Source: Balanoglossus misakiensis (Eukaryota; Animalia; Hemichordata). From it: a DNA stretch of 64,000 bases. Position numbers and translations under genes: made by a program. The stretch lies in assembly GCA_040954595.2 (NCBI GenBank), contig CM082586.2, positions 1,053,630 through 1,117,629 on the forward strand, in the 5' to 3' direction. Shown here piece by piece: positions 1 to 64,000 of this stretch (its first letter is position 1; the number at the start of each line of letters is the position of its first letter). The notes beneath the pieces are model-generated. The model saw nothing but the letters and a program-made list of their open reading frames with translations, made no database searches and was not told the origin of the DNA.

Positions 1-1409
1 GGGGATCAACTTATAAATACCATGAATCTACAAATGAATAACGTCGATAACTCCAGACAATTGCATCCGTATCCTTATCTTTTACGGCATCATCCATACT
101 AGAGCACAGTTTCTGATATTAATAAGTAGACCATTATTAAATTATCATTAGAATCTTAACACAACTGGCGACATGTTGTCTGAATGTACTATGCGCACAA
201 ATTGTGAAGTTTAAGACGCAAAACTTGTAGTCAGAACTATGATATAATTACTAAATTTACCTCAACTTATGCATGTTAATGTTTACCTTCAGCAAATTCT
301 GTACTGTGAACCATGTCAGTTACTCGGTGGAATTGCTGGAGTGTTGCATTAATGTTGTGCTGTGTTGTGTTACGTACGTTACATTACTTTATATGCTGTT
401 ATGTTGTGCAATTAAGTCTGTGCTACAGCTATTCAACACCCCTTCTTGAATTCTAACCAAGAGCAGCAGTGCTCACCTAGATAACCATCATCATCTGAAT
501 GTTAAGGTAACACTTTGTGTTACCATGCTCCGTGTTAATGATGTTTGCAGCTGTGTCACAGTGTTGGATCAGTGGCAAAGTGAATATCAGACAAGAGATA
601 TAAATAGGCCAGGTAGATAACATGCAAAATGCACACCATGCCAAATTCCAAGGTTAGTGATATGGACAAAGGCATGTAACCGGAATAGAGCCAACTTTGA
701 TAGGATATTTACATTACTATCTTTAAGGTAGCATGGACGCTTTTGTGACCACAAGAAGCTTCGACAGGGTATAAAAGGTAGTGTGGTATGTTATGTGACC
801 ACACTGTCTGCCATCAAATTTGCTGGCAAATATCATAGCAAAGACCTACCTGTATATCGATGGAAAATCCTTTATGTGAATGATATGTATCATCACAGCG
901 TGTTGTTTAATTGTCTTAGATGTAAATATAACAGATTTGATTGGGCCATGCGCAACGTATAACCGGTTGCCATTGAAAGGGACAAAGTTGCTCATATTTG
1001 ACAATTTGGTTTTTGTAGTTTCATTTGATGGCTTTACAGTGTATGTTGTTCAGTTCAGTTGTATAAATTGTTGCAAGTATAACAAAACCTTGTTAACACC
1101 AGGGAAAAAATGAGGTTGTGTTGTGTGTGTGTGTGTGATTTGTTTTGGGCGTTGCATTCTTATCACTAAGCATTCATTGCAATCTAGACACAGGTGGCTT
1201 TTCATTTTCACTGTGAACGGGAAAAGCATACAAAGTGTTTCTTTTTTACTGTGTTGATCGACATAAAATCGATGGTCAGTACATTCCTTCTGTGTAGCTC
1301 GATCTGTTTCCATTGGAAGTGAATACATGACACAGCATCAGTTTAATGATTTAAATTAACATATCGAGTCTATTTTCAGCATCCTTGGAGTCAGATCTAT
1401 ATTTATTTT

Positions 1410-1521
1410 GCAATTATGTATACTTGTGGACCGATGGCCTATAGCATATTTTAATATATTAGTAAGCAATTATGTATACTTGTGGACCGATGGCCTATAG
1501 TATATTTGAATATATTAGTAA
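1410..1521. repeat. Direct tandem duplication, 2 x 56 bp
   Basis: The unit gcaattatgtatacttgtggaccgatggcctatagYatatttKaatatattagtaa starts at 1410 and again at 1466, with 2 mismatches. Confidence 0.9.
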
Positions 1522-3507
1522 TACATGTAATACAATTCGTGTGGCACGCACAAGGGATTTGAAATACATTGTGTTCTGCTTATTTTATTCTCCTCCAGAT
1601 ATCATGAATATATTTGGAGGCAAAAATCTGAAGGAGAATGTAGGATTGTATAAGTTGGCAGTACGCACTAAAGTTGGTGAATTTAGAAACACCAGTTCAC
1701 TCAAGTCTAGCCCCTTTTTGTGTTTTTGATGTACAGATAACATGCCTTCATTAACATTCAGTGGAAGCAATAAAGTGGTGCGTCCTCTAGAGGCCAATAA
1801 AGAAAATGAAAACTTGCAAATTCATCAGGCACATCTCTTGGTACTTGTCCCTCCTGCGAGACACTGGCAATACACATAGTCCCACTAACGTCAAATGTTA
1901 TTCACTTCAGCTCTTGAGTTTGTCCTTGATCAATACGCAACCCCAGGCCCTTGAACTCCAAATACTTATTTGACTTAACAGAGTTTTTTCACGTTTTTCT
2001 TACTTGTGTAATTTTGCGAACCTTTTCTGGTTATATGGAATACTTCAATTTGACACAACATCCAAAAAACATAGCGGTGTTGGCCATATTGGAATTTTAA
2101 TTCTTCGTTTGTTTGTCTGTCCACATTCCGCATTCAAAATGTACATGTACGACATACAACACGCTTAAAATTCTAGATGGTTGCCTCAATTTGACTTTGA
2201 TTGATGAGCACGTCGATTGTCATAGCCAATTACCCTCTCTACCGTGAGGTTGCATCGGAAATCAAACAGGAACAGGCACATTTCCGGGGAAAGGGCACCA
2301 AGGCGCAAATTTATAATCAACTTCGTCAATGACATAGAATACTTCCGTCGACAAAAAAATGGTTATTATCGTCAATTTCTCTTCTTATTCTTGATGAAAA
2401 ATGAACAAATTTAATGCATAGATTTCCCCCTAATAAAAAGAACTTTATTGGTATTTATGAGACAATGCGGAATGCGCCTGTGAACTGAAGTTTGCCGCAG
2501 TTCTTCAATGTTGGCAATTGCAATTGTAGAGGTGGCCACGTAAGGTACTTGTCCACAACTATTAAGACGAGGTCTTAATTGACACTCATTATATAGCTTG
2601 ATGCATTCTTTCCGTCAAATTAAACTCGTCTGATAGCCTTAATCACAGTCCCCACGCTCCGTTGGTCAAGGCTTTTGTTTCCTCGTAGGATAACCACTAA
2701 GTTGATAGCCTTAATTATTGTGTAATTTGCGTGGCACGTTTGTCTGTTGTTGCCGTTGTCATCATTGGTTTTCGAGACACGTCCATGACCGACAAACCCT
2801 AAATGGACGGGCCCAAGGCCAGAGTTGATCGACCTTGTCCCACCAAATGCACAATGCATTTAAATGCTGATAAATTTGAGTAAAGTGTGTGTCAAAAATA
2901 ATAATTAAAACAATTGCCATATATTAATTATGTACAACTGATCCTCGGTGCTGCGTTTATGGCTTCCCATATCGATTTTTTTCAGGTGGTTGTATTGAAC
3001 ACACGACAAGTTTTACCTGAGTTTTACGATGGTCGCGTTTAACATTATTGAACATTAATTTCAGAGGGAGGGAGACCGTGGGGATGACATCATCACCACG
3101 CACCACCTGGGTCATCACAGGTGCACACTTCATAGATATTGTGACGGAAACCCGAACAGTTCATCCGCCTGAGCCTCTCACAATGAGTGCTGGTCGCCAA
3201 GACGCGTTTCTCCAAACTTCTGTATAAACTTCAGACAAAGATGTAGGCACAGGCCAATTTCTGAGTGTTTGAACCTTCTTATTAGAATCAGAGCGCGCAG
3301 AGTTCGCACGCACTGCGCGCGAGCGCTGACTGGTTCCAGATTGTGACCAATCGAATACATGGATATCGAACTATGCTGACATGACAAAGAAAAGTTCGAA
3401 TATTCCATTTTGTCTCACCGTTATATTATTTTACTTGTCAAAATAGTTATGGGATGACGTTCTGAACAGTGCTGTAACACTCTGACGGATAGAAACACTT
3501 TTTTCAG

Positions 3508-4352
3508 TGGTCGGAGGGAGGGTGCGTCGGTGGCTGTCCGTAGTTGCCACCCCTCCCCTGGGGCTGACCCTCGGGAACTGTGGAATGATGACTCGTGACG
3601 ATCAAACTTCACGAACAGCCGGCGGAGACTGCCCCATCCGACGGGCATCAAGCCGGGGTGACGGAACGAAAACGAAAGACCGTAAGTTGTGTCCGTTGAC
3701 GGAGACCAACCCAAACCAACAAGTCAACAGAGAACTAAACAAAAGCAAGACGCGTTACTTTCACAACCGCAATTTTTACAGCAAACCCATTAATTACTCG
3801 CCGATTGATTTTAGAGCGTCTGCTCATTACGGCGCAGACGAATACTTCTACCCGGGAAATGAAGTGCGCCATCGCATCAGTGACACGGACTTTTCTCATT
3901 ATTCCTGTGAAAACAAGTCCTGGTACGATGTCTGCGCCGAGACGGAGAGCGTGCGCTACGGAGAACCACTCGACTCCATCTACGACAAGCTGGTGGAGGT
4001 CAGGAGTCCGCGACTTGGACGCAAGAGGCTTGATTCCACCGGCGAGAAAGACGACTTCAGCGGAATCGCCAATCGTTACGAAGAGGACATCTACGGTGTT
4101 TCCCTGGAAACTTTTCTTGACGGCTTTATAGCCTCGGACAGGTACCGCTACGAACCGGACATCCCGGATCTCCCATTTTGGCATCGCGCCCGCCCTGAGC
4201 GTCGCGACCGGAGGACGGAGTACGTCGAGAGGGCGCCGATGCCGCAGAAAGATTGGCCAGGGGATTTCATCGATTCCCCGAAATGCAAACCGATAACGAT
4301 ACTGAAGCGAAAGTATGATACGTCTTCCATGACCACTAGTATCAGACATTAA
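3508..4352 (+). CDS. Uncharacterised coding exon/ORF (255 aa from ATG 3585, or the terminal exon of a gene starting upstream)
   Basis: 845-nt open stretch, visibly richer in GC, CpG and C/G-ending codons than its flanks. It is preceded by a polypyrimidine acceptor (cactttttttcag|, AG 3506-3507). In-frame ATGATG at 3585 and stop TAA at 4350-4352. No recognisable domain. Confidence 0.5.
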
Positions 4353-4926
4353 ACCGGTAGTTTTGTTTAATATACCGCTAGAGATATTGATCCTGCTTAA
4401 TTTCTAAATCTACATTCCTCTATTATTCTCTTCTGCTTTTTATATGACTAAAAGAACTTGCAAACCTCGTGAAATCACTCCATTCCCACGCTTATCCTGC
4501 GATTGAAAATAAATCGTTTTGGTCGTTTTACGAACATATTCTGCAAAGCTATTTACTAAAAACCAGAACACCACGACATTATATTAAAATGCGTTTATGT
4601 CAAACACACCTTGTCATCTCGTTGATCGTTTATCAACACATGGCTGGAATTATCTTGGGATAATTGCATATTATAATATGTAGGCCTATACAAGACTCTG
4701 GCATGATTCGAACAACACGTGAAAACTACAAAGGCTGTTGGCCAATCACTGGACATTGTGTGGTGGGGCTGGCCAATCACTGGGCGTTGTCTTGACTTGT
4801 CCAATCACTGGAAGGTTCAGCTTGTTTTCAACGACGTGATAAGAAACTGCAGTTGCACAAAACAAAATATTCACAGAGTGGAATCTCTGCCCCTTTAAAC
4901 TGAGAATGCCCCCCCCCCCCAGTGAT

Positions 4927-5637
4927 TCAATAATCTTGCACTAATTTAATCTTCTGTTCTTCCATAAAATCCAACAGTTTCTTTGATCTCAGTTCTATAG
5001 TTTTGATCATGTCATCAATTCTGACCTCCGTCATTTCCTCCCAGTAAATCTTGTCAGCGTAGAGAGATCGTCGGAGCATGCTTCGTAGAAGCCCTGATTT
5101 GATTATTGCGATGCTGTGTTCCGGTAATCTAAGTGGAGAAAGGAAAACAAGTGAAAACAACTGTTCACATATCCGAACAAAATCCCCCAAGAGGTTCGGA
5201 TTATCAACGTTCTTTTGCACTACTTCAATATCTCTAGTGAATTTTATTTTCCAAAGTGTGGTTTGTGATGTCCCACCAAGCGGCGATTTTTCAGAAAGGA
5301 AAGGTACAGCGCCCTCCAAGTCCATATTAACTTCTGCACTTACTCTTCCAATCCGGCCAACAGTTTGTAATTCAGAGCGTGAATACTTCTTCCGGGGTTG
5401 CCGGCATTGTCGATCAACACGAGTCTGCTGGTGTCTGTGCTCCGTACCATGATGTGAACCAGCATCAGTTTCTCTGGCTCGTCGTAACATTCCATGTTGA
5501 ATTTCTTCTGAAAACACCTTTCCCCTTCGCTAACGTTGTGATACCCACAGCAGTTTCTGTCAAGTCTGTCGTAGTTCTAAAATTATAGGTAAAACAAAAT
5601 CCTTAGTTACTCAGTAAACATGTGGTGGTGGTGGTGG

Positions 5638-5718
<81 letters not shown>

Positions 5719-6686
5719 CATCTTCACCATTATCATTGTCTTCATGTTGATGACATCATCATCCTGTTGTTGCTTACCTGGATGAGGAAATCTAGCAACG
5801 CCATCCTTGACCATTCGATGAGACGAATCGGGAAATTGCAGATAGTTGAATCGCCGATACTGTTGTCTTTGTCCCAGCATCTCGCTTTTAGAATTCGCAG
5901 ATACCCAGGCCACGAGACATCTATCGTGTTCTGGTCACTTTGGTAAGTGCCTCCGTGAAGGATATTGGGCTCGAACCACACCACCGGCCGGACTTTGCCG
6001 TCGTGAAGTGTTACGTTCGGGTTCTCGGGAAACTTGGGGAATTCGCTTCGGGCCACCATGGGCAGGCTGCGGTTCAGGCCGAGAATCCGGTCGAGGTGGA
6101 ACGCAAATATCTCGTAGATGTCGTCGACGGTCTTGACTACGGCGCACTGCTCGAGGCACTCAATCTCCGAGCCGTTAAACGGCGTCGGGTAGGGTTCCCC
6201 CGTGTCGTAGACGATCCGGCTGATATTCACTCGGTGAGGGAGCGGTTTCAGTCCCAGGACACGGTTGTGCGACATCATCTGAAGTCGCATCACGTCCCGC
6301 TCTGAAAACCATGGCGGGAGCGAATCGTCTAACGTCATCCTGAAGTTCGAATTCCCCACATTTTTCATTTCCTCGATGAACTCCGCTCGGTGACGTCTTC
6401 CAATCTGTGTTATTTTCAGCCACTGTGCATCCACGTCCGCATCGATTCCCCCTGACCCTCTTCCTTTGTGAATGCTCTCACGAGGGAAATGCCAAGTATT
6501 GCCAAACCCGAACACATCTCGGTCGTGTTCTCGTTGTCGAGCCTGGTCGTTCACTCGAGAAACCGTTTTCTTTTCCTCCTCAAAAATGTGCCATTTTCGT
6601 TCAAAGTAGCCGAATTCCAAGACAATGATTGCGATAGCAGCTACAGAGAAAAGTACCATACAAAGTTTCGTGCTTCTCCTTCTCAT
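4927..6686 (-). CDS. GASK1: Golgi-associated kinase 1-like (FAM198/GASK1 family) type II secretory-pathway kinase-like protein, ~447 aa
   Basis: Coding exons are complement(5778..6686, 5344..5576, 4927..5128), with GT-AG introns and consistent phases (0, 2). N-terminal basic residues precede a signal anchor (MRRRSTKLCMVLFSVAAIAIIVL). FAM198 hallmark motifs: EIFAFHLDRILGLNRSLP, EWSRMALLDFLIQ|NYDRLDRNCCG, LVLIDNAG, LNYKLLAGLEELPE. Confidence 0.9.
5622..5718. repeat. Compound trinucleotide microsatellite (GGT)n(GAT)n in a GASK1-like intron
   Basis: About 6 GGT units followed by about 26 GAT units, inside the intron 5577-5777. Confidence 0.95.
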
Positions 6687-9600
6687 TCTGACAAAATGTG
6701 GTGTCTTGATATGTTACCTGTAACGAGAAAGAAATTTAATTATTCCAAATATTCTATCAAAGTTTTATATTTGCACGTATAATGCAGTCGTGGCTTGGCA
6801 CAGTATGGTCGCTTCTATAGGCTACCTCTGGCCATGAGAGCTGCGCGTTGCCATACCAAAGCTGTTTTGTGCGCCTATTTGAACTGCGCACATATTTTCG
6901 ATGCCGAAAGTCGAAGGGAAAACATGGGTAAACTGCCTTTCATAGACAGATCACCAGACTACGGTAGATAATCATCGGTCACAGGCGATATACGTATCTA
7001 CAACGAGTATGACTGTATGCGTACAGGCGGAGAACAAAGATTATATGCAAAACGAGATACTAGTAAATATGCCATGGGTTCAATTCGGGTCAGAGGTTAT
7101 TAGCCGTGTGTACAAGTCTGGGTATAGAGAACTTTGAAGGCCAAAAGACGATAGAATCCCACCGTTCAACAACACATGAGCCTGAAAAATATCAAAATTG
7201 CCCCCAAAAATTGAAAAAAAAAAGTTGTCATAATGCATTAAATGTGTCTTGAATATATAACATAAGAAGACACTGGTGTCGAGATGGCATCAACAACGTG
7301 TTTTGGTCGATTCGTTTCTGGTCCGCATTGTCCGAAACAACTACGAAACCACTCAAATGACGTATACTGTTTGGTATAAACGGTTCAATGTGCGCACTAG
7401 CTACAGGCGACAACTTCAGCAATTCAGGAAAGACCTTGAAACACTCAGGCAGTCATAGTTCAAAGTGTCCACTGGTGAAATCTCTTCCGTTTCACCAATA
7501 CTGCGTCTCCTAATTTCAACTCCACGGCAGATTACATGAAACCGGACGAACTAGCTCGCTACCTGGCGTACGGTCTTACCTGCGTGATCTTCTGATCGCT
7601 GCCATGTTATTTCAATCTTCGCAGTCTGAGCGAGACTTGGCGGAGATTAAAGTCCAAAGGGTCGTGACCTCAGAAGGTCAACAACTGTTTACATCCACTG
7701 GTCGTCAGTTTATTTTGGTCAGAGTGTTGGGAGGTTCACAAGCATGGTCCCTGTCAGTGGTTCGACCGATGAGCGGTCAGGAAAGATTTTCGGGAAAAGC
7801 TTCACAGGCGACTCGTACCCGCAATCGGCAAAAAGGAGAGCAAGAATTTATAGTCAATCGCCACCACCGTGTCTTTCACAACTTCTCTCGTCTCAAAAGC
7901 TTCGCACACATTTCAGGCGTGCAAGTTCGTGATATCAAACGACTTCATCCTTCATATAGAAGCTGAGGGCGCTCGATATTATGGTCTAGCTGGAAGAGTC
8001 GCGTGAGAGTCATATTACACAGTAACGATGAAATAAAAGTCGTATAACATTCCAAAATAAATATCTGGACTTTAGTAGGACAATAAATGGTCATATTTGT
8101 GAAGATGGGACTTTGTCCGTATGTCCTGGCGAAAAGAAACCCCTTCAAAGACACGCATAAGCGACTGATGTGAGGGGTGACAACTGTTACAGTTTATTAC
8201 GTCTTGTCAGTCACGTACAGACCGTGTGGTTCTCTCATCTAACTGTGATCGAGGGTCATCGTATTAGAAATAAATGCGTTAGACAGATGGGAGACGGATT
8301 TGAAATTTCAAACTCTGTAATGTTTAATGTTATTTGCAAAATGCATTTCATTCTTGTTTCTCGCCGTATATGTCATGTGGAGACGGGTCGGACAATCGAG
8401 AAAAAATAATGGGCACCATCATTTTTATGACGAGAATTAATTATATACAGTTTGGCTACGAACAGCCTACAAAAAGTCGTCGTCTTTTAGAAGGAACCAA
8501 ACTACCACCCCCACTCAAGATTACCCCAAGACATGATCGACTTATACTTCACTTTTACTACCCCCGTCGTTTGCTATGTTCAGCTTCCGTTGGCAGATCA
8601 CCTTAGGTCGTTAAAAACCAGGTCATGGTCGTCTGGGCTCAAATCCAACTGCAGAAGTGGGACATGGAAGGTGATTTATTGCACCAGGCACAGATAGTCA
8701 CGGTAGCAGGCTCTGTGATAATTTTGCCATGGGGAATTCCTCGTCAAGTGCAAGTACTCAAAGAATTCCGGTCCAGAGTTTTCCAGCTGTTGCTAAAAAA
8801 GCACGGTTTGTGGTGATCGATGATGTTTTTGACCTTTCTCCTGGCAAGTTAGTCACGTGGAAAGAAAATCTTTTCGTCAGAATGCAGTGACAAATCGGTA
8901 AACTGGTTAAGTTTCGTCACGTGACTTCCTTTATTGTTTTTCCGTATGCGCAAGGCTCATTGAACTCCGAAAGAATTCGGCTGAAAGTGCATCGACACCC
9001 GTTGGTGTCATTTGTCTTTCGACAAAGCTATTACTGAACAACTATAAATATAAAACTCTTGAGTCAACCACACTCAAGTTTTCGATCAGTATTACAAGCT
9101 GTTGACCAGGTACACGTGATACATCTCCAAGTAAATCGGTGACTCGTTCCTTAATGTGGAAAATCCCCTTCGTCACATTTTATCAAAGTTGTTGACATCA
9201 ACTCTCAGAAAAGTTAGGAAATCCTGTGCTGATACACATACAAGTTCCAACAGAAAGTGACACGATTTATGGTGTAACCTAACATCATTGCTAGTGTGTT
9301 CAAAACAACTTTTGGAATCAAAATTTATCGCTTAAAGGTGGCGTTGGACCATCGAGGGCAGTGTCAGTCCAAAGCGCGCCTATTTTATTCCAGGGTGGAG
9401 CTATTGCTTTAGGTGTCAATGAGCATGGTGAGTGAATGATTTGCCTGTTACCCCGGATGCCGAGTTCCGTGATTCGCCTCGAGAGACGGATTTGTTCGTT
9501 ATGAGGTGAGCTCAAATTACACCGAGTTACAAAACAGTCCCGTTACTACCAGCCTAGTGTGAAAGCTTTTCCTCCTGAAGACGCTATCTCTGTCCGCTCG

Positions 9601-12600
9601 CAAGTAAGCTGCGGACCCACTGCTGCTGTTTCGCAAAGTATAACTAGCCCTGACTGGGCTTGTTTGACAGACGATAAGCTGCACCGCCTCTGAAAACACT
9701 TGAATCCGTTGACATGTAGTAGTCTTTGATGGGGGAAGGCATAACATTCCAAGCACCGGCTGCCTGTGTTCTTCTGGAAAGGAATTGTGCATGCATGTTC
9801 GAGGGCTGTTGTTCTCATTGGTACATCTGTTCGATGCATTCGCGGTCGAAAGAGGGCAGACCGACTTTGACAGAGTGGTGCTCTGGGAACATTTATAATC
9901 AAGTGCCGAGGCAAGCAAGACGTATTGTTTTTTGTTCTGTTACATGGTGATCCACACAAGACTGTTGTTTAGTGGACAGCGAGTGAACGACTACGGCCTG
10001 AATGAGGGCTCGCTCTCCGTTTAATACCGGTATTTGTGTACAGCTATTTTACTTCCCGATAATGGTAAGTTTGCCGTTATATAATGATGTCTGTGTAAAT
10101 CGTAACATCACCGACAAATGTTGTTAGAGAACGTTGTCTTGCCGTGGCCAATTTTATCACTAACATGTACGTTACACAGTATGTCCCTGGTCTACGTTCG
10201 TCTTAGAGTACAGCTCTTTATGATGGTATGTTTTGTAATAGAGCCAGTTCACTTTGCATTTGGGAAAGTACTCAAATGTGTGTGTGATTTTCAGTTCCCT
10301 CCCCCAACAGATACTGAGGTTTTAAATAGCAATGCTCTTAGTGCACATGCCAAGGAAGGTCGGAGGTCATCAGTATCTTCGTCGCGGATAATTGTAGAAC
10401 AACAGATGAGCATGGCATGAGGACGTTTTGAAATGTTTGCAATTGATTGTCGGCCAGTGCTAATTCCATGTTTTGGCCATAGTGGGGTGTTTCTCAGTGG
10501 ATAGATGGAGTACAATTCACCGAGAATGGTCTGAAATTATGAGAGTGTTTGAGACCCTCGTGTCGTGTAGGTCTTTCTAATCGGATCCAGATGTATGGAA
10601 GTCAGAAGTGTTATCAAAAGTCGAAACCACGTCACGCGCGCAACGTTTGGGGTTTCCTCTCTCAGTTCTCATTTTTGAATCGAATGTTTTCGTAATTGTC
10701 CAACAGATTTCCCCAACCGTGTTGTCTTCGTCACACTTTCAACGCTCGAAACCTTATGCTGTAAATTCGCAACGTCATATTACTCGCGAGTTAGACGCTT
10801 GTCATTACATTTATCAATCATCCACTCATATATCGACTTATCCATTCATTCAGCGCGTACTACCTTACATTTACATGTGAAGAACAACTATGGAACTACA
10901 TAAGACAGCCAGTGTCGACAGCTGAACACTCAGGCTGACTGTTTCATAACTGAGCGAAGTAAAATTATGAACTGTAGTTTATATCACAACATAAATTGTG
11001 AAACCCAAACTGCCAAAAATGTTACAGCTGCGGCCATTTATCCGCCAGAGTTAACACGTGCCTTTCAAAACTCAGTTGTCAGATGCAGCAAACTGTGAAA
11101 AGTCGTCAGCTGACAACGCCCTCTCACATTCTTCAACAACTTTGATGTGCGCGTGCGTGGGGTTTTATAACATTCAGTGTAACATATCCTAGTGCAATAG
11201 AGTATACGTAATTTACTGTGATACGGGCACAAAAATTCGAAAAATACTGACGAGACATTGTAAAATATGAAATGAAATACATCATTAATCTTTATCGTAA
11301 TTTTATGGAAGCAAATAAATGTAGAATGCATTTTTGCATTTGGTATGCCAAGTCCCGGATGTGACGTATGTACAGAATAGTTTGATTGTAAAGGTTGCCA
11401 TTTTGCACGAGAACAACTTCCTGTTGTGGTTAAGTGTTGCAAGGGAAGCACCGGTCTTTCCAACAAAGTGATGGCGGAGAAACCGTGAGTCAAGAATGTA
11501 AAATAGACATACAGAAGGGAAACTTTCCCTTCAAGCATACCGTTCCAAGGCCCATAAGTAGCAGTTGGGCGTAGGCGCGTGCCGAGACAGCAGTAATTAA
11601 ATGAACTATTCTTTATCATTAAATGACTCAGACATAAGCCAGATAAAATTTGAACGCCCGAAAACGACATACAAGAGTATCAGACGTCTGATCTCTCTTT
11701 TGGGCTAGCCGAAAACCGAATCTTTGGACTTTTTCAAAGCACAGAGTTGGTCTCTTCTGACATTAATTTCTTTGTTGTTTTTAAGTCGTGTGAGAAGTTA
11801 CATGTGGGTGATTCAATTTAAAGTGAAACTGCTTGCAACTGTAATCAGTTGTTCCAGTACAGTGGTCTACTATCGGAGTTTCAGACCGTGTAATGTAGGG
11901 CGTGAACACTGCATTGTTGATGACATAATTTTGGCCATGAATTTATTGCATGCGCAATGAACTATGACCTCAAACTCTTTCACCCCGACAATTAATCAAA
12001 GTGAAAGGAGAATTCGAACGGTTGATTATTAGAGTGATTCAGTCTGTAAAAGAGCAAAACAGAAATAAAACCATTCTTAACAGACTTAATGACAACGCCC
12101 CCATCTATAGGCGTTGATCTTGTTATCTTGCTAAATGTTTCCTACATCTGAATGTATGTGTACATACAAACGTGCCAGACACTGACTGAAACATCTGAGT
12201 GCTTGCTACGCCCAGAAGCAGAATAGACAGTTTAGTTCTGACAGCCATAGTTCACCACGTTTATTGTAAACCGAACTGTTTAGACATGTGACTTCTCAAG
12301 TGGCACACACGTTACAGAATGTTGTCCAAACACTCTAACATCTTACCATAGTGGTCTGTCTTTAAAGCTAAATCATCATCATACTGTACTCAATCGTCAT
12401 GCAGACCTCTGTAAGCAATACAAGCATACATGAGTGTGAAGAAACCTGCAACACAATCACATCAGTGATTGTATACTAGTATTGTAATAACATTTAGTAA
12501 GTATGTTGACTTGTAGTGCACTCATACACGTTGTATACCTCCCACACGGATGCTGCACAGAGGCAGTGTCTACACCTGGTTGTGTCAGTTCAAGCGACCC

Positions 12601-15600
12601 AACTGCAACACATTCCTCATACCTTTCCAGAATAATTATGCCTGTCAGCGCGTTGTTTTTCTGCCTTGGACTTCATAACTATTTGGCATCACAACCTGCA
12701 GGAGACCCTCCCACCCGCCATGAGTGTTTCCTACTACGTCCTCTAAAGGCAAAAAAAATGTGTTACCAATCTAGCAATCAATGCATCATATTGTTGAACT
12801 GCAGCTGCACCATCTGCAAGACGCCGTGTTCTATTATTAGGAACCCCCAGAGGTCTTCTTGAGATCTCAGACGCAGACAAGTTAAAGAAATATCTCGGTA
12901 TCAAATTCAGTCTTAGCGAGGTGGGAGTTCTGCTTTTTCTCTGGTTCTCAGTGAGAGAGATTGTTTCTGTGTGTTGATGCCTACCACGGTTGTTTTCAGA
13001 ACTGCGAGGTCGCCTTCTGTTGCCTGCTGTGCATCTTGTCAAGAACTTGAACTTGATGTTCACACTGCTGACTGTTCTGTTATCAAATTGCCCGGATGTG
13101 GCGTCCTGACACCCGCAGTGAAATATAGCTCTCTATGGGGTGCTATCATAAACAGTTAGTCATGTTTTTCTAGACAGTCTGATAATCTCGTCAATTCATC
13201 ATAATTGGCCGCACAGCGCTTCTCATCCTGAACTATACACTGGTTGAATAAATCAGAAAAATTTATTTAGAGCCTAAGGGAAATATTCAAGACGATTTAT
13301 AGCTTTTACGAAATGCATGCGTGGAAATATTCCATATGTTAGCGTTATGGCCGAAGATTTTCCGAAGTCAATTCCCTATAAGGGAACCGAAAGTGTGAGG
13401 ATGACACCATTGCTGTCGGTCACTGGATGATTTATTTCCTCAAATGGATGTTATGTATGCACTGTATGTGCATGACATCACAATCCATATTTATTCCGAG
13501 AGATGTGGTAACAAGTGTTCTAAAAACTTAGATCGAGCAAATGACCTTGCTCACGTCAAGTGTACGTGGGGCATCAACAGAGAACACTTGAACGTACACT
13601 AATTCGAACAAGCCCTGGAATGAAATATCAAGTTGTATTTCACGCATCTTTTAATTCCAGTAATTTTCATCCACCGAGTAAACAGAGTGACCTCAGAGGC
13701 GACTCATTATGATCCTATAATGTTTCACGGTCCGACCTCTTAAATTGGAGATACTGTTACACCGTCCACATTTATAGTAATCTTGAGAGCTGTGAGACAG
13801 AACAGAACACTTAATTGTGTAAAGGTTAATATCGAAAGAGCTACCCATTCCCCTGGGTTTGTGTGACGACACCCTCGGGCGGAATTGGCCTAGCCCCCAC
13901 CCAAAGATAACTGTTGTAGGCGTCTACCGGGATCAGAGAATATGTGGATGGTTAAATTTCAGGTTTCTCACAGACTGTATAGACAATTATGTTTGTCTGT
14001 TATCGAGAATAGCATTTAGTCAATGAAGGTCCGTGTTAAATATCCTCAACTTTCATCAAATCAGAAGAGAAAAAAGTTGTAGTGATAACAGACACGCTTT
14101 AGATATGAAAAACATTTTACAGTTCACTGAATCCTGGTTAATAGCGCCACTCGCAACGCAGCCTGCGTTTCAAGTTTCCCAAAGCCATCCATTGGTGAAA
14201 AGGCGATGTATATGATATACACAGTGAGCGTTCGGGTCCAGTGAAATAAAACAGACACCGGGAACTCTGTTCGGCGTTGACGGATGCACTTCGACACCGA
14301 TCCCGTTGTTTGTGTATTCACCGCTACCATTCACCCGGTAAATTGTGACATCCTTGTACAATGATACTTTATTTCCATGAAAGTCGACAAAAAGAGATAA
14401 AGCTGGGGTCCATTACCCCAGTTATATGTAAGTCATTTTCCCGACATGACAAAACCATGGTGCTGAAGTGTATGGGTCATTCCCTCTTAGGGTAATGAAC
14501 TTAAACTGCCGGGGTTACCATACCTGCTGATTTTTCCAATAAACCACAGACCCTTCATTCAGTACATATGGTATACAAACTGCAACACGATACATAATGC
14601 ATTAGAAAATGGTTAACTCTGTCTGGGAAGAATTGGTGAAGTTGAAGGCCACTAAATGCTTTGCTGAAGGCCTTGGATGACCTTGGTTACTGTGCGTTGG
14701 AGGGGGTGGCAAGTTCCAAAGGACATCTGCTTTCCCCTCCCCATCAGCGTGGGGTCCTAATGTGCAGAGCAGATGTTCTGTATGTGTGACTGTACAGTAC
14801 ATGTCAGATTCATTTTGCCACCACATTTAATCATTTAAAATATGGTTTACTCAGCTATGTAGTCCATTTCTTCGTCAATCTTACACACTGGGTATGGAGA
14901 CCCGGCTAAACATATGAATACGGGTCAACAGGAAATGTTTGAAGTCCGGTAGATAGGTTGGGAATCCTGAACACAAGTTCAGAGACTGCAGACATTCACA
15001 AAAGAGTTAAGTGGACTGAGACTGTAATATCTGAATAACTGATATTGATATGACCGCCTTTGCTGACTCATAGCATCACATATGCTGCCTATTTAGTGAA
15101 CCGCAAAATCACCACGCATCGCTGTCATCCCGCATCGTATCTTCATTCGTCACCAGTTGTGGCATGCCAACACGAGCGCCCAACTTTGTTGATGTTCTTA
15201 TGACTTCCTGCAAAGGGTGTCACCGCAAATCGGGGACGGGGAAGAGGAATTCAAGCTAAACCAAAAGTGAAAAGTATAACACCCTGCTGTGCGTCTAATA
15301 TTCAAATAATTTGACTGCCTATTTCTCCGTCCATAGCTTTCAAACGAGACTTACAAGGATATTTTGATTCAATCATTACGGACAGACGGAGAAATCGATC
15401 TCTTGCAAAACAGGTTTCTATCCTTAGACGCTTCGGAAGATCAGAAATAAAAATGACCCAAGGAACAGAAATAATCCCGGTCGAAGAATGTTAAGAGTGT
15501 GTATTTATGCCGGTAATTATGAAGTATCGGAATGCAAAAACAAGTCATCTAAGTCGGGGGTTTGATTTCAACAAAAATTCAAACCACATTTTCCTCCTTT

Positions 15601-18041
15601 TCAAGCCAAATGTCAACAGCTTAAAATGCAGACCTGTTTTCAAAAATGATCGAAACCCACCTCTGTGGGTACCTTAACCAATTAAACAGAGGAAATTCAA
15701 TCATGTTTTTCAACCTTGTGAGCATTTTACCGAGATTTTCTCCTCATAGTTACTGGTTACTTGATACAGTTAAGTCTTCAGAATAACGCGGAGGAAATCA
15801 TCTATTTTTATTGCATTCATGGCTTCTGGCAAATCGCGAATGTAGTCTGTAATTAGAGAGTTACAGGGTGCGTTCAATCGATGCAATTATATTTACCCCA
15901 AGCCCTAATTCCATCAGAAGTAAATTTAGAACATTACGCGGGAAGACTGGATGAAATATTTACCAGTTTGACCTTAGATGACTCGACTTCGGCGAACAGA
16001 GTCGCGATGTTGAATTACTGCCAGTGTATATCATATACTTTTATGGGCGTTGCTCCGGGCGGTTGATATATCCATTATCAATGGCGGACGCAAAGATCCC
16101 GGCCGCTGATTGGTCGGTTCCAGAGGGTATCCGCGAATTATAAATGCGCAGAGCCCGATTGCTGATGTCATAAATGTGGCCCACAAGTTAGGAAGTGTCT
16201 CTAACACGCTGATTACATTATATCTGATACCATCTGTGTAGTAGGGAACACGTCTTTTTAGCTCTTGGTCGTTTCTTTTGGGTTCTTGCGATTTGAAGAG
16301 GTGAATTTTGACAACATGGAGGTAAGGCTCAATCCACAACTGACTCGGTCATCATTTCAGCCATTTATCAGCTGTCATCACACTTTCATATTTCTGCTAA
16401 TTATACTCATTGTCATGTGAAACGGTAGAGTGACCCACATTTTTTACACATTCGGCAAATTCCAACGCCATTGTTTCCCATGGTGGTACTGACACTAAAT
16501 TTGGAGTTTTACAGGTTGGATTGTGTTTGTCTACTGTGCAATTACAAACCACTACATATTGTGTGGTGAGAACATACTTAAACGTAGACTAGATAACTTG
16601 CAAGTGGTATAGGAATAATTTACTCGTGGGACTGGGATATTAAGAAAAAAAACATAACAAATTAACCAGCTGTTGTCTTGTTTTTCATCGAGATACTTTC
16701 TCATTCCTTCTCCTCTCTCGATTATCACAAGTACATGTACTTCAGCTTAGCGAATGTAGTACGTACGGTCCAGTATTCTAACTTTCAGATGTACCGTCTT
16801 TCGACGGATAGTCCACCCTGTAACGCGTGACCGTGAGACCGATATTATTTGTGGCGTAGTAACGTCTCCCATGGGAGAAATTTGTCTGCGTCCCGACGGG
16901 CTATATTGGTATATCATGCCACGTTTTGACCCATTTCGGAATACAGCCTTGGCGGGAGTTGAGCCGTCTGGAAATGTTGACTTGTAAATGTTGCTGACGA
17001 TAGAAATGTAAACATGTCAGTCAGCCAGTTGCTGTCAAAATATTAGCGCTTGTTCACCGTACTGCAATGACAGTAGTGAACTGAAACGAACTTGAAGGAC
17101 GGTGAAAGAAAGCGAAGGACAGCTTTATCTCAGTCACATAAAAAAATTCTATCGCCGCGTGCGAAATGATCTGGAGTCATCTGAAATACGACGAATATTT
17201 TACCTATTTCATAAAATAATTGTATTTTGCGAACTTCCCTTTTTAAAATATCATATTTCATTTTCATAAAATTATGACGACTATTGTATCAAACTTAATT
17301 TTAATGGTGTTGGGCATGAACCGTTTTAATACTAAAATAGATATAACTCATCCCCATAAACTACTGTGACGCATTCAAATGTTCTGTTCTCATCGCATGT
17401 TCCCCCGCGAAAGTCTCTTTTTATTGATGGTTATTTTAGACAGTCGTAAATATTATGTCTATTACAGGGTGATATATGTATGAAATTAGTCAGTGACCTG
17501 TAGCCTTTTGATAGCAGCAATGACTTGGTCAAACCTCTGGGCAGATGCCACGGCACGCGTCGTAAAACCACGTGAGGAGGACATCAATCTTCACACTTCA
17601 CGTCCAGTTAAGGGAGTTGTTAGTAAGTTGGTTTGATTGGTCAATGGGTGGGAGGGTCTTATTAATATTGACGTGTGACGGGCGTGTCTGGTGTTGGGCA
17701 GGATCTGTTCACTCTTTTCGGAATACCACTTGCTGTAGTTCAGTTGATTTTCACAAAGTTTTAATCATACTTTAGCAACCAATGCCTCTCGAATGTGTTT
17801 TGTTTCAGCCATTTGATTGTACAGGTCAATCCAATTGTGCACTTGCATGTATTTTAGCAGGTATCCTTGGACAGATAAACTTACAGGGTAACAGGAGACG
17901 AGTATTCTGAAATCGAGAGACGTCATTTACAATATAGACGTCCCACAAAATATGCGCAGAGTGATTCATACTCGTCTGATGTTTCATAAATCCGATCTGA
18001 CCCAATGACCTTGTGAAGTATTCAGATCCCTTCGGAAAACA

Positions 18042-18076
18042 GTTGTTGCTGTTGGTGTTGTTGTTGTTGTTGTTGT
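18042..18076. repeat. (GTT)n microsatellite, imperfect
   Basis: gttgttgctgttggtgttgttgttgttgttgttgtt. Confidence 0.8.
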
Positions 18077-18359
18077 TTTATAAATAAGGGGTGGACAAAT
18101 GGTCGTAGCATATCATTCAAGGTTTCAGAATCACAATACATGTACCAGTACATGTATACCTTTCAACCGTGAAGCACACGGAAATGTACTGAGTGTATAT
18201 GCTCTTGTGAAGGGATATAAGCTGGTGGTCGTTCTTTTTATTTTACGACACCAATTTATTCATTCAGAATTTATGAAGTACGCCACGGAGACACTGTTTC
18301 CCATAAGTCACGAAATGTTTATTTTCTTTCTCAATGAACTCTTGCAGCCGCGGTGGTAT

Positions 18360-21300
18360 ATGCTCATCGGGGCACGCACCCTCGCCCTTGTGTTGGCTCT
18401 CGCCCTTCAAGTGGCCGGCCTGGTGACGTCACCTCCGACCGCATGTCCACCAGAGAAGTGCCCGGATGGGAAACACTGTTGGAGTCAGCCAAGGAATGAG
18501 GTTCGCATCGGATGGGGGTACAGGAATTTCGGTGTGTGTCTTTCTGAAGAGAACTGTGGACTTGCTACAGAACCTGACGGGGTCGATTTTACATATCAGA
18601 TGAATCCGGTCATTGTACAAGATGACGAAACGTGAGTATTGTTGTTACCGAGACGTCATCCACAATAGTTTCCGTTTCATATAAATCAAAAACAAAGAAA
18701 TGTGATACGGTAAAATTATCGTGGGAAAATAGATCCCGTTTACTGACTCGTGGTGTCATGGAGTATAATGTTAATTTTTGCACTGCTGTCCAGCTGGTGT
18801 AATCACACCACACTTCTCCACTGTGAACTAATGTTGAGAATGTCCCAAAGAGCGCATGCTCATTAAACGACGTAATATTGCATTGTGGCCTCGTTATCGT
18901 GACTCACGCCAGGTCACCGAGTTCTCCCACAAAACAATTCTGACACTTGATCCTTGCATCTTAAATTTTCCCCTGAGCATTCGAAAAAGCCTTTCAATTA
19001 TTGGCATAAACAGATGGCCGTGTCGATGTACTTAAAACTATCTGTATCATAAATATTTGCCTACACAATCTCATAAAACTGTCTTAAAAATGATGCTTCT
19101 TTCGCCTGTTTGTTACGGACGGTTACACCCATCCTTGTACAACTTCATATTGTAGCTCCAATTTGGTATACGCTAATGTAGTTGTGGAAGCAACTATATT
19201 AGCAATACAAGGGCTCTCAAGGAATTTGTGGCTTGACATTAGATCATTCAAAACTGGCATGCAGTCTGTATAATAATAGCTAGTACAGTTGCAAAGAAAT
19301 AAAATAATTATTGAGCAGGGCTGCGATATTTTAGTAACCCCCTTACCGTTTTCTTGTCTCTTTCTAGGGTGGTCTTCCATTCCATAGAAGAAGATTTATT
19401 TTTGAATCCACATGCGGTTTCAAAACAGACATTCGAGAATTGTAAACCGCTGTACGGGCTCCCCCTTGTTGATAACCCCACACGGGAGGATATTCCCGTC
19501 ACTTTGAATCTGGGAGCCAACTATTTCATTCACAAGGGTCGAAACAACAGCGTTTATGCCTGCGACTTCGGTTTAAAGGTTAAGATTATCCGTAAAAGTC
19601 ACAACTGCGGAGAGCTTGGACCAGATGGGTTGTGCAGCGGTCACGGGTACTGTGTCTCTGATCCGGAGGAGACATACAGCGACTGCACGTGCTGTGAAGG
19701 GTACGAGGGACAACACTGCGATCACTCCTATCGCACGTGTGCAAATTTCGTTTGTCAAAATGGCGGCTCCTGCCAGTCACATGACGGATCTGTCCGTTGC
19801 CTGTGTCCCCCAGGGTACACTGGGGAGGCCTGTGAACGATTGCTGCCAACGGAAAACAGCGTTAAAACTACTGTGCCCACAACCGCGAAGATGAATTCTG
19901 GTTTGCCAAAGGAGATAAAGGACTCCTTGCATTGGATACAGATACAATTGTACTTACCTGATCTCAATTGTCTCTGGTGGGAGGTAAGACTTGCCTTTTC
20001 CAGATGGCGTAACTGTTCTTTTGGGATTTGAATAAGCATTGTGGATAAGTTTGGTTCTTTATAACGAATTTGGCAATCACGGACAACCATTCGGAGGAGA
20101 GGGGTTGGTTGGTTAGTTGGTTGGCTGGTTTGTTGGTTGATTGGTTGGTTGGCCTCATGCCATCCATTTGGCAAAGCCTGTGAGTATGCATAAAGACGTC
20201 ATCTATCTCTCTTGCAGACAAATGATACTTTACATGATGCTGTGATGGAAGAGATATACGGATCAGTTAGAGATAATCTTTTACCTTCTGCTCTTGGACA
20301 TTGCTTCTCACGTGGAGCCCACTATGGTTTCGGGGATGACGAATCTACACTAGACTGTTACGGAGAGGGAGATGGAGCATTATTTAAGTAAGTTTCCAAA
20401 GTCAGACCTTGCTGGCACAGAACGGTCATTGTCAACCATACAGCAATGGTGTGATTTGAGATTTGGGAGTAGATTTGGTTTGTAACACTGAGTAAATGTG
20501 ACGTACGGAATCCATTATTTTACAGAGTTGGTATAGCATCTCCTAAGTCATCGTCCAAGACAACGGCGGAATTGCTCTGCATCATGTCCTACTATCTTAG
20601 AAACAACACGATAACATTCGATGTGTTCGAGATGTCGTTTATTGTGGCGTCCGATTTCCCTCTTTCTGTTCTGAGCACGAGTGCGCTGGACTGTGATGAC
20701 ATCGAGGTTTTTACCAGATTGTGTGTCGTCAACGAAACCAGCGGCAAGGAAAGTGAGTATAGCACCTGGACTCTGGCAACTGGCCATACATCCTTTTAAT
20801 AAGTCTAGCCATGCAAGTCTAGTTGTTAATCTGTTTAGCTCTATCCTGGTTTCATAACATGTTTTTATTATGCAGAAACTTCACTGGACGGAAATGTTGG
20901 AGTGACGACGAATTCCTCCTACATCCCTAAAGAGGGTGCTGTATCTTCCAAGTACAACAGAATGCCCTTGCTGTATCTGATTCTCTGCATAATGATCCCG
21001 ATATGTCTGCTATTGATGATCATCATGGCAGTTGGACTTATCGTCTATAAGAAGAAATACACAAAGAGTTACACGTAAGTCAGTAAGTTTTCACCGTTCT
21101 TGGTTCTCAATGGACATCAGTGTTCGGATTTGTTCTTTGAAATATACTTATTATGAATATGAGGGACAAATGTTGAAGCGCCTGCTGCTATTTTTTTCTT
21201 TGCTTTGTTTCCATGGCATTTAGATTTAAAGATAACATCAAGATGGCGAAACTTGGCAAACTGGAAGGGCGACCTCGCTCGATGGACGTGGAGACAGAAC

Positions 21301-21638
21301 TGTCACGCAAGAAGTACTTGTATGGGGGTCCTCCCAGTCCTGTTAGAGACGACGAGTTCGAACGACAGAGGAACGCCAGCGGCAGTAGTACCATCCCCGT
21401 GCCAGACAACGAGGTCGAATTCAGACCGGCGCGGACGCGGGTCGACTCCGGAACCAGCACGATACGGTCGAAAGGCTCCGATGTCAGGAGAATCTCTGAT
21501 GACTGTGTGCGAATTATCACCGTCAAACCGACAGAGGGCGCCAACGGGGAAGCCCACGGATTCGAAAACAAGGCGTTTCAATACATGGACGATAACCAGA
21601 GTGCGGACAGTGCTATAGAAGACAGTCAGTCTGTATGA
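18360..21638 (+). CDS. Type I membrane protein: signal peptide, EYS-N-terminal-like (cupredoxin/ephrin-like) domain, 2 EGF repeats, Cys-containing juxtamembrane domain, TM and cytoplasmic tail; ~632 aa
   Basis: Exons 18360..18631, 19368..19983, 20218..20387, 20526..20752, 20876..21074, 21224..21638, with GT-AG introns and consistent phases (2,0,2,1,2). Signal peptide MLIGARTLALVLALALQVAGLVTS. EGF repeats CSGHGYC..CTCCEGYEGQHC and CQNGGSC..CLCPPGYTGEAC. TM LLYLILCIMIPICLLLMIIMAVGLIVY followed by KKK. Overlapping AATAAA signals near 22158. Confidence 0.85.
20103..20152. repeat. (GGTT)n tetranucleotide microsatellite, imperfect, intronic
   Basis: ggttggttggttagttggttggctggtttgttggttgattggttggttgg. 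Confidence 0.8.
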
Positions 21639-22490
21639 GTCCAAAGCAATCCGCAATGAAATATTTTCATGTTTTCTGAGCGTATGATTCAAGGGAAAGA
21701 GACTTCTAGAACACGGGACATCATAACGCGCAGCCGCAGATCTACCATGTGTACCATCTCATGCTGTCGTGCGGCCATTTTGAAAAACCTATGAACCCAG
21801 GAACAAGCCTATCTCACATAACTAGAATTTCGTTCGCGGCTTGATTTTATCTTAAAGCACTTACAAGACGATTTCATGCTTAAAAGTTCCTGACACTGAT
21901 AATTTATTTCCCCAGCCATATGTGTATATTCTGTCAGATACTGTGTATATGTTTGCAACTTTTTCCTGTCTTTATTGCTTTTTGATAAGAACTGTGTAAG
22001 ACTATTGTCCAGCCGGTTGTTGTGGGGTGTATTTATACAAAATGACATCGTAGACTTGCTCTTATTTCACTCGTTCACTGCAGATTCACATTCGAAACAA
22101 GTTTAACAGAAAGCAGAGAGAGGACAATATTTAGTGGCTTGAGGACGGTTTCCTGTTAATAAATAAACACTTTTTTATAGCTGAGCTTTAAAAATAATCT
22201 TTGTGGTGTTCATTTGATACTGACCTCATAGCTGCACGCGTTGTCGTGAACGTGACTGTTCTGTATGTGTAGCGTCAGTGGTGGCACTGTTCAAACAAGC
22301 TCATCCGGTTATAGGTGTATATGACCGGATTACAGGTAGCTTGGCGACGCAAAATTTAATTCATAACTTATTTTGACATACCATCACCATAGCATTTGTT
22401 GAAAGGCACCTTCATACCACTGTAATATTTGCTACAGGCGAAAGTCAGAAACAGACGACGCTCACCAAAGGTTCCTTTTACAAACTTTAG

Positions 22491-23599
22491 ATGGCATCCC
22501 ATTACTTAGCATTCACGACGTTTTTATGTGGTAAGTAACTCTGGGAAAATTGCCTCAATGTATGAGTATTGTATTATTTATGATTTGAAACGTACCACCA
22601 ATGTCTACGTTCACTGATTTCGCATTATGTAGGAAGAATGTACTGACCATCGTTTTTTCGTTCAAGAGTCAAAAAGAAACACTTTTGATTTTTTTCTGCA
22701 TTTAAGGCGAACATGAACAATCATGTTTATGTGTCGGTGTGGTCTAGACCTGAACAAAACACAATCACTTTTCTCACGGCTACAGGTGTCTTTGCGCGCT
22801 TCCTGAAATACTAGACTAAATTTCCCCCCGTAGTATTTTCAGGCCCAGTGTTCTGTTTGACCTGCTTTCGTTGCTATGATTACATTGGCGATGACTTCTG
22901 CCGGAGAAATTACCCCAGCGCCTGGCAGCAAGATCCGTGTCCGCCCGATACTGGTAGTTGTTCGGTGAGTCACTCAACAAAAAATGTGTTCTGTCTTACC
23001 GTCTGCCTGTTAGACTATGACTATATTGCTTGTCGGTTAACATTTAATATATAATACACAAAAGGCTAAAACTTTTATTGATGTCCTGCCTTACAGGCTT
23101 CATATCGGACTCACAACTCAACAATAGTGTCATTCAGCCGCGGATGCCGTCCAACCGATAGTTGCACAGAGGGTTGTTTCATGGACTACAACCGAAGTAG
23201 GTCTTTTTCTGTTCTGGGTGAACTTCGTGTATAGAAGAGATATGGTTATAGGAACGCGAGATTTTACCATTTGTGGTAAAACATAGGCTAGAGAAAAGAT
23301 ACAGCTAACGGGGCTTTAATACCACGCCTTGTTGTGATAAACCCAGGTGGTTGATCGTTTTTTGTCTTCCGTTCAGCAAACAATGAATGATGTGTGCTTG
23401 AAGGCCACATACGTGGGAAAATGCCACGGGGGTCAAAGTTATAATTATACGTGTGTCGTTATTTGCAGATATAATGGAATGTATGACCTGCTGTGACTGG
23501 GATTTCTGTAATATGGGAAGTGTGTCAGGAACTGGTGACGTGGTCTTGCTACAGGCGCTGCTGTCTGTGCCAATTCTGACAATCTGGTGGAATTGGTAA
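22491..23599 (+). CDS. Ly6/uPAR (LU, three-finger) domain protein with predicted GPI anchor, ~133 aa
   Basis: Exons 22491..22530, 22834..22964, 23097..23196, 23469..23599 (phases 1,0,1). Signal peptide followed by LTCFRC, internal SRGC, the family-defining CCDWDFCN, then a small-residue spacer and hydrophobic C-terminus (VVLLQALLSVPILTIWWNW*). AATAAA at about 23816. Confidence 0.88.
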
Positions 23600-24181
23600 A
23601 CTCCAGCGCCCCCAGGAGACGCGATTTGACGGACTATAACCATGACGGGCAGCTGCCAATCGCACGTGTCGGCTGAGGCTTTTGGAGCAAAACTCAGATC
23701 AGCTCAACAGTCCTACATATGCCACTGATTCCCTCCCCCCCCCACTACCCCTCCCCAATAAGCATTGGTCCTCAGTCTGAACAAGTGGTAAATTTGAAGT
23801 TGGCCAAAAGTTTCAAATAAAGCTCAACGACATTATCATGCTTAAAAAAGACTTCAAGGTTTTTGTATCAATTGTATTATTTTAGAACTTAAGTTTCAAC
23901 TGCATGTCCAGAAATCGTCCAAGATAATTAGGACTTCATTACAGTGGCAATGATTACGTATAGATTGTAGTAATTGAGCAAATGATTGACAGAAAAAAAC
24001 ACTTCTTTTCATCTTATGAATACCTCGTTTTACAAACCCGACTATAATACCTCTACGTAACTCTCACCTTTGCATCCAAAAATGCATGAAAAGGCGGTTC
24101 AATACATGTCCTTTTTCGCGGATTAAGGTATTATTATTTAAATGTGACAAGTCGATCCCGTGAAGTCAGTGGAACGTCAAC

Positions 24182-26525
24182 ATGGCGTTGTCTGGAAAGA
24201 GTCGGTCCTGGAGCAAAAACGAGGTTAGTGCCAACCGAAACAGTTGTGTGATTCGTGCTTGTGTTGGTTGAATTTCACAGACACCGGACTCATGGCATCG
24301 GTCAGTTCCGTCCACTTTGACAGGTTCGTTGGGTGACGAGAAGTTTCTCCCTTTCTGTCCGTGCCCCAGTCTGCTGTCTGTCGACCACAGATTGATCTGT
24401 CGTTTCTCTTCACCTAAGCTTATCACTATCAATTCGATGAAAATTCGGAAATATAAACACGACTAAAACAAAAAGAGGTATCCGTTTGAATTTATACAAA
24501 GTCTTCATCCATTCTCGTATTTAACCTATCATGGCACATGGGGACTTTTTACCAAAGCTAAAACGGTAAACGACGTCGCCGCTGTACAAACCTTAAAATA
24601 TTATCATTTCACGCAGATAATGTCCCGTTCTGTCATCGATCTTATTTCTTTAAACATTCATCACAGTCGAAGATGCGTCATTGTCCACCATGAGCCAAGT
24701 TATCCAACTTTGTGATGATTTTATTCTTGTATATTTCGTTGAACATCGGCACAAACGAAGCCAATAATGTCAATGCCGTGTCTTGGTCTTCTGGATGACG
24801 TTAACTCTTCATCAAACGCCCAAGATTAACCTGTTCGGTCAATAACCTCATTGACGGCAAGAACCCAATTAGTCGGCGATTAGCGTTGTTTGTCATCAAT
24901 AACAACAGGCGATGTAGCTTTGTGAACAGTTCAGGAGTACAATAGCCAAGTACAATAGTACAATAGCCCACCCTCGGGCTTACTGTCCCTTTTCTAGAAC
25001 ACGGACTTCTCGTCAAACGAAAGCCACATGTAAAAATATGCACGCCATGAAGATCGCATCTCGATCTTTCGTGTCCATACAGTACATATAGTTTCCCGTG
25101 GGGCCTTCATCTTTGTCAAGTTTTTTTTTTCCTTTTGCAATCGATTGACTGCCTCTTTAGCTCATAAACTATAGACTACCGTTATATTCAATGACATCAG
25201 CCTTCATGGTTCGTCTACATTGTGTAGTCACTTTGCTTCGTAACCGTGACCATTTTTCGTTGTAGTTTTGCGTTCCTATTCAAGCGTTGAATCTCTTGCA
25301 GGTGAACTTTGACAATCCAATCTACGAAACTGGAGCCACTCTTCAGGTCAGTGAGACGGGACCATCGCTCGTCTTCCAAAACGAGGCAAACGAAAGCCTC
25401 AGAGTGCAGACGACAGAGGAAGCCATCAAATATTTGCGAAGAAAACGACGGACAAGAATCGCAGCTGTTGTGGGAGCCGCTTGTTTGATGGTCATCGCCA
25501 TTATCGCTGTTGTTCTTTATCTAACAGGTACTACTCATCGGATTTCAATGCCAAGATCTTTTCCTTCAACGGTAACGAAATCAAATGACCCATACAATGT
25601 CAGAATGATGATGTTATCTGTACATTTGTAGTATAGTCTCAAAGATGAAGAAACCGATTTTGGAAACTACAGAGACCATCAGGCAATGTCCATTTTATAT
25701 TATCACCAATAATTATTCTTCCTCAGTCGTTCGTTAATGTAGCAAATTTTTCTGGTGATCAACCTGATATAGCAGAACCTGTATTTTCAATTTTACAGTC
25801 GGTGGTGGCTTGAAGCAGTTCAGAGGAAACCCACCGGTTGCCATAGCAAATGAGAAAGATGATATCCAAGGTAAACCTAAATGTCTTTGTATAAATAATG
25901 AATTTCTATGCCTTGGCGCGTATAGAAGCACGAAGATTATTGAAGCTTAGGATCGTTTGTGAAAACAATACCTAAAAATCTGTTGTTGTTTTACCAGGAA
26001 ACAGCAGGTTTTTTGTCAACTTCACCGTACTCGAAGTAAACGGTGTTGCTGTAGAATACACAGAGGAATATGAAGATAGTAATTCCGAGGCGTTCCAAAA
26101 TTTATCCTCCGTCGTTGAGCAAGTGGTATGTATATTGGTTTGCGTTGCTTTTGGTGTAGGCTGGCGAATTTATTTTATTATATTTGTACCTTTTTGCGTT
26201 TGTTTCAACTCCTTAATACAGATCGCCGTGATCTTAGCGGATACATACCTGAATTTCTCTTCTTACACCCTTTCATCTTCTCCTTCTTTCTACTGCAGTT
26301 CGACTCAATATTTTTCAACTGTTCCATGGATTCGAAATATAACTCGACAACCGTTTCATCAATAAGGTAGGGAGCTTAAAGGGACAGGGTTGTCTGGTGG
26401 CCATTTTGTCTGTCAAAAGTTGGAGCGTTAACGCCTCGCAATAGGGGTATTGTAACCAAGTGGAGGAGTAGTCTGTGAACTTTTTTTTTATTTGGAAACA
26501 ATGCTTCGTGGTAGCAGATCGAGAC

Positions 26526-26562
<37 letters not shown>

Positions 26563-29500
26563 GACAGACACAGACAGACAGACAGACAGACAGTAATATT
26601 TTTTTAGTTCACTTACAGCATGGGAAGTGTTGTTGTAGAAGCCACAATCCTATTCGACCTGAATTCTAATATAAACACAGAAGATCTTTACGCGGTCTTA
26701 ACAGAAGGCCTGTCAGACGATATTTTGTCTAAATGGCTGAACGTGAACATCAGCACTCTTGTTCTTGATGGTGAGTGGCGATGCTTGCAACACACTTCGG
26801 GGATTGATTTTAAGAAGAATTTTTGGGCTCCAAATCGTTCAAGTCTTGGCTGTATTAAAGTGTGTGTGGTGTCGTTTAAAAAAAGAAACGGGGGCGTTCT
26901 CTGTCTTGTTTTCACTGAATCAGTACTTTAAATTTTCTCCTGATAGTTAACACAGAGATTGGTAGCCATTTTGAATGTCAAATTTTATAGAGTATAACAA
27001 GAAACAGGAGAGTATACATAGGAGAAAATACTAAAAAAAAAATATGTTGTTTAGTCAGGAAAATGAGTATTGATTGTCAATTTGATTGTTCAATTTAATC
27101 ACATTCACTCCACCTGGGCTTCACAGAGGCGCCAGACAGTCTCTGTCAACGGAGACGAGCGATGCTGGAGGCCAGGTGCGAGGCGAACACCACGTGTGTG
27201 GAAGTACATTGTCTGGCGAACGGCGATTTCAACCCAGTGCAGTGCATCGCCAGTGACTTTGCCAACGTGTGCTGGTGTGTCTCCAAAACGGGGGAGAGTC
27301 AACTGCAAACGGCAGTTTACAATTCTGTGCCGGACTGCAGTGCTTTCTTAGGTACGTGAAGTTTTGGAACTCTTGTATTCTTTAGTTTCGTCAAGGCAAG
27401 CAACCTTTGTGAGACAAGATGTCCCTCCAACCATGTTATGTTCAGAGAAGTCAGTCGTTCTTATACTGTCCCGGACCTTTTTTTTAAAACTAGACACCAC
27501 AACTCATCCGCCCTGGTTTGACGATGGCGTGCTTAGGAATAATCCCCCTTGGTTTGACGATGGTACGGGTAATCCCGTGTTTTTTGACGTCCCTCCGACA
27601 CCCCCGATGGCCACGCCGTGTCAGGTGCTCCGAGAAGAGACCGAATGGCAATGCTTGTGGCAAAATCGAGGAGAAGATTGTTGGATCTGTCAGTGCCGGC
27701 CAGACGGTGAATTCGAGGCGACCCAGTGCGTGGAGACGGCGAATTACTTGTACTGCTTCTGTATCGATGAGAACGGCCAGGCTGTGCCCGGGTCCGACTC
27801 GTTCGGCTATCGTCCAAACTGCCCTGGTTCGACAGACAACAGTAAGTTTTACAGTTAGTTATAGACTAGTCCACCAGTCGCTTGGTGATTTTTCGTCTTC
27901 ATATTTGGATGCTCAACACGTTTCGTGCATTTGCTAGCTTTGAGCAAGTTTCTGGTACTGAGCTAAGTTTCGACTACGGGGCTAGGCTTCTGGTTTCGGT
28001 TACCATCCACCAAGCGACTATCACCTGTCTATACTTTCAGGCACAGAGGTGGAGCGACCGTCCTTGTGTGTACAGCTGCATCAAGCATCACAGATGCAGT
28101 GCCGACTGGTGGGCGCGTCGAACAACAACTGCTGGGTGGCTGCGTGCGACGAGCGTGGTCAGTTCGAACCGGTGCAGTGCTCGCAGATTCAGCACTTGCA
28201 GTACTGCTGGTGCATCGACAGCGAAGGGATGACAGTGGAAGGCAGCGTCACATGGGGCAGTCGACCAAAGTGCGGCTTACGATTGGCACCGACGCCAAAC
28301 ATACAAAACCCTGCCCCATCTACACCCCCATCACAAGAACTTGAAACTGACGAAACCACAAATGACAATGGGTGGACGACAGGTGTGTCACTCTTTTGGC
28401 TTTTCGATCCACGTGTAAGTCATGAGTTGCCGTGGATCACTACATGCCTTCATATTTATTAACAATGTTATTTACATACAAGCTATTTATGTGTCTTAAT
28501 TTAATGCAATGTGGTTGTAAGAAGTTCTTGGTTGAATAAGTGTGTATGCTTAATTCGATTTTTGGTTATTTTCTTGTTTTTTATTCTGCAAAGGCCTTGC
28601 AATACTTTCTACTGAACTGGCCACAGAAGATGGAGCATATTCTACAGAGACAATAATGGCAACTGACCCGACTTCAGCGGAAAATTGGGTGGAAACAACC
28701 GAAGCGGTGACAAACGATGACGTTACGGCTGAGGAGCGTCAATTTTCCACCGTGGAAACAGTGACTAGTACGCAGGAGCCACAGGCGGAAGACGCGGCCA
28801 GGTGTTTTGTCAAACGCGTACAGCAGCAGCAGAGTTGCGATTTTGATTATGCGACTGAGTGTTGGATCCCGCGGTGCGATAGGTTCGGTGGCTTTCTTGT
28901 TATACAGTGTACCGCCTCCGTGAGTCCCAGCTGGGGTAATTGTTGGTGTGTCGATGAATACGGCAGCCCATCCCATAGTGACTTTAAATTTCCCTGGCAG
29001 ATAACCTGTAATGGTAAGTTTGTATCTATCTCATCGCACCCGTGGCTGAGTTTATGATATGCCGTGCTTGAAAATTTAAGCACGTGGGAAGATGAGCATA
29101 TCTGTATATCCATGACATTGGAAGATTTCTTCTAAATTCACCTATTTTTAATCATCATATTTCTATAATACAACTAATATCTCAGATGGACATACAAAAG
29201 CAATAGAGTAAGTTTTTTTGCTGAGAATGATAGATTTACACAAAATGCTCTACTCCATTTTATAGAACCACCTGGACAAAACATACATGTAAGATGATAC
29301 ATGTATATTGAAGGACCCTCACAAGAATAACATTAAGTTTTGCATCATTCTTTTCAGAAACTGATACATACGTTACAACGCCAGGTATGTACAAAGTAAA
29401 AATGCACGATATTGAATACAATGTGAATTCCTTCGGATCTTCTTTTATGTATATTTATAAATTACAGTTAATTTCTTTTTAGTATTAAAAATAATGATTA

Positions 29501-32500
29501 AAAAAAAACTTGTTCTACAGCTCCAACAGGCAACTGCAACGCATTCGAGTTTGAATGTCTGGATGGACTATGCATCCCAAGTCTTTTCGTCTGCGACGGA
29601 GAGGAAGACTGTGTAGATGGTGAAGATGAGAAAACATGTGATGGTAGGTTTTATTGTACCATTCAAACACGAATGCCTCACGTGTTGCACCTGCCATATA
29701 TCGACATCTCCGTCATGTCTCCCCCCCCCCCCTCCCAAATGTGGTGAGGGGTCTTCGCGAGTTTTGCGGGATGTCGGTTGATCTGAAGAGATGGGAACAC
29801 TTCTGTATCTAGGTAGTAGCGCCGATGATGAGAAACAACAACAACTCACTCACTCACCCTATCAATGCATTTTATTCCTCTACCCTCACAGCTTGCGCGT
29901 CATGGATTCTAAATAACTACATGTGCGCTGATGGAAGTTGCGTCATGCAACACCATGTTTGCAATGGCGTTCCTAATTGCCCAGATGGCTCGGACGAAAT
30001 CAACTGTGATGAAGGTAACATATACTTTTTTACAACATGCCTTCTGGTTATTAGTCGATTCCTGGCTGCCAATAAGTTCGACAACCATCTTGTTTGCCTC
30101 GATAGCTTTTCTCCATTTGTACACTATCCACACGTTGTAGTTTCTGTGAAGGGTCTAATAATTTGACGTTTATGCGTTTCTACCTCAGATTGCTTTGGAT
30201 TTTATCAGTTCAAATGTCCCACAACAGAGCTGCATGCCACTCAATGCACCGTCAGAGGGCAGCTTTGTGATGGCGTTGATGATTGTCCGGGTGGCTTTGA
30301 TGAGTTCGGCTGTACAGAAGGTATGTCATGTATCATTCCGCATGTGTGATGCGCCTTTTTTTCTTTAGAGGGCGCCCTTCCAAAACATTGCGTTTTCTCC
30401 AAGCAGACGATGCGAAAGCGAGGACAATAGCTTCAGAGACATTAAATATGCATTCTCGAACTCAGTCCATATCGTATAAAAATAAAACTATTCTTTTAAC
30501 TTGGACGTGTGCTGTGCACTATCACACATTGGCTTCACTATTTTTGTTCACTACAGAGTGTAAAGGCACCCGAGCTTGGTGTGAAGCTGACGGATTTTGC
30601 ATGTTTCGATTTGAATTTTGTGATGGTTTTGTCGATTGTTCCGACGGCTCCGATGAAATTGGCTGCTGTAAGTACATTTCCACCTCGTACACACTTTTCC
30701 TTTATATCTTGCACGTTCACATACTCGATCTAATGCGCGGATTCCTTTCCTTCCCTACGCACGTCTCTCACTTCCATCGTCATCCCAATAACGGATTATA
30801 AGATTCCCACCAACTTTGCATACATCGTCCTCTAAAACTCTTCATTTGTTCGATTTGTATGGACAGATTGCGGCCCGGAGTTTTTCACATGTGGCGATGG
30901 GACCTGCCTCGATTCGTACTTTATATGCGATAACTGGCCACAGTGCCCAGATGGGTCTGATGAAGACCCCGATGTATGCACAGGTAGGTAATTTGTGTAC
31001 TGAAGCGCCCTCTCTCCCCTCACCCTCCCCTCCCCTCCCCCAGTGTCACTCATAATTGTAAATGTGATGTTGGAGGACCTAGGGGAAAAGCTTTAAACGC
31101 TGATTGTATGTTCGACAAGAACTTTCCCGTATTCTACTTCAGGATCTTGTTTCAAGGAAACTGGTTTGGTTTGTGGCGATGCCAAGCAGTGTCTACAGCC
31201 GGAACAAATTTGCGATGGGGTCAACGACTGTGACGGTGTCCCATTTGATGAAATGTTCTGCATGCCTGGTAAGAAAATAAATACTAGTCTTGTTCTAGTA
31301 TCATCGTGTGCATGTAATTAAATAGACAAGGCGGACTGGCAAGGCAGAATTGTCAAATCAGACAAATATTGTAATAAAAGGTGTAGATTTTTTTGAGAGA
31401 GGGAAAGTCAAACGCTTTTAGAGGGTTATTTGAGAGGGGAAGTTCTAAACCTTGCACCTATTCTAGTTTCATACAAAGCGAGATCTCGCAATGAGCGGAG
31501 AATCATCTATTGTACGTCACTTTTTTAATCACCGTCTTTCTGTATTGGTCCAGGTCCCAATCCATGCGGCAACTATGAAGTTTGGTGCGGAGGATGCTTT
31601 CATCCCCGACGTATTCTGTGTGATTCGTTTGCTGATTGTGTGAATGCGACTGACGAGATTTACTGCAGCGGTTAGTGCAATATAAGCTTCATTTGTCAAA
31701 TATATTATCTCCTCCCTGTACAGCGAATTTCAGCTACGTTTTCTCACTAGTATTTGTTGTGTTCGTTTTATTGTTCAGTACAATTTTAACAAAACAGAAC
31801 CGACCCCTTAGTGCGTTTGTGTATCAAACAGACCATAGAAGAGCATCGAAATGAACGTTGCCTCGGTGCTTTGAGCGTCAATTGGTTGCAAGCGCATACT
31901 AACATGGTAACTAAATAAAACTACCTGCTTTTCGTGGTGCCATTTTAAGATTTGAGTTGTTCCCGCGACCAGTTCCAATGCAATGATGGAGTATGCATTC
32001 CACTGAACTGGGTATGCGATGGAATTATTGACTGCACATTTGAAGAGGATGAAAACTTGGACTGCGCAAGAGGTACAGATGCTTTCCTAGTTGTCTTTCA
32101 TTGGGGATTTTCAGTCAGTATAACAGAGTGATCCTTTCCGAACGGCTCATGCTATATGTCGCGAGTTGTACCCAAATCTCGCGTATACAGGCCTATACTG
32201 GCGGGTGGTATTGCTTAAACACATGATCCTCTGGCAGCATCGTATCATGATCTTAGCCTACCGAAAATATTGATGATACCCTCACACGCGGCTCTGGCAT
32301 CAACACTATAATTGTCAGAGATCACCACCCCTCGAGAGCAGGCTAAAAACCACGTCCTTATTTAAATATCACTTTATATATTCTTGCGTCAGTCCCCGCA
32401 CGAGCGACAACAAAACTACAAAAGTAGTTCCGGCGTCAAACTCGTGTGCATACAGGTATGGCATGTTTTTGGTATTGCACTGAGTGGAAAATCATCTATT

Positions 32501-34505
32501 GTACATCAAAGACCGGTGTTGTAATAATACGTGAGAAATGATAAAATCTATATCAATTGAAGATTTTGCAGGTTGTGATCAACCAAATGTAATTACTTGT
32601 GGTGAAGATTACGGCTCGGCTGATTACTCCTTCAGTAGATGTATACCAATTGAATGGCAGTGTGATGGAATTGAAGACTGTGACTTTGGTGAAGATGAAT
32701 TCTACTGTGGTGAGTTTTAGATACCAACTTAGGAAAATGTATAGTAAAACCGAGTGCACTTACGTGATATGACAAAGGTGCAAGTCGGTGTTGAAGTATC
32801 GCCATAACTGTATTAGCCAATTGGTACATTTTGCCTACAAGCTGGCTGCAATAATTGTAGCCCACAATTATTGCAGCTAGCCTACAAGCATGCATATGCA
32901 TGGTGGCGGGGTGTTCTGTTACAACTGGCAATTCTATTGCCAGAGGTAAACCATAAAAACACGAAATGTCCACTACGAACGAGAAAATTGGGCGATGATT
33001 GTCTGTGTGTGCAATAAGGCGACTTCACAAAGAATATAGGGGCTATAAGTGTCACATACGTTCTCTTTCAGACTACATGTATTCATTTGACGAATTCTGT
33101 GGAATAATGGAAGCCCCCTGTTCCGACGGGAGTTGTGTTCCTGTGCATTTTATATGCGATGGAAAGACAGATTGTGCTGATGGATCAGACGAAGAGAGTT
33201 GTGGTAATTATTTAACTGAAGAAATTTTAATGTAAAATAAGCATGCGCCAAATCAAAAGAAGTAGTTTTGATTATTTTCATTGATCCCACAGGTTGTGAT
33301 GGTGATACAGATGGCGATTCACTAGTATACTACATGTGTTTAGGATCTGGATGTATCCCTGCAGACTGGACTTGCGATTCGTTTGTTGACTGTCCGCTTG
33401 GAGATGATGAAGACAACTGTCCAACACCAACTCCGGGTAGGTTGTTAACATGCCCACAGGGTGCACAAGGGGAGGGGGATAGGGGAATCACCCCCGGGTA
33501 TGGCTGATGTCCCCAATAACTCAGTACACATATCGTAGAAACATACATGACTTCACTTTATTGGACTCGCGTACGAAGCCACTCAGGTATGCTTGCAACC
33601 ATAAAGTAGTTCGTCACATGTTACCAAGTTAGTTATGTAACACTTCTGAACGCCATATGACTGTGTGTGGACAGAAAAACGCACGGATGTACACACATTC
33701 ATACATTGTACATATAAAACTAGCACACAATGTAATTGAAAGCCTACACCAGCGGTTCTCAAATCCAGTCAATATTTTACGCCATTGAACATGTTTTACC
33801 ATCACATTCCAGCTTTTCAGTGTGAACCGATAACGGTGATGGGATGTGAAACCATTGGTTACGATTTAACGAGCTATCCAACACCTTGGGGTATTCTTGA
33901 TCAAAACCAAGCGAATACATTCATGGTCCTTTACAATGCACTGTCAAGTTTTCAGTGTTCGCCCTTGTATACTCTATTTGGATGCAGAGTATTTGCTCCG
34001 AAATGTGATGATGGTAAGCAAAAAAAAAACTACTCGCGAGGGACTGGTCAGTTTTCCTAGGCGGGGAGGTAGATTTTGCGTGCATGTTAATACTCACAAT
34101 AAGACACACTGATCCTCCTACTGAGCACCAAACCATCGCCCCTCGCCTCCCTGGAGAAACTGACTAGTCCCTAAGACCGATCTCAAAATGTGATATAGTG
34201 ACATTAAGGCTGAGTAAGTTTGCATTCCCCTTTTCGCCATCAAGCAATGCACCAGGGAAGTCCCCAGCCGTAACAATTTCCACTCGCACTACAATTTACC
34301 TTCATTCCTAACACATTTCTTTTCAGGACAAATAATAAAACCATGTCAGGAAATCTGCCTTGCTGTCAAAGATGGGTGCTACAACCTATTTGCCTATGCG
34401 TTTGGAGGTTGGCCATCAGAACTCGATTGTGAGGCTTTCCCGCCCGCCAGCAGATTCACCCCATGTTTCAGTCTACGGGAGGCAAATACGATGGTTACAG
34501 ATTGA
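24182..34505 (+). CDS. Type II transmembrane mosaic protein: cytoplasmic FDNPxY, TM, SEA, 4x thyroglobulin type-1, 11x LDL-receptor class A, Frizzled CRD (corin/MFRP-like stem, no protease domain); ~1271 aa
   Basis: 24 phase-consistent GT-AG exons. N-terminus/TM: 24182..24223 (first exon, least certain), 25302..25527 (TM), 25799..25870. SEA: 25998..26125, 26299..26366, 26619..26770. TY: 27127..27351, 27494..27841, 28041..28382, 28594..29013. Micro-exon: 29358..29384. LDLa 1-11: 29521..29643, 29892..30014, 30189..30320, 30557..30667, 30867..30983, 31143..31268, 31554..31670, 31950..32072, 32572..32709, 33072..33203, 33293..33436. Fz CRD with 10 Cys: 33813..34013, 34327..34505 (stop TGA 34503-34505). 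Confidence 0.88.
26521..26592. repeat. (GACA)n tetranucleotide microsatellite, intronic
   Basis: Run of gacagacagaca... about 26 nt upstream of the acceptor for the SEA GSVVV exon. Confidence 0.9.
34039..34172. mobile_element. Short MITE-like element with imperfect ~31-bp terminal inverted repeats, in the last intron of the mosaic gene
   Basis: The left end agggactggtcagttttcctaggcggggagg matches the reverse complement of the right end (agggactagtcagtttctccagggaggcgagg). 134 bp, non-coding, no clear TSD. Confidence 0.55.
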
Positions 34506-35712
34506 GAAACTGTTGCAACACATGATTCAACAATCTCACAGACACAGCACCACACCAGTTAAAAGGGACACCAGCAGTAACTTCTGGCTTTATTTTCGGT
34601 ATTTTTGTTCTGTGTACCAATTGCAATTTCTTGTTCTATTCCAAATAATAGAACAGGAAAATTGTCACGAGTTACTTCTGTTGAGTGTTGATATAACCAA
34701 AATTTCTTGTTTTACAGTAAAACTATAATGCATATCATGCTTATTTTGCATGGGTGGGTTTAATGGTAACTGGAATGCGTACACTTTCGCAATAACTAAA
34801 CCAACACAGAATACAACTGATGTAATTTTTATTGACCATGATGAAAATAAGGCTTCATCATTAATAGCCTGAAGAGTACACTTGTTCGCAGGCTCTCTGT
34901 ACCTCCATCCCCAAAAAACTGCTGTAGGCAGTGTGTGGTTTAAGCAGACCACTACAATTTGTTGTTGGATCCAATCACATTGCACCATTTAGACAGGTGA
35001 CTGCCTGCTGTTTATACAAGCCCTGCCTCGACTTGTTTGATCTAGATTTGCATTCGAGTATACAGACAGGAAGTTTCCATATATCGGCAGAATTTTGGAC
35101 TTTATTTCTGCCTGCAGTCGTTTTGGGGGGATGGAGGTCGGAGACCTGCAAATGACTATACCTTACTATTAAAAATATTCTAAACTTCTGACAGAAAATT
35201 GTGTTTTATTACGAAGATTACCAACCATGCGGAAAAGTCTCTATAGAAAAATCAATTTTGTACTTTTGGGGGTAAAAGAGTTAACGGCCATGAAAGATAA
35301 ATATATTATTGCACATTATTTGAAAACTGCTGAATTTCTGTCCAACACAAAAGGAACCCTTGGTTCACATAAAAACGCATCGAGACATCACCTGTCCTGA
35401 TTTTGCAATACGGCTACAACATCCTGGTCATATAACATATACTTCATGTTCTGTCCACTTGAGAAAAATAAACCCTTTTCTGACTACCAAAGCACCCAAA
35501 TGCAGTCGCTATGCCCAGTCACAACTATAGACGGCATTCCACTCACATCGTGGTCAGTTTAGTTACCCTGTTTTTATTTCCAGCACCAACCAATTCACAC
35601 TAAGAGTCCAGAATAGACATTGATTCAGAGAGTGCCATATGGCTGGCAACTTGAAGACAACACAGTCTTGTGATGGATAGTACTTCTTTTTTAGGTCCGT
35701 GGATGGACGTTT

Positions 35713-37379
35713 CTATTGGTCTTTATCTTTTTGTTGTCTGGCTTGTTCTCTCAACTGAGCTCTTTTCACTTTGATCAGCATCTGGCCAGACACTATCACC
35801 CACATGACCTGGGAAAGGGAGAAGAGAACACATGTACATGTATCATTGATGAACATGTTGACTATTTGGATATTGTTGCAGACTGCTGGAAAACTTTGCC
35901 AATGTGTGTACGGTAAACTTTGAAAAATGCATCTCTCTGCTTCCTCAGAGTATTTGACATCAAAATGGCGCCCTCAAGAGGCGATTATGCAGTAAACGTT
36001 TTAACGCTGATGTCATAATGCCTTTCTATGACCTGGCCTGTTACTGTATTGGCATTTATTTACAAAAAAATCAGGTTTAAAATTTTGTGACTTACCACAA
36101 TGACTAAACAGTTGGCAAGTATTGGAACAGAAAAGACCATTGATATGAACAGGCCATTGGAGTCAAAATACTGCTGTTTGGCAAATTTCCTGAAAGAAAA
36201 TTAGGATTTTGATTAAGTATTGGGTATGTGCAAGTTGTGTTGGTACAAATGTTCTTGTAACCTGTGTGAATGTGTGAGAAAGCCTTGCTGGTGAATGTAT
36301 ACATGTACATGTACTCGTGATTTTGGGAGAGTGAGTGCAAATTTTGCCTTCAATTGAGTTTTTCACAGCCAGGAATTAAAGACAACTAATGAAGCAAAAC
36401 TGTTCACGACTGAAATATGGTCACTTACATGTAATGTGCTGCACAGAGTTCATTGATGGTCTCTGAGAAAAATACAAGCACCACTGCAACAGAACATTTG
36501 AAAAAAAAAATATCTTTTGAATATTTCCTTTCATAATCAAATTCGCTTCCAAGAGTATGAATGCAACTGCAGGGACACAGATGGTGCCCTTTAGAAGAAT
36601 TGTGTGTGTGAATCTATCAAAACTGATCACATCTGTGCAGGTAGTGGTACTTACATAAGACAAAGAAGTATACAGCTTGAACAGTGCTGAGCTTTCGGGA
36701 AGCAATTGTCAATATAAGGCAGAGTGTGTGGAAGACAATCAAACCGATGAGGAATGGTTCGGACCAGTCAATCTGAGAACAAGAAAAAATAGATAACATT
36801 GCAGCACCAGCTCAAATGTATCATTCATAGATATGAATGTTAATTATTACATGTAAATAAATCATGTAATTTTGATGGTAGGATAAGTTAAATTGGTCCC
36901 TTTGAAGTGGTCCGGTTGCTGAGACCCAGAAACACACTGATGTTTATTTCCATGTGCTAGGCTAGTTTAATGCTGTTGTTATTGTTATTGTTTGGAGTTG
37001 TGACGATCAACATTACGTACAAGGCATTGCACTTGCTCTTGATATTCTGGGATCGTAGTGAGTTGCGTGCGGCGATGAAACGTCGTAGTATCACGACTAG
37101 CCGGCCAGCCAGCCACTAGTAAGCGAAAGCATTGTGATGCCTGCTGTACACATGTACGAGGATCAGGGACTGCATCACAGTGCTTTCGATTGGCATTCTC
37201 TGATCGGAACATACCATGCATTTCACTGGAGGTAAATGACAAAGCATAATAACAGACAAACTCCCTTATATTCCCGCTCGCATATATCATTTCTAGAAAT
37301 CAGCCGAACTTACTGATTCGAAAAACGACCATAGTCCATCGATCTTGTCGACACGTATCGCATCTGCGGGAGCCGCCAT
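35713..37379 (-). CDS. TMEM18: Transmembrane protein 18, 142 aa
   Basis: Exons complement(37314..37379, 36655..36772, 36429..36483, 36096..36189, 35713..35808), GT-AG, phases 0,1,2,0. Motifs [48 protein letters not shown] and a basic coiled C-terminus match the TMEM18 family and its 5-exon layout. Confidence 0.95.
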
Positions 37380-37873
37380 TTTACTTCCGGTCTGGAGGGC
37401 CACATGGGATAGATCCGAAACCTGCTGTGAAGTGTCTTTTGATTGGTCGGTGTCAGTTTCATAATTAAGCCGCAAACCTAACGTTGTCGATGACGTTGCA
37501 TCGTTTCTCCCCACCGTAGTACAAGTTTTCCATTTCAAGTTTTTAAAGGCCAGAAAAGTATCGTATGCTTGCACTATTAAGCGACCAATTATCTGTTATG
37601 TGAGTGCATGACAAAGGCGCATTGACCAATAAAAAAGAAGTTGATTGAACGCTTAGGGCTATGTGTATTGTTGTGGTTGTGTTCTGGGACGTGCTTTCCC
37701 ACTGTACGTATGCATTATTGCTGTACTTGGGGCCCCGAGCTGAATGCTGACAGTGTGTGGACGCCGCGTCGAATATTCACGGGAGGACGGGGTCTTCTTG
37801 TACACTAGACTTAAAAAACAGGAGGCGAACAGTCCTCTAGAATATCAGGGCAGCGAGTTGAAGAATCTCTAAG
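37372..37873. promoter_or_regulatory. Probable bidirectional promoter for TMEM18 and a divergent + strand gene
   Basis: The minus strand reads CCGGAAGTAAAATGGCGGC: an ETS/GABP core abutting a YY1 motif that overlaps the TMEM18 ATG. CCAAT/ATTGG boxes at about 37442, 37586 and 37626, TGACGT at about 37490, and CpG enrichment. Confidence 0.55.
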
Positions 37874-37882
37874 ATGACGGCG
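37874..37882 (+). CDS. Candidate first coding micro-exon (Met-Thr-Ala) of a divergent gene whose body lies beyond the window
   Basis: aagATGACGGCG|gtaaga has a purine at -3 and a consensus donor, about 500 bp from the TMEM18 ATG. No recognisable coding exons follow for about 26 kb. Confidence 0.35.
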
Positions 37883-40800
37883 GTAAGAAAAGCACACGAC
37901 AGTACAGACACCTGACTTGCACGACGACAATGCATGCGCGATGATGATGGCTGTCTGTTGCCGACGGCCAACATTTTGTAGCATTGATAGGCGATGCACA
38001 TCCGACTTATTGGCGCATGCTTTACACAAACCATCTTGTCATCATTTTAGAATATCATATTGCGCGCAGTGACATTTCAAAAACACGGCTCGCTCATTCA
38101 TCACAAGACCCTTTTCAATGAATGAATCTGCAGCCTCGTCGTAGCCTTTCACGTTTAATTTTTCGCGGAACGTGTTTTTTTTTTATATAACGCACGTCAT
38201 ATTTTATGTGCCTCCAGAACAGAAGGCATGAACCTTTGCAATTTAGTTTTAGTAAATTTGAATATTTTTTTTTTAAATTGAAGAGTATGTTATTACATTC
38301 AATTTGTCAATTTCTAAAAATTGATACATTTTGCATCATAATGTATCTAAATATGTAACCTACACCTTTTGTGGGTGGTCCCCATTACTTTTCATGCAAG
38401 ATTTTTCTATGCATGAAATTCTTTTCAGTTTTCCTTTGATTCCATTTTTTATCACGAATCTGACTGAAGGTTGTCATCAAATAAAGATGATTGGGTTGCT
38501 GACCAAAATGACACTAATATCACACTTATGTTTCTATGGCAACTGCCATAGCTTTCTGATATTGCCTCTTGTGAGTTTTCACAATTATGCTCAGAAAACG
38601 GTAAATATGTCTGAAATTGCCTCTTGTCAGTTTTTACATACTCAGAAGACAAAATTGTTAAAACTGTAAAGGTTTGAAATTTACACATTGATTGGATGTT
38701 AGGCTTATGGTCAAGGCAGGGTTAAATCCCCACACCATGATTATTGCCATATGTCCAATCAGTGATTAATCAGGACAGCTACCTCACTTTTCTCAGCAAG
38801 GGTATGTACTAAATGTTCTCAACCCTTTTTGGCAGAGCCTGCAATGATACTGGTATTATTGCTAATTCAGCATATTTCCCTGTGAATAATTCATAATATG
38901 AAATTACATAAATAATTCATCATAGGAAACAAGAATAACAGTATGATGGCAAGAGATATGAATGATATTCCCATCAAGTGACAAGTGACAACTCCAAGGC
39001 TTGAGTGACAATGACAGGTTCAGGCATGGATGGTCGTAAAATGAAAATGGTTTCAGCCGCTGGGATTACCTTCAACTTTGAGTTGAACCTCAGTGGCCTT
39101 TTGGTGAATTTAGCGTAGTTTTTTTTTTCTTGTTGATGGTCGATAGATGCATACTGTGATTGCAATCTGGTACATTGAAAGCAGCCAGTAAAAGTAACCA
39201 ACTTTGAGGTAAAAAATATGCCGGACTAGAGTGTAATTCCAAGTTAGCTCTGATCATTAATGTTTATTAGTAGTAGCAAAAAATATAATAATAATATGAT
39301 TTTGATAGTGTCCCCATATAGGTACCTCATCACTTTGGAATTGACAAGGTCATGGTTCATTCAAGATGTCATATTTTGTTGTTTTTGCAAACTTGAATAA
39401 TGACTCTCTTATTTTATATCCCCGTAGACCAGTTTTTCATCTAGACAGGTAATCACAAACACAAAACATTAATTTAGACAGGGTTGGGTGAGTCGCATCA
39501 GTGATCGTAAAAATGTCATCTCCATCTGACAAAAGACAATTAATGACAGCAATAAAATTTTGCCCCAAATATGATTTTCCTTGACCATTTGCTTTGAATA
39601 GTTTTATAGTGCCTTGCAAGTAAACTAAATGAATGAATGAAGTCAGCCTTTTTTGTGTTATTTAGCTTAGTTTATTGTTTTATTTTATTGTGAGAAAATG
39701 CATCAGTCTGGTGTACTATTGTTTGTGTAAAAATATTTGTAATATTGTTGATAGTTTGATTTATGTCTGTACATAAATTCCGATGTCAACAGTGGATGGG
39801 TTGTTTTGATAAGGCCTCTACTATGGGTGTTTCAGTGGATATAGCCATTAGAACAAGGACATAGCTGATATGTACAAAAGTTATTGTAATTAACACCTTG
39901 TCTGTTTCTTGCATCATGATTGGTTCAATCACTGTCACATGGGGCTGTGTGTAATTAAAATATGCGCATGTTAAACACAATTTCTTCATGAAGGGGGAAG
40001 GGGTAAAGCTTCATTTTGATTAATATGTGCAGACAACTTATTTGAATATTGCTTTCACTTGTCTCCAATACTGTATCCCTGGTCAGATACTGACATTCAA
40101 ATATATCATTTTCAGCACCCTTGAAAAGAAATAATTTATCACAGTTGGATATAGCTACAGGTTGTGATGGCATGCCTGAAATTAGTTTCTCTTTACTATT
40201 GTCTTGATAGGCTCTGATAGGTGGATGATGATATCTATATATTGCATTGTATTGTATTTATTGTATTGCATTGTAGTGTACATGTATGCCATAGGCTTGA
40301 AGATAATAGGTAGCTGGCAGTTGGTAAAAATAACTGTGCATAAAATTCCTGCTGGAAACATACATTTTTCTGGGGTTCAATACATAGATAACTCTAAAAT
40401 GGCATATCTTTCTCGGTGGACTTTCAATGATATTATTATAAATGCTAACTCAAGAGGGCGCTGCATTCTGCCCCATTAAAGAAGCTTCGCACAACAAAAT
40501 TTTATTTGCCATACAAATCTAATTTTTCTCAACATGTGATGGTAGTTGCAGCTCCTGGTAAACTTTACACAACACTAATATGTTGCTTTAAATTGTCAAT
40601 AAATAAAAATGTCCCATTCCTTAGCTGGCCCTGTGTGCTGTATAAAAAATGCCATATTATAGTTTTCATACATACCAAGGTTGGTTTTAGTCAATCATGC
40701 CTCTACCTCTGATTGTGGAGATACATTTACATATGAATAAATTAAATAATAAATGTATGTCGCACCCGAGTCCCAAACGGATCGTACATGTACGTAATGT

Positions 40801-43800
40801 GTGAACAACACTACATCACTATGCAGGCTGAGTGGTTTCTTGGCGTGATTTTATGGATCTCTTTCTCAACAGTAACTAGGCAGGCCATCAAGTATCTTGT
40901 GATCTTACTGTTGATAGCTGTGTGACAATAAAAACAGGCATAAACCTTAAAGATTTAGCGTCATGCACTAAAGGGACTGAGAAAAATGTTCGGTTTACAG
41001 AGGTGTCTGGTTTATGGAGGTTCCTTAATGTGGTGTCCTATATATGACTTTAAAAAGGTGTAGAAATTCATGTCTGTTGGTTTAGAAATATTCGTCAATA
41101 TTGCAGAAATTATTACCCCTTGTGGTTTATGATGTGCTTTTATTTGGCAGTTTGTTGGAATGTTTTTTTGGCCGGATCGTATCTCTGGTCTGTGGTATGT
41201 TGTCTCTTTCAAGCGATAATCCACAAATACTTCAATGGCCATTTAACAGCAATCAAGTACACAGTTAAAAATTAACAAATCCCTGTCAATCCTACTTGGA
41301 AGATATTAGACTTGGTTTAAGTGGTGGGTTAAAAAACTAGCCATTTTAAAACAGCTTCTCATAAAGATGTTTACTCCATATGCAAAACTATTGGACTTTG
41401 GTGAGATCAAATTAACCCAATGGTACATGTTCTAGTCATTTTCAAGACAACGGTTTGTTGCATACATTTGCATCTATCTCTTGTGGTATATGCTAAGGTC
41501 TAAAAGAATTGAAGCTACTGTATTTTTATAACAATCATACAAGGTTGTGAAAGGTTAAACGTGCAGCTGGTGTAGTCTAACATTTTTCGACTGATTCCAT
41601 GGAGACTGACTATTTACATAACGATGTCCTAACAATGTGTGTGTAAGTGGAAGCTGCTTTGTATCAAAATGCCATCATTATATTATCAACACAATGCCCA
41701 GCTCCTCCCAAGAGTACGTCTCCAGTGCACAATGACCCGTCCTGTGTAAAAAAAAAATTTGAATCCTGCCAACGGAACCATAACAATTTAGAGAAGCGTG
41801 TACGGCCACCGGCAATCGGTCGCTCTTTTGTCTAATGGGACTTTTACGACGTTTCTTTCCCTTCATACCTCTGTCGTTACGGCCATACACACCTGTTAAG
41901 TGCGCACTAGGGACCGATCGCCGCCATTATGCGTCTGCTGACCTCGGAGTTAAATGCGGGAGCACACAGATTTAGAGGCCATGCGTTTTGACAGTTACGA
42001 AGACAAATTTAAGTATTTAGAGATCCTTCTGTTCAACCAGCCCATTACTCTTAAAACTACTGACACTTTTATTAGGTGTTTATTTGCGCATTCTTTCCTG
42101 TGCTCGGCAGAGGTTAGGACAGCTTTGATCACAGGTAAGCAGATGTCGCGTTTTTAATGTAAAAAGTGTATTTTCACAAAATATAATCGATATGATATAA
42201 TTAGCCTGACCCAAACCACTGCTACATGTAGTTGGGGAAAATTCCTGTAGTTCAGAATGTTTGTTCAGCTAGGCCACAGACCTTTTGTGCAGATGCAGCC
42301 TTATACATGATCAGCATACAGACATGTAATAAGGTGGTTATGTTTGTGTCTTGTGTTTACTTACAAGTCACTTAGAGGATTTGCGAGCAGTTGTTTTTCC
42401 AACCGCAGAGAATATGTACAGAGTTTTATGGAATGCAAAAGATTTCAACACTGATATTGACCTCTAGAAAGAACTGGGGAAGTCTCCATTTGTTCACTTT
42501 TCAATGTCATTGGACAAGTTCAGAATGTAATAGCGCCCTCTTGAAATATTAGGGTACATAACCAAGCACGCCAGATTGAAGCCTATGATATTATAAATAG
42601 CTTAATTACTAAACGTGACATGCAGTGTGAAAAGGTACTTCAGACATTGCGTGTGAGAGAGAGAACATTATGAATGAAAATATAGTTGAAATTCCTCCTG
42701 TGACGTTTCTGTCTTGAAAAATTCCTCAAAAGTCACTGGAAAAGTCTCAAAATGCCAGGAACTGTGCATGTTGACTTCGCGCATGTGAAAGCTGAATTTG
42801 GCTTGGAATTGAAATGCTGAAGACAAGCTCTTTAACCATCAGCTTGGGCATATATTGCATTACACGACTGACTTGATCGAGGTAATCTAGGCGGTTGTAC
42901 CTCTGTAAGCAAAGACAGCTGAAGTGGCAGAATGTAATGGGTTACCTGTGCGTGACAGGGATATATTCACGATTACTACGTGAAACAAATTCTCAACGTC
43001 TGTGTTTGTACTGGTCGGTTTGTGAGGAACACAGCAACATCTTGCATGGCTAAACCAGATGAGTCTGTGTAGAGAAATTGTAATCCATACAGTTTGCAGT
43101 ACTGATTAAAGAAACATGGAGACAATCACTAGGAAAGCTCCTGGAATTCTGAGCAACCTAGAGCACATATGAAGTCTGATGTACTCTTGTAACTTAGCAA
43201 CCACTCTGCTTCATTTGTCATGGCTACCATGGCAACGAATCTGTTGAACAGTCTCTTGACTGACAGGTACACAGGATTTTGTCACAGGTGTGAAAAACAC
43301 TGAGAATGCAAATATCTCATCAGAAAATTTCAATACAAATCTTCAGATTTGCTTGCATTTAAGCGATCATTTTAGCCGCGATAGTGCATTTTTTCCCTTT
43401 AATATAAAGTGTGATGTTTCAAAGCGAACTCTGTTTCCATTGCGACAGATGAGTGATAATTTGACAATAATATATTTGCAGTTAGACTGAAAATGACTGG
43501 GTTCCAAGTGATATGAATGAGGTGAGCCAGGGAAATGCGCATGTAGATGTAACTGGCAAGTTATGATTAATTGCCAGACAATAGCCCTGCAATGGTTGAT
43601 GCCCACAGTAATTTGTTTTTGGGCATTTACATGCTACATTTAACATGTCAAGTAACATAGACTGTCATATAAAACACTGTGATGGTTGATGAGTTCTGTC
43701 ATTCTACAGTGGCAAACCACCTAGTGATATAATAACATGATCAATAATCAAAACACAACTGGATTGTGGGAAAATAAATAGATCAGTGAAAAATCAGAGT

Positions 43801-46217
43801 ACAAGTGTACTGCCCTATTAAATCAGTATACTAGTATGTTTTTAGTGTGTAACTACATATGTGTATGTGAGCATAGTACGGTATAGCTGTTATACACACT
43901 TGTATGCATACATGCATATGTGTCATGTGCTTTTAATAGACTGTGTACATATTTATCGTGAAATTATAAATCATGTTTTTCCAACTCTGAGAGACTAACA
44001 GAAACAGATGCAGGACATAAAAAGGTTGTGTATGACAAAATTTGTAGGAGGAGCCTACGAGTTGATGGACATACACTGAAATTCTGATCCAGATTTTGAA
44101 CTTAAATGCATTACTTAGTCTTGATTACTTTTAATGAGTTGGATTGATGGAAATGAGGTTTGAGGTCAACTTTTATGGGTTGCCATAAATGCCTTTTAGT
44201 TTCCATGGTAGTATTGGCATTAAATCTGAGAAGGATAGTCAGGATCATATTAAGGGTTGATCGATGCTGATTTAAGTGTAAACATGGGAAAATTTGAATT
44301 ATAAAATAATATTATATTATTGTTTATTCATGTAGGCCAATTACGATGATGAATGACACCGAAGAAACTTTAGATTCTTTTGATAATTGTAGTGGAAGAA
44401 GTCTAATTCTTCCTCTGTAGCGATAGCAGTTGTGATTTGCAGAATCGTGACACTGCAGGAAAGGGTTTGAAATGTAATGTGATGTAATGGCAATGAGTTC
44501 AAACAGTTCCCTGTGGATCTATACATCATCTTTAATGGCAAACGGGGATGATTTTATTAGTGTTTCAGTGAAAGGGAAAATGTGAGATAAACATCTAAAA
44601 GTGGCATGTTATCTAACAGAAATCAGAGCTACTTGCTCTTTATGTGGAACAAACGTAAAATGCCTGCGTCATCATCATTTTGTTCGATGTTAAGTTGATG
44701 CTTTTTGGGGGAGGGGGGAGTTGAATTCTTTTAGTACGTGAATGTTGAACTTTGCTATTGGTCGATTGCCAGTACTTGGTGAGATTGGTTGGTTGTTCCT
44801 GTCTTGTAACTTGGCCGTGATTGGTTATTAAGAATCACATGACCCAACATTATCAAGCAGGGTGAATTACCTACCGTTAAAGTTTACACAGTCATAAATT
44901 TGGTAAACTAGTCCTTGGGAAAAACTTGGTTGTTTTGATGGAAAGTCACGACTCAAAATAGAATTATAGTAACGTGGTCTGAACGAGTTTGGTTGGAGAA
45001 ATGGCAACATCTGTAAAACATTCACTCCACTGGCGGTAATGAGACACTTCATGAAATATATAGTATATGAAATGTTTATATACATGTATAGCAATTATGA
45101 ACCCGTTAAGTTGTGATGGTAATGGGGTAGTATTATATCCTTGTTGCTCAAGGGCTTAACATTCTTTCATTGATTGCACTCTGCATAATACGACTATCAA
45201 TGCAACTCTCGTTCGATAATTATGTGTTTTTTAAGCTCAACAGACAAAGGGATTCTGAGCACCTCTATAATGTATGTATCAAATTGACAGTCACGTTGAT
45301 CCGACGATGTGCTTTTTTTTCATCTCCACTTTGAACGTAGCACTTGTATTGTAGCCTGCATGTAGTTGTTTCAGCTTAGTTCCTCTCGTAAATTTGGGTT
45401 GTGTAGATCAGTATTACTACAAACAAGAAATTCGCGACTGGCACGGGAGCCAAACGTATATTAGTCTTTAACGCCCAGAGAGATTCTCCCTGAATGCACG
45501 TATGGTACGTATATTATTTTATCGCTATCTCTTTCTCTCAGGGTTTTGAGTTCACTGTTTGGAAGTCCTCCTATTAATGCTAACAAATATTGACTGTGAA
45601 TGTAAAGCGTCTGAAAATGCTAGTGTATAATTTGACCGCTATGTTTTGTGGCGTCGTGTTTCGATAGGAAATTTTTTCCGTGGGATAACTGTATAATGCG
45701 TACACCCTTGAGAGATGAATGACTATTACAAGTATTACGGTTACAGCTCGATGTAATGGGAATTTGTCTGTATTAATATTGGATTAGCCCTGTGTGTGTA
45801 AAGCGCTCGCCTTATGGTCTTACAAAGTCTGACAGCAGCATTATCAGCTGTTGTTTCAAGCTTCAGTACTGTGTACTTAAGGTTCCTGCCATTTCGTTGT
45901 GTAAATTCCATTTGCGAAGATTTCTTTTCAGATCAACATCAGATCCAACTCTTTGGAGGTGAATTATGCACCCAGATACAGTGTCAGTGTTTTAAGATGA
46001 ATAGCAAATATTAAACTCCGAATCAAATTAAAATCTGCTATAAATAATCATCTGCGTGTAATGTCAGTGTTTTCTAACATTAAATGCGTAATTCAGGATA
46101 ATATCAGTTTTACCAAGCTTAGTCATAAGCGGTGAAAATTTCCAGAGCAGAGTAATAATAGAATGTGTATGGTATTTCTCAGTCTTGTTTTCAGAGACAG
46201 AGTAATTGATAATAATT

Positions 46218-46284
46218 CTTTGCTAATTTTAGTCGAGATGCGATAAATTTACTTTGCTAATTTTAGTCGAGATGCGGTAAATTT
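46218..46284. repeat. Direct tandem duplication, 2 x ~34 bp
   Basis: ctttgctaattttagtcgagatgcgRtaaattta at 46218 and again at 46252. Confidence 0.85.
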
Positions 46285-49200
46285 AAAGCTGGACATTTTC
46301 TCGTATCGTTGTTAATCAGAAAACATGCACACAATACATGTTTGATTTAATATTTTGAAAAGTAAGATTGCTTTCGGTTTTAGTGTTTATTGTCTCTCAT
46401 AAACCTTGGTGGGTGCCACGCATCGGGCAGGATCTGCTCACTCTTTTTAAAAAATAAACTGTGTGCTGCTTGAGCTTGTTGACATTCTCTCATGGTTGTC
46501 CTTTCTGTGTAATGACCATGATGGATGTACCAATTGATTTTATAGGCACAATTTGTGTGTACTTTTACAGCAGCATGAGAACTGTGCAGTTCAACAGACA
46601 TGCATTTTCCAATCAATTGAATTAGTTCATGGATATTTACTGTCATGTGGAAATAAACTTTAAGGTCAAATTCTTGGGCACAGGAATACTTTCTTTAATC
46701 AAAAGTTCAAAGCACAACCACGATGAGATTTTTTTAATGCCGCAACCCAAAAAACAAATTCAATCATTGTCTATAAATTTGTAAATTAGTTGCCTTGAAC
46801 TGAATGTAGTAATGAGAACATTTTACGTTGTCCTGACCTAGAACAGCTATAAGTACATAAAAATAAAAGTTTTTCCAAAGCCAGCATTTTCTCTTTGCAA
46901 TAATTTGTAAGGTGAGTGGCCTGGTACTGATAAAAGCCCTTGAATGTTTCACCGTGGCTGTACCGTAGATGCTGTGTTATTGAACACAGAACAGGGTTGC
47001 TATAAAAATAGCCCGGTCAATTATGTATATGTAATTTGTATGCAGTTGGATAATGAATCAAAATAATCTAATATTATATGTTTGGAAACTTGTTGGTACT
47101 GTAAATTTGTTACTTCAGCCTAAAGGTACATGTGTACAGTGTAGCATGACGTACATACTGTAGGAGTTTGCATGGATGTACTGCAATATAACTGGCGTGA
47201 GCAGTGTGTATTAGACACTGCTGCATCACTGTACATGACTTTCATGTATATGTGAACACATCGCTGATGTAGAGTTCATTCACGCTGTGTAACTGACAGA
47301 TCTTTACAAAGTACGCCAGGTAATTGTACTTTTCCATCAGTGTGAAGTTTCAATGTATAATGTTACAAGAAAAAAATCTGAAAATCCAAGCTGTAAAAGG
47401 GGATCTCGGAGATCAAACGGCTTCCTTCGTATCTGTCCCAATAAAGAACTGATCAAAATCTAAGCTGTTCTAATTCTTGGCAGAAAACATCACTCTTTTT
47501 ACTGTTTCATGTAACGGCAGTTTTTATTACATTCGCCTATTACTGTTTATTGGATACTGGTAAATGCATAAAATCCCAGAGTTTTATCTAGATTAAATTC
47601 TCAGACTTTTAGATCGCTGTGAGTGGATTTTTTTGGGTCGACTGTACGGTACATGATAGCTTGAGAAACCCTTTTCAAACTTCAGAATATTTTTATCGGG
47701 AGATTTGATAGTATTGGCATTAAATATTGACGACTGTATCCAGAGCTGAATGGGATATCGCTCATGCGTGTTCTGAATGCCGAGCAGTTGCCCTACCCTG
47801 CAGCGAAATGGAAGAGTCGCGAGTCGGACCACTCCCACCCCTTACTGGGTATAATGGTACGGTCTACGAAGATGCCGCTTGTAATCTAACGCTGGAGTGG
47901 GGAAAGATTTCAGCCAATAGGTGCAATTAAGATGCCGGGATCCGTAGATAGATGACGAATAGCAGATATGAGTGGAAAGCGCACAGTGTTGCCGTGACTG
48001 AATAAAAAAAAAACTGACGACCTGTCACTTGAATACAAATTACCGACGGTTTGACTAAACACGGGCGCAGTTTGCTAAATTGCAGTTAGTTTATTCAGAT
48101 TAACCTAGTTACAGCATGTACGTTCTCCCTGTTTGTCAGCCTCAAGGTAAGCCTCCTTTGTTATTGGTTGCCTGTCAACTAACCCAGGCATTGTTTTAAC
48201 ATTTTATTTATATATTCTAGACCCGCAGTTGCAATTTTAAAGTGCAACCTCTTAGTATTTTTAATCTAAATGATTTCAGTTCAATCTGAGTTATATTTGA
48301 TTTTTAATAACAAATTTGCAAGCGGTGCTGACTGAGTGATGGAGTAGGAAATATAGCTGTGGACGTATTGAGTTTCAAACTGTCAAGCGATACACTCCAA
48401 ATTTGAAAAATGATGTCACGTTCAATCAAAACCGAACAGCAATCATGACAGTGTTGGAATAGTTTCCTGGTTTGTGAGCGTGGATACTACACGAAATGTG
48501 GGTCACCGTGCGGAGATTGCCACTTCAAAATCAGAGCATGATATAACAAAATTCTTCTGCTTGTTTCAAAAACCGTTTATAAAACACACAAAATTTAACT
48601 TAACCTGCCGCTAACACAACTAACTTAATTTTAATAATGGAATTATTGGGACTTTTTCTTTTATATGGTGGATAATAATTATGATTTTTTCACATGAAAT
48701 TTTTCTGGTGATATTCTGCTCACTTATAATAATTAGCAATAGCATCATTGTTTTCACCAAACCAGACTTTAGCTATAAACAGCATAGTTATGAGCCAAAA
48801 TTAGGCAGTACTAGTATATAATTAGTCCCGTTGTTATTCTCTTACAATTTATGCCGGTAGTATCATGTCGTCTAGTATTGTTTCAGGCCAATTGAGAGAC
48901 AACCAACAGTGCAACGTTCCATTGTATGTAAAAAAGTAAATTGTATAGAGTAAATAACTGAAAATTTTCATGTGAACCAAAATATCAAAATACATGTAAG
49001 TTAGAAGATAGCCAGATTATTGCATTCAATCGGAACGGAATGCCCTATGTAGATTTCTCTACTTGGACGCTGTTTGTGAAAACAGAAATTAACGTAATTT
49101 GGCAAACGTGCCAGTTTTGCGGTGGATGCAGTTGTGAATGCTGCCAGCACAGAGCCTTTAAAAAAATTCAATGAACTCGTAAACTGTATCTGATGTTTAA

Positions 49201-52200
49201 GTATAGAACCTGTAATTTGAAGCCATCGATTGACAACCATTATATGACTCATCTCTACTGCGTGGATGTCTCCTCTTCAGAATGCTTCTCAAGATGATCA
49301 AGTGAAAACGTTTGGAATGTTACGCTGAAAATTTCCCTGAAAATTTGGCAGGTTTACGTCGCGAGCATTGATTGTACCTTGAGACAAGACATTCCCATTA
49401 ACGTCACTGACTGACCTGTATTACGACCAGCCATGATGTTTAACGAGCAGTTTGTGAGAATATGAGACCTAGACCTTTAATCATGACAGAGCTGAAAAAA
49501 ATATGAACTGCTGCAGGCCCAATATCAAGTTTTATTTTAGGTATTTAATTTTAAAAAGCGCTGTATCCCATTAAAGCGCTTTCTATTGATTTGCCGCGGT
49601 GGTTTAAATTGAACTTGACAACTTGCCAAATTGAAATGTCGCCTTGACCTTGAGCAATTTGTTGTCTTTAATAAGTATCGTGTTTATTTTGCACCAGTGT
49701 GTATCACCTTCATGACATCCGGTGTTGCTGCAGTTGCATTGTGTGTCTCAGCAGTGATATTGCATTGCGGAAAATTAAATAGGGTTTAAGTACGAGATGA
49801 AATGGTTTATTAATGTCAATATTGGTCATTTTAATGTAGAGCAATAATTAATAATTGATGTGCATGTCAATTGTATTGTTAGTCGACAACGTAAAGCAGT
49901 TGTTTTCTCACGTTCAATAAAGACTGATGCCATGGAATGAATTTTAAAGAAATGTTTTGCTTTGTTGAGATGAATCTTTATTTACATGGACATTGTTTTG
50001 AAAACTGATTCATACTAGGTGATGCTTGTAGTCTTCTTAAAAATTATACAGTTTTTGAAAACAACTACCGTGAAAGTCAATCAAGAAATTAGATTTGTTT
50101 GAAGTGTAGGTAGGTGTAATTCTTGTGAAGTATGTGTAAAGATGTAGAAATCTGACAATTTGCACTGAAGTGGATTGTACATGTAGTCAGTGTGAATTGT
50201 CAGTTTAATAAGCCACTACTACTAGATAGGACCATTAATATTCATGCTTTAAAGATAAACAGATAGGCCTATGATAGATGATCTTGGTAGTGATGGAAAT
50301 GATGATAAATTTGACAATTTGATGATTTTGTAAACTGATAGATGTGAATTTTGTGACTGTACTGCAAAGAAGGTTTGTCACCGAGCATTTGCTCGTTTTG
50401 AGTATGTGACAATCACATCGCTACTTTATGAAGTGGTACTTCACAACTTAGCACTGCCGGTATTCTTCATTAAAATTTTCCGCAGTCCAGCACCACCCCT
50501 GGATGGCGGTGATGATGATGGATAATAATTGTGGACATTCCTTTCATTCTGAGAGCAACAGAGTGTCAAACTGGACACAGGAGGAGGCTGAGAGTTATCG
50601 GTTTACATGTCAGCCTTTGCGTGCTTAAAGCCCCAATAACTGCCATTTGTGCATTTTTCGTGATACATGTACTTTTTACTTTCAAACTGAAAATGGTACA
50701 TTTAAATGCGCTTTAATGATAGGTGTATGCATAAAGATATCATCAATCTCTGATTGTGGCTTTACATTTAAAGGAGAACTAGTTTAATAATAAATGGGTG
50801 CTGCACCAGTTTATTCAGCCTCACATTGCAAGACTACACAACTATCGCGGTATACGCACATAGATATTAGAATCTCCACTCGTCTGTTGACTTCTGATAT
50901 GTTGAAGTATTGCTTCTGTTACAATATGCCAAAAGTAGCAACTATTGGAGCTTTAAAGGGTCGTCGTTTTTTAGTCGAACATTAATTGAGAAAGATGAGA
51001 CTGCAATGCAGGTGTATAACCCCAAACAAGTATACAGCAAGAAAGAGAAAAATGATACATAACTTGAGAGAGATTCACCCTGAATACAAAATAAATCCTG
51101 TGCTTGTAAATCTATGTCACTCGAACATGCATTCGGAAATGCCAGAGTAAAGTACCATTTAATCCGTGGATTTCCCTTCGGAGGAAACTGATCAAAGAGT
51201 TGTAATACAGATAGTTTTTTAAGTGGAGCATCGTGACCACCTTGAGGCAGCTGTCAAGAAGAGTTGTTGCTAAATTAAATTTTTTGCTGAAGGTGTATTA
51301 GAAAATTAGGTGCATTATCATTGGTCCATTTAAACGTTGAAGTAACAATTGTTGTAGCAAGTTCAGTGTGATACTTATTTGCGACATCAAAATGTTATCA
51401 GTACTGCGCGCTAGATTATTTTCATGTGATTTTACGTTGTTATCAGAATGAAATTATTGCTTGCCAAGATAAATGAAATGAAATTGATCAGCATTGAATT
51501 TTAATAACTGCAAGTGTGAAGGGCGCATGATCCCTGAGGGATTTTTGTGTGACGAGTGTGTGGAAGGAAATGGAGTTTGGTAATTTGATTGAATCAATAC
51601 ATTTTGGTGTGTACGCCATGGGCAATCAGGGTCTTGTACAGTTGAACAAACATGTTTGCCTGGAGTGTTCAGGTGTCCACGTACATGTAACTGCTTGACG
51701 GTTAATTTCATCAGTGACCGGGAGATTGGAACATTAGAATTCTGTGCAGTGTTTCCAATCGGCATTATACAGCTGTAGTAGTTAAAGACGTTAAGATTTC
51801 TTTACACTCCGTAAATCGTACTTTTATGGTTCTGTAAACTAACACGATAGTTTGTTGTAATGCAGCGTAAAATGTTTGATTACTGAGTCGTTGTGCTTTT
51901 ATCAGAACAAGTCGTATCAGTGGAGAATATCACTTATCAGTACAATTGTTTACTTTACATCATTTTTATCAAAATCGTTTGAAATTATTCCACATAGTGA
52001 AACATGATGAGTCATCTCAGGTATTACTTTCGTCTCACACCTTGCCTGTTCATACATTCATAAAAGTTTGATGATGTCATCACTTACTGTCAACTTTGTT
52101 ATCAAAGTACAAACATCTCAATATACCTGAATACAGGTGTTTAACATTTAGTATCAGTGAGCAGAATAAATTCAGTCTATAACTTTCCATGTGTATGAAA

Positions 52201-55200
52201 AGTAGACATTATTGTCCCTTTACTCCAAGTAAGCTCATCCTTAATGTTTCAGTTTCTCAAAGTGAAAAGGCATTTCCATTTCATTTTCCCCCGTGCTCAG
52301 TTGCTTTTAGTACTATTTGACTTTTGACCCACGAGCACGGGGGACCCAGTACACACTATGGTGAGAATATGTTTGTATTTCTGTAACTTTACTATGCTAG
52401 TGGTCTCGGGCTGCTTAGGTTTTTTGAGACACAATGTATCCTCATCATATTGTGCGAGTGTGTACATTGATACCGAATAACCTAGATATTAATTGACAAT
52501 TCCAGCCCCAGCAAGACTGCATGCGACCGTACGTGACGGGATTTAGTCATGTCACTCTGGTTTGCCGATACTTTGATTTCTGTGGGCCTCGAACCGATTG
52601 TCCTGCTGATGTGTCGTAACATGGCGAAACCAAGCGACGTACGTCCTCCACTGTGGCACCTGCACGGGGTAAGGACGTAATCATTTTCTATCGACTTTTT
52701 AAGAGTTTGGCTTTATCCGTAATTCACAAGCTCGTAAAGTTTACAAGTTTACGTGGAAAAAAGAGAACGGTTATATATTTGCTTCCAACTGCCTAACAGC
52801 CCTCAGAAGCATTGGATACATGATCACTGACTGGAATGCTTTAGCCGGCATTTCTCCCATCAGGATTTTATTAAAATGCTCAGGGCATACAGTTGCTTTA
52901 TACAGCTTGAGATATTTGACCACAAATGCTGTTATACGGAATTTTGCATACTTCATCACTTTGTTTTCACATATTAGTGTGCATGTCTCATTTTTACGGC
53001 TTAAAGGAAAACGCAACACCTTGTTTTATTGCTTTGAATTTTATAGTTATGTGGTCTATTCGTGGTCATCTTAGAGTTTCCATGGTGACAGACATGATTA
53101 TCCTAAATTGGAGACAACTTAAATTTGGCCTGATGGGTGCAAATGTCATATTGTTGACAGTTAGCTGAACTTTCTGCTAATATCTATAGAATATTGCCCC
53201 CTTGAGGTTTGTACGTTTGAGTCAACTGTAGCAAATCTGAGAAACTTGGACAAAATTGAATGTGAGATGTAGAAAATTGAAAGGTACATGAGTTATGCCG
53301 AATGGTTGGGTGTCACATTCTGTACATATGAGAGCGGTGCAGAGGGTCACATTGATTCAGCTTTCAATCAAGACACTTGTAGGCCTTCTGGGAAATCAGC
53401 AACTTGTTCAAATAATTGCATTGTTGCTGTCCGTTTGTTGTGAACACATCAAGATTCGCGGCGTATCGCTCGCTTTAATTCTACCGATCAATAACACGTA
53501 CACCCTCGATACGCACGAGTCCGCGCTCGGACATATTTCGCTGATGAAAGGAATACAGTGTACTATTCGTGTTGCAGACAGAATTGAATTCTATACAGAT
53601 GTTTTCACTGGAGAAGTGGATAGTCGGATGTCTCTGTCGGTATCAAGTTGTGTCAGTTTTAAAAGAAAAGTTCATCGAGTGACCAGACTCGCAAATTGAA
53701 TTAACCTTTAATCCTTGACCTGCAGTGCACTGTGCAGCAGTAGGCTATGACATTTTTTATTTGTTCTCTGGTACATTGTATATCCTTGGGACATATCAAA
53801 ACTTACATGTACGTACTGCTACAGCTATAACAGGTGAATTAAGAACCCCCTCCCCCCAAAAAAGAGAAAATCACTTTAAATTTATCTGTGGTATGAGAAA
53901 GCCTAGGAATTCTGAAAAGTACATCAGTTTAATGGTCATGTTTAGTAGTCACATCCATGCATTGTCGTAAAACAGATTCTGCCAACTTTACGACGATTTG
54001 AATTTTTTGTAGGCGTCCTGACAGGTGCGCCAGCTTGTCACCGGAGCGTGTCGTAACATTTAATGGCCGCCGTGCGATTCCACGTTCTGCCAGGATCACT
54101 GCATTCATATATAACTGTGTGAATTTTCAATGGGATTTTTCCCTTTCCCCCTGGTTCTTTGGTCCGTTGATTTTTATGGAACTGTAAAAATGAGCGACAC
54201 TGATGCGAGAAATATCAGCATGTAGTTCGTGCATGCAAATTAATCCATGCAGGATTGATCATTATACATGATGTTCTATTTTTGTTATTTGCATTTTGTA
54301 TTACTGAATAACCAGAATATATTTTTAGAATTAGAAACATCTAGATATATATGCATCATATTTATTATACATTTGAATACTGGCTGTTTCATTGTGGAAT
54401 TAGAGAATAATGCAAAAGAGGAAAATGGTACAAAAATGACCCAAAAATTAAAATTGCAGAATGAGAGCTATGTAGGCTACTCTCCTATAAACTGTCCAGA
54501 AATTGACAGATACCCTTCTTTAATGGCAGGTATTGTCAGCGTGCAATTGAATTGAATGATGGGCAGAAAATTCATGTCTCAAATTACAATCTTAAAAGCT
54601 ATTCATTCTTTGAAGACAGAGTCTGTGTGGGTGACATCAATAGCACTTGTAATATTCCCCGAGGATAATTTTGTAGAGACTTATGTTGTTTGCGATGTCA
54701 TCTTGAGGGATATTCTAACCATCTACCTGCCAATCATCTTGAATTGATGCTAAAAATCCCAATATTCAGCCCGGAAGGAATCACTACTGACAGAAAGATA
54801 AGTACCATTGAAATACAATTTGCTAATGAATTTAATGCTCATCAAAGATAAGATGTTTTCGTAGACATCTGCCATTGATAATATGAAACATGATAGATTG
54901 CCCTGAGAAAGTTTATTATTTGTTTCAAACTGCAATATGTTGTCTTCCTACTGATAATATGCCATAGATACTGCATCCCGTAATTATCTAAGTGGGTAGA
55001 AGCTCTACAGTAATGTTGTATTAAAGTTTATAAGCCTCGAGTTATCAGGAAATCTTTACATGGAACGTTTCCCCCATGGGGAAAACAATTTGCAACATTT
55101 GCAGAATGAATTAGAGACCTACATTTGTATCTGGTTGACAATTCTGTCAATTCCCTTGTGTGCTTTCGATTCTTCTTAGAGAACCCCTATTGGCGTGCTT

Positions 55201-58200
55201 TAATCAGAATGTTTACGCCAGTGACAGTGTCTTTAGACTATAATTAGTATTTTACAGTCCGTGTTGGCTGAATATTCGCCCACGACAAGCGTTTATACCT
55301 TGGACCGGAAATGGTTGTGAGTTATGGGAGAAAAAAGACATCAGCCAGCCATGAAAACAGAACTCACAGATATGATTGAAATGATTAATTAATTAGTAAT
55401 GAGTTGGAATTCACTGTGACTCAATTAAACGAGAGTTTGCTAATGGATTTGACTAGCAGGAAGCAAGACATCGGCCGTTGGCACATGCAGTCATCCTGCT
55501 GGCAAAACATTCAGTTATGTTTGTTAATGTGTTTTTTTCTCTGGCGCTCATTCAGATTTTCAAAAGGGATGTGATTAATTCAATTGTCGCAGCCAGCTTG
55601 CTTTGCTTGTCATCCAGTCGTGATGCAGTGAGTGATTGACTGGTATTTGCATTGGCAAAATTGCCATAAAATGTGTGAGCCAGCTCTTGTGCTTTTGTGA
55701 GTGGGGAATTAATTGAGACAGTTTGATCGTGATTTCGTTGTAGCGTGAAATATTGAAGTATGTGTATTGTCTGGATGTTTTCCCCATCGATCATATTTTG
55801 ACGGGTTTGCTCTGTGGTTGGGCTGTGGTGTCCATTACGAACTCCTACTATTGCGATTTTTTTGAAGGTCTGTTTTCACTTTCGGCCAGGGGTAAGACTA
55901 AAGGAGAGAGAGTCTGCAATAACTAGTAGCAGTGAGTGGAATAAAAAGAAGGTTTCAACTCCACATACAAGTCAAATTTATATAATGCTCCAAACCAACG
56001 CTGACAATTTACCCATCAATAGCGCCCCCTGGAGTCCAATCCTAAGATATAACGCACGTTCTTTTGCCGACTGTACAATGCAGACATCATTACTTACATC
56101 AAAAGGTTAAAATATAAGTTATTGCATCAAGTGAAGTGTCAAGACAAGCTGGCACCAGAGTGTTGGCCTTGTAGTGTTCTTTCACAACTCTGAAATGAAA
56201 TCGAGGACAACCAATGTCATAAGGGCACCTGAAGATCATGTTTTATCTTTAATGACTTTTAGTTCAGAAAACTGCCATGAGTCTGCTGCCCTCGCATGAT
56301 GTTTAAATGTCCAGTCAAGCCTGTATCGCCAAGAAAATGAATGAGTGTTTATGCAAGTGGTTACCTATCAAAGTAATATTTGCTGTACTTTGTGAAAAAC
56401 ATTAAAAGAAACCGTTCATCAAACTGGAACACTTAAGAGAACCAATCTTACTTCAGGAAGCAACAGCATACGTTGCAAAACCTTTCTGCGGCATACAAAC
56501 TATTTTTCCTTTGAAGTTTCAAATCAGATGAGGTATAACTCAGACCTTCAGGGCTGTGAAATTCTGAGAATGTTTCTAGTTGTTCAGTGTAGGATTACGT
56601 GTTTGAAATTTTCAGTATTCAGATTAAATGGAAGGAAAGCAGTCTGTAATCCCGCTGTGATTTCTTTGAAGATCTGAGGGAGAGCTTTGACGCACCTGTG
56701 CGATAATTTGCCTGTCGTAAACAACACTTATCATCCACAGGAGTTGATTGTAGTTTGCAATGGAAGAAAACAGCTGCAAAATAAAATGATTGCGACAGAT
56801 CTCGACTGCCTTGGCAAACGGTTTGTTGTTGATATCGTAGTCTCACGTACATGAATTGTGGATATCATGCACGCTGTACAGTTGCACACGAACCTTGGAA
56901 AAAGAAATGACACTAGTTACTATTGAGTTGGCAAATGACAAGAAAACTGCTCTTATATGAAAACACTTTTTATTGATCTAGAAACAAACAGGCATTTGCC
57001 AGCATTGTCGCTGAAAAATGGAAATGTATTTTAAAAGCACAAAGGCGTACTTTTGTGCCGTATGGTGTCGAAAGGAGGTGTGGATATCATTGATATTGTT
57101 GCTGTAATTGGGGAATGGTCCGTTGGGCATATCCTTGTCTCCCAGTGAATTCATGCATGTATGGTAAAATTACACAGCGCCTGAGGGCAAATGTGTGCGT
57201 GTTTTTTTCATCACCCTGCTACTGTATGTAGATGCTTGAAGGGCATTCTGGGTTGCAAATAGAACATTAACCTTTTGAGCACAACAATTTTTCGGTCAAA
57301 ATGTGGTGGAACATTTTTATCATTTTCATTAATTTTTCCCTTGTTCAGTGGCTGGTTTTCATATCATTTCTCTGGGCAACCTGTGATTTTAAAAATTTGT
57401 TTGTTATCATAAGGTCTGAAAGTGATAGACTGTAAATCAACACCGACTATTTTCGTCACTTGTGTATGCGCACATCGCTAAAAATATCTACATGTTGAAA
57501 ATAAAATTTCATTTTGCATATTCATCATGTGCCAAGGTCAATTGGAGTTGTTCCAGTTTCCAAAAAAAGATTGACCTACCAGTATGTGCGCGATACATTA
57601 CACGTTACAGCAACAGTGAAATGAATTTCTACATTTTATGTGAAACTAGAAGAAATTTGACAGATCTGCATAATTGAGTTTGACAGTATGAAACTGCTTT
57701 GGAATGTCCCTCACATTAACCTAATTTGTGGGACTTGGTTTTTAATAACCAATACCAGCAATGTATTTTCTAGTCACAATAGAATAGATTGCTACCTGCA
57801 ACCGATTACCAGCGAGGAGGCGATTTCACTCAGTGTAATCAAGCAGCATTGATTAATTGCAAATTTGGTCCTAATGATTTTGTACTTTTTTTCTTTTCTT
57901 TCTGTTTTTTGGAGCATGGTTCAGAAATGGAATTTGTGCAGATTTAGGGTAAATTTACATATCACAACGAGGTGAACATGTCTGAACCATTTGACTACGA
58001 CAGGTGACACGCATAATCAAATTTGCTCGATAAAGTACGATACGACAAGGGGAGAGGCTTGTTGGGAGTCTCGCGCTTTGAAGTACACCGCCTCTGTGAT
58101 GAATGGATATTGAAGTGACATGAATTTGAAGCAGGTGGTCTTTTTTTCGATATTTACGTAGCTGCTCTGTTCGTATTTATTGAATCTCCAACGAGCAGGA

Positions 58201-61200
58201 AATGTGTGGGTAATTTAAGAAATACACCGACATGGAGACCGCAGGAAATTAAAAAGCGGCCGTTCATTCGGAATGTCAAGATCACTCCCCCCACTGATAT
58301 CATTGGCGTGGAGAATTTGCCCGAGTGTGGGTGAAATTGACTGGAAACCTGACTTCTGATTGCTGGGCTAGAGGAGATTGATGGTTGATCGGTGGGGCTC
58401 CCAAGCACAGCCGCGTCTCTATGTCAACATGGCAGTCTGGCACAGAGTTAAAGGGTCCAGTTATTACTACGACGACTGATAGATATTAGTACACGTACAC
58501 ACACGAGTCCACTTCAGAGACTCTATGCATGAATATCGTATAAGTTTACTTTGGCCAACAGCACGCAAATGAATCTGGGATCGCAGGAGACCAAGCGAGA
58601 TACTCGGCTGATGTTTGGATAAAAAAAAGGCAAAATAAGTGATGTAGATGCTGGGTCGGGCTTTCCCCCCTGAAAGCCAGATCTAGATGTTTGCTCTGCA
58701 TCGATGGATAGTTTTCCTGGCAGGATGGATATTGACAATCGGCACGCTTGGCGCAGAGGTGGATTACGGGTGGGTAGCTTTGTACTTGATATTCCACACC
58801 AGATGCACAGTTTGAGAGAAAGTGGGTGACCAACTTTCACCCAACAGTTGCCATGGAAACTCCAACTATAAATGTAGCAAATTTCACATGCTGTGTGACG
58901 TCAGTTTGTGAATGGTATTCTCAAATGGTTGTTTATACTTTTTTTAAATTTTAGTTATTTAAATCAAACAAAAAAATAATGATTCCAAAAAGTAACCACT
59001 GCCTACTTGAAATCAATACCACAAAATTTTCCATTTATTTTCGCCATTGGTAAAGCGATATTGTTGTCGTGTTCTAATTTACCTTTAATAGCAGGGATCA
59101 TTTCACAAATGTAGATGTAATGCTTCTAATATAAATGTACTTTTACGGATTCAAATTCCATCTGGAATAGTTGTGAGGCGAAGAATGTACAGATCAATTC
59201 TCTAACACCACCATTAATAACAGTATCCCTGTGTAGGTAATTCCAACATTGGTCGGCTTGGCGGCAAATTCAGCTCAATGCACAGTAATGAAAATTTACA
59301 GCACCCTGAGCTTCATCAAATTAATCAATCATCAAACGATGATTAAAAGATGGTGAATTAAGTCTGCAATAATTTGTAGGAGGTATCACTGAACCAGAGC
59401 GAGATTTCACAGACTTATATTAAACACTGTACATGATGAACAATTGATAAACATGTAGTTCCAATGAAAGCTTACAATAATACATATTGATGTACGAGTA
59501 GAAAGGTTTAACATACTTATAATGTGACGAGTAACCACTTTTCTATTGATTGCACGTTAATCAAATCTTGTCTAAATGGTCTCACCATCTGGAACTAAAA
59601 TTATACTTGTAATCTACCTTTCTAATAAAAAAGAAGTTAATGATGACTTACGCTGAGGGCATTTGAAATGACCGACGTAGATACGTCAAATCTGATTAGA
59701 GCTCTTTATGGAGAATGAATTGCAGTAATTTGGTCTTGTCTGCAGGAAGAATAGAAATGTGTAGTGATCCATGTATAATCTGGCATTGTAGTCATGATGT
59801 GATTTCTTTGATCAGATATTGTGTTGAAAACGCGGGCAGCCAGGCAGTGTTGTGCATTTTGTCATGTTCACACAGTGGACATACTAGAAACACATTGAGA
59901 TACTGGCAGATTTTGTAGTCCGACACTTATAACGCCCCTCCCCCATACCCTTATAGTTATTTGGTTTCATAACGTGCTACAGAAATTGGTCTTGTATAAA
60001 AACTTTCAATATGGTGTCCAGTGTTTACCCGAGAATTTGCCATGATTTGTTTTCACATGCATTTGTATGAAAACAAACTGACAATGGTGACCAACAACTG
60101 AGGTAAATGACACTTCATCATGTTTGTCTGCTGTTTGAGACATTCCACTACTTAGCTTTCCAGTTTCAAAACATCTCAGGTTTCCAACTCGTGTATATCA
60201 CATCAAAATTATAGCTGTACTTTCTGAGTGTGAGCATGATTTTGATTTCATGAGAATGACCTTTGACAAAAGTTGGCCATTATATGACGCCAACAATTAG
60301 CAGGGGGGATAGGGCTTTGATGACCATCTTCTCAGCATACGTTGTACAGTAAGTTGAACCAACATGATTTGATGTCAGTTTGCATACTCAGTTTTGCATG
60401 CAACATTTGCACCATGGCTGAGTATGTTGCCGTGCCTGTTATTTGTCCAAGTATTTATTTTTTCATGGCAAGATGACGCTAAATATTACTTCAGTTAAAC
60501 AAAAATTTGTGTATTACATTTCTGCTCGTAAAGTTTTATGTTGCTGCAACGGGAGCCTTATAGTTTATACAAATGTCAACATCAGTATGCACGTCTATTT
60601 ACATTAACATACACGCCAACTGTTATCATGGCCACTTGTCTCGCCATAGTTGTCAATGAATCCCTGAAAGTAAAATTTATACCGCTATGTTGTTCATTCC
60701 GAGTAATAAAAATAAAATTAGCCGCATTTGGAGATTGCTTATTCAAAGCTCAAATATTTACCAATTTTAGATGAGATGATACGATCATCTTCACAGAAGC
60801 TCAAATTTGATTAGATGCTAGTAGCTTCAAATTGCTGAACGTGAATTTTCTGAATTAAGTATAATCAGTATTAAATTTGGAATCATAGTCATAGAAATGC
60901 ATATTACATCGGCATTGAAAATGTTAACAATTATCTGGCTTGAACTCGGAATTGCAACGTTTAATAACAGACGCTTTGTTAATCTGCCGATTCCTTTTTC
61001 AATTGCTGCTTCTCATCCGTCTTTCTGTTAATCTTCATTCTTCAATCATATTTTCTTCAGTAAATTCATTATTTTTCATGTAGGAAATAATTCTCATGTG
61101 GTATTATGATTTTCTGGTTTTTCGTAATTAAGAAAACGTGGGCCGACCTATCTGTGAGGTCACTCGAACCCCACAGCATCTTTGCAATTTGTAAGGGATG

Positions 61201-64000
61201 AAACATACAGTAACTATTGGTTGGTGTTCAGTTTACCACCCTCGTATCATCGTTGCATCTGTGGGAGGTTGGAGTGTTACTCGGCAAAGCTTCCAGCCCT
61301 GACGTTCTCGCATATTGAACGGTTTTTAGTGTGTGTAGGTGTCAGTGGGTGAAACAGATGTGTTACTTCAGTGTAGGGCACTTTTAAAAGGGTGAGAAAT
61401 CATGTTACGGCTATCATTCAACCTGTCTGTTCTGCTGGATGCATTCATGGTGTCTGGGGATTGCCTTTAAAAAGGGGTCATGAACAGTGACATTCTTGGC
61501 GTTGCACCGGGCAACAAGACACTGTATAGCATGATACTTTGTGTGATTTAATGGGCGAATCATGTTAAATCACTCACTTTGATCAATAAATCACAGTATA
61601 TGCTCTGCAATTTTAGGCTCTGTGTTGATCTAATATAATAGCAAATATAAACTGCCAACACTGCAGTTTTCACAGTGCTCTTTGAGTTCTTTGTATCGTA
61701 ACCCATGACGGTGTGAGTGTGGGTCACATCAGGTCAGTGAAATTTGTAGTTTACCCGTGCAGCTCAACTGTGTACAGTAATTATTTGCCTGTACTTTTGA
61801 TGTAATTACAGAAGTAGAGAACATTGTACAAACACAAGTATTTGATTCTGTGGGAATGTGTGTGGTGTAGTACAACCCATCTCTTAAAATTTCTGAGAGA
61901 CCAGCATTCCTGTGGAATTAAGTGCCAAACAGCAAGTTAGTCTGTGCTCCTGAAATTCGCCATCCTCCGCTATGCCTGAAATGTGACCCCTGACCTCGCT
62001 GTACCGTAACTATAGTCAGTACGCTGTCTCCTGGGGCCTAGTGAAACAACACAGCTTAAGAGAGCATGATTAAACTAACAAGACTTCTCCGGAGAGATGG
62101 TGAAACTGAAAATAAAAATTTTGCTACATTGAGTAGCTCAATACAGTGAGTGTTCAATATTTAAAGAACATAGACAGTGTTTCCTGTGTTTTATTGCCAT
62201 TCAGTATTTATGTTAACACGCGACAATTTATCTGGCTCTTGTTGTGAGGTTTTTAAAATGCACTTTCCAAGGTGATAGATTTATACCCAAGGGCGGTTGC
62301 GGAGCAGTCAGGCCATCAGGATCAGTGATGGAGAAAGTAATTCTTAGTGCGAAAGTGCCAAATTCGCTACAGTGGTCCCGTAAATCCATCTGGTTGAACT
62401 TCATTCTTGAGTATCGTCTTTTGTTGGACTCTCAAAAGAGAGAGAGAGACGCGAGATGTGGATTGAATGCAGAAAGAAATCGTCAGAGCAAAACCTCCCC
62501 AGGGCAGAACATTTGTATAAGCTTGTTGAGTGGGATTGTGACAGTGTTTTATTCGTCTGGCCAGGAGACTGAAAAAGAATTCCCTGGAGAGCATTGTCTC
62601 GTCTGCTAGCTGCTACCTTCTGTTAGAGTGACTGCCTGACACTTTGGATGCATTTCAGAGATGTATCCTGGTGTTCCAGAAGAATAGCATCCATGTCCCA
62701 TGTGGCATCTCAAGAATGCAGGAAAGCTGATCCTTTTTATAGTATAGTGTTGACAAATATTCAAGGAAACTGTACAATTGCAAAATGTTGATGAGAACAC
62801 TCAGAAGCTGCAAATGGGCAAATATTGATAATATCGACATGAGATATACACTATTGAGTGATGGCTGGTCCCACTACACAGCGTGACTATAGTAACAGAT
62901 ACATCAGACTATAATTAAAATTTATCACAGTTCCAACTCCTTTCTTGGAACTTTGGGTATTGGTTAGGTGTCTCAAACATTCTTGTGTCTCTACCCATGA
63001 TGCCCCATGTCACCTGCTAAGAGTGTGGTTTGCAAAGCATGTCTGTCACCTCGTCACTTGGGGAGAATTGGTCAGTGATGGATCAGGTGTGCATGCCTCT
63101 ATGGAAATATGATGAGGAAGACATTGGCTGATTTTAACATTGTCCTGACTGTACAACAACTTCTGGCAGTCATGCGAGAATTTGAAAACTTCAGAAATAA
63201 TTGCAAATCCTTGTATCATGCAATAAGTAATTAGTACACTGAAATCTGGCTAATCAACCCAGATCTCTGTTGGATTGGCAGGGATTAAAAAGATCTCAGA
63301 AGATCCAGGTATGATTGGTCTGGTTTTTGATGTGATATTAGCCCACTAGTACCAGTATACCAATTACAAAAAGCTCTTGTCGGCATGAGCTTCACGCAAA
63401 GGTTCATCTTTTCTGGCGGCACTTTGTCAGTAAATGTATCATTTCCGTGGCAACAACAAACAGATAAAAGCCGAAATTGTAATTTATTTAAGAACTGATT
63501 ACGGCGCAAGATGACAACAATGAACCATTGATCCTGAGATAATGAGAAATAAATCCGGCCGTGTAAGGAAACCTTATCTTGGGTTTGCTTTCAGTGAATG
63601 TTATAATGACAGTTTGAAAATGATGATCTTTGTGATGTACCGGAACCAAGTCTTACTGAATCATGCAAGCTGTGCCATCTGCTTTAGTGTATATATTTTA
63701 TTCATGTCAATTTGCCAATGTTTTGAGGCAAGGTCTGTTGGGTTTGCAGATTTAAGCTTTGCACCATCTGTACTGAGATTTGTAGAGAATGGAAAGTTCA
63801 TTCAACCTCTCATTTTTCACCACTTTTGATGATTAATTCATTTCTTTGGAATAGTTTGTCTCAAATAATAGGAAACAAGGGATTTACTATGTTTTCATGA
63901 AAACTTAACTATTAAGGTAATTACCGAATCAACCAGGGTTTGGCAGCCACCATGCATTTTCATGTCAAATTCTCGTCACTTAGAATTGCATATATCTACA

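What the first reader, a model, noticed from the sequence alone, without database searches (positions are those of the whole stretch)
24182..34505. Protease-less type II mosaic receptor: SEA + 4 thyroglobulin-1 + 11 LDLa + terminal Frizzled CRD
Seen: a full 24-exon reconstruction ends in a stop right after a complete 10-Cys Fz CRD. Only 1.2 kb remains before the convergent TMEM18, and no trypsin motifs (IVGG, TAAHC, GDSGGP) were seen. Established comparators: corin (type II, Fz+LDLa+protease), matriptase/enteropeptidase (SEA+LDLa+protease), MFRP (type II, CUB+LDLa+terminal Fz, no protease) and C. elegans EGG-1/2 (type II, LDLa only). I know of none that combines SEA, TY, a long LDLa array and Fz. 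Inference: an endocytic scavenger/decoy receptor that could bind Wnt or lipidated ligands (CRD) and lipoprotein-type cargo (LDLa) while inhibiting cathepsins (TY).
Basis: partly seen in the sequence, partly recalled or inferred. Interest (0 to 1): 0.8.

Follow-up and report, generated by a model that had tools for sequence, protein, structure and literature searches.

The report
Protease-less corin-style surface receptor
This gene encodes a membrane protein built from the same parts as corin-type surface proteases but with no protease domain, matched part for part by an unstudied acorn worm protein, and it likely catches extracellular proteins at the cell surface rather than cutting them.

Summary
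A 24-exon frame (1,271 aa, all GT-AG, 20 of 23 introns phase 1) reads tail-TM-SEA-TY x3-stalk-TY-LDLa x11-Frizzled CRD-stop. No trypsin or SRCR lies in the window; TMEM18 converges 1.2 kb away. A colinear Ptychodera flava protein (RefSeq XP_070533558 and isoforms, 'uncharacterized', 47-63% per folded domain) also ends after the CRD in 4 of 4 isoforms. The front end (NPx[YF] tail, TM, SEA with GSVVV, the SEA exon split) is that of invertebrate type II serine proteases, so this is best read as a protease-less variant of that design. Related designs exist (MFRP, a Lingula SEA-Fz-LDLa protein, bee SPH56/fly CG1632), none with TY. Likely role: a self-cleaving, sheddable ligand-capture protein whose best-kept binding repeats are LDLa 1 and 8-11. 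The genome is rich in shuffled mosaics. No RNA run was listed. New variant of a known kind; moderate interest.

The parts
24182..34505 (+). Whole gene model, 24 coding exons, 1,271 aa type II membrane protein
   Evidence: colinear ortholog
24182..24223 (+). Exon 1 (14 aa, cytoplasmic); the least certain exon
   Evidence: donor score 8.3, rivals at 23719 and 25191/25206; not supported by ortholog
25302..25527 (+). Exon 2: cytoplasmic tail and transmembrane helix
   Evidence: 63% identical to ortholog, tblastn E 1e-19
25308..25325 (+). FDNPIY, an NPxY-type motif; LRQPIY in the ortholog (PIYET kept)
25404..25448 (+). Invariant 15-residue juxtamembrane tail segment (aa 49-63), likely a partner-binding site
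   Evidence: 15 of 15 identical to ortholog; function inferred
25458..25523 (+). Signal-anchor helix aa 67-88, basic residues on its N side
   Evidence: only hydropathy peak
25799..25870 (+). Exon 3, 24-aa spacer, optional or doubtful
   Evidence: phase 1-1, absent from ortholog
25998..26770 (+). SEA domain in exons 4-6 (25998-26125, 26299-26366, 26619-26770), phases 1/0/2/1
   Evidence: PF01390; 61% to ortholog; same split in protease paralog L021
26623..26637 (+). GSVVV, predicted self-cleavage site
   Evidence: identical in ortholog; motif per PMC6491460
27127..27351 (+). Exon 7, TY1 (8 Cys)
   Evidence: PF00086 E 1.7e-7
27494..27841 (+). Exon 8, linker and TY2 (9 Cys)
   Evidence: PF00086 E 7e-9
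27688..27690 (+). Ninth cysteine of TY2 (C370), at the place of the family's Pro; kept in the ortholog, predicted unpaired
28041..28382 (+). Exon 9, TY3 (8 Cys) and start of stalk
   Evidence: PF00086 E 3.2e-13
28280..28790 (+). Ser/Thr-rich stalk, about 100 aa, 28% S+T (379 aa, 34% in ortholog)
28594..29013 (+). Exon 10, end of stalk and TY4 (8 Cys)
   Evidence: PF00086 E 1.1e-8
29358..29384 (+). Exon 11, 9-aa spacer, optional or doubtful
   Evidence: strong splice scores but absent from ortholog
29521..31670 (+). LDLa 1-7, one per phase 1-1 exon (exons 12-18); only repeat 1 has the full aromatic-acidic fingerprint in both species
31950..33436 (+). LDLa 8-11 (exons 19-22), all with the full W/F + D + D + DE fingerprint in both species
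33813..34505 (+). Terminal Frizzled-type CRD in exons 23-24 (33813-34013, 34327-34505), 10 Cys, then stop
   Evidence: PF01392; 52% to ortholog
35168..35472 (+). Candidate poly(A) signals (ATTAAA 35168, AATAAA 35467) before the TMEM18 stop
   Evidence: untested

Best explanation
The gene encodes a type II membrane protein with the front end of corin/nudel-type surface proteases and no catalytic domain, and it likely works as a ligand-capture protein whose outer part is predicted to be released by self-cleavage. Shown: domain order, topology signals, absence of a protease, conservation of every module and of all TY, LDLa and CRD cysteine counts in a second species. Inferred steps: (1) the SEA domain cuts itself at G|SVVV, leaving anchor and ectodomain non-covalently joined; (2) the TY block and O-glycosylated stalk hold the LDLa array and CRD away from the membrane, the ninth TY2 cysteine possibly linking two chains; (3) calcium-loaded LDLa repeats, above all 8-11 beside the CRD at the far tip, bind basic surfaces of protein ligands, with the CRD adding a second, probably non-Wnt, site; (4) bound ligand is removed by uptake through the tyrosine-containing tail or by shedding of the ectodomain. 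The ligand is not identified.
For: Colinear ortholog ending after the CRD in 4 of 4 isoforms. GSVVV in both species; the motif is the MUC1 self-cleavage site (PMC6491460, passages). NPx[YF] tails in 8 of 21 other SEA-bearing type II proteins fetched (8 of 13 when 8 matriptase-type rows are set aside). The SEA of own-genome protease gene L021 has the same three exons and phases. LDLa region strongly acidic in both species (D+E about 100, K+R 14-16), full fingerprint in repeats 1 and 8-11 of both (read from the motif strings; fingerprint definition recalled). Protease-less relatives exist: Lingula P0131 has SEA, 5 Fz, 11 LDLa and no trypsin.
Against: No ligand, expression or transcript was seen. 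NPxY is QPxY in the ortholog, so clathrin-type uptake is not conserved in its strict form. No YWTD propeller, so LDLR-type cargo release is missing. 6 of 11 repeats lack the full fingerprint here. Descent from a protease gene is not shown: the CRD's sister changed between two trees and no placement was rejected, and SEA exon structure may be shared by SEA domains generally. Only one ortholog was found.
Confidence: 0.42

Rival explanations
1. It is a decoy or adaptor for the genome's many LDLa/Fz-bearing membrane proteases: it binds their substrates or the enzymes themselves without cutting.
For: Many type II or LDLa/Fz/trypsin genes in this genome, several on the same contig; shared SEA exon split; a PIY tail triplet in paralogs L023, L025, L034 (about 0.007 expected per 65 aa, motif picked after the fact); a dead-protease precedent, SPH56/CG1632.
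Against: The CRD does not group with the paralogs' CRDs (22-26% identity to the two compared; p-AU 0.065, not rejected) and is split by an intron where 43 of 45 other CRD matches run in one frame. MAFFT aligned the tail motif with NPx[YF], not with the paralogs' DPIY.
Confidence: 0.17
2. It is the membrane anchor of an extracellular coat (egg envelope, mucus or cuticle) built from calcium-cross-linked LDLa arrays, a releasable barrier in the manner of cell-surface mucins.
For: SEA + S/T stalk as in MUC1, described as a releasable decoy barrier; stalk length varies 100 vs 379 aa; 8 loci of a TY-WAP-LDLa family, likely secreted, in the same genome. EGG-1/2 and sea-urchin envelope LDLa proteins are recalled, not checked.
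Against: No expression data; the stalk is short for a mucin; individual repeats keep their own sequence across species (48%), which suits specific ligands more than a generic coat.
Confidence: 0.18
3. It is a Wnt sink or co-receptor acting through the CRD.
For: Complete 10-Cys CRD at the most distal position, 52% conserved; matches to Frizzled and Sizzled structures; grouping with Frizzled/sFRP is not rejected (p-AU 0.25).
Against: Outside the Frizzled/sFRP group in both trees; PN..H, F.PL and GF.WP of the genome's Frizzleds are PT..I, Y.AL and GG.WP in both species; Wnt relevance of such CRDs largely unknown.
Confidence: 0.1
4. Its main job is to inhibit cysteine cathepsins at the cell surface through the four TY domains.
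For: Four TY domains, 47-63% conserved; matches to saxiphilin and p41; an unusual disulfide pattern did not stop IrThy from inhibiting.
Against: Gly 0 of 8, Pro 2 of 8, extra Cys 8 of 8 in the L1 loop, against 30, 38 and 0 of 45 other TY domains here.
Confidence: 0.08
5. The model is wrong: two genes, or a protease exon lies further on.
For: No RNA was laid on this locus; the ortholog records are predicted models; three small exons are unsupported.
Against: Unbroken phase-consistent frame with introns under 500 bp after exon 2; same single-chain order and end in another species; no strong donor after the last CRD cysteine (best 2.3 vs background 95th percentile 5.1); no protease nearby.
Confidence: 0.04

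Closest known systems
Ptychodera flava uncharacterized protein XP_070533558.1, -559.1, -561.1, -562.1 (P0128, P0019, P0129, P0127)
   Same: Whole domain order, 4 TY with 8/9/8/8 Cys, 11 LDLa (10 in two isoforms), terminal CRD, GSVVV, tail 15-mer.
   Different: Stalk 379 vs 100 aa; QPIY for NPIY; lacks exons 3 and 11. No function is annotated.
[quoted passage not shown]
   Same: Type II, SEA next to the membrane with GSVVx, LDLa array, CRD (corin), NPx[YF] tail (invertebrate forms), SEA exon split.
   Different: No SRCR or trypsin domain; four TY domains and a stalk are added; the CRD is last.
MFRP (Polypterus P0060, partial)
   Same: No protease, LDLa directly before a terminal CRD; type II topology recalled.
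   Different: CUB domains, no SEA or TY; CRD 33% identical and not grouped with it (p-AU 0.09, not rejected).
Lingula anatina XP_013390977.1 / XP_013385766.1 (P0131, P0097)
   Same: Type II, NPxF tail, SEA, Fz and LDLa, no trypsin.
   Different: 4-5 CRDs interleaved with LDLa, no TY, no GSVVx; P0097's terminal CRD is likely a split model, since the next accession carries the rest.
Honey bee SPH56 / Drosophila CG1632
   Same: TM-SEA-Fz-2LDLa, catalytically dead (Table 1 row of PMC1761132).
   Different: Keeps a dead protease domain; 2 LDLa; no TY.
LDL receptor family (LDLR, LRP8, SORL1)
   Same: LDLa arrays and an NPxY-type motif (LDLR motif recalled).
   Different: Type I with YWTD propellers and EGF; here type II and none of these.
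C. elegans EGG-1/EGG-2 (recalled; search found no paper)
   Same: Type II, LDLa array, no enzyme.
   Different: No SEA, TY or CRD, as recalled; not tested here.

Membership tests
Type II transmembrane serine proteases | N-terminal signal-anchor, type II topology | tested here: met
   single helix aa 67-88 after basic cluster; topology predicted
Type II transmembrane serine proteases | Stem of SEA/LDLa/Fz/CUB/SRCR modules | tested here: met
   SEA, LDLa, Fz present; TY is foreign to the 21 SEA-bearing comparators
Type II transmembrane serine proteases | C-terminal trypsin-like domain | tested here: not met
Corin | Two CRDs, eight LDLa, SRCR, protease | tested here: not met
   one CRD, 11 LDLa, no SRCR or protease
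Corin | CRD groups with corin Fz1 or Fz2 | tested here: inconclusive
   p-AU 0.34 and 0.08
MFRP | Terminal CRD, no protease | tested here: met
MFRP | CUB domains in the stem | tested here: not met
   no CUB hit
MFRP | CRD groups with MFRP | tested here: inconclusive
   not grouped; p-AU 0.09
LDL receptor family | LDLa ligand-binding repeats | tested here: met
   11 repeats
LDL receptor family | YWTD propeller with EGF repeats, type I topology | tested here: not met
LDL receptor family | NPxY in the tail | tested here: inconclusive
   present here, QPxY in ortholog
Thyropins (TY cathepsin inhibitors) | TY domain with QC and CWCV-type core | tested here: met
Thyropins (TY cathepsin inhibitors) | L1-loop Gly and Pro (proposed, PMC10889554) | tested here: not met
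   Gly 0 of 8, Pro 2 of 8
Thyropins (TY cathepsin inhibitors) | Measured inhibition | not testable with these tools
   needs protein
Frizzled/sFRP Wnt-binding CRDs | Ten-cysteine CRD | tested here: met
Frizzled/sFRP Wnt-binding CRDs | 7TM or NTR domain after the CRD | tested here: not met
   stop follows the CRD
Frizzled/sFRP Wnt-binding CRDs | Wnt binding | not testable with these tools
   motif changes only
Self-cleaving SEA proteins (MUC1, matriptase) | GSVVV-type motif in SEA | tested here: met
Self-cleaving SEA proteins (MUC1, matriptase) | Cleavage observed | not testable with these tools
   needs protein

The most novel reading that the evidence does not exclude
A conserved acorn-worm pseudo-protease: a surface-protease stem that gave up its enzyme, took on a new four-disulfide TY subtype with a free cysteine for covalent pairing, and acts as a self-releasing hub that captures the ligands or enzymes of the genome's expanded LDLa/Frizzled protease family, or tethers its secreted TY-WAP-LDLa proteins, using a Frizzled domain turned to a non-Wnt partner.
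Probability: 0.2. Interest if true: 0.65.

Novelty: new variant of a known kind. Interest (0 to 1): 0.42.

Why it matters
If true, it shows that the stem of corin-type proteases can persist as a protein in its own right across distant species, and gives a clean system for asking what non-Frizzled CRDs and non-inhibitor TY domains do, both open points for human corin and MFRP. Its reach is limited: one ortholog, in a lineage whose genome shuffles these modules freely (1,284 LDLa candidates, 64 TY and 47 Fz matches).

Tried and rejected
RNA: no RNA holder listed for 25200-35190, so no reads were laid; this is no evidence either way. Homolog search with the TY3 exon against longer proteins: 0 of 75 candidates. 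Search for fragments of the ortholog's SEA-TY region among shorter proteins: 0 of 7,998 scored; weak evidence of absence, so the family's range is open. ESM Atlas: no usable hit for the whole ortholog, generic TY clusters at <=0.81 for its TY block. PDB: no match to SEA exon 6. CRD phylogeny: quick tree of 108 rows put the pair weakly (82) with Lingula and other SEA-Fz proteins; careful tree of 37 of those 108 rows (long, redundant and unnamed rows left out) put it weakly (81/75) with PKD1-like CRDs; five AU tests rejected nothing (p 0.065-0.34). Paralog hunt: best other CRD 35%; no other locus examined joins SEA, TY, LDLa and Fz. The TY-WAP-LDLa family was considered as donor of TY4-LDLa and set aside: its TY lacks the extra cysteine (read by eye). 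The DSSDE apical-sorting motif of corin is absent from the 11 motif strings. Literature searches for the combination returned 0, 1 unrelated coral paper by listing, 0, 2 insect surveys, 11 listings for the fly gene names and 0 for EGG-1/2; subscription papers and supplements were not seen, and the supplements of hemichordate genome papers could list this protein. No structure or complex was predicted: with two sequences it could not settle disulfides or ligands.
Full report
Observation. Reading 23,000-37,500 and snapping exon ends to AG/GT gave 24 exons that join into 3,816 nt with one stop, at 34503-34505: a 1,271-aa protein. All introns are GT-AG; 20 of 23 are phase 1, and each TY and LDLa module has its own phase 1-1 exon. 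Pfam on single exons found SEA (exon 4, under the cut-off), TY in 4 of 4, LDLa in 10 of 11 (7 over the cut-off) and Fz in the last two. There is one hydrophobic segment, behind a basic cluster. The window has no trypsin motif and no trypsin, SRCR or CUB profile hit. The nearest listed trypsin match on the contig is about 0.42 Mb off on the other strand (150 of 157 listed). TMEM18 converges with its stop 1.2 kb downstream. An upstream Ly6-like gene, recognised by eye, ends near 23,600-23,820 and bounds the start.

Independent support. A search of 1.84 billion representatives with exon 23 returned 126 proteins, of which one stood out at 60%. It is a 1,513-aa Ptychodera flava protein annotated 'uncharacterized', with three further isoforms. 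It has the same order, TM-SEA-TY x3-stalk-TY-LDLa x11-Fz, and ends after the CRD in 4 of 4 isoforms; two isoforms each skip one LDLa repeat. Identity is 47-63% per folded domain, 36% in the stalk. These are predicted models, not reads. Exons 1, 3 and 11 of our model have no counterpart. A full-length search with it found 69 proteins, no other with TY; a search for fragments found none. The window is therefore likely from a hemichordate, and the family has two known members. No RNA run was listed.

What the front end is. Among 21 other SEA-bearing type II proteins fetched, 8 carry NPx[YF] in the tail and most end in trypsin; an example is Branchiostoma P0151, with FVNPAF, TM, SEA with GSVVA, 8 LDLa and trypsin. 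In the window's own genome the protease gene L021 has its SEA in three exons with the same 1/0/2/1 phases, its first exon ending on the same residues. So tail, TM and SEA follow the surface-protease design. Versions without enzyme activity already exist: Lingula P0131 (SEA, 5 Fz, 11 LDLa, no trypsin), MFRP, and SPH56/CG1632 (TM-SEA-Fz-2LDLa-dead protease; table row in PMC1761132). Whether this gene lost a protease or was assembled without one is not shown: the CRD pairs firmly only with its ortholog (100/99), its sister changed between trees, and AU tests rejected no placement with MFRP, corin Fz1, corin Fz2, local protease paralogs or Frizzled/sFRP. It is split by an intron, unlike 43 of the 45 other CRD matches in the genome.

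Module by module. Tail: FDNPIY here, LRQPIY in the ortholog; PIYET and a 15-residue juxtamembrane stretch are invariant. SEA: GSVVV in both; in MUC1 this is the self-cleavage site that allows shedding (PMC6491460, passages). TY: 8, 9, 8 and 8 cysteines in both species. Counting back from the second canonical cysteine, 45 of 60 other TY domains located in 20 fetched loci could be scored: Gly at -6 in 30, Pro at -2 in 38, Cys at -5 in 0; here the figures for both species together are 0, 2 and 8 of 8. PMC10889554 (passages) names an L1 Gly and Pro as possibly important for protease recognition, and saxiphilin shows them. The same paper shows that an odd disulfide pattern can still inhibit, so inhibition is doubtful, not excluded. 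The ninth TY2 cysteine sits at the Pro position and is predicted unpaired. LDLa: all 11 keep six cysteines and the DE cage; the aromatic-plus-acidic ligand fingerprint (definition recalled) is complete in repeats 1 and 8-11 in both species (read from the printed motifs, whose column labels were shifted by one). CRD: ten cysteines, 29-32% to the genome's Frizzled/sFRP-type CRDs, with several family motifs changed alike in both species; PMC6747125 (passages) describes the Wnt relevance of such domains as largely unknown.

How it most likely works. Shown: anatomy and conservation. Inferred: SEA self-cleavage yields a non-covalent two-chain protein; TY block and stalk lift the LDLa array; repeats 8-11 and the CRD form the ligand-binding tip; ligand is cleared by uptake or by shedding (0.42). 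Rivals: anchor of an LDLa-based coat (0.18), decoy for the local proteases (0.17), Wnt sink (0.10), cathepsin inhibitor (0.08), wrong model (0.04).

Context and novelty. The genome holds 1,284 LDLa candidates, 64 TY and 47 Fz matches, PKD1-like genes with Fz/LDLa arrays, many LDLa/Fz/trypsin genes and 8 TY-WAP-LDLa loci. New mosaics are thus expected here; what sets this one apart is its conservation in a distant second species and its derived TY subtype. Searches of the held papers found no description of the combination; supplements and subscription journals were not seen. It is not a member of the protease, MFRP or LDLR families, since a defining feature of each was tested and not met. Verdict: real, undescribed as far as searched, a new variant of a known kind, interest 0.42.

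Noticed in passing
L004/L005, L066-L072 with L074, L077, L079, L080 (G000 C15, C27, C29, C24, C16, C7): Eight loci of a TY-WAP-LDLa family; in the four followed to the end there are about 14-20 LDLa repeats and no further known module; a signal-peptide-like exon is seen by eye in three. WAP confirmed by Pfam in 8 of 8. Likely secreted; possibly coat or mucus proteins.
   Followed up: partly
L008-L009 and L013-L014 (G000 C1); Ptychodera P0012: Polycystin-1-like genes (REJ/GPS/PLAT-like stretches recognised by eye) with N-terminal arrays of Frizzled CRDs and LDLa repeats; P0012 has 12 CRDs.
   Followed up: partly
L021-L034, L046-L050 (G000 C14:5.87-7.73 Mb, C2, C7, C22): Expanded set of LDLa/CUB/Fz/trypsin genes; three share a DPIYQY tail motif.
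   Followed up: partly
window 22815-23596 (+): Ly6/quiver-like gene recognised by eye (CC...CN end and hydrophobic tail), poly(A) signal at 23816; no Pfam hit on three single exons.
   Followed up: partly
window 18084-21635 (+): Type I membrane protein with EGF repeats, a TM segment near 20950-21050 and a long tail.
   Followed up: no
window 4930-6713 (-): FAM198/GASK1 gene (PF15051, E 8e-43).
   Followed up: no
window 35713-37390 (-): TMEM18, convergent; its 3' UTR shares 1.2 kb with the finding's.
   Followed up: yes
window 27510-27570 (+): Short in-frame duplication (PPWFDDG twice) in the TY1-TY2 linker, absent from the ortholog.
   Followed up: no
window 37600-64000: About 26 kb with no hit to the local trypsin, SRCR, CUB, SEA, TY, LDLa or Fz profiles and no open frame over 135 aa; not scanned against Pfam.
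   Followed up: no
L039 (G000 C12:11.02 Mb) and L040 (C23:6.23 Mb): Clusters of 4 and 5 Frizzled CRDs in tandem without nearby LDLa or trypsin hits.
   Followed up: no
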